Source: an uncultured virus (IMG/VR IMGVR_UViG_3300025030_000078) (Duplodnaviria; Heunggongvirae; Uroviricota; Caudoviricetes). Taken from it: a stretch of 64,000 nt of DNA. Numbering within the stretch: position 1 is the stretch's first letter; each line of letters starts with the position of its first letter. Positions 1 through 64,000 of this stretch are shown piece by piece. Below the pieces are notes generated by a model. The model did no database searches. It was not told the DNA's origin and saw nothing but the letters and a program-made list of their open reading frames with translations. The position numbers were made by a program, and so were the translations under genes. The stretch is from IMG/VR virus record IMGVR_UViG_3300025030_000078. One strand, written 5' to 3'.

Positions 1-290
1 ATATGCTAGGTTTTTTACAAGAGTAGAGAGCTCCCTTTCGGCTCTTGCAAAGTTAAATCCGTTGTACTCACTATCAAAACAAGCTCTTAGTATTTCTTCT
101 ATTAAGCCGTCGGGACTGTCGGGTTCGTTAATGGGCTCGGCGGGCTGGTTATGCTTTTTCGTTACCTTATTCGTTACCCCACCAACGCTTTGCACGGGTT
201 TACTGACACCCCTGTTACCGGGAATCGCCCTATTCTTATCCGTTGCCGGGAATCCCGGTGTTTCCTCATATAAAGATACGAGTTCGTTAG
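1..290. repeat. Direct repeat, copy 1 (1-126 exact, diverged to about 290)
   Basis: Base-by-base match to 40143-40268; homology continues with mismatches and an indel to about 40450. Confidence 0.97.
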
Positions 291-381
291 TGCAATCCCT
301 TACATCAGCTTCACTCATTATGCCCTCTCCCCATTTGATAACTATCTCCTCTACTTTCTGTCTATATTCTTGTAGTGTCAT
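1..381 (-). CDS. Hypothetical protein, 5' part; continues in frame at 40142..40011 if the genome is circular
   Basis: GGAGG RBS and ATG at 381; MTLQEYRQK...KNLAY joins LTITRKKK; homologous to 40011..40535. Confidence 0.8.
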   Translation of the reverse strand, partial: MTLQEYRQKVEEIVIKWGEGIMSEADVRDCTNELVSLYEETPGFPATDKNRAIPGNRGVSKPVQSVGGVTNKVTKKHNQPAEPINEPDSPDGLIEEILRACFDSEYNGFNFARAERELSTLVKNLAY

Positions 382-533
382 TTGTTTTCCTCCTTAGTGG
401 GGGAGTCTATGGGTTCCGTTCTACCAATCCCCGCACATTTACAAGCCCAATGACATGTATAAGGATTCTTCCAAAACCTCTCTAAAGCTCTTTCACTTTT
501 TCCATGTGTTGGACAATCGTTATCTATTTTCAT
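378..533 (-). CDS. Small Cys/His-containing hypothetical protein (51 aa)
   Basis: ATGA overlaps with both neighbours; below the track cutoff. Confidence 0.55.
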   Translation of the reverse strand: MKIDNDCPTHGKSERALERFWKNPYTCHWACKCAGIGRTEPIDSPTKEENK

Positions 534-790
534 CTTCCCCTCACTTTCCTTAGTTCGTTCAAACCAAATAACTTACCCTCAAGGCTTGAAGCAGTCCGTA
601 TTATCTCAATACACTCTTCTTCGGTCCGGGGGGCACTATTTTTCTTAAGAACAGCTCTTCCTGCTACCGAGGAACACTTCTTCGGACCTTTTAAAAATGA
701 ATACAACCTACCTACCTTTTTCATAAACACCTTACTGTAGCGCGGATCTAAAACCCTTGGATTATACCCGGTAATTAAAGTTACAGGCAT
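530..790 (-). CDS. Hypothetical protein
   Basis: ORF coupled to the rep gene stop. Confidence 0.6.
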   Translation of the reverse strand: MPVTLITGYNPRVLDPRYSKVFMKKVGRLYSFLKGPKKCSSVAGRAVLKKNSAPRTEEECIEIIRTASSLEGKLFGLNELRKVRGR

Positions 791-791
791 A

Positions 792-1868
792 TTATTTCCC
801 TTCTATACGCTCCTTAAACTTTGTTACAAACTTCTCAGGGGTATGGAGCGGGGGAGCCCAGGACTCCCTATGACCCCCGTACAGACAATATTCTTGTATC
901 CTTCCTTTGTGATAACTGTTGGCTTTAGCATAGTCATCTATCTCATCTATCAACGTATTCTCGTATATGTAACTCATAGTATACGGTGATAACGAACCTA
1001 TAGTAGACATATCCCTAGATTTCTCCTTGCGGTAGGGAGAGGAAAGCCAATTATTAAAGGCGAGTATGGAATTACCACATTTTTTACCCTTACCTTCGTA
1101 CCACGTAGCGAGGTCCCGGACCATGTGTAGGAGTTCGTCCACCGCAGCCTTACTGATCCATTCAGGGTAGTATTTTAAAAAGGTTTTCCTGGTACAAGGT
1201 TTTAAGGAGCAAAGAGCCGTGTAGAGAGGGAGCGAGGGAGCGGGGAGATCTATAAACTCTGTAGAGGGCTCAGACTCGGTTTCAGATTTAGGTTTAAGTT
1301 CCTTCGGAGCGAGGGAGCCCGGTTCGGATTCTAAGGGAGAGATTGTTTCGAAGTCTAGGGGCGGAGAGTTTCGAAGCGAAGGGGCGAGGGGGACAGGTAA
1401 GGAACCAGGATACTCTTTTAAAAAAGATTTTTTTGCCTTCTTACTACTACTACTAATATCCTTATTATCATTATTATCATTATTGAATGTTGTTATTTGT
1501 TTGTTATTTGTTTGTTGATTGTTTGTTATTTGTTTGTTAGGTTGCCTGTTAACGCCTTGATAGTCTTTGTACTTATTTATTGTTATGACAGTGTATCTGT
1601 TGGTAGTTTTGATTGTTATTTCGCCTGTTGATTTTAGCTTATTTAACGCAGTGCGCACTTGTTGCACTGACAAAGCACCAATCTCCGTTGCTATATTTCC
1701 GTAGCTGGTAATTTTTTGACCTTCTTTTATGGCTATGCCGCACCATTCTGTGTCTTTGTGACTTGCTGTAAAAATAAGGTGTGTGAATACGCGGTACACG
1801 TTGGTGTCTGCGTACCATTGCCATTCCACTATTTTTCTGTGTATGGATACCCAACCGCTAATTGACAT
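792..1868 (-). CDS. Phage replication initiator / replisome organizer (lambda O-like)
   Basis: N-terminal GWVSIHRKIVEWQWY helix-turn-helix type; internal iteron-encoded NKQIT repeats; AAAGGAA RBS favours ATG 1868. Confidence 0.8.
   Translation of the reverse strand: MSISGWVSIHRKIVEWQWYADTNVYRVFTHLIFTASHKDTEWCGIAIKEGQKITSYGNIATEIGALSVQQVRTALNKLKSTGEITIKTTNRYTVITINKYKDYQGVNRQPNKQITNNQQTNNKQITTFNNDNNDNKDISSSSKKAKKSFLKEYPGSLPVPLAPSLRNSPPLDFETISPLESEPGSLAPKELKPKSETESEPSTEFIDLPAPSLPLYTALCSLKPCTRKTFLKYYPEWISKAAVDELLHMVRDLATWYEGKGKKCGNSILAFNNWLSSPYRKEKSRDMSTIGSLSPYTMSYIYENTLIDEIDDYAKANSYHKGRIQEYCLYGGHRESWAPPLHTPEKFVTKFKERIEGK
1460..1544. repeat. Iteron array and AT-rich tract, probable origin of phage A
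   Basis: TTGTTATTTGT-type 11-mers in tandem at 1490, 1501, 1512, 1523 and 1534, next to ATTATCATT repeats, inside the initiator gene. Confidence 0.75.
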
Positions 1869-1995
1869 GCATTTCCTTTCTAAAACCAAATATCCCCCCG
1901 CCGGTTGAAAAGAATTTACAGGAGACTTTTCTATCTACAGCGATATAAAACGCGACGGGGGAGTATTTAATTTTAGTTAGTAATTTTTTAAACAT
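1858..1995 (-). CDS. Putative leader peptide (45 aa) overlapping the rep start
   Basis: ATG 1995 to TAG 1858; the stop lies just past rep ATG 1868. Confidence 0.35.
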   Translation of the reverse strand: MFKKLLTKIKYSPVAFYIAVDRKVSCKFFSTGGGIFGFRKEMHVN

Positions 1996-2037
1996 TGCTG
2001 TAGATTCTGACTTCTGGCGTATTTTTTGCCTCCTGTT
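1888..2037 (-). ncRNA. Structured rep leader or antisense RNA candidate
   Basis: Complementary pairs 2028-2036/1918-1926, 1994-2005/1933-1944 and 1953-1968/1888-1903. Confidence 0.55.
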
Positions 2038-2043
2038 TCTAAT

Positions 2044-2071
2044 ATTTTAGGCTTTCCATACTGAAAGTCAA
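2044..2071 (-). promoter_or_regulatory. Sigma70-like promoter for rep
   Basis: TTGACT-16-TAAAAT, with ATACGTATTTGT directly adjacent at 2071-2082. Confidence 0.6.
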
Positions 2072-2129
2072 TACGTATTTGTTGTTTAGGGCGGAAGTTA
2101 CCTGACGGCTTCCCCCGCCCCGTTTGTGC

Positions 2130-2699
2130 TTATAGCGCGTGATAGTCCTGTGAATATTTACAGGTGTCCATCAGTTTGCCTTGGTTGTAAAAGCAAAGCA
2201 TCACATCCAACGGCATTTCGACCAGCTGTGATCTGAGCCAGTCAGTTACCTCTTTCACGCTCTCCTCGAAAGTATCAAAGCAGAATTTACGGTTACCCCT
2301 AGCGAAGAATCCAAACTCGTTGGTCTTACCAATCGATTCACAAAACTTATGGTGTCCCTCCGAGTTTTCACCTCTCCCGGATTCTAGTGTACGGATTTTT
2401 TCAACCAGCTCCCCCAGCCCCTCTTCATAAACGATTTTAGTCTTATCGGTTTGAGTGAGTGTTTTTTTCTCTGCAGCTAACACAGTGAAAGGTTCTGTTG
2501 ATTCTACCTCTAGCAGGGTAATTACTATAGGTTTCTGGGTTACTAACGGAGATCTAATCTCTACGTTGTGCCACTTGCTCCACAAAACTATTCCCCGGAA
2601 GTCCGCAAGGATTAACCCCAAATCTACCAAGGTAAGCACCAAGCACACGCCCAGCAGTATTTTTTGCCTTTTAGTTAAGGCAATATTCAGTTTTTGCAT
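2130..2699 (-). CDS. Membrane-anchored lysozyme-like (glucosaminidase/transglycosylase-like) protein
   Basis: N-terminal TM helix; LESG catalytic-Glu-like motif, NEFG, FDTFEESV and YN motifs. Confidence 0.45.
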   Translation of the reverse strand: MQKLNIALTKRQKILLGVCLVLTLVDLGLILADFRGIVLWSKWHNVEIRSPLVTQKPIVITLLEVESTEPFTVLAAEKKTLTQTDKTKIVYEEGLGELVEKIRTLESGRGENSEGHHKFCESIGKTNEFGFFARGNRKFCFDTFEESVKEVTDWLRSQLVEMPLDVMLCFYNQGKLMDTCKYSQDYHAL

Positions 2700-2729
2700 T
2701 TTCTATCACCTCCTTAAAAATCGAAAAAT

Positions 2730-2942
2730 TTATAATATAATCCAATTACGGTCGAATGTTTCCCAGCTTCTATAGGGGCATTGAAACGGTTTTATAATTA
2801 CCGGGTAGAAATTACCTATCACCCAGCCCAGCGGTCCTCTTGAATACTCTGCGATGGTCAACTTGTATATTTTTCCCGTCTCTAACATCGGGAAAGTCTC
2901 GTCTGGTTTTCCTATAAACCTGCAACGTCTAATCATTTGCAA
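2730..2942 (-). CDS. Hypothetical protein
   Basis: AGGAGG RBS upstream. Confidence 0.6.
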   Translation of the reverse strand: MQMIRRCRFIGKPDETFPMLETGKIYKLTIAEYSRGPLGWVIGNFYPVIIKPFQCPYRSWETFDRNWIIL

Positions 2943-3046
2943 TCCTCCTAAAAAAATGTTATATACATAATGCCCGTTGAGCCTATGTGCAACCGCCCTG
3001 TGTTTACACGGTGCGCTTTGTTCCTCTAAGCGAGACGGGCAACTTT

Positions 3047-3238
3047 TTATATTTTATGGTAGTACGCCACGGCTAACTTCTCAGCTCTCTTAACGAAAGC
3101 TCTGCTCTCACACGTCAGGGCAAGTCCCGCGTGAGTATTTAACAGTTTTGCTGTTAGTTTGTGTCCGTCCCGGTGAAACTCTACGCGGTCAAGTCGGTAG
3201 TGTTTAGCGTTCGGGGCTTTATATGTTGCTATTAGCAT
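3047..3238 (-). CDS. Hypothetical protein
   Basis: ACAGGAGAC RBS upstream. Confidence 0.7.
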   Translation of the reverse strand: MLIATYKAPNAKHYRLDRVEFHRDGHKLTAKLLNTHAGLALTCESRAFVKRAEKLAVAYYHKI

Positions 3239-3264
3239 TTTTAGTCTCCTGTAATTAAATACAA

Positions 3265-3450
3265 TTAAAATACTTCAGCTCCGCCGTCTAGCCTTATTAT
3301 TGTGTGTTTTACATCTCCCACGTTCGTGCCTTCTATTGCTCTGGTGCATAAATACTCAGCTCCGCCGTCGGTTCGTTTAAAGAATAGCGTGTATTTACTC
3401 GCTACCGCTATTGTGTCGTAGATATTTAGTTTTTTAGTTGTTGTGACCAT
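3265..3450 (-). CDS. Hypothetical protein with duplicated DGGAE motif
   Basis: ORF overlaps the upstream gene's stop. Confidence 0.6.
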   Translation of the reverse strand: MVTTTKKLNIYDTIAVASKYTLFFKRTDGGAEYLCTRAIEGTNVGDVKHTIIRLDGGAEVF

Positions 3451-3865
3451 TGGTTTCTTCCTCTTCCCATGAAATTAAGTAACTGTTTTCGCTTTTCCCT
3501 CCGCCTAAGTTTGAAACTCTAACTTCTAAGGCTTCGGCTAGTCTGATAATTGACTCCTTGCCACAACCGCCGTCGATGTAGACTTTGTCTCCGTCTTCGT
3601 AAAGTATATGTTGTTTGTTTGTTTTCTTGTTGTAGAAGTGCAACCCGTAAAATGTATCCGTTCCGACATTCTTTGCCCGTTCAATAATCGGCGTGTATTT
3701 TGTCAGCACGTACGCAAGGGAAGTTCCCCCCATATCGTAGCCCCCACCACTACAGCCACACGAACGGTCTGTAAAGGTGTTGAAATTTTTAGTTATGTGC
3801 GCGGTACAACGTAGCCCTCGGCTGCTGTCTTTCCACGTTTGTCTGAGTATAATTTGCTCGGTCAT
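3434..3865 (-). CDS. Hypothetical protein (GCSGGGYDMGGT motif)
   Basis: ACAGGAGAC RBS supports ATG 3865 rather than 3958. Confidence 0.7.
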   Translation of the reverse strand: MTEQIILRQTWKDSSRGLRCTAHITKNFNTFTDRSCGCSGGGYDMGGTSLAYVLTKYTPIIERAKNVGTDTFYGLHFYNKKTNKQHILYEDGDKVYIDGGCGKESIIRLAEALEVRVSNLGGGKSENSYLISWEEEETNGHNN

Positions 3866-3899
3866 TTTTTTAGTCTCCTGTAAAAACCAATTAAATAAG

Positions 3900-4001
3900 T
3901 TATCTGAACAGTCTGCGAATACGTGCGAGATAGAACATTTTTCTATGTTCTCTTTCAAGCTTTTTGATAAAGCTTTTTGTGGCTGGGTAATGTATTGCCA
4001 T
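3900..4001 (-). CDS. Small basic protein (33 aa), first gene after the leftward promoter
   Basis: ACAGGAGAC RBS; MAIHYPATKSF...RRLFR. Confidence 0.55.
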   Translation of the reverse strand: MAIHYPATKSFIKKLEREHRKMFYLARIRRLFR

Positions 4002-4066
4002 CTTTTTGTCTCCTGTAATAAATAAGTACGTTGTGCCTTTAGTGGTTTTGTTTTTCCACTATCAGA

Positions 4067-4095
4067 ATTCTAGCATTAAAATACGTATCTGTCAA
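4067..4095 (-). promoter_or_regulatory. Early leftward promoter
   Basis: TTGACA-17-TAGAAT, near consensus. Confidence 0.8.
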
Positions 4096-4501
4096 GTATA
4101 TTCTATCCGGGAAGTTTTAGAAAAATACTCTAATCTGTATTGTAGTATGTCGCCTCTTTATAGTTTGCGGGAAATATGCGGGAATTATAAAAAACTAGTA
4201 ATGCAACACCTCGATTATGGCGTGGTTACAGCCTATAGTCGTACACGTCGTTATATATACATTATACGACGTGGTTTTGAAATAAAAAAACTGGTACTAT
4301 TGCTTGTAACTACAGCCAAAGCAACCGAATGTGGCAACCCGTTGGGCAGGGGCAGAAGAGGGTGAAGTATCCTATAGTAAACGAAACAAGGAGTTTATCC
4401 CGCCATTAAAAGATTTCCGTCAGGGGGTGGGGGATAACTCCTAGCGGGGTCGCAACACAGTAGTGATATCCCTCGCTACATTTGACCAAATTCCCCGCTA
4501 C

Positions 4502-4530
4502 TTTACAAATTCGTATCTGTACTATAAGAT
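4502..4530 (+). promoter_or_regulatory. Late promoter, leaderless start at 4537
   Basis: TTTACA-17-TAAGAT, 6 nt before the ATG. Confidence 0.6.
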
Positions 4531-4536
4531 AACTTT

Positions 4537-5367
4537 ATGTCACGAACAAAGGATGTTTCCCCTGTCGCATCAACAACAAGCATTAAATTCTTACAGGAAT
4601 CCGGCTACATCGATTCCCCTAACTGTGCTATATGCAGCGCCACTCACCCAGTCTCCCACATCCCTGTGCGCCCCGATCTCGAAGAAATATGGGTCCGTGC
4701 CGGTTCGCATAAAGCTCTCTCGTTCCTTCGCGGCTGTGGCATTAACGTAACTATCCGCTCCCTGCAACGTCACATCCAGAACCACGCTCCCTACCTTCGT
4801 GCAGGAATATGGCTAAAGCGCTCCCAAGATCTCATCAAAGCTGCCGTAGAAGAACACGCTGAAGCTGAGGTTGCAGTTCAAAACATCATAAACATCGGTA
4901 ACAAAATGGTTCTTGAAGGTGCGCTCCCCGTTACCGAGCGACTTTTTGTCGAATCTCTAAAACTCCAAAGCAAAAACAAACAAGTCTCCTCGCTCCGAGG
5001 TTTCCTTGACGAAATAGAATCGGGCGCTTTTTCCAATGCAGAGCTTGTTGATGATAATAAAAAACAACTTGCATCCCCGGTCATTGAAGGCGAAACTGTA
5101 GAAGACGATATTTACACCACCCAACCCACCCCAAATGACCCCCCTCTTTCCTCTGAAACACCTCCTTCTTTAAATCCTAATACCGAAGATGGTACTTCTA
5201 TCGTTTCAGCTCCTGAAACTTCACCAGAACCAATCCTAGAGCCTCCGATAAAAAAGAAAATAATTACTAAACCTCCATTAAAGAAGATACCTAAAGCCAA
5301 AATGCTTGAAACATTTGATGATTTTAAACCATTTTTCCCCGAAGCGGAGGGACCTGATGTCGATTGA
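4537..5367 (+). CDS. Putative terminase small subunit
   Basis: Immediately upstream of TerL; N-terminal CxxC...RH..NH motif; low-complexity tail. Confidence 0.55.
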   Translation: MSRTKDVSPVASTTSIKFLQESGYIDSPNCAICSATHPVSHIPVRPDLEEIWVRAGSHKALSFLRGCGINVTIRSLQRHIQNHAPYLRAGIWLKRSQDLIKAAVEEHAEAEVAVQNIINIGNKMVLEGALPVTERLFVESLKLQSKNKQVSSLRGFLDEIESGAFSNAELVDDNKKQLASPVIEGETVEDDIYTTQPTPNDPPLSSETPPSLNPNTEDGTSIVSAPETSPEPILEPPIKKKIITKPPLKKIPKAKMLETFDDFKPFFPEAEGPDVD

Positions 5368-6793
5368 AGCCGCTAAAGAATACTACGCAAAATATTTTAA
5401 ACTCGGTAAGGACGACCCCGAAATATTTATTTCTAAAATTGTGTCTCCCGCGCATTGGCGTAACCCCATAACCGGACAAGAAGAAGAAATGCGACCTAAT
5501 GGTCCACAGCTTAAATGGCTTAAAAACTCAATAATGCCCTATAACGTGTTTGCAGCGGGTAACTCTTCCGGTAAATCTTTTGGTTCTGCCTTTAAAGCAG
5601 TTTGGTTTGCGAATTATAAAAAAAAGCCGGGAAAAAACTATGGGAGCTATGCAGAATTCATTTCACAACCCTATAAAGTTTTACTATCGGGTCCCGAATC
5701 CAAGCAGGCAATGTCTCTTTTTGAACAGGTTGAATTCTTACTTAAAAATTCCCCTTATTTGTCTCAGAAGATTGTCAGTATAACTACCGGAACTAAAAGA
5801 GATCCCCACGCCTGTATTGACCTGGATAACGGGGCTTCTATTCACGCCATATCAACCAAAAACAAAGGTAAGCACATTGAGTCCGGGGACTTTGATTTGA
5901 TTATTTTTGATGAGCCTGCAGACGAACCCCACTTAAGTTATGTTATCGATAAAGTATTGGTTCCCCGTATGTTTAGACGTGGCGGTGTTTTAGACCTTGT
6001 CGGTACTCCTAAAGATAGCCCGGAGTTTTTAGACTGGTATCGTAAAGGTTGCTCCTCTGAGGATGAGTTTTATGACCCTCGCTACGTCGAACCTGAGTCC
6101 TACTACTCCCAAAACGCGTCCTCCTTTGAAAATCCGTTTGCAGACCAGGAGAAGATTCAGCAGTATGCATCCACTAAAAACGAGGATATTATTCAGGAAA
6201 GACTTTACGGTAAATTTGTCAATTTCTCTGATTCTGCCTTCCCGGAGACTGTTATCCATGCGTGTCTTAACCCCGAACTTCCTGTGCATATTGAACCGTC
6301 TGACGGAAGGATTTATGTCACGGGAGTTGATTTTGGTAGGAAAAACGACTTTACCGTGGCAGTTACTTTAGACGTGACGGAGTTCCCTTTTACCGTCGTC
6401 GACTTCGGTCGTTGGGGAGGGGGTAATGTATCTTGGGAGTTTATTTTTAACCAGCTTTATAGTATATTTGAGAAATATAGGTCAGAATTTTTTGTCGATG
6501 CGACATCTTCTGGCGGTGACATGCAAGTAGAGTGGCTGAACGGTATGGGCGTGTTTTATAAGCAATTTATTTACACTCCCGCCAAAAAGGTTATACTGAT
6601 AAATAACCTACAGGATATGATGGCAAGGAGTAGAGTTAGGTTCGGGCTAATACCGGAGCTTAAAGATGAGCTTAGGTTTTACCCGCGAAGTCTCGAAGAT
6701 AAACACTTCGACACGGACTGTGTTATGGGTCTTGCGCTCGCCTGCCTGCGTGCCAAAGATTTTGGTAATGTAAGCGAGCCGTACGAATATTAA
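5357..6793 (+). CDS. terL: Terminase large subunit
   Basis: Walker A AGNSSGKS, Walker B IIFDE, GTP coupling motif, nuclease GVDFGRKNDFT and DTDCVMGLALA. Confidence 0.93.
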   Translation: MSIEAAKEYYAKYFKLGKDDPEIFISKIVSPAHWRNPITGQEEEMRPNGPQLKWLKNSIMPYNVFAAGNSSGKSFGSAFKAVWFANYKKKPGKNYGSYAEFISQPYKVLLSGPESKQAMSLFEQVEFLLKNSPYLSQKIVSITTGTKRDPHACIDLDNGASIHAISTKNKGKHIESGDFDLIIFDEPADEPHLSYVIDKVLVPRMFRRGGVLDLVGTPKDSPEFLDWYRKGCSSEDEFYDPRYVEPESYYSQNASSFENPFADQEKIQQYASTKNEDIIQERLYGKFVNFSDSAFPETVIHACLNPELPVHIEPSDGRIYVTGVDFGRKNDFTVAVTLDVTEFPFTVVDFGRWGGGNVSWEFIFNQLYSIFEKYRSEFFVDATSSGGDMQVEWLNGMGVFYKQFIYTPAKKVILINNLQDMMARSRVRFGLIPELKDELRFYPRSLEDKHFDTDCVMGLALACLRAKDFGNVSEPYEY

Positions 6794-8614
6794 ATGACTA
6801 ATATAATTACTAATGTTAAAAATGCTCTAGGTTATGCAGAACCCGCTGTTATTGAAGTAGCCCGGCTTTGGAACTCCATGTCGGATATTTATTCCCAAAG
6901 TACAACCAACTCACGAAGACACAGAGACATGTTTTTAGGAAGTCAATGGACTTCGGAAGATCTGAGTAAAAAAGATAGAGTGCATAGAGTATATAACTAT
7001 GGGGCACAACTTTTACGTAAATTTCAGATGTATGAAGGAGCTAAAGGGTTTGATTTAAATGTTAAATATACTAATGACGATGAGCTTTCTTTACTTATTG
7101 CAGAGGCTACTGAAGCTTTAGCCTATCAGATATTAGATAGCGCTAAATTCTTTTCTAAATACTTAGAATCACGTCTTGCTAAAAGCCTTTACGGAACTAT
7201 TTACTACGGACCTTTATGGAACTCGGATAATAAAGACGGAGGACCGAAAGGGACTTTAGAAATAAGAACTTTAACCTCCGAAAGATGCCGCGTTTTATAT
7301 CAGGATAATAACTTCGAAGTGCCGGAAGCTTTCATTACTTGTAAGAGAATGCATGTGGATGTTGCTCGAAGAATTTACGGCGGTTTGGTGGAAAAAACTA
7401 TTGAACCGGATGACTATGTTAATTCTGACGAATATAACAAAGCTGTTAAAGATTACGTTTTTAGTACGCAGCCTTCGGGTTCCTATAATCTTGACAGTAA
7501 AAATATGGTGACTATTTGGAATATGACTAATACCGAAAGGTATGTGGTTACCGTGGGACACCAGGTAGCTATTGATAGAGAGCACGGATATAAGATAAAC
7601 GGCAAGGGTTTTTGCCCCATCGTTCAGGAGCATAACATTTACTTAACAGGCTATCATATTGGGTTTTCCGATCTGTATTTTGTTGAGGATCAGCTCCGCG
7701 CTTTAAATAAACTTTACTCGCTTTTGGAAGAGATTGTTGAGGATAACGCATATCCTATTATGTTTGAAATAAACAACTCTCTTAGAGGTCAGAAACTTAA
7801 AAGAGGAGAGATGAGAGGTAAAGTGTTCCCGATGACCGTAGGACCTAATGAAGAGGGTATAAGACAGCTTCAGGCTTCCACTTTAGTACAGCCGGTACTT
7901 GCTGCTATAGCTGAAGTTAAGTCTACTATATTTGATATTTCTTCTATGCCTGCAGCTGCTTTTGGAGCTTACCAACCTAACACCAAGTCGGGTTTTCAAG
8001 CAACTGTTCAGATGCAGCCCGCACTTCAGGAGATAGACGGAAGACAGGTAAGAACTGCTGAAGCTTTAAATACTCTTATCAGACAATGCCTTGCTATTTT
8101 AGAAAAAGAAGATCCCGATTCACTTACTATAAGTCTACCTGCTGAGACCAATCCGGCGGATGGTCAGGTTATAATTCCTGAACAGAAAGTAAAACTTAGT
8201 AACCTATCCGCACACACAATTGAGATTTTATTTGGAAATCCGCTACCTAAAGACGATGCCAGGGTGATTCAAAACGAGACTATGAAATATACTAATAAAC
8301 TACAGTCTAAGAGAACTACAATGCAGAATCTTGGTGTGGAGAGTCCTTCTAAAGAAAACAACATTATAGAGCAGGAAGATATTAAATTAGCGGAAATTCA
8401 GGCTAAGGTGCAATCCATAATGGCTGAGGCGGAGGCTGCAGTTATAGCTAAACAACAGGCAGCAGCTACACCGAAACCAACGGCAGATGCTGGAGCTAAC
8501 GGTCCTTTGAAACCGGGACAGAATCCCGAACAGAAGATGCCTACTCCTATTGGAGAAGAAGAGCCTGCTGTGGAAACTGCTGGAGAGGCGGTAGCGGAAA
8601 CCAGCACGCTTTAG
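6794..8614 (+). CDS. Portal protein
   Basis: 606 aa, directly after TerL; YG-type and CPIV motifs; acidic flexible tail. Confidence 0.8.
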   Translation: MTNIITNVKNALGYAEPAVIEVARLWNSMSDIYSQSTTNSRRHRDMFLGSQWTSEDLSKKDRVHRVYNYGAQLLRKFQMYEGAKGFDLNVKYTNDDELSLLIAEATEALAYQILDSAKFFSKYLESRLAKSLYGTIYYGPLWNSDNKDGGPKGTLEIRTLTSERCRVLYQDNNFEVPEAFITCKRMHVDVARRIYGGLVEKTIEPDDYVNSDEYNKAVKDYVFSTQPSGSYNLDSKNMVTIWNMTNTERYVVTVGHQVAIDREHGYKINGKGFCPIVQEHNIYLTGYHIGFSDLYFVEDQLRALNKLYSLLEEIVEDNAYPIMFEINNSLRGQKLKRGEMRGKVFPMTVGPNEEGIRQLQASTLVQPVLAAIAEVKSTIFDISSMPAAAFGAYQPNTKSGFQATVQMQPALQEIDGRQVRTAEALNTLIRQCLAILEKEDPDSLTISLPAETNPADGQVIIPEQKVKLSNLSAHTIEILFGNPLPKDDARVIQNETMKYTNKLQSKRTTMQNLGVESPSKENNIIEQEDIKLAEIQAKVQSIMAEAEAAVIAKQQAAATPKPTADAGANGPLKPGQNPEQKMPTPIGEEEPAVETAGEAVAETSTL

Positions 8615-8622
8615 TATGAAAT

Positions 8623-10719
8623 ATGGCTTACAAGACCGAAAGTCCAACAAAATCAAGAAGAAGCTTAACAAGAGCCTCCGCAAATTCAAGGGGTTACTCA
8701 AGCGTTTTAAGCGGGTTTTCTTCTTCTTTAAATGATGTAAGGAAAACTTTATTATCTGAGGCTTTATCCCGTATAAACTATGAGATAGAAGTTAACGCGT
8801 CTTCCAACGAAGATAAGTTAAATCTGTATGAAAACTATCTTGAAAACTTAACTCCCGGAACTTCCGAGTACTATGATACTGCGCTTAAGATTCAGAACCT
8901 TAGAGACTCTTTATCTACTGAGGATTTTAACTATGCTAAAGCTTTATATTCCGGTAATCAGATCTCTGCTGAGGAATACTATAGGATACTAAAAGAGAGG
9001 GTAAATGAGGATGATTTATCCGATAAAGAGAGAACTCAAAGAACTTTAGATCTTTGGGATTTTGAAAGAAAAGTTAAAAATAATGCTACGGACGATGCCT
9101 TAAGAGAGGCAGCTTTACAGGAAAGCCAGGGTATTATATCTGCTTTTGATAGGCTTTCTGTTATTCAGGCAGCTTACGATGCTGAGACCGACCCGGACCG
9201 AAAACAGACCCTTAAAGGACAACTTATTGCTCAAAGGGATGCCTCTGTAAAGGAAAATCAGTCTTATAGGGAGCTTATTATCAGAAAAGGTATCCAGGAA
9301 GGAACTGCCACTAAAAGTGATTTATTGGCTTTATATGCTGAGAAATATCAGACTGCGAAGACTCCAAACGATGCTTTACAGGCTGAAATAAGTTTACAAA
9401 ACCTTCTTAAGGAGGTTACAGCTGATAACAGTAAGATGTTTAAAAAGGAAGTAAAAGATATAGTAGCTGTTTTAGATAATAAGATTGAACAGGCAAGAAG
9501 AGACGGGGATGTAACCGCTCTTAAGCTTTTATATGATAACAAAGCTGGTGTTATTCAGCAGTTTTTCAATAGTGAGGATGTTTCTTTAGAAGATAAGGAA
9601 AGTTCTTCTACGTTTTTTACATTTTTAAAAGAAACCTACGGTAAAGATTACGATATTGACTCCGGAACGGTGATAGATGTAGCACCTACAGCCGAAAACA
9701 ACATTGAAATAGTAGAAGAGGCGTTACATAACCCCGATTCTTCTTTAATTGTAAGGACTTTTAGTCCCAGCGGTATCGGAACTAATAAGATTGTCAGAGG
9801 AGAAAAAACTACCATCACAAAACCCGACGGTACTATTGAAAATTTCTATGATTTTGGAAAAAATGTTGCTGTTTCAAGAATAGATACCTCTTTAACAAAG
9901 GAAGCTATTGACCCAATTACCGGACAGGTTTTAAAGGATGAGCAGGGAAATCCTATCAGGGTGGGTGCAACTCCTTCCGGGCGAGAACTTAAGAGTTTGC
10001 CTGATAATTACGGTGATGTTTTACAGGTTGGGAATCTTAAGCCTTTAAGTGCAAATGAGTTTAAGGGGGAGTATGTGGATCTTTATAAAGATTCCGGTGG
10101 AAATATGGTACGCGGTTACAAGGTTTATGGGGAGAGGTTCAAAAACACTTTGGGGGCACAGCCTGTTGCTGGGGAGAATAATGCGTTTTTACTTACCACA
10201 AAGGATAATCAGATACCTAATCAGAAGTATGTTAAAGAGCAGGAGCTTTACAGACCTACGATTAAAAATATTGTTGAGGGAATACCTAAAGGTGTAGTGA
10301 ATACTATAAAATCTGCTTTTACCCCCTCGTCCCAAGTACAAAGAGATACCCTTGCTATGCAGGGAATTGGTGACATAGCAAACGATGTTTCAAACACTAT
10401 AAAAAAGATTGATTTTAGCGGTCTTACCCAGGGAATTCAGAACAATGTGTCTGATATTAAGATTCCTGAAGTAAAACTGCCTGATTTTAGTAAGAATTTT
10501 GCTAATATTGAGAGTGATATTCAAAGGCAACTTCTAAGTAGTGTTTTTAAACCTAATGTTGTTTTAAATACTGTTTCGGGTAATTACACAAGAGCAATTA
10601 CCGGAGCTGTGACTAATTTTGTTAGAAACTCCCCTCTTGGGAATAATTTTATGAATTCGGTTGGAAATTTCTTTAGTGGTGCTCTCAATACTGTAAGAAA
10701 TTGGTTCGGAGGTAATTAA
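8623..10719 (+). CDS. Large virion protein, putative internal/ejection protein
   Basis: Helical N-terminal half; within the late operon. Confidence 0.5.
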   Translation: MAYKTESPTKSRRSLTRASANSRGYSSVLSGFSSSLNDVRKTLLSEALSRINYEIEVNASSNEDKLNLYENYLENLTPGTSEYYDTALKIQNLRDSLSTEDFNYAKALYSGNQISAEEYYRILKERVNEDDLSDKERTQRTLDLWDFERKVKNNATDDALREAALQESQGIISAFDRLSVIQAAYDAETDPDRKQTLKGQLIAQRDASVKENQSYRELIIRKGIQEGTATKSDLLALYAEKYQTAKTPNDALQAEISLQNLLKEVTADNSKMFKKEVKDIVAVLDNKIEQARRDGDVTALKLLYDNKAGVIQQFFNSEDVSLEDKESSSTFFTFLKETYGKDYDIDSGTVIDVAPTAENNIEIVEEALHNPDSSLIVRTFSPSGIGTNKIVRGEKTTITKPDGTIENFYDFGKNVAVSRIDTSLTKEAIDPITGQVLKDEQGNPIRVGATPSGRELKSLPDNYGDVLQVGNLKPLSANEFKGEYVDLYKDSGGNMVRGYKVYGERFKNTLGAQPVAGENNAFLLTTKDNQIPNQKYVKEQELYRPTIKNIVEGIPKGVVNTIKSAFTPSSQVQRDTLAMQGIGDIANDVSNTIKKIDFSGLTQGIQNNVSDIKIPEVKLPDFSKNFANIESDIQRQLLSSVFKPNVVLNTVSGNYTRAITGAVTNFVRNSPLGNNFMNSVGNFFSGALNTVRNWFGGN

Positions 10720-13700
10720 TGCCTTACAACAGACCGTCCTGGGCTTCCTCGGTCCGAAATAAATATGCAAAGCTTGTCCCAACTCTCGGCGGTGCTGAGG
10801 GGTATGCACGTGCTTCCGAAGATATTGGCATAAGACCTGAAGATATACCTGTTATCAGAAGAGGTCCTGCAAATATAGCCGATGTTTTACCGGGTGCTGG
10901 AGCTCAAAACGCTAAGGTAGATTTTAGTAGAAGTACAAACAATACTTATAACAACAGAAACTTTAATGTTACAGGAGCCAAACCCGGTCTTTTTGGGACT
11001 TTGGTTTCTTCAGGAAAGGTAACTTTAAGAAATGCTGGGGAACTTTTAAGTAAGCTTGACCCCTCTATGGTTATTGGTTCTGTAAAGGGAACGGTAGCTG
11101 AAACAGGGGAATCTTTTAAAAGGCTTTTTGGTGCTAATGCCTTAAATATCAGTAATTTTGTAACGGATGCTACATTTAGAAAAATGGCTTTGGGGCAGAA
11201 GTTAACGCAGGAGGAGATGGCTGCTTGGAGTGAAATGCGTGGTAAGGAGCTTTCCGATAAATATAAGAAGTTGGGACTTGATCCTACCAAGCAGTACGGT
11301 ATTGGCGATGCTGCTGGGGATGTGTTTAACGTGGTAACTGCCGCTGCCAGCGTAATACCTGTAGCAAAGGCGGGGGTTGCCGCTTTTAAAGCCGCTCCTA
11401 TTGTCGGTAGGACACTTATTTCTTCCTTTACAACCAAGATAGGTACAGAAGCTGTTAAAGATGCTGTAAAGGCTGGGGGACCTTTAATTATAGATACTGC
11501 TGGTAATGTTTTTGCTAAACCTACTTCTAAAGTTATAGTAAAGACATTTTTAACCGAAGGGTTAAAGGACGGGTTTAAGTTCTTTAATGCTACTGCTGGT
11601 ACTGTTGCTATTGAGGCTTATAAGCAGGGCGTAAATATTGAACTTATGAACGAGGTTAGAAAAATCATATCTCCTGAGGCGGCGCTAAGAATTGAAAGAG
11701 ACCAAAGAGCTTATGTTGGTTCTTTAAGTCTTGGAGAAAGGCTGACACTTGACTTAGCGGTAGGTATTTATCTTCCTTTTTATGTTCCCGGACTTAGGAC
11801 CACTTTTAACTTGGTAACAAACGGAAAGCAGGCAGTAGAGACCGCTATGATAAGTCGTGCTTTTGATAAAGCGTTTTCAGATCCTAAATCTATTGAAATT
11901 TTAAATAAGATATCTGAGGTTACTGATTTAGGCACAGGTCTTGCTGGGGATGTTCAGCTTAAGGGAAATCTTTTAAAACATCTTTCTACCGTTATGGGTG
12001 AAGACCAGGTAGCAATTACTACCGAGCACGTTTTAGAAACTATGGAATCTTGGGCTAAAAACCCTATCGCTGAGGTAGCTTTAAAAAGAGCGGAGCTTGA
12101 GAAGACTTCTACTAACCTTTCGTGGTATTCGGATAAACTTGGGCGCGCTTTAACTCCGGACGAGAGATTAATGCACTGGTTTATAACTGAAACCCAAGGT
12201 AAATATATCGGAGATTTAGGGGATAACCTTGCTTTTGAGTTTGAAAAAGCTTTAAAACTTAGAACTTCCGGTATTGCCGAAGGGTTTGAAGATGTTACAA
12301 AAATAGTTACAAGGCAGGAAGACATAAAGCTTCTTGCTGGAGACATTACCAGGGTCGGAGATGTGGGTTCTGCTAGATCTGCTATAGACGGAATGCTTCT
12401 TAATAAGACTGAGCTTTTATCCACTCTCAGGGATAAACTCAGAGGTCTTGGAGGGGATTTAATTGAAAGAGACGGAAAATTTATAATTCCTGAGCAGTTT
12501 GTAAAACTTCCTGAGATAGGTGATATAAAAAATGCTTTGAGGGATATAAACGAGGAGATACTTGCTACTATTTCTCAAGCTAAAGCTTTGGGAATATCGG
12601 ATAATATCTTAAAACTTCCTTCTAATAAATGGCTTCTTAAGGAGTGGGATGCTACTACAGCCTTTAACAGTATCAGAGCTTCTTCTGAGACGGCTCAGTT
12701 TCAGAGAGGTTTATTCCAAAACTTTGATTTAAAAAATATAAGTCAGATAAAACTATGGGCTAGTAAGAATGCTGAGGCTTTAGACAGAATCTTCTCCGGT
12801 GGGGGTGCTTCTCCTAAACTTAAAGCTATGTTTGCCGATGCTGTAATTGACTTTAGAAACTTTAACCCCGATGCTTCGGAGAACGATGTTTTACAGTTTT
12901 TACTTTCTCTTCCAAGCAAGGAGGAGGCTTTAGGACGTGTTCCTAAATGGGTTACAAGCACCTTAAGTAAAGCAGAAAAACTAACATTAAAAATGAATGA
13001 AGCTGTTTCTAACTTTGATAAACAACTTTTGGCTAACATAAGAGCCGGGGCGGATTTACCTAAACAAACTGTGGAAGATATCGTTACTGAAACTAGAAGG
13101 ATTGAGGCGCAATTACCTCGCGGGGCGTTTGCTCCTGAGTATTTATCCAAGACAAGCAGATGGGGAGCTGGGGTAACGGAGATTCCTTTAGCAGATGAGC
13201 CTTTAAAGGTTGAAGGCTGGGCAAAACTTATAGCTGATTTTTCAGATTCTAATGGGATAACAAGAGCTGTAACAGACTACCTGGTTCCTCATAACCCTAC
13301 AGATATTTATGTTAAGGCAATGAATAATCTATCAAATCTTATAGAAAAACAAGCTCCTGGTAAAACCGAGAGTGTTATGAGACAGATATCAAAGATTCAG
13401 GATAAAGGTATATCTCTTATACCGCTGATGCCTGGCGGCGGTCCCAAGTGGGAAGCTTTAGGTAAACCTATGGTATCTGGTGTTGATTGGAAGACTTTAG
13501 ATAAACTCGGAGCTTCCTTCGGCGTTGATAATCTCGGCAGGATGACAAGGGAAGCGTTTGTTAATGTTTTAACTGAGTCGGGTGTTCGTATGGGTATTGT
13601 AGACCGTCTAAGAGCTGCTCCTGGGATTGGGGCAATATACGATGCTTTATATAGACAATGGATGCTTACCCGTTTTGCTTTAAATCCTATGTTTCATGCT

Positions 13701-14720
13701 CAACAGGTTCCTGAAGCGGGTATTATAGGTATCTTAAGATCATTTAACTTGCCCGAAGGAATGTCTAAAAACTATATCCATTACGCAACAAGAAACCCTT
13801 TAACTTCTATGACTGCTGAGGAGCTTGAGCTTTATAAGGCTGTGTCTTCAAGGGGTTTGGGTAGAGGTACAAGAGATGCTCTAATGGACGTTGATATATT
13901 AAAGGGTACTACTTTGGAAGAAAATAAAAGACTTGCAGCCTTCATGGCGGAGTTCCCGGTTCAAGTCAGAGGACAACTTTTTGATATGCCCGCTTTAAAG
14001 AACGTAGATCCTTTGGTGCTGGAAGATTATAGGGACTGGATTTTAGGGCTACAGCAGAGTCCCAAAGCTATGGCGGATGCTATAAATGAGGCTTTTTCAA
14101 CTACTGGGTTTGATTTAAAAAGCGAGGCGATAAAAAGAGCTGTACAAACTACAAGGGTAGAGGTACAGAAATTTACTACTTATAACCTTAACAGGTCTGC
14201 TCTTGAAAAGGATTTACACGCCTTTCTTTTCCCGTTTTCTTATCAGAAGAAGTTTTGGACTGAGGTAGGAAAGTTCGTTGGCGGAGGTTCTGTACTCAGA
14301 CCTGTTGTAGTCAGCGAGGCTTTTAAAGGTATTTCCGATATAAACGATAGTCCTACTATGCAGGAAGTACGCGCCAAGTATCCTACGATGACTGGGTGGA
14401 TTTGGAACATACTTCCGTTTAATCCTACCTATCCTTTAATAGATATTACTCAGGGTAGTTATTGGTTGGGGGGTATTAGAGCAGATCCCACACAAGCAGT
14501 TCTGTGGGATACATTTGTAAATAGTAGTGGTAAATATAATCTTTTTGAAGACCCCACGGCAGCTGCACAAAAAGTAGGGGGCGGTGGCTTTAAGTTCTGG
14601 ACACAGGACGTAGCTACAGCTTTAAATGAGGTGTTCAAGCAGGAAACCCCGTCACAACAATCAAAATATATATGGATGCTTAACAGGCTTCGACAAGAAG
14701 CCGAGTTGCAAAAGCATTGA
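10719..14720 (+). CDS. Very large virion protein (1333 aa), putative DNA-ejection protein
   Basis: Ala/Gly-rich and helical; C-terminal FLFPFSY motif like podoviral internal proteins. Confidence 0.5.
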   Translation: MPYNRPSWASSVRNKYAKLVPTLGGAEGYARASEDIGIRPEDIPVIRRGPANIADVLPGAGAQNAKVDFSRSTNNTYNNRNFNVTGAKPGLFGTLVSSGKVTLRNAGELLSKLDPSMVIGSVKGTVAETGESFKRLFGANALNISNFVTDATFRKMALGQKLTQEEMAAWSEMRGKELSDKYKKLGLDPTKQYGIGDAAGDVFNVVTAAASVIPVAKAGVAAFKAAPIVGRTLISSFTTKIGTEAVKDAVKAGGPLIIDTAGNVFAKPTSKVIVKTFLTEGLKDGFKFFNATAGTVAIEAYKQGVNIELMNEVRKIISPEAALRIERDQRAYVGSLSLGERLTLDLAVGIYLPFYVPGLRTTFNLVTNGKQAVETAMISRAFDKAFSDPKSIEILNKISEVTDLGTGLAGDVQLKGNLLKHLSTVMGEDQVAITTEHVLETMESWAKNPIAEVALKRAELEKTSTNLSWYSDKLGRALTPDERLMHWFITETQGKYIGDLGDNLAFEFEKALKLRTSGIAEGFEDVTKIVTRQEDIKLLAGDITRVGDVGSARSAIDGMLLNKTELLSTLRDKLRGLGGDLIERDGKFIIPEQFVKLPEIGDIKNALRDINEEILATISQAKALGISDNILKLPSNKWLLKEWDATTAFNSIRASSETAQFQRGLFQNFDLKNISQIKLWASKNAEALDRIFSGGGASPKLKAMFADAVIDFRNFNPDASENDVLQFLLSLPSKEEALGRVPKWVTSTLSKAEKLTLKMNEAVSNFDKQLLANIRAGADLPKQTVEDIVTETRRIEAQLPRGAFAPEYLSKTSRWGAGVTEIPLADEPLKVEGWAKLIADFSDSNGITRAVTDYLVPHNPTDIYVKAMNNLSNLIEKQAPGKTESVMRQISKIQDKGISLIPLMPGGGPKWEALGKPMVSGVDWKTLDKLGASFGVDNLGRMTREAFVNVLTESGVRMGIVDRLRAAPGIGAIYDALYRQWMLTRFALNPMFHAQQVPEAGIIGILRSFNLPEGMSKNYIHYATRNPLTSMTAEELELYKAVSSRGLGRGTRDALMDVDILKGTTLEENKRLAAFMAEFPVQVRGQLFDMPALKNVDPLVLEDYRDWILGLQQSPKAMADAINEAFSTTGFDLKSEAIKRAVQTTRVEVQKFTTYNLNRSALEKDLHAFLFPFSYQKKFWTEVGKFVGGGSVLRPVVVSEAFKGISDINDSPTMQEVRAKYPTMTGWIWNILPFNPTYPLIDITQGSYWLGGIRADPTQAVLWDTFVNSSGKYNLFEDPTAAAQKVGGGGFKFWTQDVATALNEVFKQETPSQQSKYIWMLNRLRQEAELQKH

Positions 14721-14745
14721 CACCTATAGTATTTAGTTTTAGGAT
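14717..14745 (+). promoter_or_regulatory. Promoter for scaffold and capsid
   Basis: TTGACA-17-TAGGAT. Confidence 0.65.
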
Positions 14746-14774
14746 ATATGTATTGTTTAATACCTTGAAGGGGG

Positions 14775-15440
14775 GTGTTTAAATTGGAGCCTGATAAAAA
14801 ATTGCCTGATGAAACGTCTAAGGCTGATGAACCACTTAACGTAGAACCGGAAAAAAAGCCGGGAGAGCCGACAAGTGAGTCTAAGCCAACCGAACCGTCT
14901 AAAGAGGAACCTGTAAAAACTGAGGATCCTCAAAAAGCAATTCAGAAGCATGCCGATCTTCGTAAGAAGGCGGAAGAAGATGCAGAAGTCGCAAGAAAAG
15001 AAGCCGAGATAGCAAAAAAAGCTGCCGAGGAATCTGAAACTAAACTTGCAAACCTGCGTAAAGAGAAGGCTGAAATACAGATTAAAAATCGTATTCAGAA
15101 CTCGAATCTTCCGGAATCTATGAAGGAGAAAGCTTTAAAGGACCCCGTTAAGTGGCTAGTTGCACAGAATACGGATAAAGTTCCTGAAAAGCCTACTTGG
15201 GATGATATTGATACTCTTATCAATACTGAATTGGATGGTACGGTAACTGGTTATGAAACCGACTTTGGTCGTAAACCTTCGCCGAAATCCACCTTTATAG
15301 ATTTAGATAATGCTCCTGCGAGTGCTCCCGGTAAGGAGATATCTCGTAGTAAGCTTGCTGGTATGTCTCCTTACGAAATAGCTAAACTTCCTACGGAAGT
15401 TGTAGAAGAAATGAAGAAGAAGGAAGCAAGTAATAATTAA
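14775..15440 (+). CDS. Capsid scaffolding protein
   Basis: E/K/P-rich N-terminus and coiled coil, directly before the capsid gene. Confidence 0.75.
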   Translation: MFKLEPDKKLPDETSKADEPLNVEPEKKPGEPTSESKPTEPSKEEPVKTEDPQKAIQKHADLRKKAEEDAEVARKEAEIAKKAAEESETKLANLRKEKAEIQIKNRIQNSNLPESMKEKALKDPVKWLVAQNTDKVPEKPTWDDIDTLINTELDGTVTGYETDFGRKPSPKSTFIDLDNAPASAPGKEISRSKLAGMSPYEIAKLPTEVVEEMKKKEASNN

Positions 15441-15466
15441 ATCTTTGAGGAGGTGAAAAGTAAAAA

Positions 15467-16414
15467 ATGAGTGATTCAGGAATAGTTGCAATGGATTATG
15501 CCATTCCAGAAGTTTGGGCTGCGGAAGTTTTGGTGGAAGGTGAGAAACAGCAATTTTGGAGTCAGTTCGAGGGAGCGCAGGGCTCCGGAATGCCGGTTAT
15601 CCGAAAGGATGACTTGTCCAAAATGGCTGGTGATACCATCCATATCATCACAGTATCGAATCTAACAGGAGCCGGAGTTACCGGGGAAACCGCACTAGCT
15701 GATAGTGAGGAAACCTTAGTAGTCGGTGAAGTTCAGGTTACGATTGCCAGACTTAGACACGCTATCAGATTTACAAGAGATGCGATCCAACGATCGATAA
15801 TTGATTGTAGAACTGTTGCAAAAGGAAGGTTAGCCTACTGGTTAGCCGACAAATTGGATTCAGCCATGTTCACGATTGCAGGAACCGGAAATACATATAA
15901 TGTGTATGGAGGTACAGCAACCGGAACTGGTAACTTGACCTCCGGGTCAGGGAACGGTATGTCAGCTGCTTTAGTTTCGAGAACGAAAGTTAAGCTCTCG
16001 GATAACAAAGCACTTCCCATTAGAACGTCAAACGGAAACAAGTACTACGCACTAGTTATGCATACCTATGATGGGTATACATTGAAGCAGGACACCACAT
16101 TTAACAGTAATTTGTTAAGTGCTGCTGCTAGAGGCGAAAACCATCCTATCTTCACGGGTTCTTTAGGGATCTATGACGGTATGATATTGTACGTTTCTCA
16201 AAACGTATCTAATACAGATAGCAAATCTAAGTGTGTGGCGTTTGGTGGTGAGGCTTTTGCCAGAGCATATGGACAATACCCAGACTGGGTAGAGGAATGG
16301 TTTGACTACAAGAATAAACTTGGTATTGCTACATCCGTGGTCTATGGAGACAAGAGAGCAGTCGAAGCGAATTCAGTTGTGGTAAACACCTATGCTGCAA
16401 ACCCCAATGCCTAG
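15467..16414 (+). CDS. Major capsid protein (N4-gp56/DUF4043-like)
   Basis: IPEVWA, DDLSKMAGDTI, LRHAI and HPIFTGSLGIYDG motifs. Confidence 0.88.
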   Translation: MSDSGIVAMDYAIPEVWAAEVLVEGEKQQFWSQFEGAQGSGMPVIRKDDLSKMAGDTIHIITVSNLTGAGVTGETALADSEETLVVGEVQVTIARLRHAIRFTRDAIQRSIIDCRTVAKGRLAYWLADKLDSAMFTIAGTGNTYNVYGGTATGTGNLTSGSGNGMSAALVSRTKVKLSDNKALPIRTSNGNKYYALVMHTYDGYTLKQDTTFNSNLLSAAARGENHPIFTGSLGIYDGMILYVSQNVSNTDSKSKCVAFGGEAFARAYGQYPDWVEEWFDYKNKLGIATSVVYGDKRAVEANSVVVNTYAANPNA

Positions 16415-16585
16415 GGATCTGCTGACTAGCGGAGAATACAGGTAATCTCTATTACTCAACCTGTCCGTGAGGGAGGGACCCTTACACGGGGGTACGTTAA
16501 GCCCTTGTTTTAAAAGTAGATATTTGCAAATATCTCTCCTTCGGTATTCCCTTCCCGGAGGAGAGTTCATTGAGGGGAACATTGG

Positions 16586-17674
16586 ATGAACATATTATAT
16601 TTAGCAAACACGAAAGTTATCGATGGGTGCGGTTACTACCGAAATCTCCTACCTTCCCTGTATTTGGAGTCTTCGGGTATGGATACCTGCAAGATAACTA
16701 ATCAGATAGTCACAAAAACGGATAAAGATAAGAAGGGTAATATCACTAACGTATATTACGAGCTTTCTATTCTTCAATGGGCGGATATTTTAGTCTTTAA
16801 TAGGTTTTTGGATGCTCCTTACGAGCCCCTGGTAAAAACAATGATTCAGGCAGCCAAGCATTACAAGACCGCCATTATCTATGAAACTGATGATGATTTT
16901 TACAATATCCCTCTTTCCAATCCTGTAAGGGAGAATGCTTTAAGGGCTCTGCCTCTTATAAGAATAATGATGGAAGCTGCAGATGCTTATACGGTTACCA
17001 CTAAAAGACTCGGAGAAACGCTGGAAGAAAACTCTATCAGGGAAAAGCCTGTGTATGTACTTCCTAATTCGGTAGAAATCGGAAGATTTGTTGTTAAACA
17101 CGACCTGTTCTTAAAGCCTAAAAAGCCGGGAGTTATAAGGATAGGCTGGTCTGGGGGTGCTACCCATGTTAATGATTTTAAGAAGACCGGTTGTTTTGAC
17201 GCTTTAAAAGAGATTATGGCTACAAATAACGACGTTGAATTCGTTTTTATGGGTAGTTCTAATGTGGATGAAATATTTGACTTTAAGCACGAGTCTGTAG
17301 GCTTTGTTCCTATAGACATCTTCCCGGAAACCTTAAGAAGCCTGGACTTGGATATTGCTTTGTGCCCTTTGGAAGACTATAAGTTTAATTCAAACAAGTC
17401 TGCTATTAAATGGGAAGAGTATTCTGCTTGTGGTTACGTTACCGTCTATTCTAATGTTCCCCCCTACTCCGATGTTATAAAGGATGGGAAGACTGGTTTT
17501 GCTGTAAATAATACCAAGGAGGAGTGGGTAAGCACTATAAATAGACTTATAGCAGATAAGGGCTTAAGAACCCGAACTGCCAGGCTTGCCTTTTCTGAGG
17601 TCCATAATAAGTTCAACATGGAAAAGAACTTTATGTTGTGGCATAGGGCATATAAACAGGTCTTAAAACGCTAG
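16586..17674 (+). CDS. Glycosyltransferase, GT4/GT-B
   Basis: GCGYYR, YETDD, IGWSGGATH, DIALCPL..FN.NKSAIKWEEY motifs. Confidence 0.9.
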   Translation: MNILYLANTKVIDGCGYYRNLLPSLYLESSGMDTCKITNQIVTKTDKDKKGNITNVYYELSILQWADILVFNRFLDAPYEPLVKTMIQAAKHYKTAIIYETDDDFYNIPLSNPVRENALRALPLIRIMMEAADAYTVTTKRLGETLEENSIREKPVYVLPNSVEIGRFVVKHDLFLKPKKPGVIRIGWSGGATHVNDFKKTGCFDALKEIMATNNDVEFVFMGSSNVDEIFDFKHESVGFVPIDIFPETLRSLDLDIALCPLEDYKFNSNKSAIKWEEYSACGYVTVYSNVPPYSDVIKDGKTGFAVNNTKEEWVSTINRLIADKGLRTRTARLAFSEVHNKFNMEKNFMLWHRAYKQVLKR

Positions 17675-17745
17675 ACACTTGTTTACAAACCTTATTTGAC
17701 ATATAATTTGGTTGAAGGGAAAGTATAAAATTGGAGGATTTTTAG

Positions 17746-18219
17746 ATGCCTATAGCGCAATCTGATATAAAATTCTTTAAATCTGCTGCTACAGATTCAG
17801 ATGGTGGGGCTATTTCCGCGACTGAAATAACGGATAATACCTTAAATAACCTATTTGACGACGTTTCAGGGGATGAGGCTCAGGCTGGCGATGTTGAATA
17901 CCGAAAGATATTCATAAAAAACAACCACGGTTCTTTAACATGGATCGCGGTAAAGGCTTGGATTGAGTCTCTTACATCTTCTACGGACGACGAGATAGCT
18001 ATTTCACTATCTACTAACTTAACTGGGTCTAATGCTACTGGGGACGGTCAGAGCTACGTTGCTCCTACTGCCAAGACTCACGGCGATGTCTTGGTTGTTG
18101 GAAATCTTACTGCTGGTGGATATAAAGATATTTGGATCAGAAGGACCGTTAGTGCTGGAGCCGCTGCCTTTACAAACGACACGGCTGTTTTAAAAGCTGA
18201 AGGCGAAACAGCTGCCTAA
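17746..18219 (+). CDS. Virion structural protein
   Basis: NNLFDDVSGDE..AG.VEYRKIF motif seen in phage structural proteins; strong RBS. Confidence 0.6.
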   Translation: MPIAQSDIKFFKSAATDSDGGAISATEITDNTLNNLFDDVSGDEAQAGDVEYRKIFIKNNHGSLTWIAVKAWIESLTSSTDDEIAISLSTNLTGSNATGDGQSYVAPTAKTHGDVLVVGNLTAGGYKDIWIRRTVSAGAAAFTNDTAVLKAEGETAA

Positions 18220-18230
18220 CGTATTTTAAT

Positions 18231-20111
18231 ATGGATGCCATAAAGAATTTCGTAAAAGTCGAGGTCTCTACCGGCTACGATTCTGCTGCTACTTCTGTAG
18301 TCTTAAAAGCAGGAGACGGTGCAAAACTTCCTGATCCCGCAACCGCTAACTATAATCTTGTTTGGTGGAATTCTACCGACTACGCCGATCCTGCCGACGA
18401 CCCTTATGTTTCTATTGTCCGGGTTACCGGTAAGTCTACGGACACTTTAACTGTTGTACAGCCTTCCTCTGCTACAGGTAATAACTATAACGGGGAAACT
18501 TCTTCCAATACTGCACAAAATCATAATATAGCCGATAAGGTTTATAAGATGGCTTTAGCCCCTACCTATAAGGTATTTAATGACCTTGTTCCTAAATCTT
18601 TGATTGCTGCTAAGGGAGATTTGGTTGTTGGTAGTGCCGCCAGTACCCCGGCAATATTAACTGTTGGTGCAAACAACAAAATTCCAATAGCCGCAAGTGG
18701 CGAGGCAACGGGTTTGAAATGGGATTATGTGGGTTCTTTAATAAACGCACCCGAAGGATTTTTAATCAACGGTAAGATAGTCCCTAGCGCAACCGTACCT
18801 ACAATAGATAATAACTTAGGAAGTACCGCTTCTGATTTGGGTTTTGAAACTGATTATTGGTATGCACAACCATTTACAACAGGTGCGGGTATAACAGCAC
18901 TTGATTTATGTACATTTCAACTTAAAAAGACAGGAAGCCCGACAGGTAACATGACTATTGAAATACAATCTGATAATGCGGGTTCTCCTAGCGGTACTGT
19001 TTTATATACTACTACTTTAGATGTAGCAACTCTTACAACAGCCTATGCTACATATGCAATATTTCCTAGACTTACCGTTACCGCCGCTACTAAGTACCAT
19101 TTTTGTTGGAAGGGACAGGATGCTTGGGCAGCAGGAACTACAGTAACTGTTGGATTTGCTAGTGGTTCGGGACTTCCCACCATGCATTATGGAGCAGGAA
19201 ACTTTGCAAGTTCCTCTACTTCTTTAACCTTGAACTTAAAAACTTATGTAAATGCGGGGGACTTAACAGTAGCGATAAAAGGTATGGGTGGTAACGACCC
19301 GTCATCTACAAATCCTGTGTATTGTAGGATAGGCGATACTGTAAGAAGTATTACAGCAGCTTTATCGGTTACTAAAAATGCAGGAACTAATTGGTTTAAC
19401 TCTGGCTCTACTAAGTTAGCGATGAAAGAAATTGATTACTTTGTATATCTTGGGTATAACGCAACAGATGGGGTGGTAGTTGGTTTTTCAAGAAGACCGC
19501 ATGGACATATATATAGTGATTTTTCAGCAACCACTACTGACGAGAAATACTGTGCAATTTCAACAATAACAAACGCAGCAGCAGGGGATAACTATGTTAA
19601 TGTGGGTAGGTTTGCTGCAACTCTAAGTGCAACAGTAGCACTCACTTGGACAGTACCAACATTTACAGGAATAAATTTAATACAGAGACCGATTTACACT
19701 ACAAGATGGTTGTCGTATACACCTGCACTATATGCTTCCACAACAGACCCAATATTAGGGTCTTCTCCAATACAAACAGGAAGATATATGATTATTGATA
19801 GAATGTGTATTGCCCAGGCTCAAATAGCTTTCGGCAGTTCTGGGGCAAACGCAGGTTCTGGTGATTACAGACCAGGATTACCTGTTAATGCGGGTGGTGA
19901 AACAGCCAACCATACAAGATACATGGGTTCTGGTTTTGCGTATGACGCAACTGGTAGCACTTATCCTTTAGCTGTGGCTGTTGTGTATAACATCGCAGCC
20001 GATAGGGTATGGACAATGTACTATGCAAATGCAGCAGTTACACACGCAGCACCTGTTGGATGGACTACCAACGATACATTTGGAATAACAATTTCTTATG
20101 AGGTATCTTAA
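18231..20111 (+). CDS. Tail fibre / receptor-binding protein (mosaic)
   Basis: Thr/Gly/Ala-rich; AKGDLVVG linker; beta-sandwich modules; C-terminal ITISYEV. Confidence 0.75.
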   Translation: MDAIKNFVKVEVSTGYDSAATSVVLKAGDGAKLPDPATANYNLVWWNSTDYADPADDPYVSIVRVTGKSTDTLTVVQPSSATGNNYNGETSSNTAQNHNIADKVYKMALAPTYKVFNDLVPKSLIAAKGDLVVGSAASTPAILTVGANNKIPIAASGEATGLKWDYVGSLINAPEGFLINGKIVPSATVPTIDNNLGSTASDLGFETDYWYAQPFTTGAGITALDLCTFQLKKTGSPTGNMTIEIQSDNAGSPSGTVLYTTTLDVATLTTAYATYAIFPRLTVTAATKYHFCWKGQDAWAAGTTVTVGFASGSGLPTMHYGAGNFASSSTSLTLNLKTYVNAGDLTVAIKGMGGNDPSSTNPVYCRIGDTVRSITAALSVTKNAGTNWFNSGSTKLAMKEIDYFVYLGYNATDGVVVGFSRRPHGHIYSDFSATTTDEKYCAISTITNAAAGDNYVNVGRFAATLSATVALTWTVPTFTGINLIQRPIYTTRWLSYTPALYASTTDPILGSSPIQTGRYMIIDRMCIAQAQIAFGSSGANAGSGDYRPGLPVNAGGETANHTRYMGSGFAYDATGSTYPLAVAVVYNIAADRVWTMYYANAAVTHAAPVGWTTNDTFGITISYEVS

Positions 20112-20203
20112 AATGAAAGGAAATATATGACATCTAACAACACGAACAAATTTAGAGTAAAAAAAAAGGTAACTTCGTTATAATCTTCGGGAGGGATATT
20201 TAA

Positions 20204-20869
20204 ATGCCTTACGGCTCATCATCATACGGTTCTTCAACATACGGCGGAGGTGGGGGTAGAAGCTTTATTAGTAAGGTTTTAACCCTAATCTATAATATTT
20301 TCAGTAACGTCAGCATCACTCTTACAGTCATATACATCATCAGAAATCTTGTAAATAATACACTTTCCTTTATCTATATTATTTTAAATAATGTAAGTAA
20401 CACTTTGTCTGTTATATGGAATATAATGGCTACGGTTGCCGCTAGAATCTTTACGTTTATCTATAACATACGAAATAATGTAAGTAACAGCCTGACTATC
20501 GTATGGATCCTTCGCTACTTCGTTAATAAATCTTTACATCTTATTTACAACATCTACGCGTTTCTTTCCAACCAGCTTTTCATCCTTTGGAACCTCCTAA
20601 ACCACGCATCAAACCAGCTTTCCCTCCTCTGGAACCTTCGCTCCTTCGTGAGTAATACACTATCGGTCATATGGATAATTACCGGGGTTATTTCAAAAGC
20701 TCTAATATTAGTCTATAATATAATTAAGTTTGAAATAGGTTACCGTAGGAAACCTGTTATTATAGGGTCTTCTCTCGAAAACCCGGTAATTATAGGCGCT
20801 ACTAAAGACTCTCCTACGATGTTAGAAACAGCGGGTGACTCTCCACAGGTGTTGTCCGCAGGAGAATAA
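20204..20869 (+). CDS. Virion protein with about 11 tandem 14-aa repeats
   Basis: Repeats of the S(N/K)xLxx(I/L)(Y/W)N(I/L)xxxV type. Confidence 0.75.
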   Translation: MPYGSSSYGSSTYGGGGGRSFISKVLTLIYNIFSNVSITLTVIYIIRNLVNNTLSFIYIILNNVSNTLSVIWNIMATVAARIFTFIYNIRNNVSNSLTIVWILRYFVNKSLHLIYNIYAFLSNQLFILWNLLNHASNQLSLLWNLRSFVSNTLSVIWIITGVISKALILVYNIIKFEIGYRRKPVIIGSSLENPVIIGATKDSPTMLETAGDSPQVLSAGE

Positions 20870-20870
20870 A

Positions 20871-21698
20871 ATGAACGCACCAGTTTATATAACCAACCCG
20901 GAAGACGGGATAGCAACATATGATACTATAGATATTCTTAGAAGTGTTGATAGTTATGCCTCAGTTTATGCTAATGAGGATATAGACCTTACCACCAGAA
21001 ACCAATTCGGTCCTGGATACACTCAGTATATGGATCTAAGCGGTAATTCCTCCTATTCCTATAAAACACGTTTTAAAAACTCAGTAAGTGGGGCGGTATC
21101 AGAACTTTCAGATATCCTATTAACAGGCTCTTCCTATGCCATCTCAGAGGCAAGACGTATTATAAGAGATGCCGACTCAGCCTCCTATGTTTTTACAGAT
21201 GCCGAGGTTAAAGCCGCGGAAAAAAGAGCTGTAGGTTCCTTATTCCCCAGGCTTTTAGTAGGGGATAAAGATGAGTCTAAAACCATAGTTGTAGATACTT
21301 TAGATTATGACCTTCCTGTAAACTGCTTCAGAATTAAGCAGGTTTTTAAAGGTACTGTAGCAGACGGCACTTGGGAAGAATTAGAAAACTACGAAAATAT
21401 AGACGGTAAGACCTTAAGGCTGGATGAAGGCGATGTTGGAGAAGCCCTAAAACTTACCATTTATTTTAACCGTCCTTTAAGAAACTCCGGGGAAGTGCCT
21501 CTCAGACTTCAGCCTATTGTAATATATGAGATACTCGGCGAGTTATACGAGATGCTTGCTAATGACCGAGGTATCAAGTTTAAAGCTTTCCAAGCCCTGC
21601 AAAGAGACAGCGATATAAGACCTGAAACATTAAAGCAGATGGCTCAGGATGCTAGAGCTACAGCAGAGCGTTTAAAAAGCACTATAGAAAGGGGTTAA
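20871..21698 (+). CDS. Head-tail adaptor-like protein
   Basis: RRIIRD...FTDAEV and YDLPVNCFRIKQV motifs typical of adaptors; ATG 20871 follows the previous stop. Confidence 0.55.
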   Translation: MNAPVYITNPEDGIATYDTIDILRSVDSYASVYANEDIDLTTRNQFGPGYTQYMDLSGNSSYSYKTRFKNSVSGAVSELSDILLTGSSYAISEARRIIRDADSASYVFTDAEVKAAEKRAVGSLFPRLLVGDKDESKTIVVDTLDYDLPVNCFRIKQVFKGTVADGTWEELENYENIDGKTLRLDEGDVGEALKLTIYFNRPLRNSGEVPLRLQPIVIYEILGELYEMLANDRGIKFKAFQALQRDSDIRPETLKQMAQDARATAERLKSTIERG

Positions 21699-21699
21699 C

Positions 21700-22518
21700 A
21701 TGACCGCCCGCAAGGAATACTTATTGGATTCCGAACCCGAAATCACCTTTAACGATAATACCGATAAGAATAATTGGTATCGGCTTATAAGCTTGATTTT
21801 TGATACTAATGTCCGAAACATAGAGGATGAGAAAGCTGATATGGGTATCGAAGATTACGATTCTAAGCTTGGTAAAGGTACAGGGAAGTTAAAGGTTGGA
21901 ATATTTGCTGAGAATGAAGGAAAGTTAAACAAGCTTATATCCGATATTAAAAAAGCATTAAATCCCGTTCTTATGCAGGAAAACACTAATTCTGATGAAG
22001 GGTATTTGCCTTTTAAATGGACCGAGACTATAGATACTACCGCCTATAATATGGAGGTTTGGGTTAAATCTTTGGAAATACCGAGGGTTTTATTAAATGA
22101 GAATGGTTCCGGCGCTATTACCGAATGTAATGTAAAGGCTAAAGAACCTAAGAAATTCTCTCAGGAAACCATTGATATTATAGTGAATACCGCCAGCGCT
22201 ACGGGAATAGGAACTAACGCCGGGGATATGCCTACCTATCCTACCGTTACTATCACAGGTCCTTCTCAAGCTTCTCCTAAAATATACTACAGCGAGACCG
22301 GGGAGTATTTTGAAGTAAACGATACTTTAGGTCTTGTGGATGAGTATGTTATAGACTTTAAAGAAGCAACAGTTAAGAAAAACGGAGTCAATGCCTACGA
22401 CAAAAAGACAGCAGCCTCTAAGTTTTTCAGTTTAAAATCCGGTGTAGTAACCATAGTCTGTTCTAATTTGAGTAGCGGTCACGCACACATAGCCTTTAAA
22501 AGTGCGTGGACGTTATAA
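21700..22518 (+). CDS. Distal tail (Dit)-like protein
   Basis: KAKEP, NAGDMPTYPTVTITGP, FFSLKSG and terminal SAW motifs. Confidence 0.7.
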   Translation: MTARKEYLLDSEPEITFNDNTDKNNWYRLISLIFDTNVRNIEDEKADMGIEDYDSKLGKGTGKLKVGIFAENEGKLNKLISDIKKALNPVLMQENTNSDEGYLPFKWTETIDTTAYNMEVWVKSLEIPRVLLNENGSGAITECNVKAKEPKKFSQETIDIIVNTASATGIGTNAGDMPTYPTVTITGPSQASPKIYYSETGEYFEVNDTLGLVDEYVIDFKEATVKKNGVNAYDKKTAASKFFSLKSGVVTIVCSNLSSGHAHIAFKSAWTL

Positions 22519-23597
22519 ACGCCATGTTAAATCCTGAAATAAAAATAGTAGCCGAGAATGCAGCCGGGACAGAACTTTGCGAGTTTAAAAAAGCCTCTTT
22601 TATTTCTTTTACTAGGTTTTTATCCTCTGTTGGGGAACTGACTTTTGTTATTCCCAGGACTGACCCAAACTTCGTACATTTAGTAGGTTTAAAGACCCAT
22701 CTTAAGGTCTTTAGAGACGGGGTACTGGTTTGGAAAGGAATATACGATTATCTTAGAGAAGACATGTACACCTATACTGTGTTTGCCAGTACCTACGAGA
22801 GTTTACTGGACTATTATCTAATAAATCCCACAGCTGCAGCTACTTCTACTTCCCGTGCTTTTACCACCAAAAAACTGGGAACTGAGATTGCTCAGATACT
22901 TTTTAACGAGGCGGTAGCTAAAACTAACAGTTTGCTTTCAGGATTTACTTTAGGTACTGTAGAAAATCCGTATACGCCGGGAACTACTACCGAGATGACT
23001 GCAAGCTACTCTTTTGATTACGATAAGCTTTCCTATGTAATACGCTCTTTAGCTAAGTCCGGGGGAGCTGATTGGAAGATGGGATTTGATAAAACCTTTA
23101 ACTTCTACAGAAGGCTCGGATCAGATAAGGCTGCTATAGTTTTCCATATAAAAGACGGAGAACCTTCCAATATAGTTGATTTTAAAAGAGATCAGGATTT
23201 TAGAAAAATAGGTAATAGTATCTTTGCTTTCGGTGTGGGAGTAAAGGTTAACTTCTTAAAAAGCGTTAAAACCGATGCAACCAGCCAAACTACCCACGGG
23301 CTTATGGAAAGAAACCTTGGAATGCCTAAAGACCTCATAGACCAGGCAGCCTTAGATAAGCTGGTAGATGACCAGATTCAGGTAACAAAGCTCCCTACAA
23401 GCGTTGTAGCGCCTTCCCTTATTATAAAAAACGTGGGGTTTCTTACCGGGTGGGATGTGGGGGATAATGTTGTTATAGACTTAAATATCGGTCAGACTGC
23501 TTTAACTGAGTATAAAAGGGTTTTAGGTATCAACGCTTACTATTCCCAAAGTGGCGCGGAAACTGTACATGTTTATTTAGGAGATAAGAAGGTCTAA
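22506..23597 (+). CDS. Baseplate hub / Tal-like (siphovirus gp37/gp28-like) protein
   Basis: VGELTF, VFRDGVLVWKG, RRLGSD and WDVGDNV motifs; follows Dit. Confidence 0.7.
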   Translation: MDVINAMLNPEIKIVAENAAGTELCEFKKASFISFTRFLSSVGELTFVIPRTDPNFVHLVGLKTHLKVFRDGVLVWKGIYDYLREDMYTYTVFASTYESLLDYYLINPTAAATSTSRAFTTKKLGTEIAQILFNEAVAKTNSLLSGFTLGTVENPYTPGTTTEMTASYSFDYDKLSYVIRSLAKSGGADWKMGFDKTFNFYRRLGSDKAAIVFHIKDGEPSNIVDFKRDQDFRKIGNSIFAFGVGVKVNFLKSVKTDATSQTTHGLMERNLGMPKDLIDQAALDKLVDDQIQVTKLPTSVVAPSLIIKNVGFLTGWDVGDNVVIDLNIGQTALTEYKRVLGINAYYSQSGAETVHVYLGDKKV

Positions 23598-24433
23598 TGG
23601 ACTCAATGCTGCATCCTCAAGCCGACTCTGTTACAGTAGCAGAGCTAATAGAAAGACTTTCAGCCTTAGAGTCCCGTAACTCTTTAGGTGCTGCCTTGCA
23701 GGGGGGTACTGCTGTAACTTACGATGCTAACGGCAGAATCATTAATCTAAACGCCTCTTCTATTAACGCCGGCAGCATAAATGCTTCAATTATCTCTGTT
23801 TCTAATATTAACGCTTCAAATATAAGCTCCGGGACTCTTTCTGCTGACAGGATAGGAGCTAATTCTATAGAAGCCTCCAAGCTTTATGTAAGTGAGCTTT
23901 CTGCTATTTCTGCTAATTTAGGCACTATCACAGCAGGAAATATAACAGGAGCACTTATAAAGACTTCTCCAAGCGGACAGAGGGTGGAGCTGACTTCCAA
24001 CGATTACATAGAACTGTTTAATGCTTCCGGTCAATCCAACGGAAAAATATACGGCACTTCTACTGACTTGTTGATAGAAGCTACAAATGCTGTTGGAGTA
24101 GGATTTGTAAAGATTATAGGACACGACAGTCCTGTAGGGGTAGGCATATACGGAGGTTGTGTTATGGATGCTCTTTTTACAGAATCTATAAATTATGGGG
24201 GGGCTTACTTAAGTATGGATGCTAATCTTGCTGTAAGCGGTTGGGGATCCTTTGGTGGAGATGTTGATTTAAACGGACACATTTTAAGTGAAATAGGGTA
24301 TTTGAATTTTAACACCTCCAATAACAGCTCAACCGACGGTAGGATGTGGTATTACAACGCCGGCGGAGATACAAGATACTTTAGAGCAAGGCTCGTAAAC
24401 TGGAACGGTCAGTTTGATATGACCGGTTTTTAA
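23597..24433 (+). CDS. Tail spike/needle protein
   Basis: INAS repeats and LSAISANLGTITAG beta-helix motif. Confidence 0.7.
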   Translation: MDSMLHPQADSVTVAELIERLSALESRNSLGAALQGGTAVTYDANGRIINLNASSINAGSINASIISVSNINASNISSGTLSADRIGANSIEASKLYVSELSAISANLGTITAGNITGALIKTSPSGQRVELTSNDYIELFNASGQSNGKIYGTSTDLLIEATNAVGVGFVKIIGHDSPVGVGIYGGCVMDALFTESINYGGAYLSMDANLAVSGWGSFGGDVDLNGHILSEIGYLNFNTSNNSSTDGRMWYYNAGGDTRYFRARLVNWNGQFDMTGF

Positions 24434-24435
24434 AT

Positions 24436-24786
24436 ATGATAGGTAAAATTAAAGTAAAAGAAAATATACAAGGGAGGATAACAGAGGCTAATAAGAACTA
24501 TGTCTTTGACCGGGATGCGGAAAAGTTAGACCCCTTGTTCCCGGAGGAAATGGGCAAGTCCTACACAGGTTTAAAGCAGAACAGAAAAAGAATGCTGGAT
24601 AAAACTGAATTTCCCGACAGACTTCCTACGGCAAGTCTTACTCCATATCCTATTGATGAGGATGATTTTATAGGGCAGTTTGAGTCTAAAAAGAATCTTT
24701 ATCTTACCCTCGCCCACGCTTTTAATAAAGCAATGGAAAGGATTGAGGCTTTAGAAAAGCAAGTATCTGATTTGACAAATGTGTAA
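24436..24786 (+). CDS. Hypothetical protein, possibly a spike chaperone
   Basis: C-terminal coiled coil KAMERIEALEKQV. Confidence 0.55.
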   Translation: MIGKIKVKENIQGRITEANKNYVFDRDAEKLDPLFPEEMGKSYTGLKQNRKRMLDKTEFPDRLPTASLTPYPIDEDDFIGQFESKKNLYLTLAHAFNKAMERIEALEKQVSDLTNV

Positions 24787-24800
24787 TATACTTCTAGAAT
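24772..24800 (+). promoter_or_regulatory. Lysis-module promoter (leaderless)
   Basis: TTGACA-17-TAGAAT, 6 nt before ATG 24807. Confidence 0.75.
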
Positions 24801-24806
24801 TTAACG

Positions 24807-25022
24807 ATGATACTTTCTAACCTGACTATGTTAACCCCCGAACAAGTAAAAGATAAAATATCTCTTATAGAACAAGAGATAAAAAAGCTTAACGAGATAC
24901 TTCAGTTATCTATAGAAAAGAGAGCCTTTTTACAGGGTCAGCTTCAGACATACATGTATTTACTTGCAGACCCGGAGGAAACTCCCGTAAAGGAGCCAGA
25001 AAAAAATGTTAAAGGGAATTGA
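24807..25022 (+). CDS. Coiled-coil hypothetical protein
   Basis: ORF follows the promoter and overlaps the lysin start. Confidence 0.6.
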   Translation: MILSNLTMLTPEQVKDKISLIEQEIKKLNEILQLSIEKRAFLQGQLQTYMYLLADPEETPVKEPEKNVKGN

Positions 25023-25764
25023 TATCAGCGCCCATCAAGGTACTATTAACTTTACTGCTTTAAAACCAGCTATAGATTTCGCAATAATTAAGGCTACTGA
25101 AGGAACTGTATATAAAAATCCAGTACTTTCTGTCTACGCCAACGGCATTTTAAATCAAGGGATTCCTGCTTTTTATTATCACTTTGCCAGACCTGATGTA
25201 GGTAATACCGCTGAGGCTGAGGCAAACTTCTTTATAAAGACATTAAAAGATAATAACCTTTTAAGGGTAGGGACGGTTCTCTTTTTAGATTACGAACCTC
25301 CTGCCTGGAACGGAGATGTGGTTGCGTGGTGTAAGAAGTTTTTAGATACCGTTTCGGCTCAGTTTAAAGGCTATAAACCTTTAATATATTTAAACCTTAG
25401 TCAGACTAGAAGCTATAACTGGCTTCCTGTTATATGGGCTAATTACGGTCTTTGGCTCGCTTATTATAACCCTCTTATGCCTTCCGTTCCTTGGTCGGTA
25501 GTTGCATTTCAGCAAACAACTAGTACGGGTTCTGTTCCTGGTATAACAGGCAATGTAGATTTAGATGTGTTTTATGGTGACAAGACAGCTTTAGCGAAGT
25601 ACGGATTGTCTTCAGAAGCTATAGCTACAATAGATCCCCTCGCTATTTGTCAGGCGGAACTCAAGACTGCTAAGGCTCAGATTTTAGCCTTGCAACAGCA
25701 GATAACCAACTATGACAAACTGTTAGCTGCTATTTCCGCATTACTGCGGGATTTCAAGGCTTAA
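25006..25764 (+). CDS. Endolysin, GH25 muramidase
   Basis: GIDISAHQG, IIKATEG, YHFARP, LDYE, LWLAYY and VDLDVF motifs; coiled-coil tail. Confidence 0.93.
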   Translation: MLKGIDISAHQGTINFTALKPAIDFAIIKATEGTVYKNPVLSVYANGILNQGIPAFYYHFARPDVGNTAEAEANFFIKTLKDNNLLRVGTVLFLDYEPPAWNGDVVAWCKKFLDTVSAQFKGYKPLIYLNLSQTRSYNWLPVIWANYGLWLAYYNPLMPSVPWSVVAFQQTTSTGSVPGITGNVDLDVFYGDKTALAKYGLSSEAIATIDPLAICQAELKTAKAQILALQQQITNYDKLLAAISALLRDFKA

Positions 25765-25765
25765 A

Positions 25766-25942
25766 ATGAACTTCAAAAACGCTGCCCGGAGTAAATCCTA
25801 TATGGTAAGAAGGCGTGCCCGAAGGTTCTTACAGGAAGACCTTTTAAAGTACTTAAACAGAAGATCTATTTTTAGTAAATATTTAGAAAAATTTAGAACT
25901 CTTTTTAGAGAGTTTTGGGAGGAAGTTAAGTGGAGCAAATAA
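25766..25942 (+). CDS. Small basic protein (58 aa)
   Basis: Fills the gap between lysin and holin; below the track cutoff. Confidence 0.45.
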   Translation: MNFKNAARSKSYMVRRRARRFLQEDLLKYLNRRSIFSKYLEKFRTLFREFWEEVKWSK

Positions 25943-26226
25943 TTGCACTTGCTGTGGTGACCGAGGCTGCTACGGAGTATATATTTTCAGACATACCTCT
26001 TTTCGAGAAGTATATTAAAAAGCTTTCGATGGTGGTGGGTATTGTTATAGCGCTACTTTTTAGAGCTGATATCTTTATCCTTTTAGGCGTACAAACCGTA
26101 AGCCCGGTTGCTGCCTACGTTATAACGGGTATTCTTATCTCAAGAGGTAGTAACGTCTTAAATAACCTAATAACGGTTGTTCAGAGCCGTTCTGATAAAG
26201 CCAAGCCTGAGAATAATGCCTTATAA
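25930..26226 (+). CDS. Holin
   Basis: Hydrophobic helices and ITGILISRGSN motif, next to the endolysin. Confidence 0.75.
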   Translation: MEQIIALAVVTEAATEYIFSDIPLFEKYIKKLSMVVGIVIALLFRADIFILLGVQTVSPVAAYVITGILISRGSNVLNNLITVVQSRSDKAKPENNAL

Positions 26227-26443
26227 AGAACTTGTATTAAAATCCAAGGCTCAAGCTGAAAAGCTCCGACAGGAGTTTACAGACAGGTATGGAAAAGAAG
26301 AAGGGGAAAAGAAGTTCCGGGAGGTAGAAGCGAGGAGTCCCAAGATCGAGGATTTACCGGAGAGAGTACCTGTTAGTTTTCACCATTCTAAACGTCGAAT
26401 AAACCTATCCAGGAAGTTTGGCGGTCATTGGAGGGGTGTCTAA
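26216..26443 (+). CDS. Hypothetical protein (MPYK...SKAQ...LPERV type)
   Basis: Last + strand ORF of phage A; the ATG inside the track ORF is preferred. Confidence 0.55.
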   Translation: MPYKELVLKSKAQAEKLRQEFTDRYGKEEGEKKFREVEARSPKIEDLPERVPVSFHHSKRRINLSRKFGGHWRGV

Positions 26444-26495
26444 TATCGGTTTTCTAATAAAAGTCTCTCTACGGGCATTGTAGCGCTAAATCGGA

Positions 26496-26744
26496 CTATT
26501 GGGCTACACTACAGCCTAAACTACCCTCAAAAACTGCAGCTGCGTAGAGTTGGTGTATTTTAGGTGGGGTATAACCTCTACTTCTAAGTTCGTCCTCGTA
26601 TTCTTCCACTCTACGAAGTCCCACGTCCCATTCTTTCTTAGCTTTTTCGGTTTTTGGATTCTCTCTTGCAATCGTCCACTTAACAATTACATCATATTTA
26701 GTCTCAAGTTCCTTATTATCCATTTCTTTTAATGGTTTTAGCAT
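26496..26744 (-). CDS. Hypothetical protein
   Basis: Coupled ORF in the early arm. Confidence 0.6.
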   Translation of the reverse strand: MLKPLKEMDNKELETKYDVIVKWTIARENPKTEKAKKEWDVGLRRVEEYEDELRSRGYTPPKIHQLYAAAVFEGSLGCSVAQ

Positions 26745-26961
26745 TTTTTAGCATCCTTATAAATTCTGGGTCTATGGAATAAAACTTTTTAAGTAATTTC
26801 TTTATACCCTCTTCGGTAGCTTTCGGGTCTGCGTACATATTCCCCATGGCAAAAAGGATTTCTTTTAACCGGGTATCTTCTTCAATAGTATGCAAAGCCA
26901 TAGTTTCGGCATACTCTATGGCTTGCAGTAAATCTTTTTTAGTTTTAGGCTGGTAAGTCAT
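26716..26961 (-). CDS. Hypothetical protein
   Basis: Coupled ORF. Confidence 0.6.
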   Translation of the reverse strand: MTYQPKTKKDLLQAIEYAETMALHTIEEDTRLKEILFAMGNMYADPKATEEGIKKLLKKFYSIDPEFIRMLKNAKTIKRNG

Positions 26962-27661
26962 CGAAGTTAACCTCGATATCGTCTAATGTATCTGAGACTT
27001 TTTCCTTGCCTTTAGCTTCGGCTTTAGCTATTGTTTCGGATTCCTCTAAACCATCTTTTTTAAGCAGGTAGTCTTTCCAGGAAGCTTGCATAGCTTCAAG
27101 CTCTTTTCTGTATTCTTTTGTTATTTCTGCTGTATCTGTTCTGAACCCGGCGTAGCTGTAAGTTACACTCTTGCCATTTGGTAATGTGGCTGTTCTTGAC
27201 TTTGCTTCGGCTACAATAAGGAGGTTATAAATACCCCCGGTTGCTTTTCCCGTCTTCACGAGCTGGGGAAGTACCTGATTTCTGAAGTCAAAAAGTGCCG
27301 TGGAGCGAAGAGACATCATAAATATTTCCTGAGTGTCTTCGTTTACTCCAACCAAGGCGTAGACCTGATCCATCTTAGTTTCATCGTTAAAATTGGGTGC
27401 TTCTCTATGTGCTAAGGCTAAAACCCTAAGCTTAAGTTCCTTGTAGAACTCCTTGGTAGCATTATTTAAGAATACGTTGTTTGGACAATCTGAGCCGTCT
27501 GCAAGTATTCTATCTTCGGGTTTGGTCATAGGACCTACGAACTTATAGAATGGAAGCGGTAAATCTGATACGGGTACGTTTTCAAGCCCTGAGATTCCTA
27601 TTCCTCCATTATCGGTAGTAGTAAGACCGGTTTCTTGTTTTTTAACTAAATCTTTAGTCAT
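26945..27661 (-). CDS. Putative ssDNA-binding protein
   Basis: GLENV..SDL.LP N-terminus and acidic DDIEVNFDDLPA tail. Confidence 0.55.
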   Translation of the reverse strand: MTKDLVKKQETGLTTTDNGGIGISGLENVPVSDLPLPFYKFVGPMTKPEDRILADGSDCPNNVFLNNATKEFYKELKLRVLALAHREAPNFNDETKMDQVYALVGVNEDTQEIFMMSLRSTALFDFRNQVLPQLVKTGKATGGIYNLLIVAEAKSRTATLPNGKSVTYSYAGFRTDTAEITKEYRKELEAMQASWKDYLLKKDGLEESETIAKAEAKGKEKVSDTLDDIEVNFDDLPA

Positions 27662-27887
27662 TCTTTTGTTCCCTTCTAATACGGTAGTTCACACTATCGT
27701 ATCTTAACAGCCAAAAATAAATAGTACCTCTTTTAAGTTTGCGGACGGCTGACTCCCCAAACTCTCTTTTTAAAATATCCGGTATGGCATCGACCCGGTA
27801 GACTCTTTGTCCATTAATTTCGTAATTATAGAGCTGAATTGCTCTTTTTATTATTTCCGGTCTATACTTTGATTTTGTTTCCGTCAT
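27654..27887 (-). CDS. Putative HTH DNA-binding protein
   Basis: KYRPEIIKRAIQLY...RGTIYFWL pattern. Confidence 0.5.
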   Translation of the reverse strand: MTETKSKYRPEIIKRAIQLYNYEINGQRVYRVDAIPDILKREFGESAVRKLKRGTIYFWLLRYDSVNYRIRREQKND

Positions 27888-27896
27888 AAGGATATT

Positions 27897-28361
27897 CTAC
27901 TTCTGCGTGACATAAATGTCAACTTTAAGGTCTTTACAAATCTTCTTAAATTTTTCCCTAAGCACGTTTATGTCCAAAATAAATACTTCCTGTATCTTTT
28001 CCGGGGACCAACTTGCTAGGTAGTACTTCTGTAAAGCTTCCATTTCAGACCTTTCAAAGTGACTTGCCATAAAGCCGTGCGTTATGCTCATGGTCAAAGC
28101 TACTTCCTCAAACATATTCTGAACATCCGTTCCCCCCAAGAAAACTATTTGAGAAGGAGTCAGGCTTTCAAAGAACTTGTCCATTTTAAGACCTATCTCG
28201 TGGATATCCTTATCTGTTATAGGCGATATCTCAACGCTAAGTTTTTTCCTGGTTCTTCTTGCTACAATAGTACTTACGATTCCATAATAAAAACTAAGTA
28301 TTTTATCCACCATATTCAAAAGTGTCCTGATATCCGCAGATATCGCAGACTTCTCCTCCAA
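27897..28361 (-). CDS. Hypothetical protein
   Basis: ORF in the operon. Confidence 0.55.
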   Translation of the reverse strand: MEEKSAISADIRTLLNMVDKILSFYYGIVSTIVARRTRKKLSVEISPITDKDIHEIGLKMDKFFESLTPSQIVFLGGTDVQNMFEEVALTMSITHGFMASHFERSEMEALQKYYLASWSPEKIQEVFILDINVLREKFKKICKDLKVDIYVTQK

Positions 28362-28608
28362 TTCTTATACCTGTGGCAGGTTGGTCTAAATTTGTTACTT
28401 TATGACAACCGAGGTGATGGCAGTCCGGGCATAAATACATAGGTATCTGCATCTTTAAATGCTCCTCGTATTTATCCTTGTATTTGGGATTAGTTTCAGA
28501 TAAAGGGTCTCTGTTATCAATAGGCACTCTTTTAACATTCTCCCCATCGAAATCTTGAGATTTTGAGCTGTTTTTATAGGTTGTTTTATCAGGATCGTAT
28601 TCGTCCAT
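28303..28608 (-). CDS. Hypothetical protein with CxxC pairs
   Basis: CPDC and CDICG motifs. Confidence 0.6.
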   Translation of the reverse strand: MDEYDPDKTTYKNSSKSQDFDGENVKRVPIDNRDPLSETNPKYKDKYEEHLKMQIPMYLCPDCHHLGCHKVTNLDQPATGIRIGGEVCDICGYQDTFEYGG

Positions 28609-28783
28609 ATATTTAATTACCCGCGCTAGGCGCAGTACCGCCTAAAACTATTATGTAAAAAGGCAGCTGTTACACAACCTCACCGCGCCGAGCGTGATGC
28701 ATCACTCTAAAAAACACTACTTGTGTATCACAGAGTCGATAGATAGAATATTAAACCAGAATACACATTTGTCAATAGATACT

Positions 28784-29035
28784 TTATACCGGGGGGTTTA
28801 TATATTCTACCCCTACCCTACTTTCTGCCGTCACTTCGGGATAAACAACCTTATCCCTTTCCATTAGGGTCTGGTACATCTTTTTCCACCAGGAGGCATT
28901 TTCCATATTGTCTTGGTACAGTTTGAAACACAACTCCCTCGCTTCGATTCTGAGCTCTTTTTTGGCACTTTCTGTAAGGGTGTCCCCCTCAATATTTTTT
29001 AAAAGTTCTTCAAACCTGCTTTTAAGTTCAAGCAT
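28784..29035 (-). CDS. Hypothetical protein
   Basis: Coupled to DnaB. Confidence 0.6.
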   Translation of the reverse strand: MLELKSRFEELLKNIEGDTLTESAKKELRIEARELCFKLYQDNMENASWWKKMYQTLMERDKVVYPEVTAESRVGVEYINPPV

Positions 29036-30254
29036 ATTCTTTCATCCTTCCCGTCTTGAAGTCTGCATCAAGCTCCAGTTCAAAGGTAAAACCGTTTCTG
29101 TTCTTCTTAACATCCACCACAAGTTCGTTTTTAGAGTCTTCTTTCCTTTTAAGGACAATGCCAAGATCTGCACAGGCTTCAATCGTTCCCGAACCTTTAT
29201 ACCCAAACGCCCCGGAAGTCCCTGTTTTTTGGGATTCTCTACTTACCTGAGAGGCTACTATGACACAAATCTTTTCAGATAAAGCAAGATTTTGGAGTTT
29301 TCTTATGGCGTTGGAAAGCTCCTCGTACTCATCTTTTCCTCCGGCAAGGTTTTGCAGGAAGTCAACAACAACAACATCTAAACCCTTATCTGCAAGCTCT
29401 CTTTTAACGTAAAAAATAACTTCGTCTATGCGGGTTATTCCACTAATTATGCGGATTGGTGAGGTTAAGATACCTTGTAGCGCGGAATCCCTCTTATCCT
29501 TGCTTTCAGGTGTCAGGCGGTCTTGTATCATATCGAACTCAGGAATGCCTGTATTTATAGCTGTAAGTCTCCAAGCAAGCCTAGTTTCTACCATTTCTGT
29601 AGACAGGTATAAAACCTTAGCCCCGTCTTTTAAAGCATTGTTAGCAAGATTCAAACAAAACCAAGACTTACCTATAGAAGTGTAGGCTCCGACTACCCAC
29701 AGTTGTCCCTTCTGAAGTCCGCGGGTAGCGGAGTCTATTCTCCTATATCCTGTAGAAAATCCCCATAAATCCTTTCCTTTATAGAGTTCTATTTCCTTTT
29801 TCATCTCCTCAACCAAAGTCTCTGACGTGATATCGGTTTCTAAGCGGGATTCTGTAAGGTTAAAAAGCTTGTGAGCTACGTCCGTTATCAGCTTATCTAT
29901 AGTGTTATTGGCGTAGTTTTTGCTATCTACAAGAAAACCACCTATGTTTTTTAAAGCCCAGGTACGCTTGGCTTCCTTGATATGCTTTAGATATTGATTT
30001 AATTCCTCTTTATCAAACTCGTGTGAGGATCTACCAAGTTCCCTAACAAGCTTAATAGAATTTTCATCACTAAAGCTTTCTTCTAAGGTGAAGTAGTCTA
30101 AAAATTCCTTTTTACTATAAAGGTCTACTATTTTGGCAAAAATTTCTTTATATCCCGGAGTTATAAAATCTTCTGGCGACAGTTTAGCAAGAACTTGATC
30201 TATAAGATAAGGTGTTTTTATTATTCCACCGAGCAGAGTTTTCTCGTAGTTCAT
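29028..30254 (-). CDS. dnaB: Replicative DNA helicase, DnaB-like
   Basis: EKTLLG..LSPEDF N-domain, GAYTSIGKS, STEM, VVDFLQ, ASQVSR, SGTIEACAD and KNRNG motifs. Confidence 0.93.
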   Translation of the reverse strand: MNYEKTLLGGIIKTPYLIDQVLAKLSPEDFITPGYKEIFAKIVDLYSKKEFLDYFTLEESFSDENSIKLVRELGRSSHEFDKEELNQYLKHIKEAKRTWALKNIGGFLVDSKNYANNTIDKLITDVAHKLFNLTESRLETDITSETLVEEMKKEIELYKGKDLWGFSTGYRRIDSATRGLQKGQLWVVGAYTSIGKSWFCLNLANNALKDGAKVLYLSTEMVETRLAWRLTAINTGIPEFDMIQDRLTPESKDKRDSALQGILTSPIRIISGITRIDEVIFYVKRELADKGLDVVVVDFLQNLAGGKDEYEELSNAIRKLQNLALSEKICVIVASQVSRESQKTGTSGAFGYKGSGTIEACADLGIVLKRKEDSKNELVVDVKKNRNGFTFELELDADFKTGRMKEYA

Positions 30255-30329
30255 TGATTAATCCCTTACTAAATTTTTAAGTAAGAATATTATGTATACT
30301 ATCGAACAAATATGTCAATAACCGATAGT

Positions 30330-30656
30330 TTAGTCTTCTTGGCTAAAGCGGTACACCAAGTAAAAAGACCAAGATATAAAAGTAAAAAATGCATTGACGA
30401 GGACACTTCTTATTGGAGATAAGGAGTGCGCTACAGCTCCATTTCCTGTTAAGGATAGTAGGGAGAGCAGGGCATTAATTAAAGACCCGATAGCAACGCC
30501 TGAAACCAGCATTGTAAGGATTTTATTCATGGGGGTAGCCTCTCTTTTTATTACTTTTCTTTCTTCAATGAGTATTTTAGTCAGATAAATGGCGGGTGGG
30601 ACCGCAAGGAAAGCCAAGGCAAGGTTTGTTAAGTTTAAAAGGTCTCTTATAATCAT
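30330..30656 (-). CDS. Three-TM membrane protein
   Basis: Three hydrophobic segments. Confidence 0.65.
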   Translation of the reverse strand: MIIRDLLNLTNLALAFLAVPPAIYLTKILIEERKVIKREATPMNKILTMLVSGVAIGSLINALLSLLSLTGNGAVAHSLSPIRSVLVNAFFTFISWSFYLVYRFSQED

Positions 30657-30672
30657 ATCTTATAGCATTCTA

Positions 30673-30960
30673 TCACTTTCTTTTCCTAGTGGTAAGTACG
30701 TTTAGCACCTGGGTGGTTAGATTAGTCTGGTTATCTATGATACCTTTCAACTGGACATTGGTTTCTGTATTTCTGTTAAAAGCATCTAAAAGCTTATCTG
30801 AGGCATCTGAAATAGCATCGTCCTTTTTTATAATATCTTCCCTGTGGTTTTTTTCTTTTTCCTTCATGTCTTTCCATACAACGGTTAAGAAGTATAGTAA
30901 AAGTCCGGTTATTCCGAGATCTAAAATGCCTTTAATATAATCAATAGTTTCCATGGACAT
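30673..30960 (-). CDS. TM plus coiled-coil protein (BhlA/UviB holin-like architecture)
   Basis: LGITGLLLYFL followed by a charged coiled coil. Confidence 0.55.
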   Translation of the reverse strand: MSMETIDYIKGILDLGITGLLLYFLTVVWKDMKEKEKNHREDIIKKDDAISDASDKLLDAFNRNTETNVQLKGIIDNQTNLTTQVLNVLTTRKRK

Positions 30961-31402
30961 CCACTAATTTAATATAACTATCTACTAAAAGAATTGCATC
31001 AGCCTCGTCATCTATAAGGTTATCTTTTAAGCTTATAATCTTGGCTTTTTCTATGCTTTCCTCTTTGGTTTTTATATCCTGTAGTCTTTTTAAGGTCTTA
31101 TTATGTATAAAATCTACCGTATCACACTCGGCACAGGCTTGAGAAAAGATAGCACCACCGATAAGATTTAGCATTCTAGTTACCTTACCATTTCTAACAG
31201 CCAGGGGCTCCTCTATAACAACGATGGTAGGTTTATATTTTTTAAATATTTCGTTAAATCTGGAAACTATTTCCCTCAGTTTCACAAGGGAATACGTGCC
31301 GGGGAACTCAAGATAAAAAGACTCCTTATAAATACCGTTCTCAAATACTGCGACTCCGCAAAAATGGGAACCGGAATCAATACCGATAGTAATACAACTC
31401 AT
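30941..31402 (-). CDS. ruvC: Holliday junction resolvase, RuvC-like
   Basis: IGIDSG, VVIEE and DEADAI motifs. Confidence 0.85.
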   Translation of the reverse strand: MSCITIGIDSGSHFCGVAVFENGIYKESFYLEFPGTYSLVKLREIVSRFNEIFKKYKPTIVVIEEPLAVRNGKVTRMLNLIGGAIFSQACAECDTVDFIHNKTLKRLQDIKTKEESIEKAKIISLKDNLIDDEADAILLVDSYIKLVDVHGNY

Positions 31403-31441
31403 TTGTTTCCCCTCTTTCTTTTAACTGACATCCTACACCCC

Positions 31442-31966
31442 CTAGTTTATTTTAAATAAATAATGGATACCGTCTATATCAAGTATCTCTGCTCCATATT
31501 TTACACCTAAGTACTGTGGATCAACAATAGACTTAACCCACTCGTTCCCGGCGTTAGGCACTCCCCACGGGCTTTTACCGGGGTAGTTTTCTATACCTAT
31601 AGTAGTTTTAGCCACTCGTATCCCTTCCGACAAAGCTTGTTCCCAATTATTTAGCTGGTGAAGTATGGTTGACAGGACTGAGGTATTAAAAGCCTTATCC
31701 TTAAAAGGAAGGTCGTGAGCATCCCACTTTATAGCTTGTAACCCCCGCTCCAGGCATTTTTGGACCAACCAGTGCGTATATTCAACTCCAATGCCCCCCT
31801 TTACTTCAGAAAGAAGGAACCCTCCATTACAGCCTATATCTACATACATAGGCTTAATAAAAGGCTTTAAAGAGTCTATAAGGGTATCATTTGCCGAAGA
31901 CCAGCCCCTGTCTATTAAATTCGGATAGACGTTCTCTTGCCAATGATCTGCCATAAATCCTCCCAT
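31442..31966 (-). CDS. Class I SAM-dependent methyltransferase
   Basis: VDIGCNGG, DAHDLPFKDKAF and EGIRV motifs. Confidence 0.85.
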   Translation of the reverse strand: MGGFMADHWQENVYPNLIDRGWSSANDTLIDSLKPFIKPMYVDIGCNGGFLLSEVKGGIGVEYTHWLVQKCLERGLQAIKWDAHDLPFKDKAFNTSVLSTILHQLNNWEQALSEGIRVAKTTIGIENYPGKSPWGVPNAGNEWVKSIVDPQYLGVKYGAEILDIDGIHYLFKIN

Positions 31967-32514
31967 CTATAGCCAAACTTGTTTTTCTCTTCAAAACGCC
32001 ACTCGTGGAGATAAAGCATTTTAATATCTTTTGGGATATCAAGACCGTGCTTTGGCATTCCGGGAAGGTAATCCTCTATTCTTTCCATATGCCCTAGTAC
32101 CTTTAAATCGCAAAAACTGTCTGCATACTCCTCCCCCTCATTAAAAGGCAAGATAAAGTATTTTGGGTTTAATCCCCACATATTTAGTATTTCCTTAGCT
32201 GTAGCTACATCTCTGTAAGGGGGTTTATGCGAGTGCCAAAGCCCGTGTACAGCGAAGAAATCCTGCGTTCTACTCCTTAAAAACCTAACAACCTCCATAT
32301 TATCAAGTAGAGTCTTCTTACCTCCCAGAGCTACTATCTCACCGTCAGTCATGGATTTTTCTATAGCGTGGGTTTCTCCTAATGGAGTTATTGCGTGAAT
32401 TATCTGAACTCCGTACCTATCACAGCCATAACAAAATACCTTTAAATTATCAATATCCGTATCTGCCGAGACATCGTCGTTTCTGATTATTAAGCTTGAC
32501 ATATAACCCTCCAA
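31915..32514 (-). CDS. Polysaccharide deacetylase-like protein (CE4/DUF2334-like)
   Basis: IIRNDDV, AVHGLWH, FILPFN and LYLH motifs. Confidence 0.7.
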   Translation of the reverse strand: MEGYMSSLIIRNDDVSADTDIDNLKVFCYGCDRYGVQIIHAITPLGETHAIEKSMTDGEIVALGGKKTLLDNMEVVRFLRSRTQDFFAVHGLWHSHKPPYRDVATAKEILNMWGLNPKYFILPFNEGEEYADSFCDLKVLGHMERIEDYLPGMPKHGLDIPKDIKMLYLHEWRFEEKNKFGYRWEDLWQIIGKRTSIRI

Positions 32515-32969
32515 TCCCTCACTGGCATGTGCATAATACCCTCTTGAGTAAATTCAATGTTTTTAAACCCGGCTTTTTCTAAAAGGTCTTTCATTTCTTC
32601 TTTCTCATAAACATAGTGATGTAGAAGTATGGGGTCTATTTCCGTATCTTGGTTGCCGTAAAGACCCCAGCGACCGTGAATATCTCCGTCCAGGTACATT
32701 TTTACAGTATCTTTAAGGCTGGTAAACTCAATGGTTATAGTACCCCCTTTTCTAAGTACCCGGTGCCAATCTGATAGTATCGCCGGGAACTGCCACGCAT
32801 AAAATGATTCTATAACGTGCGTTGCTATAATTTCTTCTATTTCCCCGTCACGAAAGGGTAAAGGCTCTCTTAAATCATGTGTAATATCCGCGCCTTCGCA
32901 GAGATCTACATTTAAAAAACCCTCTACCGGAAGATGCCCCCCTCCAAGGTTAAGACTTAGCATAGACAA
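32490..32969 (-). CDS. Class I SAM-dependent methyltransferase
   Basis: LNLGGG, NVD, LPF, HVIE and WHRVLRKGG motifs. Confidence 0.85.
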   Translation of the reverse strand: MSMLSLNLGGGHLPVEGFLNVDLCEGADITHDLREPLPFRDGEIEEIIATHVIESFYAWQFPAILSDWHRVLRKGGTITIEFTSLKDTVKMYLDGDIHGRWGLYGNQDTEIDPILLHHYVYEKEEMKDLLEKAGFKNIEFTQEGIMHMPVRDWRVICQA

Positions 32970-33753
32970 TCTCCTTATATAAATCAGTAATCCCTTTACA
33001 AAACCCTTCCCACGTAAAATGAGCTACTTGGGGGGCGGTGTAAAATCTCTTTATTTCTGTTGTGATGCTTTCCACATTCCGTTCACATGTATGCAATGTT
33101 AAATATTTTGCTACCCCCACACCTGTGGTAAGAAGCGGTTTATTTATTGCGGCACATTCCATAGCTATGGTATTAGCCCCCTCATCTTGTGAGGCAACTA
33201 CCATAAGATCTACAGAATCATAGAACTTTTGCATATCCGTAACTCCCAGCTCTCCCCCGGCTACCTCAAGCTTTATCCCTAATTTATCACAGGCTTCTTT
33301 AACTAGGTAGTATCCTTTATAGATTCTGCTTTCTTCTGAGTTATTCTGAAACGCCATACCTACCGTGAATCCTTCTTTTACTTTAAGGTTTTCAAAGAAC
33401 AACCCGTCCGAAATGCAAGTAGCATCGGTAAATATTGACAACTGCTTGGGATTTATAACATGGGTATTTATACCGTTGTCTCTAAGGAACGGGGGGATCC
33501 AGTCAGGAAACCTAAAACTTCTTATAGACACTAAAACAGGCACTTTACTCCCTGTAATAAGTCTCTGATAGGGATAAATGTCCCAGTTATTGAAATGAAT
33601 CAGGTCGTAACCTTGCGGGAATTGTGCGGGAATTGGGTCCTTATAACTTGCTATATCAATATCTACTCCATATTTCCCGCATATTTCCCGCATCTTTTTG
33701 GAAATACGATCCACTATCCAACCTTGCCCGTCTGAGTATAATAGTACTTTCAT
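32950..33753 (-). CDS. Glycosyltransferase, GT4
   Basis: KGY and DLMVVASQDEG...ECAA..KPLLTT.VG motifs. Confidence 0.85.
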   Translation of the reverse strand: MKVLLYSDGQGWIVDRISKKMREICGKYGVDIDIASYKDPIPAQFPQGYDLIHFNNWDIYPYQRLITGSKVPVLVSIRSFRFPDWIPPFLRDNGINTHVINPKQLSIFTDATCISDGLFFENLKVKEGFTVGMAFQNNSEESRIYKGYYLVKEACDKLGIKLEVAGGELGVTDMQKFYDSVDLMVVASQDEGANTIAMECAAINKPLLTTGVGVAKYLTLHTCERNVESITTEIKRFYTAPQVAHFTWEGFCKGITDLYKEIVYAKS

Positions 33754-33962
33754 TACTTTTTCCTTAAATGGTTAAAATTAAATACTTCCGTAACAGTCTG
33801 CCTTTTCCCACAAACATCGCATTTAGATATACGCCAGACCGGGAGTTTTCTTAACTCGGCGTTTGCAATGTTATCTAAAGAATCCCCATATTTAATACCA
33901 CAGTCGTAGCAAACCCAGGCAGCCTTTTGTAAGACCTCTTCTGTTATTTTTACTCTCCTCAT
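33753..33962 (-). CDS. Small Zn-finger protein
   Basis: CYDC and CDVC motifs; AGGAGG RBS. Confidence 0.65.
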   Translation of the reverse strand: MRRVKITEEVLQKAAWVCYDCGIKYGDSLDNIANAELRKLPVWRISKCDVCGKRQTVTEVFNFNHLRKK

Positions 33963-34095
33963 TCTAACTTCCTCCTAATGTCCATTATACTAATCAAGGT
34001 TAGGATAAGTAACATACCGTGGAAATCTTTGCTTATAACAGTCACTATAAGTAGCACAAAAAGCAAAACTTCCTGAATTAATATTATCGCTAATT

Positions 34096-34797
34096 TCATT
34101 TTAAATGCGGGAAATAAGCAAACTCCTTGCTTCCTTCAAACTTTGGGTTTCTGTCCGGACCTTGGACAAAACCATCGAAATAATTACAAATTAGATCATA
34201 AGCCCTCATACAGTAGTCAACGCTTAGTTGGTCACGTTTACTGCCTTTACATATTTCATCCCACCACATCTCGTTAAAAGCAGCTACTTCAGGCGTGTGT
34301 CTTCTTAAAATAACCGTACAGGCGGTAAGTCCGAAGTGTTCGGGAAAGAAATTATCCCGATATCTCTGCATCTGTGCATCTATAATAGCCGGGTCATCGA
34401 GCTTTAGTTTTTTACACACCTCAGCTTCTTCGTAGGCGGAATCCCTTAAGGGGTGTTTGAACATACAAAGGTCATCTTCCTGCAGATATTTTTTTATAAG
34501 GTTGTCTATTTTAACCAGGGGTATAACATTTCCATCTATCCAAAGGCTATAAGGTGCGTTTGGAAAGACTTTATGAGCCATTGCCTTGTAGTATTTAGCA
34601 CGTCTTACCGGGTCTTTTATCTGCATCACTTCTTTACTCATGAGAAAGGGGTTCCAAGCCCACCTAGCTTCTTTTCTGACACTGCTATCATCGTAGAACA
34701 AATAAAAAGAATCATTGTTGCCACGGATATTGCTATTAAACTTTAAAGGCGCATCTTTTCCTCCGGCTATTGCCGTATAAATGTAATTATTACCCAT
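34096..34797 (-). CDS. DUF616 (TOD1/MUCI70-like) glycosyltransferase
   Basis: YTAIAGGKD, SLWIDGN, KHPLRD, VILRRH and RDQLS motifs. Confidence 0.85.
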   Translation of the reverse strand: MGNNYIYTAIAGGKDAPLKFNSNIRGNNDSFYLFYDDSSVRKEARWAWNPFLMSKEVMQIKDPVRRAKYYKAMAHKVFPNAPYSLWIDGNVIPLVKIDNLIKKYLQEDDLCMFKHPLRDSAYEEAEVCKKLKLDDPAIIDAQMQRYRDNFFPEHFGLTACTVILRRHTPEVAAFNEMWWDEICKGSKRDQLSVDYCMRAYDLICNYFDGFVQGPDRNPKFEGSKEFAYFPHLK

Positions 34798-34993
34798 TTA
34801 TTTCCAAAGTCCCTTCGTTAAGCAGTCCCGCTAAATCCTCGGAAAAACTACTCATTACAATAAAATTAGTAAGAACCCCCACTACCATAGCTTTTTTATT
34901 CTTGTCTCCCTTAGACTCTTTCTCAGCGTACTCAATCATACTTTCCTTAAATACTTCTTTAATCTTTTCTTCCAGTTTTATAGTTTCTTCCAT
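34790..34993 (-). CDS. Hypothetical protein
   Basis: Coupled ORF. Confidence 0.6.
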   Translation of the reverse strand: MEETIKLEEKIKEVFKESMIEYAEKESKGDKNKKAMVVGVLTNFIVMSSFSEDLAGLLNEGTLEING

Positions 34994-34994
34994 A

Positions 34995-35576
34995 CTAATC
35001 CTCCAAAGAAATTACTACAGCAAAGCCGTTCTCTGCCTTATCGTCCCTATCTAAGTAGTCTATAACCTTGAAATCAAGATGCCTACAAAGTGCTAAAAAT
35101 GCCTCTGTATCCCATACCGACCAATGTCCCAGGGGAAATTTAAAACTAGACATTGTTATCTTCCCGGAGTGTCTGTCTTCTAGTTCTTGTATAGTAGTAA
35201 TAGGTCTTCCTCTATCCGGGGTTCTGTCGACGTGCGGTGCTATTATAAAAATATACTTCCTTGCTACCCTTTTCCATTCATACAACGCAGCGAGGGGATC
35301 CCAGAAATGCTCTATAACATGTGAGCTTACCACAAAGTCGTAAGACTTATCCGGGAAAGGTAGGCTGTCTCCGGGTGCTACTACATCTACCTTTATTGGC
35401 TCTACGTTCGTCCCCTTGAGCATTTCAAGCTCAATAAGCTTATATTCCTCATCTCTGCTATCTGTTATGTCTACGTTGATTGTATCGAGTCCAAAGGGGT
35501 TATGGTTAGCCCCACCTATTTCAATACCTTTTAGACCGTCTAAGTATTTATGGGCAAGCACCGATTCCGGGAACAT
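34995..35576 (-). CDS. Class I SAM-dependent methyltransferase
   Basis: GIEIGG, LPFPDKSYDFVVSSHVIEH and EWKRV motifs. Confidence 0.88.
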   Translation of the reverse strand: MFPESVLAHKYLDGLKGIEIGGANHNPFGLDTINVDITDSRDEEYKLIELEMLKGTNVEPIKVDVVAPGDSLPFPDKSYDFVVSSHVIEHFWDPLAALYEWKRVARKYIFIIAPHVDRTPDRGRPITTIQELEDRHSGKITMSSFKFPLGHWSVWDTEAFLALCRHLDFKVIDYLDRDDKAENGFAVVISLED

Positions 35577-35710
35577 TATTTAAAAGTGCCTTTAAAATAA
35601 TCAGATAACCACGCTACAATCAGGTAAGCAATAAGAAGTAGAGACCCCGCTATTCCGGTTGTTAAAACGAATAAAAATAATATTAATACAACGTACATTA
35701 GTGTTTCCAT
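35576..35710 (-). CDS. Small membrane protein (44 aa)
   Basis: Hydrophobic ORF with AAGGAGG RBS and TAATG coupling. Confidence 0.55.
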   Translation of the reverse strand: METLMYVVLILFLFVLTTGIAGSLLLIAYLIVAWLSDYFKGTFK

Positions 35711-35844
35711 TAGACCTCCTTGCAGGTAGTTTGGGCTATAAGTATGCATAAAGCTAAAATAGTTACCACGTGAAACCCAACAAGATTACTAGTAAGCATA
35801 AACATAAAAAAAAGAGCAAGACCTGTTAAAATTATAGTAAGCAT
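35710..35844 (-). CDS. Small membrane protein (44 aa)
   Basis: Hydrophobic ORF with TAATG coupling. Confidence 0.5.
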   Translation of the reverse strand: MLTIILTGLALFFMFMLTSNLVGFHVVTILALCILIAQTTCKEV

Positions 35845-35857
35845 CGTTTTTATATTT

Positions 35858-36142
35858 TCACTCATACTTTTTTACCTCCGCAAATTTTATAGGGAAGTAC
35901 CATTGAGTCTCCTGACCTACAGCCTTTTCCCTTCCAAATTTAATAACATCCTCGCTTTTAAACGTCCAGATCTCCTTTTTTCTTTGGTCTACAAATATCA
36001 TAACAGGTATCCGGTTGTTTTTGATTTTAGTTATCACGTGAGTCTGCACCGAAAGCTCCTTTGTCATCCACAAAACAGCCTTAGAGAAGTTCACAAACTT
36101 GGTATAGTCTTCCCGATGGAAGTGACCTACGTTTATTGACAT
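35858..36142 (-). CDS. Hypothetical protein
   Basis: GGAGG RBS. Confidence 0.65.
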   Translation of the reverse strand: MSINVGHFHREDYTKFVNFSKAVLWMTKELSVQTHVITKIKNNRIPVMIFVDQRKKEIWTFKSEDVIKFGREKAVGQETQWYFPIKFAEVKKYE

Positions 36143-36420
36143 AGCGTGACCTCCAGGCTTTCAACTTTCATGTGTTTGAACTTCAGATTATCTTTAACCA
36201 CTTTTCTTATGTGATTTTTAAGCTTTTCTATCTCTTTGTCGGGGAGTTCTTTTTCAGACTCCGTGGAAATCGTCATAATCTGTATCGGCTCTTTATTCTT
36301 CAAAGAGATCTTGTGACCGGGGAGCCCAAACTCCGATAGGAGGTTATTTATCTCTTGTAGAGGACCTCCTGAGTAGGTAACTATTCCCTTCACAACGAAC
36401 TTATAATTAAACATTTCCAA
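36133..36420 (-). CDS. Hypothetical protein
   Basis: Follows the promoter at 36455. Confidence 0.6.
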   Translation of the reverse strand: MEMFNYKFVVKGIVTYSGGPLQEINNLLSEFGLPGHKISLKNKEPIQIMTISTESEKELPDKEIEKLKNHIRKVVKDNLKFKHMKVESLEVTLCQ

Positions 36421-36427
36421 TGAGAAT

Positions 36428-36455
36428 ATTTTATTACATTATACATATCTGTCAA
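36428..36455 (-). promoter_or_regulatory. Promoter upstream of the glycan-modification operon
   Basis: TTGACA-16-TAAAAT with ATACATATCTGT in the spacer. Confidence 0.65.
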
Positions 36456-36467
36456 GGGGTATGTTAC

Positions 36468-36503
36468 AGAAATGCCCCCATTATTTGCAGTCTAATGGGG
36501 ACA
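36468..36503 (-). terminator. Intrinsic terminator candidate
   Basis: TGTCCCCATTA/TAATGGGGGCA stem followed by TTTCT, after the phosphoesterase. Confidence 0.5.
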
Positions 36504-36510
36504 GGGGCGG

Positions 36511-37374
36511 TCATACTGAGCAATGAATGTCCCAATGTTCTCCAGATAAAGTGATGTTCGCTATACCCGTTTCAATTGGAAACATGTTCTTCTTCTGTGC
36601 GTAAGACCCCTCGTATTCCAGGAAACTCCCGGTCAGAACGAAATACTTTTCGCACGTAGCTACTGTGCGGTTTCGAAGATCGATGGAACGACGGGGGACT
36701 TTTATAGACAACAATTCGTGGGTGTGCCCGTATAAATATAAATCCGCGTCTGTGTGCTGTGCAGTTCTCATTGCAGCCGTCAGCTTTGTGTGAGGATACC
36801 AGGCGTTTGAGGAACCGTGTTGCGCATGGACAATGTAATTGTTTTTGCGCACTTTCAGTTTCAAAAATGCCGAGTAACCCCCGAATGGAACCTTAAGCAT
36901 GTTGGCTAAAATCTTGGAAACACGAATACCCGAATCTTTCCAGATGCGTTCTTCATGGTTACCTTCCAAGACAACTAAAATCTTATTCCGGATGGGGAGT
37001 AAAACTTCGTACAAGACATCAAGCTGTACCTGCGGGCTCCCGGTCTGTTCAACCCAACCGGCTCCCACGGAGTTTTTGCTTGCTGCCTCCATTAGATCAC
37101 CCATGAGTACCACGTAGCAATCGGTCCGTTGAATAAACGCTATGGTTTTTTCAAACTTTCCGATATTACAGGTAGGTGCACCGAGATGCGCATCGCCGAC
37201 CGGGACTAAAAGCAGGCTGCGAGCGTCGAAATCTCTTGAAACGGACCCCACTTCTCCTGTAGAAGATCCCCGAAAAATGTTTAACAGATTCGGTTCCTTT
37301 TCTTTGGTTTTTACTGTCATTGTTAGCTCCTTGTATCTAGGACTCTCACCTTCATACCCCCGATTAAAGCCCAC
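36511..37374 (-). CDS. Calcineurin-like metallophosphoesterase
   Basis: GDAHLG, GDLME, GNHE, HG and GHTH motifs; the true start may be ATG 37320. Confidence 0.9.
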   Translation of the reverse strand: MGFNRGYEGESPRYKELTMTVKTKEKEPNLLNIFRGSSTGEVGSVSRDFDARSLLLVPVGDAHLGAPTCNIGKFEKTIAFIQRTDCYVVLMGDLMEAASKNSVGAGWVEQTGSPQVQLDVLYEVLLPIRNKILVVLEGNHEERIWKDSGIRVSKILANMLKVPFGGYSAFLKLKVRKNNYIVHAQHGSSNAWYPHTKLTAAMRTAQHTDADLYLYGHTHELLSIKVPRRSIDLRNRTVATCEKYFVLTGSFLEYEGSYAQKKNMFPIETGIANITLSGEHWDIHCSV

Positions 37375-37517
37375 TCATTGCACTCTTCTTTATCCAGAGT
37401 GAACTCAAGGGCTTGTTCGTAGGCATCACAATAATCCCGCCCCGTAAAAGTTATTACGATAGGGATTCTTCTTCCCAAACAGTCCTCAAAAACAAGCATC
37501 ACTTCTATGGTAAGCAT
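37323..37517 (-). CDS. Hypothetical protein
   Basis: ORF between HNH and the phosphoesterase. Confidence 0.45.
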   Translation of the reverse strand: MLTIEVMLVFEDCLGRRIPIVITFTGRDYCDAYEQALEFTLDKEECNEWALIGGMKVRVLDTRS

Positions 37518-37518
37518 T

Positions 37519-37761
37519 TCAACGTCTCCTCCTCCCTTTCTTATGTCTCTTGGAAGAACCTGGGTAACATTTGTGGTATGCCCGATGACAGCGGGTACAC
37601 CACGTTATCAGGTTCTCAACGGTATATGCACCACCCCTACAGCGGAAAATTTTGTGATGCATAGTAAGCGGATTGGCTTTGGAGTCAACGCAGTTACACT
37701 TCTGACACCTGTAGCCGTCCCGCTCAAGTACAATATTTCGTACGGACGATCTCGGACACAA
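37519..37761 (-). CDS. HNH endonuclease
   Basis: RDGYRCQKC, HH, GG..TVENLITWCTRCH motifs. Confidence 0.88.
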   Translation of the reverse strand: MCPRSSVRNIVLERDGYRCQKCNCVDSKANPLTMHHKIFRCRGGAYTVENLITWCTRCHRAYHKCYPGSSKRHKKGRRRR

Positions 37762-37897
37762 GTATCACCTCCCAAAACGGATTTAGATTTCAAACTTCAG
37801 TTGTCAAAGAACAAAAAAAAGCGACCGTATTAGTCGCTTAGTAAGTACTCTATTCTTCTCCTTTATTAGGAAAAAGTTTCATTAACCAAGAATGAGA

Positions 37898-38260
37898 CTA
37901 TGAGATGTGTTTGTCAAGATATTTTATTATCCGCTTAAGTATGCTATGATTCGAGCTCTTATCCTTGTTGCGAAGGAGCGAGGTAACTGTGCTACCATAA
38001 GGTTTTGACCGTCCTTGTAATGCTATAGGATTTATTCCAAAGGACGGAGCAATTATATTTTCCAAGGCTATAAACATATCTAAAACATCTTTTCCGTCCC
38101 CAAAGGTTACTATTTCTATCGGATCTGCGTTTGGATTTTCTTTAAAACCTACCGTCTTAACAACAGCAATAATCCCGGCAGCCGCTCCGTATTCTTTAAC
38201 TATCCCGGTACGTTCCGAGTTTACCTTTACTTCTACAATTTCCCGCGTATTTTCCATCAC
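37898..38260 (-). CDS. Hypothetical protein
   Basis: ORF in the operon. Confidence 0.6.
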   Translation of the reverse strand: MMENTREIVEVKVNSERTGIVKEYGAAAGIIAVVKTVGFKENPNADPIEIVTFGDGKDVLDMFIALENIIAPSFGINPIALQGRSKPYGSTVTSLLRNKDKSSNHSILKRIIKYLDKHIS

Positions 38261-38271
38261 ACCATTTTACC

Positions 38272-38952
38272 TTATTCTTCTAAGTAATTTTCTGAAAGCA
38301 TCATCGCAGGCATTTCTCCTTGGGTATACTTGCACTCAGGATACCTGTTACAAGCCCAAAACACATTCCTGCTGCCATTATTAGTCCTTTTAACCAGTTC
38401 TCCCTTACCGCACGTGGGACAACTCGTTACAGCCTTAAGCTGGGGCTTTAAAAGCATTGCTGAAAACAAGTCGGACATATGTAACAACGTAGCGAGGGGG
38501 CTATTTTCTAACTTACCGTTAAGTACTGACCAACCGCCTTCTGCCATCCATAAAGCGTTCATCTCGTTTTCAGTTAGAACTACCCCGTACTTGGCACAGT
38601 AGTTTTGGACCAGCATTTCCTGAACTGCAAACGGATGTTTGATATAACTGTAGGTTATTCCATTATCGTCCGGGGTATAAAACTCCATCTTAGCAAGATC
38701 GTGTAAGAAAACACTTACTATAAATTCTTCCCGACTAATAACATTCTCACCATCATTATTCTTTAATCCTTCTGCTATAGGAAGTCCGAACTTAAGCATT
38801 TCCAGCATGTGCTGAATAAGACCTCCTTTAAAATTATGGTGATGGCGTTCTCCGCCGGGAGTTAGGGCGAGTCTTTCTTTCTCGGCTAAAAATATCCCGT
38901 ATACCTTTGTGTCCTTTAAATAATTATCCAACGTAGCGAGGGGGTCAATCAT
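38272..38952 (-). CDS. HD-domain hydrolase (YhaM-like) fused to a topoisomerase-type C4 Zn ribbon
   Basis: HHHNFKGGLIQH, LHDLAK and LHMSD motifs; CPTCG..LVKR...FWACNRYPEC. Confidence 0.85.
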   Translation of the reverse strand: MIDPLATLDNYLKDTKVYGIFLAEKERLALTPGGERHHHNFKGGLIQHMLEMLKFGLPIAEGLKNNDGENVISREEFIVSVFLHDLAKMEFYTPDDNGITYSYIKHPFAVQEMLVQNYCAKYGVVLTENEMNALWMAEGGWSVLNGKLENSPLATLLHMSDLFSAMLLKPQLKAVTSCPTCGKGELVKRTNNGSRNVFWACNRYPECKYTQGEMPAMMLSENYLEE

Positions 38953-39133
38953 TATTATTTCCCTTCAATCTGATATACCACTCAGATTTTAAACTATTAA
39001 TATTTTGGTACACATAAAGCTTTAAGTCTTTCTGATCTACTAAATAAAAGGTTGACTTGCGTTTCCAAACTTCAACAGTAGTTTTCCTATCCTGCAAAAC
39101 ATTATAAGCCTCTGCAAATACTCCTCCGTGCAT
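38945..39133 (-). CDS. Hypothetical protein
   Basis: Coupled ORF. Confidence 0.5.
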   Translation of the reverse strand: MHGGVFAEAYNVLQDRKTTVEVWKRKSTFYLVDQKDLKLYVYQNINSLKSEWYIRLKGNNND

Positions 39134-39420
39134 TATTCCAGTCTTTTCGCTATTGTTATGTCCTCATTCCCCCTACCCCCTTTAGTTTGTGATAGGTAGG
39201 TTTCAATCCACTTATACAAGTCGTAGCCGTATGTGTAGCCATCAACCCAGCCCTCGTCTGTTAGATACTTACCAAACCCCCTCACAGCTTCCCCTCTTTC
39301 CTTTTGTACTTCGGTGTTTGGTGTGTATCTCTCAAGAATATACTTCTGTACTTCGGGATATTTTGATAAAACTTCTGCAACTCTTTTTATTTCCTCTATC
39401 TGTTCATCTATAATTTTCAT
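39133..39420 (-). CDS. Hypothetical protein
   Basis: ATGA-coupled. Confidence 0.65.
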   Translation of the reverse strand: MKIIDEQIEEIKRVAEVLSKYPEVQKYILERYTPNTEVQKERGEAVRGFGKYLTDEGWVDGYTYGYDLYKWIETYLSQTKGGRGNEDITIAKRLE

Positions 39421-39761
39421 TCTGTCTCCTTTTGTTTGGTTTTGAGGGCTAAAATCAACATTACCGCTTCCTTCCTATCAATAAGTGCTGACTGATAGTC
39501 ATCATCAACCACTTCTTTGTCCATATTCTGTAACACCTCAATTACCTTATCTATTACACTATCCCAGCTATCTTTGGTGGGTTGGAGATAAGGCTGGAAG
39601 AAATTTAATATTAAATCAACTAAGGTACTAAATACCTGTTTTGTGGATAACACCGACATCTCCTTCCCAGCCCTCTTGTAAACCATAAAATTATTGTTAA
39701 ACTCTCGGAGTTCATTCTTTAAAATCTGTTCTTCTATCTCTCTGGCTGTATATGGTTTCAT
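39417..39761 (-). CDS. Hypothetical protein
   Basis: ATGA-coupled. Confidence 0.65.
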   Translation of the reverse strand: MKPYTAREIEEQILKNELREFNNNFMVYKRAGKEMSVLSTKQVFSTLVDLILNFFQPYLQPTKDSWDSVIDKVIEVLQNMDKEVVDDDYQSALIDRKEAVMLILALKTKQKETE

Positions 39762-40075
39762 TTTTCCTCACTTCCATTTAACTTATTACTGCTATCTTTG
39801 GTGGGTTTGAGATACGAACTAAATCTATCTCTGATTTGGGTTCTAATACGCACTAAATACCCCTGCCCGTCAGAGGTGCTTTTATTTCCTATATCTTCAA
39901 GGAACTCCAATACTGCCAACAACATCGCTTTCCTTGCTATAAAGACTTCCTTTTCCACATCAACGCTTGGAGTTGATTTGGAATATTCTGTCTCGTTGTT
40001 AGGTTTAACCTTACTGTTGTACTTTTTCATCATAATCCTCCAAAAAGAAATCAAATACTTCGGCAGGTGTTCCAT
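39758..40075 (-). CDS. Hypothetical protein
   Basis: Coupled ORF; the start may be the internal MMKK after GGAGG. Confidence 0.6.
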   Translation of the reverse strand: MEHLPKYLISFWRIMMKKYNSKVKPNNETEYSKSTPSVDVEKEVFIARKAMLLAVLEFLEDIGNKSTSDGQGYLVRIRTQIRDRFSSYLKPTKDSSNKLNGSEEK

Positions 40076-40535
40076 ATACCTTGAAACTGCCTTCCTCTGC
40101 GAATCGTTCCATAAAAGCCTTCTTCTTTCTCGTAATTGTCAGATATGCTAGGTTTTTTACAAGAGTAGAGAGCTCCCTTTCGGCTCTTGCAAAGTTAAAT
40201 CCGTTGTACTCACTATCAAAACAAGCTCTTAGTATTTCTTCTATTAAGCCGTCGGGACTGTCGGGTTCACTAATGGGTTCAACAGGTTGGTTATGTTTTT
40301 TCGTTACCTTATTCGTTACCCCACCAACACTTTGCATAGATTTAGGCTTTTCTTGCGTAGGTTTACTAACACCCCCATTGCCGGGAATCCCCTTATTTTT
40401 ACCCGTTGCCGGGAATCCCGGTGTTTCCTCATATAAAGATACGAGTTCGTCACGATATCTTTTTACTATATTCTTTTGTCCTAAACCCCTTAAATATCCC
40501 CAAAATATAATTTGTCTTTTCATAATTTCCTCCAC
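40011..40535 (-). CDS. Hypothetical protein spanning the junction (possibly an A/B chimera)
   Basis: Homologous to the ORF at 1..381 but with a different N-terminus. Confidence 0.65.
   Translation of the reverse strand: MEEIMKRQIIFWGYLRGLGQKNIVKRYRDELVSLYEETPGFPATGKNKGIPGNGGVSKPTQEKPKSMQSVGGVTNKVTKKHNQPVEPISEPDSPDGLIEEILRACFDSEYNGFNFARAERELSTLVKNLAYLTITRKKKAFMERFAEEGSFKVYGTPAEVFDFFLEDYDEKVQQ
40143..40450. repeat. Direct repeat, copy 2 (A/B junction)
   Basis: Same comparison as copy 1. Confidence 0.97.
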
Positions 40536-40571
40536 CGGTAGGACTACCGAGTAATCCTACCTAGTAAGAAA

Positions 40572-41303
40572 CTATTTCTTTTTTGCTTTAGCTTCTTTGG
40601 CTTTCGCCTTTGCGAGTTTTAGCTTGGCTTCTAATTCTTCCAAACTTTCCTCTTCTTCTACTTCCTCTTCTTGATCTTCCGTCTCCTCCGGATCTTCGGT
40701 TTTAGTTTCTTCTTTGTCTTTTTCAAGATCATCTAAGAAATTATCTAAACCGGGATTGAGGTTAGGAACATCGACCTCTGCAACTGCCGGTTTTGTTTCC
40801 GACTCAATTACAGTCTGCCCGGTCTTTGTAAGTGGAAGGGGTTCTAGCGGTTTTACAGTTTTGGAATACGACACTACGTTGTTAAACATAGCAGTATTGT
40901 CCTTGTTAGGATCTTCCGTGACCATAATATCCACCTGTTTTCCGATAAGTTTTTCCGGATCAAAGAACTTTGGACTTTTAGGATCCAACTCTTCTTTTGT
41001 TAGATCTCGTCCATAAACTGCTTTAGCTAGCTTCATTAACCAAGATTTTGTACTCAAACTTTGAGATACTTTATGCCATATAAATCTACCTCTGGTAGTT
41101 CCGGCATCTTTTCCATCTTCAGTTTCGGGCATTGGTTTTTCATTTAGCACCACATACTGAAAATTTAACATTTCCTCTTCTTGATTCTTCCACTTGTTAA
41201 AAAGTGTTTTGAAGTTAACGTCGGCAATCTGGACTGTATATTTGTCCGCAGGGACTGTTGAGAAGTCTCCGCCGATTCTTATGTCTGCTTTTCTTCCTAG
41301 CAT
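40572..41303 (-). CDS. Putative ssDNA-binding protein (DUF669-like)
   Basis: FSTVPADKYTVQI and LIGKQVDIMV OB-like pattern; long acidic tail. Confidence 0.6.
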   Translation of the reverse strand: MLGRKADIRIGGDFSTVPADKYTVQIADVNFKTLFNKWKNQEEEMLNFQYVVLNEKPMPETEDGKDAGTTRGRFIWHKVSQSLSTKSWLMKLAKAVYGRDLTKEELDPKSPKFFDPEKLIGKQVDIMVTEDPNKDNTAMFNNVVSYSKTVKPLEPLPLTKTGQTVIESETKPAVAEVDVPNLNPGLDNFLDDLEKDKEETKTEDPEETEDQEEEVEEEESLEELEAKLKLAKAKAKEAKAKKK

Positions 41304-41419
41304 AGTTCTAATTCACCTTCTTTCGAAAAATTAAGTACCCATCGTCCGGGACTGTTTATCGACATCTCCTGCCCCATAGATACGACAATCCCGGAGGATT
41401 GACACTTAAATGCCAATCT

Positions 41420-42532
41420 TTATTCAGTAAATCTTCTCCAACTTTCCGGCATCTTTTCCCAAATCTCTATGCCCTTAAACTTTATCGGTTCTAAAATACC
41501 AACTTCTTTTGCATACCCCACCATTTTAGATATCCCGTACTCTAGTGTGTGAGGCGTTCTATCCCCGAAAATACTTTTAAATTTTTCGTGATTGCAGTAC
41601 GCGTGTTTTACTTCGTTTCTTTCCGGTAAAAACATAATCTCCGCGTCCGGATTAAGCCAATCTCGGATCTTTTCCGCGATCTCTAACACCGTATAAGGCG
41701 TATCCGCCCCGACATTTATAATCTCGTTTGTGGTTTCTTTCATTTGACAACTTCGCGCAATGTAAGGAGCAACATCCCCAATATAGGAAAATGCCCTAGT
41801 TTGAAGACCATCACCAAAAATTGTTATTGGCTTGTTTTGGAAAATCTGATTCATAAAGATACCTAAAGCATTTCTGTAAGGATCCCCGTGGTGCTGTCTT
41901 TCCCCATACACATTGTGAGGTCTAAAGATTGTGTATTCCATTCCCCACATCTGATACGCCGCCTTTAAATCCATTTCTACAGCAAATTTAGAAATTCCAT
42001 AAGGATCCTCCGGCATTGGAAGCATCTCTTCCGACATGGGGTTTTGTCCGGCTCCATAGACTGCAATACTTGATGTAAATATAAATCTCTTTACGTTGTG
42101 CTTTACAGCCATATTTATCAAATTGACCGAACCGACGAGGTTATTCTCGTAATTGAAGTGTCTAATAAAGTGCGATAGCCCTTCGGCGGCGTAAGCCGCG
42201 AGATGGAAAACGTAGTCAAATTCATTCGCGTTAAAAAGATCCTGCAAAAGATTTACATCTGTAATACTTCCTTTTACAAAGTGACCGGTTCTTTGTGGAA
42301 CGTTTCGCAAAAATCCTCCGGATAAATCGTCAAGTATTACAACCTCATGTCCCATATTCAATAGCTCTTCCGCTACATGGGATCCGATAAACCCGGCTCC
42401 TCCGGTTACTAAAGATCTCGGTTTTCTATCTGTCTTTATTCTTCTTCCGGGGAAGTTTGGTTCCTCATCCGGAATGTTATCTATATCCTGTTTATCAGCC
42501 GGTAAGTAAGGATTATTTATTGGTAGATTCAT
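41420..42532 (-). CDS. NAD-dependent nucleotide-sugar epimerase/dehydratase (GalE-like)
   Basis: LVTGGAGFIGSH, DDLSGG, HLAA, SSIAVYG, YGISK, RPHNVYG and GDGLQTR motifs. Confidence 0.92.
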   Translation of the reverse strand: MNLPINNPYLPADKQDIDNIPDEEPNFPGRRIKTDRKPRSLVTGGAGFIGSHVAEELLNMGHEVVILDDLSGGFLRNVPQRTGHFVKGSITDVNLLQDLFNANEFDYVFHLAAYAAEGLSHFIRHFNYENNLVGSVNLINMAVKHNVKRFIFTSSIAVYGAGQNPMSEEMLPMPEDPYGISKFAVEMDLKAAYQMWGMEYTIFRPHNVYGERQHHGDPYRNALGIFMNQIFQNKPITIFGDGLQTRAFSYIGDVAPYIARSCQMKETTNEIINVGADTPYTVLEIAEKIRDWLNPDAEIMFLPERNEVKHAYCNHEKFKSIFGDRTPHTLEYGISKMVGYAKEVGILEPIKFKGIEIWEKMPESWRRFTE

Positions 42533-42695
42533 CTTTATTTTCCTCCTTTTTGTTTAAACTTTTTTCAAGATCTAAAAGTGCGCTAGCGGTTAAGTAAAAG
42601 AATAACTTTCGCAAATCTCCGGAAACGCGCTCCATGATCTTGTCTTTTAAAATTGATATATATTTTTCTACTATTTCTTTTTCTTTTTTGTTCAT
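42513..42695 (-). CDS. Hypothetical protein
   Basis: Coupled ORF. Confidence 0.55.
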   Translation of the reverse strand: MNKKEKEIVEKYISILKDKIMERVSGDLRKLFFYLTASALLDLEKSLNKKEENKDESTNK

Positions 42696-42696
42696 A

Positions 42697-43086
42697 TTAT
42701 TTTTCCTTTACCGGAGTCATTACCGGTACAAAACTTTCGCTAATTTTTTCTGCTACACCTCCGGCAATTTCTTCTTCCTGCATGGATTTTAAAATTTCCT
42801 TATTCATGCGTAGCTTCTCTTCTATAGATTCCTGAATAGCTTTAATCTTTTCTTCCTGTTTTTCTACAGCCTTACTAAACCTGTAAGAAGTTGTAGTTCG
42901 CAAAGTAAACTTGGCTTCCGGAATTTCTGCGCGACGATCGTCTCTATTGGCTAAGAATTTCGTAAGTTCCTCGCCTAAAATCTTTACATTCTCTTGTGCT
43001 AAAGAGAGTTCTAATTTTGCTTTATAGTAATCTTTTAAAAGTTTTGTACTTTCCATATTCTTATGCCGGACTGCCTGTACCGGCAC
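42697..43086 (-). CDS. Coiled-coil hypothetical protein
   Basis: ORF in the operon. Confidence 0.6.
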   Translation of the reverse strand: MPVQAVRHKNMESTKLLKDYYKAKLELSLAQENVKILGEELTKFLANRDDRRAEIPEAKFTLRTTTSYRFSKAVEKQEEKIKAIQESIEEKLRMNKEILKSMQEEEIAGGVAEKISESFVPVMTPVKEK

Positions 43087-43098
43087 AAGATATAAAAA

Positions 43099-43392
43099 TT
43101 ACCCTAAAATTATCCAGTCTTCCGCTACCATATCCCCAAGATTTATTATCATCTTATGTTCTGTAAAAGTGTTATCGGGAATAACTCTTTTTATGTGCAA
43201 CACTTCAGCCCGCAAGAACATATAAACATCCGAATCTCTCCAATCAAGTCTTGTAGCTTTTTTACCTTCTGATACTGCTTTTAGTGCCTGATAAAAATCA
43301 ACAAGAACTTTTCCTTGAAGTTCGTCTTTTTTGGAACTTGGTACGGGAGACATTGCTATAGAATCAATAGAATCAACGGCTGTTTCTTCCAT
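43099..43392 (-). CDS. DUF2829 / Tad2-like anti-defence protein
   Basis: F.QALKA..EGKKATRLDW and DMVAEDW signature. Confidence 0.7.
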   Translation of the reverse strand: MEETAVDSIDSIAMSPVPSSKKDELQGKVLVDFYQALKAVSEGKKATRLDWRDSDVYMFLRAEVLHIKRVIPDNTFTEHKMIINLGDMVAEDWIILG

Positions 43393-43592
43393 TATTTATC
43401 CTTTCTGTATATGCAACGGATATTTTCTCCGGCATAAAAACAACTACACTTTTTTAAATACTTCTCGTTTCCGGATACCTTCGCGGAATTGCATAGCATC
43501 TCATCTTTGTTATCCATAGAGGTATCAAAGGAATATACAAACGCAACCGTAGCTAAAACCATTATTATTAGCATGATAAAAAATTTAGTCAT
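43392..43592 (-). CDS. Small membrane-anchored Cys-rich protein
   Basis: N-terminal TM helix and four Cys. Confidence 0.55.
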   Translation of the reverse strand: MTKFFIMLIIMVLATVAFVYSFDTSMDNKDEMLCNSAKVSGNEKYLKKCSCFYAGENIRCIYRKDK

Positions 43593-43794
43593 TTTCGTTT
43601 TCCTTTTTGTAGGTTTCCAACCATTTATCCAGTTCCTCTTTTTTAACCCGGATAACTCGTCCGGAGATCTTAAAAGTAGGAAGGGGATTACTTTCGTCCT
43701 TTAAATATTTATAAACAGTATTTATGTGAACTCCCAAATATTCTGCAACCTCTTCTAACGTTAAAAACTGTTTGTATATTGATTCATCAACCAT
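43585..43794 (-). CDS. Excisionase-family (HTH_17/MerR-like) DNA-binding protein
   Basis: LTLEEVAEYLGVHINTVY...LP..KI...IRV...LDKWL. Confidence 0.88.
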   Translation of the reverse strand: MVDESIYKQFLTLEEVAEYLGVHINTVYKYLKDESNPLPTFKISGRVIRVKKEELDKWLETYKKENEND

Positions 43795-43800
43795 AAAACT

Positions 43801-43870
43801 ACTCTACCATGTGTGGTCTAATGTTGTCAAGTGTTATCTATTGACGTCTATTGTGGTCTATGTTAGGATA
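43801..43870. promoter_or_regulatory. Divergent overlapping promoters with 10-bp phased direct repeats
   Basis: + strand TTGACG-17-TAGGAT; - strand TTGACA-18-TAGAGT; nTGTGGTCTA-like units. Confidence 0.75.
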
Positions 43871-43875
43871 CAAAT

Positions 43876-44193
43876 ATGTTGGGAAATAACAAGTTTAAAA
43901 AGACTTTCATAAAGAAATCAGACACACTTAGATCCCAAGAAGACCAAAAATTACAAAAAGCGAAACAATTCCCTATTCAAAATCTATTTTCCGGATCCTT
44001 AAAAAGAACCGGAAACGCTCTTATTGGTTGTTGTCCTTTTCACGAAGATAAAAAACCATCCTTCGCCGTCTACCCGGAGACAAATACATGGTATTGTTTT
44101 ACGGAGCTTGTCGGAGGGGATTCCATTTCCTTTTATATGAAATTAAAAAGTGTAGATTTTCAAACAGCGTTGGGGGCGCTAGCCGGTGATTGA
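43876..44193 (+). CDS. Stand-alone CHC2 primase zinc finger
   Basis: CPFHEDKKPSF...WYCF...GGD.ISF motif. Confidence 0.85.
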   Translation: MLGNNKFKKTFIKKSDTLRSQEDQKLQKAKQFPIQNLFSGSLKRTGNALIGCCPFHEDKKPSFAVYPETNTWYCFTELVGGDSISFYMKLKSVDFQTALGALAGD

Positions 44194-44413
44194 ACTACGA
44201 AAACCAATAAAAGTACATGATATTAGCGTTAAAAAAAGACTGAACAGTATGGAAGTGGCGCTAGCCGTTTTATATCAAACTGAAGAAAACAGCGAGTTTA
44301 AAACCATTTTTATACCGCTTCCAATTCCTGAACCGTGGATTAAAAACGAGGAATTTTACTACGCTGTCGAGTCTGTATTAAATAAAGTTATAAAGGAAAT
44401 AAACAAAAAATGA
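44186..44413 (+). CDS. Hypothetical protein
   Basis: Coupled ORF. Confidence 0.55.
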   Translation: MIELRKPIKVHDISVKKRLNSMEVALAVLYQTEENSEFKTIFIPLPIPEPWIKNEEFYYAVESVLNKVIKEINKK

Positions 44414-46038
44414 CTGCCCAAGAATACTTAAAGGAACACGGAATATCAGAAACTACAGCTAAGAAATTCAATTTATCCTCGGACGATAATTTTTTACACA
44501 TCCCGGTAAAAGATGAAGATGGAAATCTTCTTTTTACCAAGTCCCGAAATCTTAACTATACAAAAGAAGGCACGGAACCCAAATATAAAAATCCTGCCGG
44601 ATCACACGCCGCCCTTTTTAACCTTAACGCGGTCAAGGACGAACCCAACATCGTTCTTTGCGAAGGTGAAATAGACTGCATGAGGTTAATTCAGGGGGGG
44701 ATACCTTCGGTCTCCTCCACAGGCGGAGCAGGCGGTTTTAATAAGGATTGGGCATCTCTTTTTACCGGAAAAAATGTCTGGATCTGTTTAGATAACGATG
44801 ACGCCGGTAAAGCCGGAACCCGCAAAGTTTTAGAATCAATTCCCCATGCCCGTGTAATATCCTTGCCGGAAGGCGTTAAAGATATTTGTGACTTCTTCCT
44901 AACACACACCAAAAAAGAATTCGTTCAACTTATGCGTCTTGCCCAAACTAAATCGGAATGGGAAACCTCAAACCTTCCGGAGGACTACAACCTTATTCCT
45001 ATTTCCGAACTTATAAACATGGAATTCGAAGTACATCCGTGGCTTATAGACAACATTCTTTACAATGAAGGTTTTTGTTTTATCTACGGAGCTGAAGGAA
45101 CCGGAAAGTCTTTTATAGCCCTCTCTATCGCGCAAGCGGTAGCCTCCGGCAAAGACTGGCTTAATCATTTTCATGTTTCTTCTCCTGTTAACGTCCTTAT
45201 TCTTGATAAAGAAAATCCTCTCTCAATGGTCGCTAAACGCGCAAAAGGTCTTGGTTTTAATTCTACTAACAGTAATGTTCACTATCTACAGTATCCGGAA
45301 AAGTTCCAGTTGGTTGACTCAAAAGGAGAATACTCCGCTTTCGCGCAAGCACTTTCCGCTATCGCAACTTCCAAAAACATCGGTCTTATTGTTATAGACT
45401 CCTTTGTTGACTTCATGCTAGGATCCGAATCCTCCGCCGAAGATACACAACTGTTTTTTAACGCCCTTCGAGAACTATTCCCTCATAAGGCTTTTGTAGC
45501 CCTACATCACGAAAACAAACCTTCACAAGGAGTTTTTAGGAATGACTCACAGCGCCTTCGCGGATCCTCAAACATAAACGCGCAGACCTTCACATCCTTT
45601 AGGTTAGAACCCGTCGCTAAAAGTAAAACAGAAATGACACTAAAACAAACAAAGGCAAGGGACGCACTCAAATTGGATAAGTTCATGATTAGGATGCAAG
45701 TAGGCGCGCAAGCGGATGGCTCTACAGTCGTTACGGGTTTTGAGTACGTTGGGGAAGTTGAAGAGTCGGTAGACGAAGGTAAATCCAACGAAGCAAAAGA
45801 ACTGATAAAAGAGATGATTATTGGGAAGAATTTCATCAGCCAAAAAGAGGTTATAGAAATGGGAACCGGAAGAGGAATTTCGGATTCAACCCTAAGAAGA
45901 GCTATCCGGGAAATGGTCGAGGAGGGAGAAATTAACAAAACTCGAAAGGGGAAAGAAGTGTGGTATTCAATGAGCCTTTTTACCAGTAATGACGCGGAAA
46001 ATGACCCGTCAGAAATCTTCAATGGAGAGATTTTGTAA
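44410..46038 (+). CDS. TOPRIM primase / AAA_25 (RepA-like) helicase with C-terminal winged HTH
   Basis: CEGEID, CLDNDDAG, KDICD; YGAEGTGKS, VIDS, LHH, RGSS; ISDSTLRRAI. Confidence 0.9.
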   Translation: MTAQEYLKEHGISETTAKKFNLSSDDNFLHIPVKDEDGNLLFTKSRNLNYTKEGTEPKYKNPAGSHAALFNLNAVKDEPNIVLCEGEIDCMRLIQGGIPSVSSTGGAGGFNKDWASLFTGKNVWICLDNDDAGKAGTRKVLESIPHARVISLPEGVKDICDFFLTHTKKEFVQLMRLAQTKSEWETSNLPEDYNLIPISELINMEFEVHPWLIDNILYNEGFCFIYGAEGTGKSFIALSIAQAVASGKDWLNHFHVSSPVNVLILDKENPLSMVAKRAKGLGFNSTNSNVHYLQYPEKFQLVDSKGEYSAFAQALSAIATSKNIGLIVIDSFVDFMLGSESSAEDTQLFFNALRELFPHKAFVALHHENKPSQGVFRNDSQRLRGSSNINAQTFTSFRLEPVAKSKTEMTLKQTKARDALKLDKFMIRMQVGAQADGSTVVTGFEYVGEVEESVDEGKSNEAKELIKEMIIGKNFISQKEVIEMGTGRGISDSTLRRAIREMVEEGEINKTRKGKEVWYSMSLFTSNDAENDPSEIFNGEIL

Positions 46039-46065
46039 AAAGGTTGATGTGACGCCCTAAAGTGG

Positions 46066-46290
46066 CTTGACCAACGTTTGACCACTAACCTGCGTTGTAG
46101 TGTTTTTCATTGGTCAAGACATTGGTCATTTGACTAATGTTGGTTTATGGCTTGGTTGTCACATCTGTCACGATAGTGGTCACGATAGTGGTCAAATGGT
46201 CAAGGTATACGTTTAGATCATTGGTCATTGGTCATATATATATATATGACCATGATGACCAATGTTCTATGTTACCGATTTGTGACCTGT
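46066..46290. repeat. Origin-like TGACCA/TGGTCA repeat array with central palindrome
   Basis: About 11 hexamers; perfect 24-bp palindrome at 46229-46252. Confidence 0.75.
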
Positions 46291-46343
46291 TTTTATTAGG
46301 GGATTTTATTAGTAAAAAATTTAAGTAAAAAAAAGGAGTTACT

Positions 46344-46583
46344 ATGCAGAACAAAAAAAGATTAGTAGAACTACTGGTTAGGTTGAAGTCGGCTAACAAT
46401 TTTTATAGTCGCGCAAGCGATACCGAAAGGGGTAGAATTTTAGATGCTCTCGAAAGAACTTTCGATGAGTTGGAAACTTTCGGGTATCACAGATCCTTTG
46501 GTGTTTTATGGACTTTATACGGAGACGAGTTTACAAAGTTTGAATTTAAAAGAAGTATGGAGGAATACATCGCTACATTATAA
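46344..46583 (+). CDS. Hypothetical protein
   Basis: AAGGAG RBS. Confidence 0.65.
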   Translation: MQNKKRLVELLVRLKSANNFYSRASDTERGRILDALERTFDELETFGYHRSFGVLWTLYGDEFTKFEFKRSMEEYIATL

Positions 46584-46617
46584 TGTTCGCATTATGATGT
46601 TGTGATAAAATCAACCT

Positions 46618-46944
46618 ATGATAATGGTCGAAGAAGCAAATGTTTATTTTTTAAAGCCTGTCGATGCTCTCGAACCCGACTACGATCCCAAACAAGATTA
46701 CACAGAAGAAGAATTGGAGTTATACCCGGATCTTATATTCGATAATGCTTTAGTTGTGGGTAGTAAGTACGTCATGAACGAAGTAGCTGTTTATATGAAG
46801 CCGGATGATGTTATTTCTACTGTTGGTGTAGCTCCGGACAGGTGCGTAATAATTACGGATTTAACCCGTAACAGGTGTTTGGAGATTATAAAAAAGGGTA
46901 AGGGTATTTACGATCAGAAGTTGAAGGAAGCAATGAAGGCTTAA
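46618..46944 (+). CDS. Hypothetical protein
   Basis: Extended -10 box 6 nt upstream. Confidence 0.65.
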   Translation: MIMVEEANVYFLKPVDALEPDYDPKQDYTEEELELYPDLIFDNALVVGSKYVMNEVAVYMKPDDVISTVGVAPDRCVIITDLTRNRCLEIIKKGKGIYDQKLKEAMKA

Positions 46945-46945
46945 T

Positions 46946-47197
46946 ATGGCTCTTAATGTTAAGAAATTAAAGAAAATAAGAAAGTTTGGAAGATTACGTT
47001 TTACCAACGATCCCCGTTACAAGGAAAAAACCATGTTTGTTATTTATGAGAAGGCTAACGAGGAGAGAAGGAAACTGTTTGATAAAGAGATGGACGATTA
47101 TATCCAAGCTGTTGAGTCCGGAAAGATAAAAGCCGGAGAGTCTTTGTTGAAGATCCCGTTTGTTGAGGACAAGAATCCGGAAACGAAACAAGAATAA
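46946..47197 (+). CDS. Hypothetical protein
   Basis: Coupled ORF. Confidence 0.6.
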   Translation: MALNVKKLKKIRKFGRLRFTNDPRYKEKTMFVIYEKANEERRKLFDKEMDDYIQAVESGKIKAGESLLKIPFVEDKNPETKQE

Positions 47198-47276
47198 TAC
47201 TGGAACGCCCCTCATAAGTAGGACGGATTGGTTTTAGATCTTCGCTTCCGGATTCTTTTTGGTGTAGAATCTGACT

Positions 47277-47852
47277 ATGGCAAAGGAAAAGAAATTAGAT
47301 CTTTCTAAATATCCTAAGAAAAACAATTTACCAAAAGAACCGCAGGAACACAAAAGAGTAGGTAGACCGACAAAGTACAAACCGGAGTTTGCACAGATGT
47401 TGATAGATTTTTTTAGTATTGACCCAACTTATGAAGAAGAGGTCACTTATACGAACAAAAAAGGGGAAACTTGGTCTAAAACAGAGAAGAAACCCAACTT
47501 TTTACCCACGTTCGAACGTTTTGCACACTCTATTGGAGTAAATGACGATACGGTAGTTACTTGGGCGAAGGCTAAAAGGTCTAAAGGAAGCGCTAAATAT
47601 CCAGAGTTTTCCGCCGCATATACGCGTGCGAAGCAGTTACAAAAGGATATTCTCGTACAAAATGCCCTTGCGGGAAGATACAATCCGGCTTACGCCATAT
47701 TTTTATCTAAGAACATTACCGACATGAGGGATAAAGTAGAAGTGCCGGTTGATGACAAAGGTAATCCAGTCCCATTCGTCTCCGGATTTAATTTTGTAAG
47801 ACCTACAGATAATAAAGACGATGGAAAGACCGACAATAACTCCGACAATTAA
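47277..47852 (+). CDS. terS: Terminase small subunit
   Basis: GRPTKYKPE, PTFERFA..IGV, YPEFSAAY and AIFLSKN motifs; precedes TerL. Confidence 0.88.
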   Translation: MAKEKKLDLSKYPKKNNLPKEPQEHKRVGRPTKYKPEFAQMLIDFFSIDPTYEEEVTYTNKKGETWSKTEKKPNFLPTFERFAHSIGVNDDTVVTWAKAKRSKGSAKYPEFSAAYTRAKQLQKDILVQNALAGRYNPAYAIFLSKNITDMRDKVEVPVDDKGNPVPFVSGFNFVRPTDNKDDGKTDNNSDN

Positions 47853-49344
47853 ACCTTCTGTTAAACAATACAAGGCGTATCAAATGCTTTGGAATGATTT
47901 CGTCTCCTTTGTTCTATACGGAGGAGCCGCCGGAGGGGGTAAGTCTTGGCTTGGTTGCGAATGGCTTCTAACTAACTGCTATAACTATCCGGGATCAAGG
48001 TGGTTTATTGGACGTGATGAGTTGAAGCGGTTAATGACAACCTCTTATATTACTTGGCAGAAGGTTTGTAGATGGCACAAGATCCCAGATTCAGATTGGA
48101 AGTTAAACGGTCAATATAACTATATTGAGTTTGTATCCGGAGCCGCTAAAGGATCCCGAATAGATCTTTTGGATTTATCCTATAAGCCTTCAGATCCTTT
48201 GTACGAACGTTTGGGATCCTTAGAGTTTACCGGAGGATGGATAGAAGAAGCGGAAGAGGTAGAGTTTTTGTGTTTTGATATTTTAAAAACCAGAGTTGGT
48301 AGGTTTATGAACACCGAGTTTGGACTGTTTCCGGCTAAAATGCTTCTTACTTGTAATCCTACAGACGGTTGGTTGTATCGAATATTTTACAAACCCTTCA
48401 AAGAAAATACACTCCCGCAGGATCATGCCTTTATTAAGGCTTTGTATAGCGATAATCCGCACACTAAAGAAGAATACGGAAAACAACTGGACAAGATTTC
48501 AGATCCTCTTGCGAGGGCAAGGCTTAGAGATGGGTTATGGGAATACGCCGGAGGAACTCTTTCGATTATTAACCTTGATGCAATTATTGATATTTTCACC
48601 AACCCTATTGCAACCGGCGATATGCAGGGAAGAATGACCGCAGACATAGCGCGTTTTGGAGGGGACAAAATGGTTGCCGGGTGTTGGAGAGGTCTTGATC
48701 TTTACCGGATTGTGGAAAAAGAAAAGCAAGGATTAAACAAAACTTGTGAGGATTTACGAAGCCTTTCAGTTAAGAATCAGATCCCGTACTCTTCCATAGT
48801 TGTAGACGAAGATGGTGTTGGTGGGGGTGTTGTGGATCATATGGAAGGGATTCACGGCTTCATGGGTGGGAGATCCCCGATTCTAAAACCGGATGAAGAT
48901 GTTGATAATATCGAAAAAAGATATCAGAACTTGCCCTCTACTTATTTGAAAAGACAGAATTACAAGAATCTTAGGTCACAATGTTATTTTCTAGCCGGAG
49001 AGTTGATAAACAACAGGCAAATGTCTATAAGCGCCGAAGACTTAACAGAGGTACAGAAACAAACTATTATCGAGGAGTTGCAACAGGTAAAGCGCGAGGA
49101 TACTTCGGCTTCCGCCCCACTTCAGATAGTGCCAAAAGAGAGGATGAAGGAAGCTCTTGGTCATTCCCCGGACTTTGCAGATATGATTATGATGCGAATG
49201 TATTTCGAACTTTTGAAAGAATCTCCTCCGGAGGGCGTGTATAATGAACCGGACGAAGAGGTTTTGCGAGAACTTGGTATTGAAAACAAATTCGGTGGTA
49301 CTGAAGGTTATGGTATAGAGAGTTTTGGATTGAAAGCAAATTAA
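47821..49344 (+). CDS. terL: Terminase large subunit
   Basis: YGGAAGGGKS, WIEEAEE, LTCNP, DNP, DIARFGGD and SPDFAD motifs. Confidence 0.95.
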   Translation: MERPTITPTIKPSVKQYKAYQMLWNDFVSFVLYGGAAGGGKSWLGCEWLLTNCYNYPGSRWFIGRDELKRLMTTSYITWQKVCRWHKIPDSDWKLNGQYNYIEFVSGAAKGSRIDLLDLSYKPSDPLYERLGSLEFTGGWIEEAEEVEFLCFDILKTRVGRFMNTEFGLFPAKMLLTCNPTDGWLYRIFYKPFKENTLPQDHAFIKALYSDNPHTKEEYGKQLDKISDPLARARLRDGLWEYAGGTLSIINLDAIIDIFTNPIATGDMQGRMTADIARFGGDKMVAGCWRGLDLYRIVEKEKQGLNKTCEDLRSLSVKNQIPYSSIVVDEDGVGGGVVDHMEGIHGFMGGRSPILKPDEDVDNIEKRYQNLPSTYLKRQNYKNLRSQCYFLAGELINNRQMSISAEDLTEVQKQTIIEELQQVKREDTSASAPLQIVPKERMKEALGHSPDFADMIMMRMYFELLKESPPEGVYNEPDEEVLRELGIENKFGGTEGYGIESFGLKAN

Positions 49345-49363
49345 AAAAGGTTATACTTAATTT

Positions 49364-51139
49364 ATGGATGAACAAACAACCACAGTAGAAATAACAGATG
49401 CGGATGTTTTAGTCTTACAGCAAGAAGAAAAAAGTGCGTTAGAGTACAGAGAAAGAAAACACGATGACTGGACGGAGAATTACACTTTATACAGAGATAA
49501 AGTTATTACGAATCGCTTAACACAAAGACAGACTGTAAATGTTCCTCTAATGAAATATGTTTTAAATACGCTTCTAAAAGAGATGATGGATGCTCCGCAA
49601 CTCTATTTTAGTAATCTTAGTAACGATCAGCAAAAAGAAATCTACTATAACGAATATTGGAAAGAAACCTTCAAAATAAACAAACTGGTCATCAAAGACC
49701 ATATAGATAAAAAACAAAATGCTTTGTTTGGTAGGGCTTTTAAAAAACTTAACATAGAAAACGGCAAGGTAAAGATTAGTCTTGTAGATCCTCAATGTAT
49801 GTTGGTTCACAGATACGTCGATCCTTCCGATATTGATTCCTCTCCGGCGTTAATTGAAACCGATATCTTTGTGACTTTGGACGATATCTTGGAAAATGAA
49901 GAATACTTGGAAGAAGGTAAAAATCAAGTAAAGATGTATTTCTCCGAGGAAGCCGGAAGATTAGAGTCCGAAGAGAATTTTGACAAGGCTTCGGAGAAGA
50001 CGGATAGATTAAAGAGTATTGGAGATGAAACCGTAGAAGATCCTTTGCTTGGAGAAACCTATGTGGAACTTCACGAAGCATACAGGTTTGAATGGAACGA
50101 TAAAAAGGATCAAAGGGTCATAATGAGATACGTTCTTGCTGTAACGAAATCAGGAACCTTCAAACTTCATAAAGCACTTCTATCAGATGTTATAGGTAAA
50201 ACTTCAGATAATTTTTGGGATACTCACTTTCCTTACACTTCTTGGGCTTCAGATCCTGAAGCTACAGATTTTTGGAGCGATGGTGTTGCAGATATTATTA
50301 GAGCCATTAACAAAATTCTCAATGTTTGGTTTAGTCAGTTGGTAGAAAACAGAACTTTGCAGAACTTTGGAATGAAATACTACGATTCTACAGATAAGAA
50401 GTTTGTACCACAGACATTCGCTCCGCAACCGTTTGCACATCTTCCAGTACCCGGAGATCCGAATAAGATCATCAAAGACGTTATTACAGGTAATTTATCC
50501 GGAACACTAGAAGAAATGACGTTCTTGATAACCCTTGCGGAAAAGGCTACCGCCGCAACTTCCGCTAATTCCGGGGCTATTGAGCCGAAGAAAGTAACTT
50601 TAGGGGAAGTGGAATATGCTTTAGCGAACGCACAAAAAAGAATAATGATTCAACAGGTGTTTTATACAGAGGATTGGAAAGATCTTGGTACTAAATATTC
50701 CAAATTCCTTGAAGCCGCCGGGGATCAGTTAGACGATTTAACAGTTTATAAAAAAGGAAGAATGGGAAAGAAGACATATAAAAAACTTATCAAACTTGGA
50801 GATTGGAGCGACGACGAAGGCTACGCTTGTGAGGTCAAGACCATTTCGGATCAACAGGATCAGGACATAGAAGAGCTTCAGAAATTGGAGATTTTAAAGA
50901 ATGAGATGCCCGATAATGTTCCTTTGGTTTCTATTCGAAGGCGTAAGATGATGGAGTTCTCCGGTCTATCTCCGGATGATATTAGTCAGGTGGAGGAGTT
51001 CGAAAGACAAAGGACTGCAACTCCGCTTGCGCCCGTTGAAGAAGTACCTTCTGAAGTTGCGGTAAATGCCGGCAATACCGGAGCCGGAAACGCTACTCCG
51101 GGAATCCCGGAAGTTCCGGACATTGCCCCTAAAGTTTGA
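49364..51139 (+). CDS. Portal protein
   Basis: 591 aa, after TerL; HFPY..W..DP...FWSDG motif. Confidence 0.85.
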   Translation: MDEQTTTVEITDADVLVLQQEEKSALEYRERKHDDWTENYTLYRDKVITNRLTQRQTVNVPLMKYVLNTLLKEMMDAPQLYFSNLSNDQQKEIYYNEYWKETFKINKLVIKDHIDKKQNALFGRAFKKLNIENGKVKISLVDPQCMLVHRYVDPSDIDSSPALIETDIFVTLDDILENEEYLEEGKNQVKMYFSEEAGRLESEENFDKASEKTDRLKSIGDETVEDPLLGETYVELHEAYRFEWNDKKDQRVIMRYVLAVTKSGTFKLHKALLSDVIGKTSDNFWDTHFPYTSWASDPEATDFWSDGVADIIRAINKILNVWFSQLVENRTLQNFGMKYYDSTDKKFVPQTFAPQPFAHLPVPGDPNKIIKDVITGNLSGTLEEMTFLITLAEKATAATSANSGAIEPKKVTLGEVEYALANAQKRIMIQQVFYTEDWKDLGTKYSKFLEAAGDQLDDLTVYKKGRMGKKTYKKLIKLGDWSDDEGYACEVKTISDQQDQDIEELQKLEILKNEMPDNVPLVSIRRRKMMEFSGLSPDDISQVEEFERQRTATPLAPVEEVPSEVAVNAGNTGAGNATPGIPEVPDIAPKV

Positions 51140-51153
51140 TAGAATAAAAAAAC

Positions 51154-51474
51154 ATGATGAATCCTTACGACAAGGTATTAGAACAAAAAGGTTTAAAGTA
51201 CGAAGAACTAACTCCGGAAGAGAAGGAACTTTATCAGAGAGCTTCTAAAGGTGTTAAGGCTGTAACAGTCGAAGATTTAAAGGATCACTTGGAGGAAATG
51301 CTTTACACAATGACTATGGAACTTTGCGATACTCCGGATACCCCTGATCTACAAGATAAAAATAATAAACTAAAAGCTAGAGTAAAGAATTACCTTTTGT
51401 TGAGGGCTTTTATCGAGGTTCCGGATAAAGTGGCTAGAGCTATTCAGAGGGAAATAGAGGAAACGCAACAATGA
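51154..51474 (+). CDS. Hypothetical head-module protein
   Basis: ORF after the portal gene. Confidence 0.65.
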   Translation: MMNPYDKVLEQKGLKYEELTPEEKELYQRASKGVKAVTVEDLKDHLEEMLYTMTMELCDTPDTPDLQDKNNKLKARVKNYLLLRAFIEVPDKVARAIQREIEETQQ

Positions 51475-51591
51475 GAAATTTCTTGTCAGAAATTGGAAGA
51501 TACGGATTTAGAATTGCTTTGAACAATTTACTACTTTCGTGGGTAATGAATTTTATAGGAGCGAAAAGTTTTCGTGTAGGATACAAAAAAA

Positions 51592-51831
51592 ATGCCATAC
51601 ACAATTAAAAAATCTAAAAGTAAAAAGGACGATAGACCGTATAAAATTGTTAATACCCAAACGGGTAAAGTTGTAGGTTCTTCCAAAACTAAAAAGAAAG
51701 CAGTAGGTAGTATGATGCACAGGGAGGACGCTATGATGAAGAAAGAAGGTTCTATGAAAAAAGAAATGAGTAAAAAGACAGTAAAGAAAACCGTAAAAAC
51801 TTCTGTTAAGAAAGGCGCGAAAAAGAAGTAA
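51592..51831 (+). CDS. Small Lys-rich protein
   Basis: MPYTIKK...TGKVVG.SKTKKKA pattern. Confidence 0.6.
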   Translation: MPYTIKKSKSKKDDRPYKIVNTQTGKVVGSSKTKKKAVGSMMHREDAMMKKEGSMKKEMSKKTVKKTVKTSVKKGAKKK

Positions 51832-51869
51832 ACTTGACAAAGTAAGCTTCTTTGACCATAATTTTTAAT

Positions 51870-52259
51870 ATGTCAGAAAAAACATTAAATCCCGCAACAT
51901 TAAATGATTCCGCTAGAGATTACCTAGAAGAGATATTAGCTAAAGATCTTAACTCCCTAACTGTTTACGATATTGGTTTTTTGAAAGCTAGAGTAGCTTA
52001 TCTTACCGCCGATCAAAGAGAATTCTTTTCAGATGCCCTAAAAGGCAAAATCAAAGGTATTGATTTTGTAGAAGAGGACGAAGAAGAAGTTGCTCCTAAA
52101 AAAGTTAGAGAAGTTAAAGTGGATGAGGACGGAAAAAAAATTATAGATCCTAATGATTACGATCAAAAAACCTTGATCCAAATGTGTAAGGATGCAGATC
52201 TAAAATTCGATCCCAAAATGAATAAACAGCAATTAGCTGATTTATTGAATGAAAGATAG
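51870..52259 (+). CDS. Hypothetical protein with C-terminal HeH/Rho-N-like motif
   Basis: TTGACA-17-CATAAT promoter points to ATG 51870; ends KMNKQQLADLL. Confidence 0.6.
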   Translation: MSEKTLNPATLNDSARDYLEEILAKDLNSLTVYDIGFLKARVAYLTADQREFFSDALKGKIKGIDFVEEDEEEVAPKKVREVKVDEDGKKIIDPNDYDQKTLIQMCKDADLKFDPKMNKQQLADLLNER

Positions 52260-52321
52260 TTTAAAAAGCAAATAAGAATTGCTACTAACCCCGAAATTAT
52301 CGGGACTGTTTAAGGCAAAAC

Positions 52322-53224
52322 ATGACGACAAAACCTATTACAAACCAAAGAACAAAAAAAGAAATACGCGAGGAAGTCGCTAAAATCGACAAGGAAGTTC
52401 CAGAAACAAAAAAATTCGTAGAAATAATGACTGCCGAAGAGCAGAAAAAAGAGATTGAGGAAAATCCCGAAGTAACGGAAGAAGAAACCGAAACCCCAGA
52501 AAACGAAGAAGAAATAGAGATTCCGGAAGAAGAAACTCCGGAGACTGAAGAAGAGTCGGAAGAGGAAGAGCCGGAAACTCCGGAGACACCACAAGCCCCA
52601 CAACCTAAAAAAGAATTACCTCCTATTGAAGACCGCTATCGCGAAGCCGGACAGGAAGCGATGATTCTTAATTCCAAAAATAAAAAGTTTTTAGAAACTG
52701 TAGAGGAAGCGGAGAACATTCCGGATCCTACCATCGACGAACTAAAAGAGTATGCAAAACAAATGGGATCAGAATACGACGATCTTGACGTTTTTGCACA
52801 GAATGTTCTAAAAGAGAATCTCCTAAATAAGAAAAGGTTTGGGAAGATTAGCGGACTCGTAGCCGAGGAAAAACAAGTAGCGAAGTGGGTAGGTAAAGTC
52901 GAAAGTTTCTTAACAGACGAAACAACAATCCAAAAGTACCCTGCTTTATCAGGACTTACGGATGAATTTATAAAATACGCTACTAAGAAAAATCATATAA
53001 ATGCGGATCTTGACTTGTTAGTTGCCGGATTTATGTGGAAGCAACCAAACAAGCCCGTTAAAAGATCTGTTCTTTTACCAAGAAGTAGGGGCGGAGCCGG
53101 AGCGCCAATCGTTCCTGTATCAACCGATCTTACCGAAGATGATGCGATGGTGTACAGAAAAAAGGGCGATTTCAAAAAATATAAACAGCTAATAAGACAG
53201 AAGAAAATAAAGACCACAATCTAA
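52322..53224 (+). CDS. Scaffolding protein
   Basis: Glu/Pro-rich N-terminus; precedes the capsid gene. Confidence 0.75.
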   Translation: MTTKPITNQRTKKEIREEVAKIDKEVPETKKFVEIMTAEEQKKEIEENPEVTEEETETPENEEEIEIPEEETPETEEESEEEEPETPETPQAPQPKKELPPIEDRYREAGQEAMILNSKNKKFLETVEEAENIPDPTIDELKEYAKQMGSEYDDLDVFAQNVLKENLLNKKRFGKISGLVAEEKQVAKWVGKVESFLTDETTIQKYPALSGLTDEFIKYATKKNHINADLDLLVAGFMWKQPNKPVKRSVLLPRSRGGAGAPIVPVSTDLTEDDAMVYRKKGDFKKYKQLIRQKKIKTTI

Positions 53225-53357
53225 ATTCCATCCCTCTTGACATTTATCCGGAAAGAACTCAAAATGTAAATGTAGAGTTTAAAAACGCTAACCCCAATCA
53301 TAATCGGGACTGCTTACTCCATGTAATAATTTCGTTTCTACGAAAGGAAAACCGATT

Positions 53358-54455
53358 ATGAACACTTATCCTACAAAGCTAGTCGAAGCCTTCGCCTTAC
53401 AGGCACTTGAAGTCTTCTATATGATGTCCGTATCCGAAGGGATTACGAACAACGATTACGAAGGTTTGATTGAAAACAAATCTTCTAAAGTAAATATTTT
53501 AACCTTTGGTGCTATTTCAACGCACAATTACACAGGCGCCGATATGTCGGCGGATGATCTAACAGAGAGCAATGCTCAACTTGTTACTGATCAGGCTAAA
53601 TATGTGTACTTTACTGTTAAGACTTGGGACAAGTTCCGATCTTACATTAAAGATCCCGAAAATCCTGTTGCTAAACAGGTTGCTTCCGAAATTAAGAAAG
53701 TTATCGACGTCTATGTACTTGGTTTCTATGGGGATGCCGCGTCAGGAAACTGGCTTGGTACTTCATACACAACCGGTACTGTTACAGTTGATGTAACAAC
53801 TGGTTTAGTTACCGGATCCGGTACAACCTTCGCTTCTTCAATGGTTGGAAAACCATTTAAAGCTTTGGGACATACTGATTGGTATAGAATCAAGACCTTT
53901 ACTAACACGACCTCTATGGTTATTGAAGATGATAGCGATGACCTAACAAGTGCATATACCGGAGGTGCTATCGCCGGAGGTGCTACATACGAGATTCAAG
54001 GTAATACTGCAAAACAAGTTACCAAGTCCACAATCTTTGCAGAGTTTATCGAAATGCAGACTGTTCTAACAAACCAAGAAGTTCCAGAGGAAGATAGATG
54101 GGCGGTTGTTCCTGCTAAGTTAGCCGCTTTGATTCGTCAAGCTCCGGAATATGTAGGTGAAGCTGCAAGTGAAGGCGGACGAGAAGCTGTAATGAATGGC
54201 GCTCTTCCTAAGAGATTCGCAGGATTTACAGTTTACGAAGTCTCCGATGCTCGTATAAGTGGAGATTCCACTAATGGGTATCACGTTATGGCAGGACACA
54301 AATCCGCTATAACCTTCGCAATGGGCTTGACCGAAAATGGAGTAGAAGATGCTATCGGTAACTTCGGAAAGAGAGTTAAACAACTCTATGTGTACGGAGC
54401 TAAAGTAGCAGACGAGAGACGCAAGGCATTGGTACACGCTCTTTGGAAGCTCTAA
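53358..54455 (+). CDS. Major capsid protein (P22-coat-like) with an inserted beta-rich domain
   Basis: TNNDYEG, DQAKY, VPEEDRWAVV, AGF.VYE, GHKSAITFA and YVYGAKV motifs. Confidence 0.88.
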   Translation: MNTYPTKLVEAFALQALEVFYMMSVSEGITNNDYEGLIENKSSKVNILTFGAISTHNYTGADMSADDLTESNAQLVTDQAKYVYFTVKTWDKFRSYIKDPENPVAKQVASEIKKVIDVYVLGFYGDAASGNWLGTSYTTGTVTVDVTTGLVTGSGTTFASSMVGKPFKALGHTDWYRIKTFTNTTSMVIEDDSDDLTSAYTGGAIAGGATYEIQGNTAKQVTKSTIFAEFIEMQTVLTNQEVPEEDRWAVVPAKLAALIRQAPEYVGEAASEGGREAVMNGALPKRFAGFTVYEVSDARISGDSTNGYHVMAGHKSAITFAMGLTENGVEDAIGNFGKRVKQLYVYGAKVADERRKALVHALWKL

Positions 54456-54473
54456 AGTAAGCTAGATTTTTAA

Positions 54474-54497
54474 CCCGGATCCCTTCGGGGATCCGGG
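54474..54497 (+). terminator. cUUCGg tetraloop hairpin after the capsid gene, no U-tract
   Basis: CCCGGATCCC-TTCG-GGGATCCGGG. Confidence 0.6.
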
Positions 54498-54519
54498 AAG
54501 CCGAAGGAATAAAAAAATT

Positions 54520-55446
54520 ATGGGTGCATTTAAACTAAAAACACAATTACCTAGAACAACGCAAGATGAAATTGATAGAATCCAAGCTATTGCTACTGGA
54601 TTAAGAAACACCACAGAAACAAATTTCCTTACAGCTTTGCGCGACTACCTCTATAATGAGGTTATATTAGAAGATAGTGCGGACAGAATCGTTATTGCCG
54701 CTGGAATAACCGTACCTACGGGAGATTCGGGCTTCAAAAAGGGTGCTGTCTTTATTAAGAAAGATGCTTCGGATGATGGTAGATACTACAATTCCGGAAA
54801 TGAAATTGTTTCTGTTTGGGGAGCAACTGGTAGTCCGTCTCCAAGTGCATCATCGTCACCAAGCGCTTCCGCGTCGGTCTCGGTATCTCCAAGCGACTCT
54901 CCTTCAGCTTCAGCATCGCTGTCGCCATCAGCTTCAGAAAGTCGCTCTTCTTCAGCCTCGCCATCACCAAGTGCTTCAGAGAGTCGATCTTCTTCGGCTT
55001 CAGCATCGCCTTCCGCTTCGGTGTCACCAAGCGTTTCTCCTTCAGTATCGAAATCACCATCGCCAAGTGCTTCTGTATCACCAAGCGCCTCGAATTCGCC
55101 ATCACCAAGTCCTTCAGCTTCGAACAGTCCGTCTCCTTCATTATCGGTAAGTCCTTCCGCTTCGGTGTCACCAAGTGCTTCCGGAAGTCCGTCAGCTTCG
55201 GCATCGTTATCACCAAGCCCTTCAGCTTCGGTAAGTCTTTCGGTGTCGCCAAGTTCTTCGGAAAGCGCTTCCGCATCTCCAAGCGCATCGGTGTCACCTT
55301 CAGCTTCAGTATCTCCGAGCGGATCAGAATCACCTTCACCTTCACCAAGCGCTTCGTTATCGCCGAGCGCTTCTGCTTCATCTTCAGTTAGCGTCAGCGC
55401 GTCACCTTCGGTATCGCCAAGCGCTTCTGCTTCTCCAAGTGTATAA
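54520..55446 (+). CDS. Putative capsid decoration protein with a mucin-like Ser/Pro tail of about 200 aa
   Basis: Globular N-terminal ~100 aa followed by SPSxSx repeats; directly after the capsid gene. Confidence 0.85.
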
Positions 55447-55506
55447 TAGGTCATTCGTTTGACTAAAAAGGTGTATTTAATGTTCAGATAGTGCTATTAT
55501 CATTCC

Positions 55507-56400
55507 ATGATAAAAAATAAAGTTTCTGTCGTAATACCCTCCCGAAACGAACAATTTCTCTCAAACACAATCAAAGATCTTTTAAAAAATGCTAGAGGTG
55601 ATATAGAAATTATCGCTGTACTCGATGGTTATTGGGAAAAACCGGATAAAATAGTCGAGGACAATCGTGTTATTTATTTACACAAAGGGGAGTCCGAAGG
55701 CATGAGAGCCGGGATAAATTCCGCAGTAGCCGTTTCTACCGGAGAATTCATTATTAAAGTAGACGGGCATTGTATGTTTGGAGAAGGTTTCGATGAGATT
55801 TTAAAAAAAGATTGCGCGGAAGATTGGGTCGTTGTTCCTACTAGAAAAAGACTTGATGCGGAGAACTGGTGTATTCAAGATGTTGGAAAACCGGATATAG
55901 ACTATATGTTTTTATCCTTTCCTAATGATCCGGCGGACTTTGGCGGAGCCGGTCTAAACGGTAAAGTTTGGGAAGAAAAAAACAGGGATCCGGAATTAAA
56001 GAACAAGAAGATTGATGATTTAATGTCCTCGCAAGGTTCAATGTGGTTTATGCGTAGAAGTTATTTTGATTTCTTGGAACTAATGGACGAAGAAAACTAC
56101 GGTACTTTTTGGAATGAATTTCAAGAGATTGGTTTAAAAGCGTGGTTATCAGGCGGAAGAGTTGTTGTTAATAAAAACACTTGGTACGCACATCTTCATA
56201 AAGGTAAGAAATACGGAAGAGGATACTTCTTAGCGGAAAAGGAACTGATAAAAGGTAGGAATTATACTAACAAATGGATAAACGAAAAGGTTTGGCACAA
56301 ACAGAAATATAACTTAGCTTGGCTAGTAGAAAAATTTTATCCGGTTCCAACATGGTCGGAAGATAGGAGTTTATGGGTAGGCAATTACAAAATAGATTAG
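55507..56400 (+). CDS. GT-A glycosyltransferase, GT2/GT27-like
   Basis: VSVVIPSRNE, KVDGHC and EIGLKAWLSGG...YAHLHK motifs. Confidence 0.9.
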   Translation: MIKNKVSVVIPSRNEQFLSNTIKDLLKNARGDIEIIAVLDGYWEKPDKIVEDNRVIYLHKGESEGMRAGINSAVAVSTGEFIIKVDGHCMFGEGFDEILKKDCAEDWVVVPTRKRLDAENWCIQDVGKPDIDYMFLSFPNDPADFGGAGLNGKVWEEKNRDPELKNKKIDDLMSSQGSMWFMRRSYFDFLELMDEENYGTFWNEFQEIGLKAWLSGGRVVVNKNTWYAHLHKGKKYGRGYFLAEKELIKGRNYTNKWINEKVWHKQKYNLAWLVEKFYPVPTWSEDRSLWVGNYKID

Positions 56401-56942
56401 AGCTTGCGCAGTATTTTGCAGAATTGGGTTTTAAAAAGGGCGTTGAAGTTGGTGTAGCAGAAGGAATATACTCTTTAGTTTTATGCCAAAATATTCCCGG
56501 ATTGGAACTTCATTGCGTAGATCCGTGGGATACTTATAAAGATAATCAACGCGGTGGCGGTAAGGAAAAGCAATATCATAATTTCGAATTAGCAAAAGAA
56601 AAGTTGACTCCATATAATGTTACATTCCATAGGAAAATGAGTATAGACGCTGTTCGAGATTTTGAGGATGGTTCTTTAGATTTTGTTTATATAGATGGGA
56701 ATCACAACTTTGATTATGTAATAGAGGATCTTGTAGCTTGGGGAAGGAAAGTAAAAATGGGTGGAATTATATCCGGACACGATTACTATCACTTCACAGA
56801 GTCCGGAGTTGTGGAAGCCGTGGACGCCTATCTAAAGGGTAATAACATAAGAGATTGGGTTCTAACCCATGAAAGAGAAGGTAGTTTTTATTTCTTCAAG
56901 CAGAAGAATCATTCAATAAAGGTAAAGGGATGGAGACAATAG
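56373..56942 (+). CDS. SAM methyltransferase (Methyltransf_24-like)
   Basis: GVEVGV..G, VDPW, DFVYIDGNH and GGIISGHDY motifs. Confidence 0.9.
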   Translation: MGRQLQNRLELAQYFAELGFKKGVEVGVAEGIYSLVLCQNIPGLELHCVDPWDTYKDNQRGGGKEKQYHNFELAKEKLTPYNVTFHRKMSIDAVRDFEDGSLDFVYIDGNHNFDYVIEDLVAWGRKVKMGGIISGHDYYHFTESGVVEAVDAYLKGNNIRDWVLTHEREGSFYFFKQKNHSIKVKGWRQ

Positions 56943-57562
56943 AACTTATTAAAAACATATTCAAGTTGGATCTTGGGGGAAAATCCCCCACAGAGATAGA
57001 CGATGTTGGAAGGTTAGATCTTGCCGCCTTATTTAGAATTTCCGGATTTAAAGTCGGGGCGGAGATTGGCGTAGAGCAAGGAGAATACTCTAAAGCTCTT
57101 TGCAAATTGAATCCCAACTTACATTTATTCTGCGTTGACGCTTGGACTGCTCATAAGGAATATAAAGACCATATTACTCAACAAAAGTTTGATGATTTTC
57201 TTTCTATAGCTAAAAAGAAACTCAAAGGGTTTAATGTCACTTTTATCAAGAAGTTTAGTATGGATGTAGTTAAAGACTTTGAGGACGGTTCTTTAGATTT
57301 TGTTTATATAGACGCAAATCATGGATATAAATACGTTTTGCAGGATATAACCGAATGGAGTAAAAAGGTCAGAAAGGGCGGTATTGTAAGTGGACATGAC
57401 TATATAAAAAGAACCTCTCCTAGAACGCATCAAGTAGTACGGGCAGTTGACGAATATGTAAAAGATAACAATATAAAAACTTGGTTTTTGTTCGGAAGCA
57501 AAAATAAACAGGAAGGTAAAGTTCGGGACGCCGCTAGATCTTGGGCGTGGGTAAAAGAGTAA
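56930..57562 (+). CDS. SAM methyltransferase (Methyltransf_24-like), paralog
   Basis: GAEIGVEQG, DFVYIDANH and GGIVSGHDY motifs. Confidence 0.9.
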   Translation: METIELIKNIFKLDLGGKSPTEIDDVGRLDLAALFRISGFKVGAEIGVEQGEYSKALCKLNPNLHLFCVDAWTAHKEYKDHITQQKFDDFLSIAKKKLKGFNVTFIKKFSMDVVKDFEDGSLDFVYIDANHGYKYVLQDITEWSKKVRKGGIVSGHDYIKRTSPRTHQVVRAVDEYVKDNNIKTWFLFGSKNKQEGKVRDAARSWAWVKE

Positions 57563-57628
57563 CATGGAAGAAACGGTACTATGGTCTGTTATGGTAATAA
57601 TTATTTATTTCTTTTATAAGATTTTAAA

Positions 57629-58615
57629 ATGAAATACGATTTAAGCATTTTAATACCGGCAAGGAATGAAGAATTTTTAGCAAGAACTGTACAAAATATT
57701 CTACAGAATATTAGAGGTAATACCGAAGTTATTGTTTCTTTAGATGGTTATTGGGGCGCAGTACCCGTGAATCCTAGAGTTACAGTTATTCATTTTCCGG
57801 AGAGTATTGGGCAAAGAGCCGGAACTAATCAGTTGGCAAGACTTTCTAAAGCTAAGTATGTTATGAAGGTGGACGCCCATTGTTGTTTCGACGAAGGTTT
57901 CGACGTTAAGTTGATGTCCGAAATGCGCGATGATTATACGATGATTCCTCTTATGAAGCATCTTCATGTTTTCGATTGGAAGTGTAAAAAGTGTGGGAGC
58001 CAATGGGATCAAGGAAGAACACCACAACAATGTATGATTCGTGTAGGAAGAGATGGCAAGGGAGCCGAGCCTAATCCTGCTTGTGACAACAAGACAGATT
58101 TTGAACGCGTGTTTTTTTGGGAAGCTAGAAAGTCTCCGGTTAATATAACTTATCGTTTTGATAGGGAACTTATTTTTCAATATTGGAAAGAAATATCTTT
58201 AAGACCGGAACTACAAGTAAATGACAAACTGGTGGAAACAATGTCTATTCAAGGATCCTGCTTCATGTTAACTCGTGAAAAATATTGGGAACTTGATATT
58301 TGTGACGAAGGACATGGAAGTTGGGGACAACAAGGAACAGAAGTCGCGTGTAAAACTTGGTTGTCTGGTGGTAAACTGATAGTGAATAAGGATACTTGGT
58401 ACGCTCATTTATTTAGAACGCAAGGTGGGGATTTTGGCTTTCCCTACCCTAATCCGGGTATACCAAAAGCTAGACAATATTCGCAGGGATTGTGGTTTAG
58501 CGATTTTGAAACATTGAAGAGAAGATGGAAACCGGCTATACACGATCTAAAGTGGTTGATAAATAAGTTTGCGCCTGTACCTGATTGGCAAGATTGGGAG
58601 GAGGTGCAAAAATAA
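57629..58615 (+). CDS. GT-A glycosyltransferase, GT2/GT27-like, with a Cys-rich insert
   Basis: LSILIPARNE, KVDAHC and WGQQGTEVACKTWLSGG...AHLFR motifs; CKKC insert. Confidence 0.9.
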   Translation: MKYDLSILIPARNEEFLARTVQNILQNIRGNTEVIVSLDGYWGAVPVNPRVTVIHFPESIGQRAGTNQLARLSKAKYVMKVDAHCCFDEGFDVKLMSEMRDDYTMIPLMKHLHVFDWKCKKCGSQWDQGRTPQQCMIRVGRDGKGAEPNPACDNKTDFERVFFWEARKSPVNITYRFDRELIFQYWKEISLRPELQVNDKLVETMSIQGSCFMLTREKYWELDICDEGHGSWGQQGTEVACKTWLSGGKLIVNKDTWYAHLFRTQGGDFGFPYPNPGIPKARQYSQGLWFSDFETLKRRWKPAIHDLKWLINKFAPVPDWQDWEEVQK

Positions 58616-58624
58616 AAAGGTAAA

Positions 58625-59338
58625 ATGAAAAAAGAAATCATCTACTATACTTGTAACACTCATAGGGAAGATATAGAAATGGCTTGTAGAAGGCAGTTAT
58701 TAAAATCCGGTTTGCCTATACTTTCAGTATCCCGTGAAAAAGAAATAGATTTTGGCGATACGCGTATTATCTTACAAGGAGCTAGAAGTCCTGAAATGAT
58801 GCACAGACAGATTCTTGCGGGATTAGAAGCAAGCGACGCGGATTATGTTTTTTTATGCGAAAGCGATGTTTTATACCATCCCTCTCATTTTGAGTTTACT
58901 TCTCCGCAGGATACAGCTTATTACTACAACATAAATGTATGGAAATATTGGTTTGAAGACGGTCTTTGTGTTTGGGTCGATGATATGAAACAAGTATCCG
59001 GAATATGCGCTAATAAGAACCTGTTGTTACAACATTATAGAAAAAGAGTTGAAAGAATAGATAGAGAAGGAAAGTTTTCTATTGCTTGGGGTTACGAACC
59101 CGGATCGAGAAAACCTCCTTTAGGGTTTGATGAATTTCCTAGATTCGAATATAAATCGACTGTTCCTAATGTTTGTATAAGGCACGGAGAAACTTTAACT
59201 AAAAGTAAAAGATCTCCGGAAGAATTCCGCAATCCTAAATATGCCGAAGGATTCAAGACCGCCAGAGAAATTCCCGGATGGGGAAATATTAAGAGTATAT
59301 TTGATAGGGAGGCAATTGATGGTTCAACGACAATCTAG
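58625..59338 (+). CDS. Divergent GT-A glycosyltransferase
   Basis: QILAGLE...YVFLCESDVLY (ExD motif) and IRH. Confidence 0.65.
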   Translation: MKKEIIYYTCNTHREDIEMACRRQLLKSGLPILSVSREKEIDFGDTRIILQGARSPEMMHRQILAGLEASDADYVFLCESDVLYHPSHFEFTSPQDTAYYYNINVWKYWFEDGLCVWVDDMKQVSGICANKNLLLQHYRKRVERIDREGKFSIAWGYEPGSRKPPLGFDEFPRFEYKSTVPNVCIRHGETLTKSKRSPEEFRNPKYAEGFKTAREIPGWGNIKSIFDREAIDGSTTI

Positions 59339-59415
59339 GAATAATAACACAAATGTTTTTAATGTTTCTCATTGGAGAAAATTCGAAAATTTCCTAAGAA
59401 AGGTGGATTAATAAT

Positions 59416-61116
59416 ATGCCTACACTAGTTGCTAGTTATGATGGCGATGGTGCAAGTAATACAACGTGGGCTTTAGCGGGTGGTTACAACACTATCGCTG
59501 TTCAATCCTTCAAACCATCGGCATCAGGAAAACTCACATCGGCTAAGTTCTATTTGAAAAATGCCACAGCCGTTACAGGAACTTGCTATTTTGTCTTATA
59601 TGCACATTCTGGAACGTACGGGACAAGTAGTGTTCCTACAGGTAGCGTTCTAGCAACATCCGCCGGTCTTGATGTCTCGACACTAAACTCTACCTTTGCA
59701 CTAAAAGAGCTGACTTTCTCCGGTGCTAATCAGTACGATTTAGTTGCCAATACCGCTTATTGTATAGGTGTAACTTTTACAGGGGGTGATGGAGACCATT
59801 ATATACAGGTAGGGATTGATACCACCAATCCTTCTCACGAAGGTAATAGGGCGTCCTATATTTCATCGTGGACTGCCTATGCAAATGACCAAGCATTTTA
59901 TGTATACATAGAGGCATCATCACCGAGTGCTAGTGTTTCTCCCTCATCATCAGCTAGTCCGTCGTCTTCAATTTCCCCGTCTTCTTCGGAATCCCCATCG
60001 GTTTCGCCCTCGGCTTCTATCAGCCCGTCTTCGTCGGAAAGTCCTTCTGTCTCACCGTCAGCATCAGTAAGCCCATCGTCGTCAGTATCGCCATCTTTAA
60101 GTCCATCGGCTTCCGCTTCTCCGAGTTCTAGCGTTTCGCCTTCGGTTTCACCAAGTGCGTCTGTGTCACCTTCGGCTTCAGAGAGTCCGTCGGTATCACC
60201 TTCGGCGTCAATTAGTCCATCCGCTTCAGAGTCGCCTTCGGTATCCCCAAGTTCGTCAGTATCGCCGTCGGTCTCTCCTTCAGCTTCTATAAGTCCGTCG
60301 GCTTCGATCTCTCCATCAAGTTCGGAGTCTCCTTCGGTTTCTCCGTCAGCATCAGTATCGCCATCATCATCGGAGTCGCCAAGCATTTCCCCATCGTCTT
60401 CGGCATCTCCAAGTCCGGGAAGTCCTTCGGCGTCTATTTCTCCATCGGCATCGGTTTCGCCAAGCGCTTCAGAATCTCCATCGGTTAGTCCTTCGGCTTC
60501 CGTAAGTCCTTCAGCTAGTGAGAGTTTGTCACAATCTCCGTCGGCATCTATAAGCCCTTCGGCTTCAGAGTCTCCGTCGGTTTCGCCATCCGCTTCGGTA
60601 AGTCCGTCGAGTTCCGGGTCTCCTTCAATTTCCCCATCCGCTTCAGTTTCTCCGAGCGCTTCGGTAAGCCCGTCGTTTTCAGAATCTCCGTCGGTATCCC
60701 CGTCGGCATCCATGTCGCCTTCTTCGTCAGCATCGCTCTCAACGAGTCCTAGCGCGTCGATTTCTCCTTCAGCTTCGGAAAGTCCTTCAATTTCACCTTC
60801 GGCTTCTGTTTCACCTTCAGCATCCGGATCACCATCGGTTTCACCAAGTAGTTCTCTTTCAGCGTCACCGTCACCTTCGTCGAGCGAAAGTCCTTCATTA
60901 TCTCCGTCATCCTCGCCAAGCCCGTCGTCCTCGGTTTCCCCTTCTATCAGCCCATCATCTTCGGCTAGCCCTTCTCCCACGGAATGGGAATACAAATACA
61001 CAACAAGAAATACTGTTTATAGTGGTTATAAGTATTCAACGCGCGGAACTTCATATAGTGACAAATACTCAAATAGAAGCTCTTCTTATCAGGATAAATA
61101 TCGTTTTAGATCTTGA
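59416..61116 (+). CDS. Virion protein: beta-sandwich head, mucin-like Ser/Pro stalk of about 350 aa, Tyr-rich repeats
   Basis: QSF...S.KFYLK...G domain; [12 protein letters not shown] repeats; Y.DKYS.R repeats. Confidence 0.85.
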   Translation: MPTLVASYDGDGASNTTWALAGGYNTIAVQSFKPSASGKLTSAKFYLKNATAVTGTCYFVLYAHSGTYGTSSVPTGSVLATSAGLDVSTLNSTFALKELTFSGANQYDLVANTAYCIGVTFTGGDGDHYIQVGIDTTNPSHEGNRASYISSWTAYANDQAFYVYIEASSPSASVSPSSSASPSSSISPSSSESPSVSPSASISPSSSESPSVSPSASVSPSSSVSPSLSPSASASPSSSVSPSVSPSASVSPSASESPSVSPSASISPSASESPSVSPSSSVSPSVSPSASISPSASISPSSSESPSVSPSASVSPSSSESPSISPSSSASPSPGSPSASISPSASVSPSASESPSVSPSASVSPSASESLSQSPSASISPSASESPSVSPSASVSPSSSGSPSISPSASVSPSASVSPSFSESPSVSPSASMSPSSSASLSTSPSASISPSASESPSISPSASVSPSASGSPSVSPSSSLSASPSPSSSESPSLSPSSSPSPSSSVSPSISPSSSASPSPTEWEYKYTTRNTVYSGYKYSTRGTSYSDKYSNRSSSYQDKYRFRS

Positions 61117-61134
61117 AAGTGTTAGAATAAAAAT

Positions 61135-62595
61135 ATGAAAAGTTTTCTTATTCAAAGTTTTACCGGACTTTCTGATTTTGAGGACAAAGGCGCGAGAGGA
61201 GCTTTTAAATTCGGAAGTGGTTTGGATGTTAGACGAAACAGAGATTCTTTAAAGGCGGGGCAAGCATTAGCAAACGATTTAGCGTTGGGCGGTATTATGA
61301 ACTCTCCGGTTGTCGATGTAGTGAACTCTTCCGATGGAAATTCTTATTGGGGACTTGAAAACGGAAGAATTTTACAAAGAACTAGCGCAGGAGTTTGGAG
61401 TTTAAAATATACAGATGTTGAAGGAGATTTAAGAGGTATCGGAGAATGGGGAAACGACAACGGAGAAACAGGAATTTATTGGGCGACTCCTACAAAAATA
61501 CATAGAAAACCAATTCCCGGAAATGCAAATTGGACAGATGTTGATACAAGTGCCGGAAACCCTGCACAAACATATCCTAAAACTAATCTTACGAACACAC
61601 CTAACCATTTAATGAAAGTTATAAATGGCGGGTTTTATATAAACAACGGAGACGCTGTAGCGCTTATTGGTTATGATGAGTCTTACACCAATTTAGCTCT
61701 CCAACTTTTGCCGGATAATCTAGCCGAAGTATTATTGGACGACGGGATTTATGCAATTATAGGAGCCAGTCTTGGATCAGATAAGGAAGAATGTTGGCTT
61801 TATTCTTGGGATGGAATTTCCCTTAATTATAACGATAGAACTCCTCTCCCGTTTAAAGATATTAACGCAATAATAAAAGGAGAAGTAATTGTTGTTCAAT
61901 TCGGAAGCGATGGGCAATTATTCTTTGTAGGGGATTCTGGAAGGATCCCAATTACAGCTTTCCCCGGAGGAGGTCAAGTAGAACCGGCAGGAGTAGATGT
62001 TGATGGTGGACTTATTTTATTTGGAGTTTATGGTAATGACGTTTCTCGACAATCCGGAGTTTATGCTTATGGCAGAAATAAAAAGAACGCGGATTTTGTT
62101 CTGAATTTAGAATATCCTTTAGTTTGTGATTCTATAGATGCTGTAAGAAAAGTAGGATCTGATAAACTTATTGCTTATAAATCCGGATCACAGTATGGGG
62201 TCAAGAAGGTTGATACAGCAAACAAAATATCACAAGCTATTTACGAAACTATAGATTTAAAACTTCCTACAGAATACGGGAAGTTGCCTACCATATCTAG
62301 TATTGTTGTGGATATGGCTCCGCTACCGGCAGGGTGTTCTATAGAAATATGGCGAAGACTTGATAAAAAAGAAACTGAAGCCGGTACTGATTACGCCGGA
62401 GTTGCTACCGGTTTAAATGACGGTTGGCATCAATGTAGTTTGCAGGACGGATCCGGTTCTTTTACCGATGATGGGAAAACGGAAGCTATATTTAATTCGG
62501 AGGATAGTGGAAAAATCCTAGAGATCCGTGCTGTTTTAAATTGTTCTGGTAATAACAGCCCTGAAATCTTTAAGATCCAACCCTATTTTAGTTGA
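61135..62595 (+). CDS. Putative tail nozzle / stabilization protein
   Basis: SFTGLS N-terminus; beta-propeller-like composition; YETID motif. Confidence 0.55.
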   Translation: MKSFLIQSFTGLSDFEDKGARGAFKFGSGLDVRRNRDSLKAGQALANDLALGGIMNSPVVDVVNSSDGNSYWGLENGRILQRTSAGVWSLKYTDVEGDLRGIGEWGNDNGETGIYWATPTKIHRKPIPGNANWTDVDTSAGNPAQTYPKTNLTNTPNHLMKVINGGFYINNGDAVALIGYDESYTNLALQLLPDNLAEVLLDDGIYAIIGASLGSDKEECWLYSWDGISLNYNDRTPLPFKDINAIIKGEVIVVQFGSDGQLFFVGDSGRIPITAFPGGGQVEPAGVDVDGGLILFGVYGNDVSRQSGVYAYGRNKKNADFVLNLEYPLVCDSIDAVRKVGSDKLIAYKSGSQYGVKKVDTANKISQAIYETIDLKLPTEYGKLPTISSIVVDMAPLPAGCSIEIWRRLDKKETEAGTDYAGVATGLNDGWHQCSLQDGSGSFTDDGKTEAIFNSEDSGKILEIRAVLNCSGNNSPEIFKIQPYFS

Positions 62596-63086
62596 TGGAT
62601 CAAGACAAGGTTTATTATCCGGAAATTATAGAAACATACGCTTTGCCCGAAACTGTAGTGGAGGAAGAAACGTCCTCTACTAATTATGTTGGTAAAACCA
62701 ATCTTGTTCCAACTACACAAGTAGACAAGAAATTTCCTCCTAGAAACTTCGCAAGAGAAACTATAAGTGAGACGTTAAACACTCGAACAAAGAAGATTTT
62801 GGGGGAATTTACTTTCGGTCAAGTAGGTGCTATCGCAATCGGGGTATATGAAAACGGGGTGTCCGGAGATATTCGTATCACGCCTAACGGCATTACAGCT
62901 AGAAATATAAATGGGGAAACTACTTTTTCTATAGACGGAACAACAGGAGATGCTGTCTTTAAGGGAACAATAACCGCAGGTGCTTTAGTCACGGGAAGTG
63001 TCGTAGTACAAGGACAAGGGGCATTTGTAGTTAATGATGGAACTTATAACGTAATCCGCATGGGTTACTTTGCAGGAGGTTTGTAA
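62595..63086 (+). CDS. Tail protein
   Basis: TTFSIDGTTGDAVFKGTITAG motif. Confidence 0.65.
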   Translation: MDQDKVYYPEIIETYALPETVVEEETSSTNYVGKTNLVPTTQVDKKFPPRNFARETISETLNTRTKKILGEFTFGQVGAIAIGVYENGVSGDIRITPNGITARNINGETTFSIDGTTGDAVFKGTITAGALVTGSVVVQGQGAFVVNDGTYNVIRMGYFAGGL

Positions 63087-63418
63087 TGCCAGCCGAATAC
63101 GGTTTAAAAATAAGACTAGACAATGTTGCTGATGATGTGGAGGATTGTACGCCAAAACAAACAGCCTTCAATTCTAAATACCCTTGTGCGAAGATTCTTC
63201 AAGATGGAAAGGTTAGTGCTTCTACCGGATTTATTGTGGAAGTAAGCTTAGATTCCGATGTATCTTTTCCTTTCCAGTTACTTTGTTTTCTATATGACGC
63301 TAGTACACAAGAATATGAACCTGCTCAAAATGTTTCTTTTGATAGTACAAAAATTTATCTACCGGCAACGGCAAAAATAGAAGGAAGCTTTTTCTATTAC
63401 TTTGTTTGTTACGCATAA
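63086..63418 (+). CDS. Tail protein
   Basis: YGLKI...FNSKYP motif, shared with the next ORF. Confidence 0.65.
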   Translation: MPAEYGLKIRLDNVADDVEDCTPKQTAFNSKYPCAKILQDGKVSASTGFIVEVSLDSDVSFPFQLLCFLYDASTQEYEPAQNVSFDSTKIYLPATAKIEGSFFYYFVCYA

Positions 63419-63419
63419 T

Positions 63420-63839
63420 ATGGGAAATTACGGCGCTAAGATAGCAAAGAAAAAACATAATGTAGAAGATGGGGATCGTTACCAGATCTTCAATTCTAAA
63501 TATCCGGCGCTAAAATTAAAAGTATCCGGACAGGGTACGGGATCGCAGGTGGCAGGTAATGGAGGATTTACCATAACAATATCGCATAATTTGGGTTATG
63601 TTCCCCTATGTTTTGTAGATGGTCAGTACTTTAATCTTCCGGCGGAAGCCGTCGTTACCAAGTTCTCTAAGTGGAACAGATTTATATATCAAGGACTACA
63701 GGTTGGGGATTCTTATTACTACTACGCTGATACCACAAATTTATATATAGTGGCTTCTCTTTCCTATTTAACAGATGTTTACACTTTCGATCTTGATTAT
63801 ATGTATCATATTTATTATGACGAGGATACTTTAGCATGA
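63420..63839 (+). CDS. Tail protein
   Basis: YGAKI...FNSKYP and ITISHNLGYVP motifs. Confidence 0.7.
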   Translation: MGNYGAKIAKKKHNVEDGDRYQIFNSKYPALKLKVSGQGTGSQVAGNGGFTITISHNLGYVPLCFVDGQYFNLPAEAVVTKFSKWNRFIYQGLQVGDSYYYYADTTNLYIVASLSYLTDVYTFDLDYMYHIYYDEDTLA

Positions 63840-64000
63840 GTGTATTTACAAAAAGAGTAGACGCAGATATAAGGGATATAAACCATGTTTACGATGGAAC
63901 TTGGTCTGTTTGGGAAAATTCCGCTTATAACATAGGAAACCCCGGAGCAGTAATTAGGAATACTAGCTTACGTTTTATAGGTGTAAATATACCAAAAGAT
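63836..64000 (+). CDS. Structural protein, truncated by the window end
   Basis: ATGA-coupled and open to the end (LRFIGVNIPK). Confidence 0.55.
   Translation, partial: MSVFTKRVDADIRDINHVYDGTWSVWENSAYNIGNPGAVIRNTSLRFIGVNIPKD

What the first reader, a model, noticed from the sequence alone, without database searches (positions are those of the whole stretch)
1914..4018. Rep leader is antisense to the identical RBS of three early genes
Seen: three - strand genes share the RBS TTACAGGAGAC(T) (plus-strand 3243-3254, 3872-3884, 4008-4018). The same word lies in the opposite orientation at about 1915-1927, so the leader RNA contains AGUCUCCUGUAAA, complementary over 11-13 nt to all three and also to its own 5' end. 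Known: P1 C4 and P4 CI RNAs are same-strand phage RNAs that silence targets through short complementarity. Inference: a multi-target anti-Shine-Dalgarno RNA links early gene shut-off to replication.
Basis: partly seen in the sequence, partly recalled or inferred. Interest (0 to 1): 0.72.

Follow-up and report, generated by a model that had tools for sequence, protein, structure and literature searches.

The report
Anti-RBS loop in phage Rep leader
In the untranslated leader of a phage replication gene, a predicted exposed hairpin loop carries the exact complement of a ribosome-binding word shared by three early genes, so one RNA could switch those genes off together, but this has not been tested.

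Summary
The 11-mer TTACAGGAGAC occurs exactly four times in 64 kb, all within 2.1 kb. Three copies are the ribosome-binding sites of the 1st, 2nd and 4th genes of the leftward early operon. The fourth is inverted, in the 260-nt gap upstream of a DnaD-like replisome-organizer gene.

The inverted copy is unlikely to be chance: 0.06-0.9% of shuffled leaders reach it. It lies downstream of a promoter-like site that shares an operator-like palindrome with the main early promoter. In the predicted fold, 11 of its 13 bases form an apical loop, in the top 2.2% for accessibility. Duplex energies are -19 to -22 kcal/mol for the three targets and -7 to -11 for other sites of the operon.

Nothing shows expression or co-evolution. 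No RNA run holds the phage, every relative found is near-identical, and 70 distant Rep modules show nothing comparable.

The closest known case is the start-associated sequences of Cluster K mycobacteriophages, whose function is unknown. I found that their single inverted copy also sits in a hairpin loop, in the gap where late transcription starts. That loop did not co-vary in subcluster K6.

Verdict: a plausible anti-Shine-Dalgarno RNA (about 0.4). A DNA-binding site or chance remain open.

The parts
1915..1927 (-). Anti-RBS word: the - strand RNA reads AGUCUCCUGUAAA (+ strand TTTACAGGAGACT). This is the single inverted copy of the shared RBS word.
   Evidence: I11, I15, I25. Chance estimate 0.0006-0.0093.
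1907..1931 (-). Predicted apical hairpin GAAAAG-[UCUCCUGUAAAUU]-CUUUUC. 11 of the 13 complementary bases (1925-1915) lie in the loop.
   Evidence: On its own it is weak (-3.5 kcal/mol, z -0.67). Loop accessibility 0.63, 97.8th percentile. Opening cost 0.08 kcal/mol.
1894..1962 (-). Long branched hairpin closed by CCCCCGUCG/CGGCGGGGG. It carries the apical hairpin. A-rich (1976-1964) and U-rich (1893-1880) flanks extend it, which looks like a terminator or attenuator, and it ends 12 nt before the rep Shine-Dalgarno.
   Evidence: -41.9 kcal/mol for 181 nt, z -2.33, 6 of 200 shuffles as good; -25.6 kcal/mol, z -2.38, 5 of 200. The terminator scan did not flag it, because its loop exceeds 8 nt.
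2027..2035 (-). SD-like ACAGGAGGC followed by CAAAAA, a degenerate same-sense copy of the RBS word. No AUG follows. AUA at 2022-2020 is in frame with the 45-aa ORF.
   Evidence: Duplex with the loop region -16.4 kcal/mol.
2044..2071 (-). Promoter-like site 'P_rep': TTGACT-16-TAAAAT, 10 of 12. Predicted start near 2037.
   Evidence: Promoter-like sites as a class are not enriched in the region (8 found against 9.0 +/- 3.1). Support comes from its intergenic place and the adjoining palindrome.
2069..2082 (.). Operator-like imperfect palindrome around ATACGTAT, abutting the -35 of P_rep. Sister copies lie at 4079-4092 (in the spacer of the early promoter) and 4507-4520 (in the spacer of the rightward promoter).
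   Evidence: family D10; exact ATACGTAT only at 2071-2078 and 4081-4088 in 64 kb.
2088..2121 (-). Strong GC hairpin just after the stop of ORF 2130-2699, with no U tract. It may mark the end of the six-gene early unit.
   Evidence: -22.8 kcal/mol, z -4.55, 0 of 200 shuffles as good.
4067..4095 (-). Early leftward promoter-like site: TTGACA-17-TAGAAT with TG, 11 of 12.
4008..4018 (-). RBS word copy A (UUACAGGAGAC), 6 nt before the AUG of ORF 3900-4001 (33 aa), the first gene of the early unit.
   Evidence: Duplex with the loop -18.7 kcal/mol; opening cost 1.35.
3872..3884 (-). RBS word copy B (UUUACAGGAGACU), 6 nt before the AUG (3865) of ORF 3434-3865 (143 aa), the second gene.
   Evidence: Duplex -22.5 kcal/mol; opening cost 4.84.
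3243..3254 (-). RBS word copy D (UUACAGGAGACU), 4 nt before the AUG of ORF 3047-3238 (63 aa), the fourth gene.
   Evidence: Duplex -19.8 kcal/mol; opening cost 3.51.
792..1868 (-). rep: a DnaD-like replisome organizer or helicase loader, with 11-bp iteron-like repeats at 1478-1548 in its linker.
   Evidence: phrog_2514, 3.3e-32. (850 homologues of the N-domain). (D1).
1858..1995 (-). 45-aa ORF through the leader hairpin, with no SD before its AUG. Its stop (1860-1858) lies 5 nt after the rep AUG (1868-1866). It is either a chance frame or a coupling leader peptide.
   Evidence: Not tested further.

Best explanation
The three immediate-early genes carry a private, SAS-like start word (UUACAGGAGAC) that extends the Shine-Dalgarno core GGAG on both sides. 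The transcript of the replication unit displays the perfect complement of that word on the apical loop of a long leader hairpin.

Proposed mechanism: loop-to-RBS pairing covers the SD of the three early mRNAs and lowers their translation together. The 11-13 bp duplexes have a net energy of roughly -13 to -17 kcal/mol after opening costs. Pairing could occur in trans, from transcripts started at the promoter-like site at 2071-2044, or in cis, on read-through early mRNA. The degenerate same-sense copy at the leader's predicted 5' end may compete for the same loop.

Shown: the sequences, their positions relative to start codons, and their statistics.
Predicted: the promoter, the fold, the accessibility and the energies.
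Inferred: that the RNAs meet, that translation falls, and any link to replication timing.
For: (1) There are four exact copies in 64 kb, all within 2.1 kb: three at RBS positions and one inverted on the same transcribed strand.

(2) Only 0.06% (13-mer) to 0.93% (11-mer) of 20,000 shuffled leaders contain a complement of any of the 10 operon RBS windows.

(3) The complement is in a predicted 13-nt apical loop. Its unpaired probability is 0.63, the 97.8th percentile of 11-nt windows over 3.4 kb of - strand RNA, and its opening cost is 0.08 kcal/mol.

(4) Duplex energies are -18.7, -22.5 and -19.8 kcal/mol for the three targets, against -7.1 to -11.2 for the other four RBSs tested.

(5) The word lies downstream of an intergenic promoter-like site. 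The only two exact ATACGTAT palindromes in the window touch this site and the main early promoter.

(6) No + strand ORF or start codon follows the + strand copy, and no + strand promoter-like site lies between 1800 and 2130.

(7) There is an independent parallel in Cluster K1 mycobacteriophages. [quoted passage not shown] In both it sits in a predicted 10-nt apical loop CCUCCUAUCC of a long GC stem. The stem is kept in 10 aligned phages, with 4 of 18 pairs showing compensatory changes. In Adephagia, late transcription is reported to start in this same gap (PMC11373665, passages).
Against: There is no evidence of transcription: 0 of the 17 sequencing runs that hold the stretch are RNA. This is a blank, not a negative.

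There is no evolutionary test. All other copies of this phage are identical at the four sites, and the 79%-TerL relative lacks the early region.

The folds are only modestly better than shuffles (z about -2.3; 5-6 of 200 shuffles as good). The small presenting hairpin alone is not better than chance (z -0.67, 46 of 200).

Two of the 70 other Rep-type loci also have a 13-nt reverse-complement word between leader and upstream DNA, neither beside a start codon. So single 13-mers do arise by chance in AT-rich phage DNA. Those loci show no excess of such words (145 against 160 in the reversed control).

A 45-aa ORF runs through the hairpin.

If the shared palindrome is one repressor's operator, the rep promoter would fire together with the early promoter, which fits a temporal shut-off poorly.

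In the Cluster K parallel, the loop did not co-vary with the start word. Unicorn (K6) keeps 12 exact SAS copies, but its homologous loop reads GUUCUCCCUUCCC. Of the 13 phages aligned, 2 lack the loop. TM4 and Pixie are reported to have SAS without an inverted copy.
Confidence: 0.4

Rival explanations
1. DNA-level site. TTACAGGAGAC is an asymmetric binding site for a phage DNA-binding protein that works in either orientation, as a roadblock or operator in the manner of L5 stoperators. It would shut down the early unit at three points and the rep unit at one. The sites overlap RBSs only because the intergenic gaps are tiny.
For: Four exact copies are confined to the early region and occur in both orientations. 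The gaps between the early genes are only about 25-35 nt, so any non-coding site must overlap an RBS. The region has other dispersed exact words that look like protein sites: ATACGTAT at promoters, and TGCGGGAAATATGCGGGAA at 4166-4184 and 33674-33692. The authors of the Cluster K paper favoured DNA-binding proteins for the extended SAS repeats.
Against: All three same-sense copies keep the same register to the start codon and contain the SD core, which a DNA site does not need. A DNA site does not predict that the inverted copy falls in an accessible RNA loop. There are no further degenerate copies beyond what SD-like sequences explain: 29 against 16.8 +/- 4.0 at two mismatches or fewer. No DNA-binding domain was detected in any of the 11 neighbouring ORFs by Pfam, or in 10 of them by PHROGs; small proteins are often missed.
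Confidence: 0.18
2. The three identical RBSs are functional (a tuned or copied translation-initiation cassette), but the inverted copy is a coincidence or a relic and does nothing.
For: It is a single 13-mer. Two of 70 unrelated Rep loci have a chance 13-mer of the same kind. About six other chance 11-mer complements to the ten RBS windows occur on the - strand of the 64-kb window. Fold z-scores are modest. There is no conservation evidence. The finding was picked after reading the whole window, so multiple testing applies.
Against: Shuffle probability is 0.0006-0.0093 for this leader. Unlike the AT-rich chance hits, the match covers the SD core. It falls in the most accessible 2.2% of the RNA and in a leader next to a promoter-like site. 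The early region holds three perfect 13-nt long-range inverted repeats, against 0.16 expected; 0 of 300 block shuffles reached 3.
Confidence: 0.3
3. The pairing is real but controls Rep rather than the early genes. The loop normally sequesters the SD-like word at the leader's 5' end, which could be a stabiliser or the RBS of a coupling leader peptide that ends at the rep start. Abundant early mRNAs would then titrate the loop and switch Rep translation or leader stability.
For: The SD-like ACAGGAGGC lies at the predicted 5' end with a 6-nt spacer to AUA. This is in frame with a 45-aa ORF whose stop lies 5 nt after the rep AUG. The loop-to-5'-end duplex is -16.4 kcal/mol, weaker than the duplexes with the early RBSs, so competition would favour the early mRNAs.
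Against: There is no canonical start codon behind the SD-like word. The transcription start is only predicted. No + strand antisense promoter of the kind used in plasmid rep leaders was found. The rep SD itself is predicted to be unpaired in the centroid fold. This reading overlaps with the best explanation and cannot be separated from it by computation.
Confidence: 0.08
4. The inverted word and the RBS words are crossover sites of a DNA inversion system (invertible segment or shufflon type).
For: Inverted exact repeats 1.3-2.1 kb apart, with several partners.
Against: The repeats are only 11-13 bp. No recombinase or invertase family was found among the 90 ORFs of the window scanned. No inversion joint at these positions appeared in the contigs of 4 runs; contigs hide rare forms. 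Inversion would cut rep off from its promoter-like site.
Confidence: 0.02

Closest known systems
Start-associated sequences (SAS) of Cluster K mycobacteriophages (Pope et al. 2011, PMC3203893; passages read)
   Same: Both are an exact asymmetric word that contains the SD core AGGAG and is conserved beyond it. Both lie a few bases before ATG starts, occur only on non-structural genes, and run in one orientation plus a single opposite-orientation copy that is not at a gene start. In both systems I find that the inverted copy lies in a long gap of the same transcription direction and in a predicted apical hairpin loop.
   Different: The word differs (GGGATAGGAGCCC against TTACAGGAGAC) and so does the phage lineage, so this is an analogue, not a homologue. 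Cluster K has 11-19 copies; here there are 3. In Cluster K the gap is where late transcription starts (PMC11373665); here it is the rep leader. SAS function is still called unknown in the 2024 and 2025 papers. In K6 the loop did not co-vary with the start word.
P1/P7 c4 antisense RNA and P4 CI RNA (recalled; only a search listing seen)
   Same: These are phage RNAs encoded on the same strand and in the same transcription unit as their targets. They act through short complementary stretches, one of which covers a target RBS.
   Different: No Rfam family, including the C4 model, matched the window. In P1 the RNA lies upstream of its target and is cut out by RNase P. Here the element lies downstream of its targets, in an mRNA leader, and would address three separate RBSs.
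C/U-rich apical-loop regulatory RNAs of Gram-positive bacteria that pair with the SD of several mRNAs, such as S. aureus RNAIII hairpins, RsaE/RoxS and actinobacterial 6C (recalled)
   Same: A pyrimidine-rich CUCC-containing hairpin loop pairs with the SD regions of multiple mRNAs.
   Different: Those use generic 4-7-nt C-rich seeds on diverse SDs. Here an 11-13-nt perfect match relies on a private word shared by the targets. This RNA is phage-encoded and part of an mRNA leader.
L5 / Cluster A stoperators (recalled; mentioned)
   Same: Short asymmetric exact words repeated in tiny intergenic gaps of early regions.
   Different: Stoperators are numerous, genome-wide, oriented with transcription and bound by the repressor. 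Here there are four copies in 2.1 kb, three of them in fixed register with start codons.
Rep leaders of IncB/IncI-alpha/R1 plasmids: leader peptide coupled to rep, with hairpin-loop pseudoknot and antisense RNA (recalled)
   Same: A structured leader lies before a replication initiator. An ORF ends at the rep start. A hairpin loop has long-range complementarity.
   Different: No opposite-strand promoter-like site was found. The loop's best partners are RBSs of other genes up to 2 kb away, not the rep RBS (-11.2 kcal/mol).

Membership tests
Cluster K start-associated sequences (SAS) | An exact asymmetric word containing AGGAG, lying 3-9 bp before start codons, with conservation beyond the SD | tested here: met
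   The word ends 4-7 nt before ATG at three genes. Its flanks TTACA and AC are identical.
Cluster K start-associated sequences (SAS) | The sequence GGGATAGGAGCCC, in 11-19 copies per genome | tested here: not met
   The word is different, with only 3 same-sense copies. This is an analogue, not a member.
Cluster K start-associated sequences (SAS) | Restricted to non-structural genes; one orientation plus (in K1) a single inverted copy not at a gene start | tested here: met
   All copies lie in the early leftward unit. The one inverted copy at 1915-1927 has no start codon after it.
C4 antisense RNA family (P1/P7 c4, P4 CI-like) | Match to the curated covariance model (sequence plus structure) | tested here: not met
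   No Rfam match at E <= 1 in 1-5000, and none at gathering score in the whole window.
C4 antisense RNA family (P1/P7 c4, P4 CI-like) | Same-strand short complementarity that covers a target RBS | tested here: met
   11-13 nt perfect complement over the SD of three genes. This is a functional resemblance only.
C4 antisense RNA family (P1/P7 c4, P4 CI-like) | Excision of a discrete small RNA from the transcript | not testable with these tools
   No RNA data.
Stoperator-type repressor sites | Many copies spread over the genome, oriented with transcription | tested here: not met
   Four exact copies within 2.1 kb and none elsewhere in 64 kb. The one-mismatch copy lies inside a late gene.
Stoperator-type repressor sites | Bound by a phage repressor | not testable with these tools
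   No DNA-binding family was detected in neighbouring ORFs. Binding needs an experiment.
Invertible-segment or shufflon crossover sites | An adjacent site-specific recombinase, and both orientations present in sequence data | tested here: not met
   No recombinase family among the 90 ORFs scanned. No strand-change joint at the sites in the contigs of 4 runs (weak, since contigs hide rare forms).
Plasmid-type rep leader control (leader peptide, pseudoknot, antisense RNA) | A leader ORF that ends at the rep start | tested here: met
   The 45-aa ORF stops at 1860-1858; the rep AUG is at 1868-1866. Whether it is translated is unknown.
Plasmid-type rep leader control (leader peptide, pseudoknot, antisense RNA) | An opposite-strand antisense RNA gene, and a loop that pairs next to the rep RBS | tested here: not met
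   No + strand promoter-like site in 1800-2130. The loop-to-rep start region duplex is only -11.2 kcal/mol.

The most novel reading that the evidence does not exclude
Some phages 'address-tag' a chosen set of early genes with a private extension of the Shine-Dalgarno sequence. They also carry one 'anti-tag' displayed on a hairpin loop in the leader of a later transcription unit: rep here, the late operon in Cluster K1 mycobacteriophages. A single mRNA leader would then switch off translation of the whole tagged set. The tagged mRNAs may in turn titrate the loop and release the leader's own SD-like word, giving a reciprocal mRNA-mRNA switch. If so, this would give the unexplained start-associated sequences of Cluster K their first mechanism.
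Probability: 0.15. Interest if true: 0.8.

Novelty: new variant of a known kind. Interest (0 to 1): 0.55.

Why it matters
If the pairing is real, one leader RNA would coordinate the shut-off of several early genes through a shared, private RBS word. That is a compact way for a phage to time gene expression at the level of translation, and it is not among the described phage antisense systems that I know of or found.

It also makes an old puzzle testable. The start-associated sequences of Cluster K mycobacteriophages have had no known function since 2011. Their single inverted copy turns out to sit in a hairpin loop in the gap where late transcription begins. Those phages grow on a laboratory strain and already have RNA-seq data and recombineering tools.

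If the pairing is not real, the finding reduces to three identical ribosome-binding sites and a coincidence.

Tried and rejected
RNA evidence. No RNA holder was listed among 18 runs (17 hold the stretch, from 8 studies), so expression could not be examined.

Micro-diversity. The contigs of 4 DNA runs laid on 1-6000 show no difference at any of the four word copies. The phage's own contigs are identical over 258-6000. The differences listed at 82-241, 567-596, 1502-1509 and 3945-3948 come from other contigs that match only short parts. L009 is identical over 1-4700, and G001 differs at 2 positions (567, 578) in 14 kb. No covariation test was therefore possible.

Search for divergent relatives:
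- Rep, TerL, the 189-aa protein and the 143-aa protein in IMG/VR returned only the same phage, plus a 79%-TerL fragment that starts 1,036 nt before TerL and has no Rep.
- TerL in metagenome contigs returned the phage itself plus a 1,510-nt fragment.
- Rep in species-representative genomes returned nothing.
- blastn against GenBank phages returned nothing.
- TerL by tblastn gave only hits below 33% identity.
- The RBS word plus spacer plus ATG, used as a pattern, gave 16 IMG/VR loci. 15 have one copy of the 11-mer; only this phage has several. In genome contigs it gave 63 loci with one pattern match each. I did not count the bare 11-mer in those.

Distant Rep modules. 80 loci were fetched with an alignment of N-domain homologues. 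DNA similarity to the window stops inside rep (1420-1863) and does not reach the leader. A rep start was assigned in 78 of 81 sequences. In the 71 with at least 800 nt upstream (70 besides the window), reverse-complement words of 10 nt or more between leader and upstream DNA were no more frequent than in the reversed control (145 against 160). None resembled a multi-RBS match.

A + strand gene behind the inverted copy. No ATG, GTG or TTG lies at RBS distance, and the + strand frames are closed.

Also negative: Rfam and tRNA/tmRNA scans found nothing. The earlier-findings index returned nothing in three look-ups.

Function of the target genes. There are no Pfam or PHROG hits. The Atlas model of the 143-aa protein is poor (pLDDT 0.40) and its structural neighbours score below the threshold for naming a family.

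Counting the anti-SAS loop across all Cluster K phages. Megablast with a 47-nt query was too insensitive (13 records) and I dropped it.

The ZoeJ paper (PMC6452893) is not held, and I did not look at the supplements of the Cluster K papers. They may map the late start site and list the inverted SAS sites.


Full report
WHAT IS THERE. The window holds most of a roughly 43-kb tailed phage and, from about 43.4 kb on, a second phage with its own primase-helicase, terminase and head genes. In the first phage a 516-nt gap (4020-4536) separates two units. The rightward late genes begin with TerS-like 4537, TerL 5357, portal 6794 and major head 15467. The leftward early unit is the subject here.

The best sigma-70-like site of the region (TTGACA-17-TAGAAT with TG, 4095-4067, - strand) faces six small ORFs of unknown function:
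- 3900-4001 (33 aa)
- 3434-3865 (143 aa)
- 3265-3450 (61 aa)
- 3047-3238 (63 aa)
- 2730-2936 (68 aa)
- 2130-2699 (189 aa)

None has a Pfam or PHROG match. A strong GC hairpin without a U tract follows (2121-2088; -22.8 kcal/mol, z -4.55). Then comes a 260-nt gap, and then rep (792-1868). The N-domain of rep is a DnaD-like replisome organizer (phrog_2514, E = 3.3e-32; 850 homologues).

TTACAGGAGAC occurs exactly four times in 64 kb: three times on the - strand, 4-7 nt before the ATGs of the 1st, 2nd and 4th early genes, and once on the + strand at 1916-1926 in the rep leader. Extended identity is 13, 12 and 11 nt. Of 62 predicted genes, no other set of three shares even a 9-mer in its 22-nt upstream window. 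The other RBSs of the operon are ordinary AGGAGG or GAGG types. A nearly identical copy of the phage in IMG/VR has the same four copies.

IS THE INVERTED COPY CHANCE? Shuffling the 261-nt leader 20,000 times gave a complement to any of the 10 RBS windows of the operon in 0.93% (11-mer), 0.23% (12-mer) and 0.06% (13-mer) of trials. Against that, about six other chance 11-mers of this kind lie on the - strand of the whole window. In 70 unrelated Rep-type loci, 2 have a 13-nt reverse-complement word between leader and upstream DNA, both AT-rich and neither beside a start codon. The finding was also selected after reading the whole window. I take the copy as probably not chance, but on one word only.

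The early region as a whole has three perfect 13-nt long-range inverted repeats where block shuffles give 0.16; 0 of 300 shuffles reached 3. One of the other two (4017-4029 against 1569-1581) abuts the RBS word of the first early gene and pairs with the inside of rep.

CONTEXT OF THE INVERTED COPY. A promoter-like site (TTGACT-16-TAAAAT, 2071-2044, - strand) lies in the gap. Such sites are not enriched overall (8 against 9.0 +/- 3.1). However, the palindrome ATACGTAT occurs exactly only twice in the window, once touching the -35 of this site and once in the spacer of the early promoter. A one-mismatch copy sits in the same spacer position of the rightward promoter-like site at 4502-4530. These three copies look like the operators of one regulator and support the reality of the rep promoter.

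A transcript starting near 2037 would begin with ACAGGAGGCAAAAAA, a degenerate same-sense copy of the RBS word with no AUG behind it. About 110 nt in, it would carry AGUCUCCUGUAAA. RNAfold puts that word in the 13-nt apical loop of GAAAAG/CUUUUC, on top of a long hairpin closed by CCCCCGUCG/CGGCGGGGG with A-rich and U-rich flanks. That hairpin ends 12 nt before the rep SD.

The folds are only moderately better than shuffles (z -2.3 and -2.4), and the small hairpin alone is not better (z -0.67). In a local-folding scan of 3.4 kb of - strand RNA, the 11 loop bases have unpaired probability 0.63, the 97.8th percentile. Duplex energies with the three targets are -18.7, -22.5 and -19.8 kcal/mol. 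The other four RBSs tested give -7.1 to -11.2, and the leader's own 5' word gives -16.4. Opening costs are 0.08 kcal/mol for the loop and 1.4-4.8 for the targets.

A 45-aa ORF without an SD runs through the hairpin and stops 5 nt after the rep AUG. I could not decide whether it is translated.

WHAT COULD NOT BE TESTED. No RNA run holds the phage. Four DNA runs from four studies, the metagenome contig and the IMG/VR contig are identical at all four copies. All searches for diverged relatives failed: by four proteins, by DNA and by the word itself, in IMG/VR, metagenomes, species genomes and GenBank phages. The Rep N-domain and the iteron-coding linker are widespread. In those relatives, DNA similarity stops at the rep start, and they show no comparable leader-to-RBS complementarity (145 reverse-complement words against 160 in the reversed control).

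CLOSEST KNOWN CASE, AND A NEW PARALLEL. Cluster K mycobacteriophages carry 11-19 copies of GGGATAGGAGCCC 3-7 bp before the starts of non-structural genes. [quoted passage not shown] The authors left open whether an RNA or a protein binds these words (PMC3203893, passages). Papers of 2024 and 2025 still call the role unknown.

I located the inverted copy:
- In Anaya, 15 same-sense copies and 1 inverted copy lie in the right 30.8 kb. The inverted one is in the 385-nt gp96-gp97 gap.
- In Adephagia it lies in the gp92-gp93 gap. That is the gap where 'late transcription appears to initiate' (PMC11373665, passages).
- In both, the predicted fold puts CCUCCUAUCC in the 10-nt apical loop of a long GC stem, inside a highly structured region (z -7.3 and -6.75).

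The region is conserved in 178 phage records. In 10 aligned phages the stem is kept, with compensatory changes in 4 of 18 pairs. This is the same architecture as in the window, in an unrelated phage.

The parallel has limits. Of the 13 phages I aligned, 5 have the exact loop, 5 have other C/U-rich loops, 1 has a different sequence and 2 lack it. Unicorn (K6) keeps 12 exact same-sense words while its loop reads GUUCUCCCUUCCC. TM4 and Pixie are reported to have the words without an inverted copy. The start words therefore do not depend on the anti-word. At most, the anti-word is an added regulator.

A library search for 'start-associated' with 'antisense' and 'phage' found only the Adephagia paper, where 'antisense' refers to other transcripts. 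Within that library, I found no statement of an anti-SAS RNA.

MECHANISM AND ODDS.
- Best reading (0.4): the rep-unit leader displays an anti-Shine-Dalgarno loop that pairs with the private RBS word of three immediate-early genes and lowers their translation, in trans or on read-through RNA.
- A variant that computation cannot separate (0.08): control runs the other way. The early mRNAs free the leader's own SD-like word and so affect Rep.
- Rival (0.18): the word is an orientation-independent DNA site of an unknown protein.
- Rival (0.3): the inverted copy is chance.
- Rival (0.02): DNA inversion.

The shared operator-like word suggests that the rep promoter may be controlled together with the early promoter.

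COMPARISON WITH KNOWN KINDS. The proposed action resembles P1 c4 and P4 CI in that the RNA is same-strand, the complementarity is short and an RBS is covered. It also resembles the C-rich-loop RNAs of Gram-positive bacteria. Both comparisons rest on recall, and no Rfam model matched. The arrangement resembles the Cluster K start-associated sequences, but it is not a member of that family: the word and the lineage differ and there are only three copies. I rate it a new variant of a known kind, of moderate interest. The interest rises if the Cluster K parallel proves functional.

Noticed in passing
window 1478-1548 (inside rep): Four 11-bp tandem repeats (TTGTTATTTGT type), next to an AT-rich stretch at 1440-1490, encode the linker NKQITNNQQTNNKQITT. 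Both the repeat DNA and this peptide are conserved in dozens of otherwise distant Rep modules (consensus of 32 proteins; blastn hits over 1451-1677). This is probably an origin with iterons inside the initiator gene, as in lambda O.
   Followed up: partly
window 4502-4537: The rightward promoter-like site TTTACA-17-TAAGAT ends 6 nt before the ATG of the first late gene (4537). That gene has no Shine-Dalgarno sequence, so its mRNA may be leaderless. The spacer holds a one-mismatch copy of the ATACGTAT palindrome.
   Followed up: partly
window 2071-2078, 4081-4088, 4509-4516: An operator-like imperfect 16-bp palindrome (ACAnATACGTATnTGT type) lies at all three promoter-like sites of the early/late switch region. 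No repressor gene was identified.
   Followed up: partly
window 4017-4029 / 1569-1581 and 765-777 / 2795-2807: There are two further perfect 13-nt long-range inverted repeats between the early unit and the rep unit. The first abuts the RBS word of the first early gene. Together with the RBS word they make 3 in 4.7 kb, against 0.16 expected. The second word (TACCCGGTAATTA) also recurs near 20,675-20,794.
   Followed up: partly
window 4166-4184 and 33674-33692 (also 34105): A 19-nt perfect inverted repeat, TGCGGGAAATATGCGGGAA (itself a tandem of TGCGGGAA), links the switch region with the distal early genes. It may be the site of another regulator.
   Followed up: no
window about 43,400-64,000: A second, unrelated phage genome begins here, with its own primase/helicase (44410-46038), TerS, TerL (47821-49344) and head protein. 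The near-identical public contigs of the first phage stop near window 40.6-41.3 kb. The window therefore spans two viral genomes or a joined assembly.
   Followed up: partly
window 243-258, 40378-40421, 51098-51110: The palindromic word CCGGGAATCCCGG (with TTGCCGGGAATCCC flanks) recurs 3-4 times, including once in the second phage.
   Followed up: no
L093 (Anaya) 29,760-30,020; L106 (Adephagia) 2050-2330; alignment A2: A conserved, highly structured non-coding region lies near the right end of 178 Cluster K phage records. It has an invariant CTTTTAGACT (a -10-like TAGACT) about 100 nt upstream of the anti-SAS hairpin and an invariant TGGCTGGTCACC further on. It is a candidate late-operon leader or small RNA. 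In some records short ORFs are annotated over it.
   Followed up: partly
window 2130-2699: The language-model neighbours of the 189-aa early protein (N-terminal hydrophobic stretch) are mostly from Candidatus Moraniibacteriota. Together with the groundwater and sediment runs that hold the phage, this hints at a candidate-phyla-radiation host. This is a lead only.
   Followed up: no

Follow-up and report, generated by a model that had tools for sequence, protein, structure and literature searches.

Within the 64,000-nucleotide stretch of DNA analysed here (the window), a gene cassette starts 65 nt past the major capsid protein (MCP) gene, and the plus-strand order is MCP, SP1, GTa, MTa, MTb, GTb, GTc and SP2 (Table 1). 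This order agrees with the original prediction, which had placed a Ser/Pro-rich protein, a glycosyltransferase (GT), two methyltransferases, two further GTs and a second Ser/Pro-rich protein past the capsid gene. The cassette genes run in one direction, tightly packed or overlapping (the first 28 nt of MTa lie within GTa), inside a head-to-tail gene block. Homologues of MCP at 43-87% identity were present in 42 related viral loci. The genes past SP2 had been put down as tail genes; family searches with the 486-aa product and the next three ORFs gave no matches, and the sole lead for the 486-aa protein is the Atlas one, to a P22 gp10-like cluster. Gene content, family and fold assignments, motifs, membrane-segment absence, Ser-X periodicity and co-occurrence, as described below, were computed directly.

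Table 1 Coordinates of the features discussed in the text
Feature	Position	Strand	Basis or remark
SDR nucleotide-sugar epimerase or dehydratase	41420..42532	-	PF01370, E 7.5e-55
MCP, major capsid protein	53358..54455	+	PHROG 267 major head protein, E 9.9e-18
SP1, 308 aa	54520..55446	+	N-domain and Ser-X tract
SP1 N-domain, about 105 aa	54520 to about 54798	+	Conserved
SP1 Ser-X tract, residues 94-308, 215 aa	54799-55443	+	50.2% Ser, 16.3% Pro
GTa, soluble GT-A glycosyltransferase, GT27-like	55507..56400	+	PF00535 Glycos_transf_2 (Pfam), E 5.1e-14
MTa, SAM methyltransferase, Methyltransf_24	56373..56942	+	PF13578, E 7e-18
MTb, Methyltransf_24, MTa paralogue	56930..57562	+	PF13578, E 3.6e-17
GTb, soluble GT27-like GT-A protein	57629..58615	+	Glycos_transf_2, E 4.9e-10
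GTc, third glycosyltransferase, predicted GT-A fold	58625..59338	+	AF2 model, alignment A2
SP2, 566 aa	59416..61116	+	N-domain, Ser-X tract, Tyr-rich C-terminal motif
SP2 N-domain, ~158 aa		+	
SP2 Ser-X tract, residues 159-529, 371 aa	59890-61002	+	52.3% Ser, 18.1% Pro
SP2 C-terminus	61003-61113	+	Tyr-rich, xKY repeats
Conserved virion-module protein, 486 aa	61135..62595	+	Atlas lead PF11134 Phage_stabilise, 0.89

Ser-X proteins bracket the cassette

Both SP1 and SP2 contain a tract with a strict Ser-X dipeptide period, in which a serine is found at +2 for 94% of serines in SP1 and 90% in SP2. This period did not figure in the original description and is a stronger regularity than the proline spacing. 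As had been predicted, the tracts are about half serine and proline recurs regularly, six being the commonest Pro-to-Pro spacing (14 of 34 gaps in SP1, 40 of 66 in SP2). All six serine codons are in use in both tracts, with AGY accounting for 27 of 108 serines in SP1 and 38 of 194 in SP2, and Tandem Repeats Finder returned only four weak rows for the tract DNA (2.2-2.7 copies, 74-80% match). Since the DNA is barely repetitive and all six codons occur, it is the protein sequence in this frame that keeps the Ser-X pattern, which chance does not explain.

The family of the SP1 N-domain was present in 89 of 153 viral stretches. Its AF2 model (pLDDT 86.6) consists of three helices and a small sheet, and fold searches with this model gave nothing reaching significance. 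SP1 relatives end either in a Ser-X tail or in another kind of repeat domain. Relatives of SP2 are built as SP2 is, with an N-domain that varies, then a Ser-X tract and lastly a C-terminus rich in Tyr with xKY repeats; the N-domain of one of them (L002) is a DUF2341 (E 1.9e-5), and the Atlas leads for that of SP2 itself were DUF4082 and Lectin_like (0.90-0.91). Signal peptides are absent from SP1 and SP2. Among GT-bearing relatives, Ser-X tracts occur in three virion-module proteins, namely the SP1 tail, SP2-type fibres and an insert in the 486-aa protein; this insert, 60-96 aa long, was found in 13 of 19 full-length homologues, and the 486-aa protein of the window is without it. We propose that SP1 is a virion-anchored glycan acceptor stalk and SP2 a glycosylated fibre.

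Soluble GT27-like enzymes and methyltransferases

The description of the transferases as GT27-like was borne out by profile searches against 177,635 PDB sequences, in which animal polypeptide GalNAc-transferases (ppGalNAc-Ts, GT27) ranked first among solved structures for both GTa and GTb. The top match of the GTa profile, built from 30 relatives, was ppGalNAc-T4 (5nqa, E 9.3e-13, positions 5-253 of 291). Only with ppGalNAc-Ts and one glycosyltransferase, 8uhv, did its alignment cover the second half of the catalytic domain, all remaining matches ending by profile position 131. For the GTb profile (alignment A2, 22 sequences), the best 11 matches were all ppGalNAc-Ts (E 2.9e-8), and phmmer against the PDB gave ppGalNAc-Ts as 14 of 15 matches (best E 1.3e-7).

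The best solved relatives (5nqa, 1xhb, 8v9q, 6iwq, 2d7i and 2ffu) have in common with GTa and GTb a GT-A catalytic domain, a DxH motif, a Gal/GalNAc-T motif and a third metal-binding His. GTa carries DGH and the His of 'WYAHLHK', with D86, H88 and H229 invariant; GTb carries DAH, 'SWGQQGTEVACKTWLSGG' and 'WYAHLFR'. Across the relatives of both enzymes there is little or no variation in DxH, the Gal/GalNAc-T-like motif or the third His. The similarity to GT27 is modest (profile-level E 1e-8 to 1e-12) and, unlike GT27, neither enzyme has a membrane anchor or, in Pfam scans, the ricin-type lectin domain, while in GTb there is an insert rich in Cys and, in most relatives, a fused second GT-A domain. 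GT27 enzymes act on Ser/Thr/Pro-rich tracts. The resemblance nevertheless leaves the acceptor unfixed: in an excerpt of PMC11032452, a 'polypeptide N-acetylgalactosaminyltransferase' gene connected with an Actinomyces-type host is taken to encode a TagN-like GalNAc transferase for teichoic acid. No membrane helix was found in the cassette enzymes, and none of 16 proteins contained a hydrophobic 19-mer above KD 1.33, indicating that no membrane step is involved.

GTc had no Pfam, PHROG or NCBIfam matches and is a glycosyltransferase solely by its predicted GT-A fold. Its AF2 model (pLDDT 91.1) gave 271 Foldseek matches in the PDB at E <= 0.001, with GT-A enzymes in the top ranks, including alpha-1,3-GalT (1g8o, E 4.9e-6), TarP and heparosan synthase, at modest TM values of 0.3-0.5. 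E79-x-D81 is invariant. GTc represents a split-off form of the GTb C-terminal domain, the two being fused in 16 of the 22 relatives in A2. Other loci have a GT2 fused to a methyltransferase (L006 and, weakly, L067) or a TOD1-like GT fused to Methyltransf_11 (L154), and these gene fusions tie the parts of the cassette together.

MTa and MTb are 47% identical (alignment A7), and MTa relatives include GT-methyltransferase fusions. MTa matched PHROG 2675, 'DNA methyltransferase' (E 7e-25); the sole solved relative of the methyltransferases was a weak match, 6g7d (E 2.8e-4, 39 residues). We propose that MTa is a sugar O-methyltransferase.

The epimerase gene at 41420, previously put forward as a partner of the cassette, is not securely tied to it. 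Its product fell under the galE cut-off in NCBIfam, and it is not assignable to the phage because two complete relatives share with the window only 43.1-64 kb, which leaves the gene outside. Some cassettes do include an epimerase-family gene, at 5 of the 85 viral loci and 24 of the 80 genome loci.

Glycosyltransferases co-occur with Ser-X proteins

We compared the SP1 tail with GT content in 52 distinct evaluable related phage loci. GTa/GTb/GTc relatives lay downstream in all 46 loci whose SP1 homologue has a Ser-X tail; at the six with a non-Ser-X tail, GTs were absent, as were other Ser-X ORFs. On the SP1 N-domain tree this table reflects a single evolutionary change, that is, one independent pair, and therefore has no statistical power.

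Where the sequence continued for at least 6 kb past a GTb relative, a Ser-X ORF followed in 40 of 41 cases among the viral loci and in 30 of 34 among the genome loci; as an internal control, 2 of 54 genome loci had one upstream. The viral count includes 16 of 16 GTb loci whose upstream sequence, 9 kb or more, held neither a capsid gene of the window type nor an SP1 gene. The exceptions numbered one viral and four genome loci (L114, L117, L149 and L152) at this threshold, and 7 of 54 viral and 8 of 53 genome loci at 3 kb. Thus the enzyme-substrate pairing proposed originally is upheld by comparative genomics, and GT clusters independent of Ser-X proteins, which would have spoken against it, are mostly not found. 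The genome loci belong for the most part to CPR/Patescibacteria bins, and the host is probably an ultra-small CPR bacterium.

Discussion

Two virion-type Ser-X proteins are arranged around soluble GT27-like enzymes, which suggests that this phage probably sugar-coats its own particle. We lean towards reading the cassette as a virion protein O-glycosylation module, in which Ser-X stalks would be O-glycosylated, and possibly methylated, in the cytoplasm. Late in infection, soluble cytoplasmic GTa and/or GTb would transfer the first sugar from a nucleotide-sugar donor to serines within the two (Ser-X)n tracts. Chain extension would fall to GTc, which most relatives carry as a fusion with GTb, and both Methyltransf_24 enzymes would methylate the sugars. 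The conserved N-domain of SP1 and the conserved Tyr-rich C-terminus of SP2 would anchor these proteins to the particle, and the distal end of the SP2 stalk would bear a lectin-like N-domain. Such a coat might serve shielding, adhesion or host-surface mimicry, as suggested originally. We infer in this way the acceptor, the sugar, the enzyme order, the virion location and a methyl target that is sugar rather than DNA or protein.

The Ser-X tracts could instead be plain unglycosylated spacers, flexible or extended, with the GTs and methyltransferases acting on phage DNA, on a soluble metabolite or on a teichoic-acid-like or capsular polymer of the host envelope, for a surface change resembling lysogenic conversion or for protection from restriction. 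The teichoic-acid reading of GT27-annotated enzymes (PMC11032452, excerpt), the PHROG 2675 label, phage GTs known to glucosylate DNA or change host serotype (PMC12619734, excerpt) and the few GTb loci that have no Ser-X neighbour at 6 kb are compatible with this. However, membrane segments, a flippase and bactoprenol-type parts are absent, and Pfam scans of the window found no hydroxymethyl-pyrimidine or other base-modification genes. The position of the cassette between two Ser-X proteins in the head-to-tail block, the downstream bias of Ser-X ORFs at GTb loci, and a sister clade in which tail, fibre tract and GTs are jointly missing (lost or never had) also argue against it, and we consider it unlikely. 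That the Ser-X frames are artefacts, the wrong frame or opposite strand of a compositionally odd stretch, is scarcely credible even though other long ORFs cover the tracts (54786-55454 and 59898-61001 on the minus strand, 54743-55150 on the plus strand). The Ser-X frame runs on from a conserved, confidently folding N-domain and, in SP2, is also continuous with the conserved C-terminal motif; the alternating serines are maintained with codons of both families, TCN and AGY, and 46 distinct lineages have the same architecture with N-domain identity down to 38%.

Virion glycosylation could also be real but directed at the capsid or some other structural protein, as in mycobacteriophages or chloroviruses, the Ser-X proteins being mere neighbours such as adhesins. 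The cassette does start one gene past the capsid gene, and capsid and tail-tube subunits are modified in the known phage cases (excerpts of PMC11600133 and PMC12619734). We nevertheless find this improbable: the MCP of the window has no Ser/Thr-rich extension, the clade without GTs and Ser-X tracts (L024, L056, L058 and L076) has the same capsid at 50-52% identity, and the pairing of GTb with Ser-X ORFs holds in all 16 viral loci without this capsid type. The pairing also occurs in cellular genomes, with such a capsid gene in none of five.

The proposed O-glycosylation of Ser-X stalks has counterparts elsewhere. A064R of chlorovirus PBCV-1 is a GT-GT-methyltransferase enzyme of capsid glycosylation. 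As in the relatives described here, virus-encoded cytoplasmic GTs are joined to a methyltransferase domain, and those of PBCV-1 build methylated glycans on a virion protein; however, PBCV-1 is a virus of eukaryotes whose major capsid protein bears atypical N-linked glycans, and it has no Ser-X acceptor modules. GspB, Fap1, SraP and PsrP are serine-rich repeat glycoproteins with gtfA/gtfB and accessory-Sec loci. They too have long tracts with serine at every second residue, encoded beside dedicated soluble cytoplasmic GTs, and their product is an extended glycosylated stalk with a binding domain, as proposed here. The GT4 GtfA/GtfB pair, SecA2/SecY2 and an LPXTG anchor were not found in the cassette, and the present proteins differ in having proline every six residues, no signal peptide and a place in a phage structural gene block from these glycoproteins of Gram-positive bacteria (PMC2952246, excerpt).

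Mycobacteriophage systems include Che8 and Corndog/cluster O, and their sugars are thought to shield the particle. Cluster O phages carry an O-methyltransferase gene with three tandem GT genes and, according to an excerpt of PMC11600133, modify capsid and tail-tube proteins, at sites that an excerpt of PMC12619734 places in the C-termini. Both sources cite Freeman et al. 2023 (Cell Host Microbe), which PMC12582341 also mentions in its excerpted text. The original statement that no substrate-plus-enzyme cassette had been described in a phage was thus too strong. As in those phages, phage-encoded GTs, in cluster O with an O-methyltransferase gene alongside, would modify the phage's own structural proteins. 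The acceptors proposed here differ from capsid and tail-tube C-termini in being dedicated Ser-X modules of 215-371 aa on separate decoration-like and fibre proteins. The enzymes here are GT27-like GT-A proteins, the mycobacteriophage host is an actinobacterium rather than a probable ultra-small CPR bacterium, and glycosylation is chemically shown there and predicted here from genes. Phage virion glycosylation per se therefore has precedent in mycobacteriophages and, if the proposed reading is true, the stalks of this phage would be stiff, protease-resistant and sugar-coated.

A cassette of Ser-X and glycosyltransferase genes in a phage late-gene block

The original prediction described a run of seven genes directly after the capsid gene (54520–61116), and this order was borne out: two Ser/Pro proteins with Ser-X tracts (SP1 and SP2) enclose three glycosyltransferases (GTa, GTb and GTc) and two methyltransferases (MTa and MTb), all on the plus strand and inside a phage late-gene block. 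The genes are densely packed, with GTa/MTa and MTa/MTb overlapping and a gap of 9 nt between GTb and GTc. The glycosyltransferases and methyltransferases are thus encoded between the capsid gene and the following virion-module genes, a mycobacteriophage-type placement. A promoter and terminator scan of window 51000–63500 returned no excess over shuffled sequences (24 vs. 25.7 and 13 vs. 10.5, respectively) and is uninformative on operon structure.

Features of the cassette (within unit B) and of the second phage-like unit (unit A) in the window
Feature	Position	Strand	Unit	Match or remark
Large terminase	5306–6793		A	
Portal	6794–8614		A	
Capsid gene	15467–16414		A	
Small terminase	47277		B	PHROG 3064, E 1.3e-20
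Large terminase	47821–49344		B	PHROG 2
Portal	49364–51139		B	Pfam SU10_portal, E 7.2e-7, just under curated cut-off
Capsid protein	53358–54455	+	B	PHROG 267, E 9.9e-18
SP1	54520–55446	+	B	First cassette gene
GTa	55507–56400	+	B	Glycos_transf_2, E 5.1e-14
MTa	56373–56942	+	B	Methyltransf_24
MTb	56930–57562	+	B	Methyltransf_24
GTb	57629–58615	+	B	Glycos_transf_2, E 4.9e-10
GTc	58625–59338	+	B	No family match
SP2	59416–61116	+	B	Last cassette gene
486-aa protein	Next after SP2	+	B	No family match

The window holds two phage-like units, each with its own large terminase, portal and capsid gene; unit A (1 to ~26 kb) also has its own Dit and GH25 lysin. The IMG/VR record G001 matched unit A at 100% over window 1–20000 and, extrapolated by offset and record length, would extend to about window 40.6 kb; no match to it was found for window 44001–64000. 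Unit B has two complete relatives, of 43.3 and 43.6 kb and with terminal repeats, whose genes are shared with the window only within 43.1–64 kb, and the unit A capsid gene and the DnaB gene (29028) were missing in all five relatives. The window may represent prophages in tandem, or else an assembly that is chimeric or concatenated. The minus-strand block at 26.9–43 kb contains a second glycosyltransferase/methyltransferase cluster (31442–35576) and the 41420 epimerase. Because the complete relatives share 43.1–64 kb only, we ruled these out as cassette parts and do not ascribe them to the cassette phage; the epimerase, which the original prediction had proposed to co-express with the glycosyltransferases, was dropped on this ground. 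When searched with tblastn against an isolated-phage collection, GTa gave no match and the capsid protein four weak partial matches, and by this measure the cassette phage has no close sequenced isolate.

Sugar-modification genes also occur elsewhere in the window. The minus-strand cluster at 31442–35576 encodes three Methyltransf_11-type methyltransferases, a DUF2334 protein, a Glyco_trans_1_4 protein and a TOD1/MUCI70-like glycosyltransferase, whose TOD1-like domain recurs fused to Methyltransf_11 in a genome island of CPR bacteria (locus L154, 7291–8733). In unit A, a glycosyltransferase of the Glycos_transf_1 family (16586–17674; PHROG 7162, E 1.1e-26) immediately follows the capsid gene; the unit A capsid protein lacks a Ser-rich tail, and a Ser-X protein was not found in this unit.

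Ser-X tracts as a portable module

The SP1 tract comprises 215 aa (50.2% Ser, 16.3% Pro, 14% Ala and 8% Val) and the SP2 tract 371 aa (52.3% Ser, 18.1% Pro). Regularly spaced Pro had been noted in both, correctly, the commonest Pro spacing being 6. The underlying rule is a Ser-X dipeptide: 94% (SP1) and 90% (SP2) of serines are followed by another serine two residues further on, with X being Pro, Ala, Val, Glu, Ile or Ser. Both serine codon families, with all six codons, are used in the tracts, and repeats at the DNA level are scarce, which argues that selection maintains the protein pattern in the Ser-X frame. In a six-frame scan of the whole window, Ser-X tracts appeared in SP1 and SP2, the sole exception being a minus-strand stretch of only 36 aa (52300–52635). 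Long opposite-strand ORFs over the tracts were dismissed as mirror artefacts. Serine codon usage in the tracts (54799–55443 and 59890–61002) is unlike that of six other unit B genes: TCG plus TCA account for 54% of tract Ser codons (58/108 in SP1, 104/194 in SP2), whereas TCT and TCC dominate in the other six, with TCG rarest (9/146).

SP1 begins with a conserved domain of about 105 residues, a relative of which is encoded in 89 of 153 IMG/VR candidate stretches, from which 80 loci were kept. In these relatives, what follows the domain is a Ser-X tail or else a very different repeat domain ending in ADANWRR..LG..Y. The N-domain thus behaves, by sequence, as an anchor domain displaying a variable module. 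Its predicted structure was confident (pLDDT 86.6); in Foldseek, no PDB or BFVD entry reached E ≤ 0.001 (best BFVD match, E 5e-3). The best VIA-align row, likewise not significant, was an 89-aa capsid chain of phage LME-1, with a Z of only 2.9, and the weak fold matches fall on the N-terminal portions of long phage proteins of the fibre-like or collagen-like type. Because its gene directly follows the capsid gene, the sole positive hint, we suggest that SP1 is a putative head decoration or head-fibre protein.

SP2-type relatives follow a three-part plan of a variable N-terminal domain, a Ser-X tract and Tyr-rich C-terminal xKY repeats. The N-terminal domains of relatives include DUF2341 (L002, E 1.9e-5) and a LamG-like type recognized by eye; for the window SP2, the only leads were Atlas links to DUF4082 and lectin-like clusters. 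At the viral GTb loci, 13 of 19 full-length homologues of the 486-aa protein carry a Ser-X tract of 60–96 aa inserted near residue 55. Being present on at least three different proteins of the virion block, the tract behaves like a module that can be carried from one protein to another.

Ser-X tracts accompany the glycosyltransferases

We analyzed the co-occurrence of tracts and enzymes from both ends. Starting from SP1, 85 loci contained a homologue; 62 had a complete SP1 with at least 1.3 kb downstream (23 were incomplete or too short), and removal of 10 duplicates left 52 distinct loci. GTa/GTb/GTc relatives lay downstream in all 46 of these loci in which SP1 has a Ser-X tail, and in none of the six in which it has another tail; the same six also had no other notable Ser-X ORF. 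In a tree of the N-domain, the six loci form one side of a single branch (support 82). The association between SP1 tail and glycosyltransferases is therefore one event, not 52, and a test of independent pairs, with one contrast only, is powerless. Within the Ser-X lineages, the interval between SP1 and GTb has been reshuffled, with one to three GTa paralogues, zero to four GTc, zero to three methyltransferases and, in some cases, a gene for an epimerase or an aminotransferase-like protein, and the pairing of tract and enzymes is still kept.

The sister clade of SP1 (L024, L027, L042, L056, L058, L076 and L083; proteins P0002, P0003, P0006, P0009 and P0010) has a tail of one to five copies of a repeat of about 70–90 aa ('..L.NL..AING..G.G..Y.TGT..') followed by ADANWRR..LG..Y. 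Glycosyltransferases and Ser-X proteins are both absent from the sequence seen of these phages.

Starting from GTb, a relative was encoded in 554 of 560 matching stretches of viral contigs, and 80 of these loci were examined. A Ser-X ORF was present downstream in 40 of the 41 loci with at least 6 kb of downstream sequence, and in 47 of 54 at a 3 kb threshold (misses: L174, L175, L177, L185, L197, L202 and L207). The 40 loci include all 16 whose upstream sequence, at least 9 kb long, contains neither a window-type capsid gene nor an SP1 gene. Among prokaryote genome contigs, 138 of 144 stretches encoded a GTb relative. At the 80 genome loci examined, a Ser-X ORF followed GTb in 30 of the 34 with at least 6 kb downstream (misses: L114, L117, L149 and L152); as an internal control, one lay upstream in only 2 of the 54 with at least 6 kb on that side. 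The genome tracts have a median length of 470 aa and reach 1,921 aa.

GTa and GTb resemble polypeptide GalNAc-transferases

A search of PDB with the single GTb sequence yielded 15 matches at E ≤ 0.01, 14 of them polypeptide GalNAc-transferases (ppGalNAc-Ts, CAZy family GT27; best E 1.3e-7). With a profile of 22 GTb relatives, 17 matches were obtained and the top 11 were all ppGalNAc-Ts (E 2.9e-8). The single GTa sequence gave three weak generic GT2 matches only; with a profile of 30 relatives, ppGalNAc-T4 (5nqa) ranked first (E 9.3e-13, positions 5–253 of 291), and matches outside GT27 were confined to the first part (position ≤131), except for the unnamed glycosyltransferase 8uhv. For both enzymes, the best relatives over the full GT-A domain are therefore GT27 members.

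The D-x-H-C metal-binding motif is present as 'VDGHC' in GTa and 'VDAHC' in GTb; its D and H are invariant in the 30 GTa and 22 GTb sequences and align with 'LDCHC' and 'LDAHC' of GalNAc-T4 and GalNAc-T1. The Gal/GalNAc-T motif (WGGEN-E...W-CGG) and the third metal-ligand His (GH-x-FR) were also found: GTb 'SWGQQGTEVACKTWLSGG ... WYAHLFR' aligned with GalNAc-T7 'IWGGENFEISYKIWQCGG ... VGHIYR', with W232, G233, G236, E238, W244, G247, H260 and R263 invariant in GTb, and GTa has a more diverged version, 'FWNEFQEIGLKAWLSGG ... WYAHLHK'. Among relatives, little or no variation affects the D-x-H-C motif, the Gal/GalNAc-T-like motif or the third His. Two other features of GT27 are absent from GTa and GTb: Pfam scans of short or long forms showed no ricin-B-type lectin domain, and no hydrophobic segment corresponding to the type II membrane anchor was found in the glycosyltransferases. 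Taken together, the sequences indicate that GTa and GTb are related to GT27 and GT27-like in their predicted working, yet atypical members.

GTb also carries a Cys-rich insert inside the GT-A domain (residues ~117–152, with invariant Cys119, Cys135 and Cys152) that resembles a zinc-ribbon-like finger and that GT27 enzymes lack. In the L062 homologue of GTb, the next loop holds a further insertion of ~170 aa.

Because no membrane-like segment was found in any of the 16 proteins tested, the cassette enzymes are predicted to work in the cytoplasm on a soluble acceptor, whatever the reaction.

GTc and the methyltransferases

In 16 of the 22 aligned relatives, GTb is about 550–725 aa long and has a GTc-homologous C-terminal domain, which is a second, GTc-like GT-A domain and not a lectin; the window represents the split form. 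The GTc model was confident (pLDDT 91.1), and Foldseek matched it to GT-A glycosyltransferases, among 271 matches at E ≤ 0.001, with TM-scores of only 0.3–0.5 and an alpha-1,3-galactosyltransferase as the best fold match (E 4.9e-6). E79-x-D81 is invariant. By sequence, the GTc profile found nothing useful in PDB (one match, E 0.35).

MTa and MTb are class I SAM enzymes, and the PHROGs label of their family, 'DNA methyltransferase', is generic. MTa alone had no match in PDB; a methyltransferase profile matched only 6g7d (E 2.8e-4 over 39 residues), which is probably a mycobacterial sugar O-methyltransferase and is given no weight here. Fusions to Methyltransf_11 were found for a GT2 enzyme in L006, with a weak case in L067, and for a TOD1-like glycosyltransferase in L154. 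Such fusions in relatives favour a glycan-linked role for the methyltransferases, short of proof.

Counterparts in CPR-sized genomes

By bin label, the 80 genome loci comprised 43 CPR/Patescibacteria, 22 gamma-/betaproteobacterial, 5 archaeal and 10 other loci, labels from automated binning being unreliable. One 44,615-base contig in a Paceibacterota genome bin (L091) is identical to an IMG/VR viral contig record (L214); the 'genome' matches therefore include phage contigs that were placed in CPR genome bins. Five genomes of 0.6–1.1 Mb have the GTb/Ser-X island on contigs of 240–744 kb, and neither the window-type capsid profile nor Terminase_6N matched in any of the five. Around the islands lie cellular genes, ordinary or mobile, e.g. 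TatC and an IS200-like Y1 transposase. Given these flanks and the lack of capsid and terminase matches, the glycosyltransferase/Ser-X kit exists in cells too. In an unrooted GTb tree built by a quick method, 12 of 13 large-contig sequences formed one clade (support 98) beside two phage sequences, and the remaining one was placed among phages. A CPR host for the cassette phage is likely.

IS200-like Y1 transposase-type genes adjoin the islands of CPR-sized genomes at L130, L148, L154 and L166. The L154 gene (2484–3848) matches PF01797 at E 3.7e-11, and N-termini alike in 'YH[VI]YN.G' occur at L148, at L166 and at L130, where two copies flank the island and the gene for the giant Ser-X protein is followed by TatC.

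Discussion

We consider O-glycosylation of virion stalks by the cassette to be the best available reading of this gene block, and a reasonably probable one. The nearest described system is the glycosylation of mycobacteriophage virions (primary paper, Freeman et al. 2023), in which glycosyltransferases and a methyltransferase likewise lie among structural genes. PMC11600133 describes, for cluster O mycobacteriophages, three tandem glycosyltransferase genes 3' of an O-methyltransferase gene, whose products modify capsid and tail-tube proteins, and PMC12619734 places the glycans at the C-termini of these proteins and gives them a shield function. Here, in contrast, no Ser/Thr-rich extension is present on the capsid protein of the window, and the Ser-X tracts belong to other proteins. 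In the accessible literature, chemical proof that phage enzymes glycosylate virion proteins comes from mycobacteriophages only.

Long Ser-X repeats are a feature of the serine-rich repeat glycoproteins of Gram-positive cocci, and the long dipeptide repeat regions of SP1 and SP2 most resemble these. The enzymes and export route differ: Pfam assigned the cassette to GT2/GT-A only, with no Glycos_transf_1/GT4 match for an initiating GtfA/GtfB (GT-B fold) pair, and it has no LPXTG anchor; SP1 and SP2 have no hydrophobic N-terminus for a signal peptide, and Pfam scans of the window showed no Sec genes. The original prediction knew of no description of such a substrate-plus-enzyme cassette in a phage. 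Our search of the openly accessible literature found no combination of Ser-X acceptors and GT27-like enzymes in phages or CPR bacteria; with mycobacteriophages as a precedent, full novelty is too strong a claim. Four points seem new: an acceptor module of Ser-X type that is both dedicated and portable, an enzyme lineage resembling GT27, how large the family is, and its occurrence in phages as well as in ultra-small bacteria.

A wider reading is that ultra-small CPR/Patescibacteria and their phages use one mucin-like glycoprotein kit, in which (Ser-X)n stalks would be decorated by GT27-like initiators, GT-A extenders and sugar methyltransferases. Cellular stalks would belong to giant proteins that reach about 2,400 aa, and phage stalks to proteins of the head-decoration-like, fibre and tail-hub-like kinds. 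The particle would then be coated with the same glycans as the host surface, which could provide mimicry, shielding or adhesion to the host's partner cell. Mucin-type O-glycosylation would thereby have a counterpart in prokaryotes and viruses, derived from an enzyme lineage common with animals. Taken as a whole, this wider reading is tentative, and we lean somewhat against it.

If O-glycosylation of virion stalks is true, sugar-coated phage particles would be widespread, since 554 of 560 matching viral stretches encode a GTb relative, and the coating would rely on a modular Ser-X acceptor that can be grafted onto various virion proteins. Phages would be using enzymes akin to those that start mucin glycosylation in animals. 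The compact set of soluble enzymes, with its simple peptide tag, could serve to make O-glycosylated proteins in bacteria, and the cassette would open a first way into the surface biology of CPR bacteria that escape cultivation and of the phages that infect them.

Follow-up and report, generated by a model that had tools for sequence, protein, structure and literature searches.

The window, that is the whole stretch of 64 kb of DNA that was analysed, is a composite sequence, and sugar genes elsewhere in it may therefore originate from another genome. Between the capsid gene and fibre-like genes it encodes a compact group of enzymes in the order GT-A, two Methyltransf_24 methyltransferases, GT-B and a third GT-A-fold protein (GT-A and GT-B are names of genes; folds are always marked as such). 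This cassette is flanked on both sides by genes for serine-repeat proteins (54520-55446 and 59416-61116). The features of the region are as follows.

47821-49344: terminase (phrog_2, E 5e-23), upstream of the capsid gene
49364-51139: portal candidate (SU10_portal, 28.5 bits, under the cut-off of 30), upstream of the capsid gene
53358..54455, + strand: major capsid protein (PHROG phrog_267 'major head protein', E 1e-17), which sets the cassette in the virion module
54520..55446, + strand: repeat protein 1, conserved N-terminal domain of about 104 aa and (Ser-x)n tail
55507..56400, + strand: GT-A, GT27-like GT-A-fold glycosyltransferase of 297 aa (PF00535, E 5e-14)
56373..56942, + strand: MT1, SAM-dependent methyltransferase (PF13578 Methyltransf_24, E 7e-18)
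56930..57562, + strand: MT2, second Methyltransf_24 methyltransferase (PF13578, E 3.6e-17)
57629..58615, + strand: GT-B, GT27-like glycosyltransferase of 328 aa (Glycos_transf_2, E 5e-10)
58625..59338, + strand: third GT-A-fold protein ('A2' domain), recognized by its model fold and by fusion to GT-B homologs
59416..61116, + strand: repeat protein 2, 168-aa N-terminal domain, (Ser-x)n and a C-terminal tail rich in Tyr, Lys and Arg

The last 28 nt of GT-A are shared with MT1. A first-pass annotation, made from the sequence, had reported two glycosyltransferase ORFs with DGHC and DAHC motifs at 55507-56400 and 57629-58615. Both were found at exactly these positions on the + strand, and the string quoted from the second one, GSCFMLTREKYWELDICDEGHGSWGQQGTEVACKTWLSGG...AHLFR, is present there. 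While both glycosyltransferases are real, a description as two enzymes is too narrow, as the cassette also includes the third GT-A-fold protein and the two methyltransferases.

GT-A and GT-B are paralogs with 31% identity over 326 columns (E 3e-52). The motifs of GT-A are DGHC (aa 86-89, nt 55762-55773), WNEFQE (202-207) and AHLHK (228-232), those of GT-B are DAHC (aa 82-85, nt 57872-57883), WGQQGTE (232-238) and AHLFR (259-263). In both families the D-x-D motif of GT2 is replaced by an invariant D-x-H. All 45 aligned relatives of GT-B keep its residues D82, H84 and H260, and all 18 sequences of the GT-A-type alignment keep D86, H88 and H229 of GT-A, which argues at the sequence level that these motifs are beyond chance. 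The Cys following D-x-H is common and variable; DAHS, DAHV and DAHA also occur in the GT-A-type and GT-B alignments. When GalNAc-T1 is aligned to a profile of the GT-B family (A1), the D-x-H and the C-terminal His of GT-B fall on its DAHC and GHVFR stretches. In a single-sequence PDB alignment, GT-B has Gln where the W-G-G-E-N-x-E stretch of the animal enzymes has its first Glu, a residue that is important in those enzymes. According to an excerpt of PMC4202792, Mn is bound in GalNAc-T1 by Asp209, His211 and His344, and D-x-H in place of D-x-D is described as specific to GT27 and GT60 in an excerpt of PMC7185993.

GT-B additionally carries an insert with four cysteines (C119, C122, C135 and C152, nt 57983-58084), which is absent from GT-A. 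By its sequence it is likely a zinc ribbon, and weak zinc-ribbon Pfam matches could be identified in several members of the GT-B family. Neither enzyme has a membrane anchor, the maximal 19-residue Kyte-Doolittle mean being 0.99 for GT-A and 0.63 for GT-B, and with maxima below 1.2 all cassette enzymes are soluble by hydropathy. The catalytic domain begins at residue 4-6 in both proteins, and the ORFs stop 60-70 residues past the catalytic His, with no additional domain shown by Pfam. They were rightly called lectin-less in the first-pass annotation: Pfam found a ricin-type lectin domain neither in GT-A or GT-B nor in any of the 36 longer family members scanned.

In Pfam both enzymes are labelled as plain Glycos_transf_2. 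This family (PF00535), which also covers GT27 enzymes, is matched by 45 of 45 family members over the N-terminal half only (residues 6-104 of GT-B), and five of the 45 touch Glyco_transf_7C weakly (best E 0.034). Homology to the GT27 domain spans both halves, namely the nucleotide-binding N-terminal half and the half with the Gal/GalNAc-T motif. Searched against the PDB, profile A1 (45 sequences, GT-B type) aligned with GalNAc-T1 (1xhb) along positions 4-278 (E 7.7e-19). ppGalNAc-Ts took the top 15 places among distinct PDB sequences, and 5hea came next with 2.6e-9, in the N-terminal part only. Profile A3, built from 18 GT-A-type sequences, gave the same ranking, with ppGalNAc-Ts over positions 3-250 (E 5.2e-21). 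As a single sequence GT-B matched 16 PDB sequences, all of them ppGalNAc-Ts, and GT-A matched only generic GT2 N-termini, so that GT27 is reached from GT-A only with the family profile.

The fold agrees. With the model of GT-B (pLDDT 94.3) the Foldseek ranks 1-50 are all GalNAc-T chains, and VIA-align gave Z 25.8 for GalNAc-T1 (273 residues aligned, 3.0 A) and Z 24.4 for Toxoplasma GalNAc-T3. After GT27, polysaccharide and teichoic-acid enzymes follow as structural neighbours, e.g. K4CP, TarS and TarP. The first-pass annotation had taken both ORFs for GT27-like and had named polysaccharide GT2s as the structural match that would speak against this; the GalNAc-Ts came first by both family profiles (E 8e-19 and 5e-21) and by fold, the best chain outside GT27 reaching Z 17.4. 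GT-A and GT-B are thus kin to GT27 in the motifs of their sequences and in the modelled fold. As a family label GT60, whose enzymes have no lectin domain, may be equally good and could be the nearer family. PF11397, which we take to be the Pfam family covering GT60, was not among the matches listed (25 of 39 Pfam families) for the 45 members, nor was a GT60 chain among the solved-structure matches. The D-x-H motif is common to the phage enzymes and the protist polypeptide alpha-N-acetylglucosaminyltransferases of GT60, a likeness by description and not by sequence, taken from an excerpt of PMC7185993.

The gene of repeat protein 1 follows directly after the capsid gene. Its (Ser-x)n tail (aa 105-307, nt 54832-55440) contains 107 Ser in 203 residues, 102 of them at alternate positions, and its N-terminal domain has no Pfam, PHROG or PDB match. 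The repeat of protein 2 (aa 169-520, nt 59920-60975) contains 193 Ser in 352 residues, and the serine repeats noted earlier beside the enzymes are therefore real. Judged by gene order, repeat protein 1 may have a head-decoration role and repeat protein 2 may be a fibre-like virion protein; family searches gave no assignment for either. Orthologs of repeat protein 1 were found in five related loci (L003, L008, L009, L013 and L027), in which the alternate Ser is kept and x varies, and proteins like repeat protein 2 come after the GT genes in L003 and L009. Among repeat-protein orthologs at 52-69% identity the Ser columns are invariant and x is variable. The repeats use all six Ser codons and tandem repeats at the DNA level are weak, which together with the invariant Ser columns suggests that they are selected at the protein level.

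What is conserved in the presumed acceptors is the Ser in every other position. Pro, which the first-pass annotation had thought to supply the acceptor context, occupies only 8-54% of the x positions in 26 repeat ORFs (median 34%). Thr is nearly absent, Ser making up at least 97% of the S/T positions. Animal ppGalNAc-Ts prefer Thr.

The A2 protein could not be assigned to any Pfam, PHROG or NCBIfam family. It contains the motifs YYTCN (aa 7-11) and ESD (aa 79-81), with E79 and D81 invariant in 35 sequences, and is 40% identical to the C-terminal half of a 564-aa GT-B homolog (P0004). In 70 out of 150 representative clusters, the A2 domain and a GT27-like domain are joined in one protein. Its model (pLDDT 94.1) has a GT-A or nucleotide-sugar transferase fold with Z 12-13; no one family stands out, and the best Foldseek match is TarP. 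To judge from the model, it is probably another glycosyltransferase.

Fusions also connect the methyltransferases to this group. Methyltransf_24 is fused to a GT27-like domain in 10 of the 36 long family members scanned, and 9 of the 120 best homologs of GT-A carry a fusion of this kind. P0204, one of the fused relatives, shows a match to the RMNT_CmcI rhamnosyl O-methyltransferase family with E 1e-40, and MT1 may accordingly be described as a putative sugar O-methyltransferase. In MT2 the match behind the PHROG label 'DNA methyltransferase' (phrog_2675) is a partial one and covers positions 314-464 of the 599 in the profile. The fusions in relatives suggest that the glycosyltransferases, the A2 protein and the methyltransferases form one functional unit.

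We looked at the linkage of enzymes and repeats in both directions. ORFs within 8 kb were counted as repeat neighbours of a GT locus if they had 40 or more residues of (S/T-x)n. Such an ORF is present in 21 of 27 loci of the family and, once the contig of the window itself and two duplicates are left out, in 18 of 24 distinct loci; the remaining 6 of 24 have no repeats in the available DNA. Among control loci matching only the generic GT2 N-terminus, which are cellular and not phage loci, the number is 0 of 17. In the opposite direction a degenerate coding pattern for SPSASVSPS yielded 78 viral loci, which were merged to 69 distinct groups. A repeat ORF is found in 56 of these groups and none in 13; a full GT27-like domain accompanies 35 of the 56, an A2 domain 40 and an MT1-like gene 29, and none of the three occurs in any of the 13 repeat-free groups, whereby the linkage counts include loci of shared ancestry and are not independent events. 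The GT27-like domain is missing from 21 of the 56 repeat groups in the available DNA, many of which are short contigs. Counted before merging, there are 39 GT-positive repeat loci; in all 39 the repeat and the nearest GT27-like ORF share a strand, and a median of 185 bp separates them. This two-way linkage backs the idea that (Ser-x)n is the acceptor.

Taken from sequences, models and gene neighbourhood, the most plausible reading, in which we have good though not full confidence, is that the block 54520-61116 is one late-gene cassette making mucin-like glycoproteins for the phage particle. The core would be GT-A and GT-B, two soluble paralogs of a GT27/GT60-like clade, each with the GT-A fold and a Gal/GalNAc-T-type motif, and with Asp-x-His and a C-terminal His as the metal site. 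Acting in the host cytoplasm, presumably by a retaining mechanism, the enzymes would use nucleotide sugars, probably those of UDP, as donors and glycosylate the alternating Ser hydroxyls of both flanking proteins. In a possible division of labour, as the first-pass annotation had suggested, one of the two enzymes would start the chain and the other extend it; the attached sugars would be extended to short chains and then O-methylated, the A2 protein and the two SAM methyltransferases completing the enzyme set. As a result, a head-associated and a fibre-like protein would each carry a dense brush of glycans, and by its genes the phage probably sugar-coats its own particle.

The same enzymes could instead build or alter a non-protein glycan, for example a host cell-wall or teichoic-acid-type polymer, a capsule or a lipid-linked sugar, in serotype conversion or superinfection exclusion, with the repeats travelling along as unmodified flexible stalks. 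Pfam and source annotations, which say GT2 or 'glycosyltransferase involved in cell wall biosynthesis', would fit, as would K4CP, TarS and TarP as neighbours below GT27, TarP as the best match of A2, and the cluster in CPR genomes, which adjoins nucleotide-sugar genes typical of polysaccharide loci. We nevertheless regard this as unlikely, as about 8 Z units lie between GT27 and every polysaccharide enzyme, the enzymes have no membrane segments and the genes lie within the virion module. Moreover, the tight, same-strand and two-way repeat linkage would not persist through hitch-hiking across relatives that reach down to 28-50% identity.

We consider it quite improbable that the sugars go to other proteins of the phage, the capsid protein for instance, and not to the Ser repeats. 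Mycobacteriophage glycans are placed on the C-termini of capsid and tail-tube subunits in an excerpt of PMC12619734, and in a few loci (L018, L016 and L021) paralogous 'AHKNFAYST...' proteins lie beside the GT genes, replacing long repeats or alongside short ones. However, the repeat genes are the nearest neighbours of the enzymes, the enzymes do not occur in the 13 distinct repeat-free pattern loci, and the capsid protein (53358-54455) has no Ser/Thr-rich tail, the two repeat ORFs being the only ones listed in the block. Hypermodification of phage DNA bases by the glycosyltransferases and methyltransferases would agree with the PHROG label, given to both methyltransferases, and with phage glycosyltransferases often glucosylating DNA, as excerpts of PMC12619734 and 10.1101/2023.12.21.572611 have it. 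It is very hard to reconcile with the partial nature of the PHROG match, with the fusion of the same methyltransferase domain to GT domains, once together with the rhamnosyl O-methyltransferase family, with a fold nearest to peptide-directed enzymes, and with the position in the virion module; a Pfam scan of 46 ORFs (1-49 kb of the window) revealed no hydroxymethylase or TET-type gene.

Among known systems, the enzymes can be compared to GT27 of CAZy, the eukaryotic polypeptide N-acetylgalactosaminyltransferases (ppGalNAc-Ts). The GT-A-fold catalytic domain aligns end to end with that of GalNAc-T1 (1xhb/8v9q), GalNAc-T2 (2ffu/4d0t) and Toxoplasma GalNAc-T3 (8uhv), and both the D-x-H plus C-terminal His metal site and the motif W-G-...-E-...-W-x-x-G-G-...-H-x-F-R are in common. 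Like mucins, the presumed phage acceptor is a dense hydroxy-amino-acid repeat. In contrast to GT27, the phage enzymes have no ricin-type lectin domain, membrane anchor or stem and are thus predicted to be cytoplasmic and not Golgi proteins; they comprise about 300 aa compared to 550-650 in GT27, GT-B has the Cys4 insert, the presumed acceptors are Ser-only, and methyltransferases and another GT-A-fold domain are partners or often fused. The sequence identity is only 15-20%.

Dense cytoplasmic O-glycosylation of long Ser-x repeats by dedicated, co-encoded Gtf enzymes is known from the serine-rich repeat glycoproteins of Gram-positive bacteria (Fap1, GspB). Initiation there falls to GtfA/GtfB, a pair with the GT-B fold, and the finished proteins are exported as adhesins, whereas the candidate initiators here are GT-A-fold and GT27-like and the carriers are phage or CPR proteins. 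To our knowledge, phage particles were long taken as unglycosylated. Our literature search found no description of this cassette, and as worked examples of virion glycosylation only mycobacteriophages, with unrelated enzymes. According to excerpts of PMC11600133 and PMC12619734 on the work of Freeman et al. 2023, these phages have tandem glycosyltransferase genes beside an O-methyltransferase gene, and capsid and tail-tube proteins are glycosylated. In gene content, several glycosyltransferases with an O-methyltransferase are a likeness to Che8 and cluster O, where terminal tails of virion proteins are modified (excerpts of PMC11256854, PMC11600133 and PMC12619734). The presumed acceptors here are (Ser-x)n arrays of 200-350 residues on accessory proteins, compared to capsid and tail-tube C-termini in the excerpted mycobacteriophage work, and the cassette genes lie within the structural module. 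The enzymes are not detectably related: tblastn of GT-A, GT-B and the A2 domain gave no match in 50,697 GenBank phage records.

The cassette would extend virion glycosylation to a large uncultured family and a different enzyme clade, and would add a different acceptor design with hundreds of alternating Ser per protein. It is also a source of small, soluble, lectin-free relatives of the mucin-initiating enzymes. Expressed in E. coli, they could serve to test the minimal features making a GT-A-fold enzyme peptide-directed, and might become tools for making dense O-glycoproteins.

The GT-B family comprises 5469 word-index matches, or 946 representative clusters at 50% identity. Genes for GalE-like SDR or UDP-sugar dehydrogenase-like proteins, all under the equivalog cut-offs, lie beside relatives. 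Tentatively, and with considerable doubt, the family may be seen as a sister group, in prokaryotic viruses and CPR bacteria, to the eukaryotic GT27/GT60 mucin-type initiators, or may even have given rise to them. In that case a complete 'mucin' system, a kit of hydroxy-amino-acid repeat scaffold, D-x-H initiator, extending transferases and capping methyltransferases, would exist in phages of ultra-small bacteria and in some such bacteria, and the eukaryotic enzymes would have added lectin domain and membrane anchor later. Besides phages, the family was found in CPR/DPANN metagenome bins and in 4 of 201 sampled CPR bacterial genomes. One of the CPR occurrences is on a closed chromosome with cellular genes on both sides, which leads one to ask if a single kit for surface glycoproteins is common to cells and their phages.

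Between 47.8 and 64 kb, the plus strand of the window carries a phage late module. Two proteins with arrays of alternating serines, (Ser-x)n, enclose five genes of predicted enzymes, and these seven genes are referred to as the cassette (54520-61116). The names GT-A and GT-B are handles for the two glycosyltransferases and do not denote folds.

Genes of the late module
47821-49344, +, terminase (phrog_2, E 5e-23)
49364-51139, +, portal candidate (SU10_portal, 28.5 bits, just below the cut-off)
53358-54455, +, major capsid protein (phrog_267, E 1e-17)
54520-55446, +, repeat protein 1, 308 aa, first ORF after the capsid gene
55507-56400, +, GT-A (motif DGHC), ORF after repeat protein 1
56373-56942, +, methyltransferase MT1 (Methyltransf_24, E 7e-18), 28-nt overlap with GT-A
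56930-57562, +, methyltransferase MT2 (Methyltransf_24, E 4e-17)
57629-58615, +, GT-B (motif DAHC), ORF after MT2
58625-59338, +, third GT-A-fold protein (third domain), 237 aa, ORF after GT-B
59416-61116, +, repeat protein 2, 566 aa, ORF after the third GT-A-fold protein

Re-reading confirmed what the first-pass annotation gives for GT-A and GT-B as to ORF boundaries, the two motifs (DGHC and DAHC) and the quoted peptide. The genes downstream of repeat protein 2 are without family matches, and PHROGs at E up to 0.1 returned nothing usable for the genes at 61135-63839 and for both repeat proteins.

GT-A and GT-B, which are paralogs (31% identity, E 3e-52), had been proposed to resemble the polypeptide GalNAc-transferases (ppGalNAc-Ts) of family GT27. 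This is borne out by the family profiles of both enzymes and by the fold of GT-B, all of which rank GalNAc-transferases first. At E up to 1, the single sequence of GT-B matches 16 PDB sequences, every one a polypeptide GalNAc-transferase, with GalNAc-T7 as the best (1.3e-7); among them, the entry that carries just the label 'Glycosyl transferase' is Toxoplasma GalNAc-T3. The single sequence of GT-A gave only three PDB matches, which are generic GT2 N-terminal ones. A profile of 45 sequences around GT-B finds GalNAc-T1 over positions 4-278 (E 7.7e-19), and its first 15 distinct sequences are ppGalNAc-Ts, followed by 5hea (2.6e-9) with the N-terminal third only. The profile of 18 GT-A-type sequences also finds the ppGalNAc-Ts first (E 5.2e-21 down to 9.9e-14), next to which comes chondroitin synthase (9e-12, positions 4-84). 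When the AlphaFold model of GT-B (pLDDT 94.3, pTM 0.92) was compared with the PDB by Foldseek, ranks 1-50 were all GalNAc-T chains, with E-values from 3e-16 to 4e-13 and TM-scores of 0.58-0.70 (query). When 48,161 representative chains were scanned by a method other than Foldseek, GalNAc-T1 (Z 25.8, 273 residues, 3.0 A) and Toxoplasma GalNAc-T3 (Z 24.4) came out on top, the next being K4 chondroitin polymerase (17.4).

The D-x-H motif and a C-terminal His are invariant in both alignments (45 GT-B sequences and 18 GT-A-type sequences) and align with the Mn ligands of GalNAc-T1 (PMC4202792). D-x-H in place of D-x-D is a feature that PMC7185993 ascribes to GT27 and GT60 specifically. GT-B carries a Cys insert CKKC...C...C (Cys 119, 122, 135, 152), which is absent from GT-A and at which several relatives show weak zinc-ribbon Pfam matches. 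NCBIfam has no family for GT-B, the third GT-A-fold protein, MT1 or MT2, and for GT-A a sub-threshold PgaC N-terminal match only. By sequence profiles, motifs and the GT-B model, GT-A and GT-B are GT27-like.

Their description as lectin-less also stands, as Pfam finds no lectin domain in GT-A or GT-B nor in any of the 36 longer relatives scanned (36/36). Both differ from GT27 in having no hydrophobic anchor and in being short with only about 300 aa. The first Glu of W-G-G-E-N-x-E matters in the animal enzymes. According to the alignments GT-B, in contrast to animal GT27, has a Gln at this position, whereas GT-A retains the E-x-x-E spacing. Pfam assigns the GT-A/GT-B family to Glycos_transf_2, and Glyco_transf_7C is touched weakly in 5 of 45 members. 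GT60 enzymes are not known to carry a lectin domain. They have D-x-H and polypeptide O-glycosylation in common with GT27, as stated in PMC7185993. Therefore the careful label for GT-A and GT-B, with GT60 known here by description, is that of a putative 'GT27/GT60-like clade'.

Ser accounts for 107 of 203 residues in repeat protein 1, 102 of them at alternate positions, and for 193 of 352 residues in repeat protein 2. These two are the only ORFs of the 64-kb window with at least 20 residues of (Ser-x)n, and both flank the enzymes. All six Ser codons are in use within the arrays, and Tandem Repeats Finder reports only short arrays matching by 66-90%. Across six orthologs of repeat protein 1, at 52-69% identity, every alternate Ser column is invariant, with P, A, V, L, K, G or E at the x positions. 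Codon use, weak tandem repeats and Ser columns together argue that the arrays are maintained at the protein level and not by DNA slippage. As to the suggestion that prolines of the repeats provide the acceptor context favoured by ppGalNAc-Ts, Pro is common yet not required, as it occupies 8-54% (median 34%) of the x positions in 26 repeat ORFs. In the same ORFs, which were found via the enzyme and are therefore unbiased for repeat composition, at least 97% of the S/T positions are Ser. What the repeats keep in common is alternating Ser, almost without Thr.

Pfam, PHROG and the PDB offer no family for the non-repeat domains of either repeat protein; a PDB search with a profile built on the N-terminal domain of repeat protein 1 was negative as well, with pleckstrin (E 1.2) as the best hit. 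It is the gene order by itself that suggests a virion location of both proteins. Behind its repeats, repeat protein 2 ends in a Tyr/Lys/Arg/Ser-rich tail of about 46 residues (60976-61116; …EWEYKYTTRNTVYSGYKYSTRG…), which may be an anchoring or assembly segment.

The linkage of enzymes and repeats was followed from both sides. On the enzyme side, the flanks of 27 loci with full-length relatives (14 viral, 13 in genome bins) were examined for ORFs in which (S/T-x)n extends over 40 or more residues. Such an ORF is present at 21 of the 27 loci; leaving out L001, the contig of the window itself, as well as L005 and L007 as duplicates gives 18 of 24. Control loci with the generic N-terminal GT2 half only contain it in 0 of 17 cases, this control being imperfect as it is cellular and not phage.

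On the repeat side, a degenerate coding pattern for SPSASVSPS, which has 2 matches in the window versus 0 expected, led to at least 78 loci in the viral collection. A repeat ORF is found in 62 of these, together with a full GT27-like domain in 39, the third domain in 43 and either of them in 46; none of the 16 loci without repeat ORF listed among the at least 78 has a GT27-like or third domain. Merging of overlapping loci left 69 groups, 56 with repeats. Among the matches listed, these 56 groups comprise 35 with a GT27-like domain, 40 with the third domain, 42 with either and 29 with an MT1-like gene, and the 13 groups without repeats contain none of the three. In the 39 unmerged GT-positive repeat loci, again among the matches listed, the nearest GT27-like ORF lies at a median of 185 bp (maximum 4.6 kb) and always on the same strand as the repeat ORF (39/39), and 33 of the 39 have two or more GT27-like ORFs. 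Many of the listed repeat loci without enzyme are contigs under 10 kb. All these counts refer to related loci of common ancestry and not to independent events; the linkage is retained down to 28-50% identity and over different gene orders.

Three loci carry paralogous proteins of ~375 aa (~307 aa in L021) after their GT genes (L018:9117-12525, L016:4548-5693, L021:10087-11010), which start with 'M(A/P)DAHKNFAYSTVATAPSPA...'. L018 has no long serine repeat, and L016 and L021 have one short serine-repeat ORF each at the contig end. These proteins may be a different acceptor class.

The third GT-A-fold protein shares 40% identity with the C-terminal half of P0004, a 564-aa GT-B homolog, and according to local HMMs 70 of 150 representative clusters have the third domain fused to a GT27-like one. 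Its model (pLDDT 94.1) has a GT-A / nucleotide-sugar transferase fold, for which glycosyltransferases and cytidylyltransferases tie at Z 12-13; the best Foldseek match is TarP (E 1e-5), and an E-x-D (E79, D81) is invariant. We read it as a further, putative glycosyltransferase of a family without name. Methyltransf_24 is fused to the GT27-like domain in 10 of the 36 long relatives scanned, one of which matches the rhamnosyl O-methyltransferase family (E 1e-40), and to a GT-A-type protein in 9 of the best 120 of 3230 GT-A homologs. At E up to 0.01, neither MT1 nor MT2 itself matches any PDB sequence. Through these fusions GT-A is joined to the methyltransferases, and GT-B to the third domain, in what would be a single methylated-glycan pathway; the cassette forms one unit and extends beyond two genes. 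In three relatives (P0129, P0135, P0156) homing-endonuclease domains, GIY-YIG and NUMOD3, lie between the GT27-like and the third domain; such inserts are typical of phage genes.

In the mechanism we propose, soluble enzymes in the cytoplasm of the infected cell would add sugars to the alternating Ser of both repeat proteins, either ahead of assembly or in its course. At least three transfer steps would fall to GT-A, GT-B and the third domain, and MT1 and MT2 would cap the sugars. A head-associated and a fibre-like protein would each end up with a mucin-like brush. The cassettes of relatives are adjoined by GalE-like SDR and truncated UDP-sugar dehydrogenase-like genes, all under equivalog cut-offs, and one CPR locus has genes of UDP-HexNAc-modifying type (Polysacc_synt_2, UDP-GlcNAc 2-epimerase). 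The SDR of the window (41420-42532, minus strand) is GalE-like with 157 bits at a cut-off of 262, and because it is below the cut-off it says nothing on the donor sugar.

A search of the word-indexed collection with GT-B gave 5469 matches at E up to 0.001; GT-A has 3230 matches and the third domain 514. Clustered at 50% identity, the representatives that match GT-B number 946, and 237 of these do so at E up to 1e-30. The source names of the relatives are 'glycosyltransferase involved in cell wall biosynthesis' or 'hypothetical' and nothing else. None of the three has a tblastn match in 50,697 GenBank phage records. Among species-representative genomes, full-length relatives occur in bins labelled Woesebacteria, Levyibacteriota, Andersenbacteria, Parcubacteria, Patescibacteria, Nanoarchaeota and a few others. 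On a closed Woesebacteria chromosome (L022:10442-14237) three (Ser-x)n ORFs in a row adjoin a GT27-like gene; the first of them has Gly_rich_2 as its N-terminal domain (E 4e-12). The flanks encode TatC, a Mg-chelatase/ComM-like protein and other cellular proteins, and no phage hallmark is found within 8 kb. The cassette may thus serve cellular proteins in CPR bacteria too. Of 201 sampled genomes of that phylum, 4 have a match at E up to 1e-20, and this patchy spread fits mobile or phage-borne carriage.

The closest analogue of the acceptor are the serine-rich repeat adhesins of Gram-positive bacteria, whose initiating enzymes are other than GT27-like. In mycobacteriophages, phage-encoded glycosyltransferases and an O-methyltransferase modify virion proteins (Freeman et al. 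2023, as referred to in PMC11256854, PMC11600133 and PMC12619734). The cassette likewise combines glycosyltransferases with methyltransferases, and a role on virion proteins is proposed from its genes. In contrast to the mycobacteriophage enzymes, GT-A and GT-B would belong to the GT27/GT60-like clade without a relative among the GenBank phages, and the acceptor design is very different. In the open-access literature searched, there is no description of GT27-like phage enzymes or serine-repeat virion proteins.

The make-up of the window bears on which genes go with the cassette. Positions 30001-39192 are 100% identical to the virus record G001 (41.6 kb), the nearest record, and 39176-40450 match its first 1.3 kb with 96%. 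Positions 1-202 are repeated at 40143-40344 (94% identity), and a terminase and a capsid gene are present in either part (5306-6793 and 15467-16414; 47821-49344 and 53358-54455). These matches, the repeated end and the doubled genes indicate two phage-like units or a tangled assembly: either two related phages were joined, or a ~40.1-kb unit wraps around and is followed by another genome. Only genes from about 40.1 kb on can be assumed to travel with the cassette. G001 contains neither GT-B nor the SDR gene, and because its coverage stops at ~40 kb of the window it provides no context for the cassette. The ORFs of the cassette recur as a set on L001, a 13.6-kb viral contig with 100% identity over the match to the GT-B protein.

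A second set of sugar genes is found on the minus strand at 31442-35576, to which the GalE-like SDR is added.

Genes of the second sugar-gene set
31442-31966, -, methyltransferase
32490-32969, -, methyltransferase
32950-33753, -, GT4-like ORF, weak
34096-34797, -, TOD1/MUCI70 glycosyltransferase-like protein (E 2e-19)
34995-35576, -, methyltransferase
within 31442-35576, -, DUF2334 protein

A GT-B-fold glycosyltransferase (16586-17674; Glycos_transf_1 / Glyco_trans_1_4, E 2e-7) directly follows the capsid gene at 15467-16414, which is that of the first unit. No serine-repeat ORF is found around 15467-17674, and this pair may represent a second, different virion-glycosylation arrangement.
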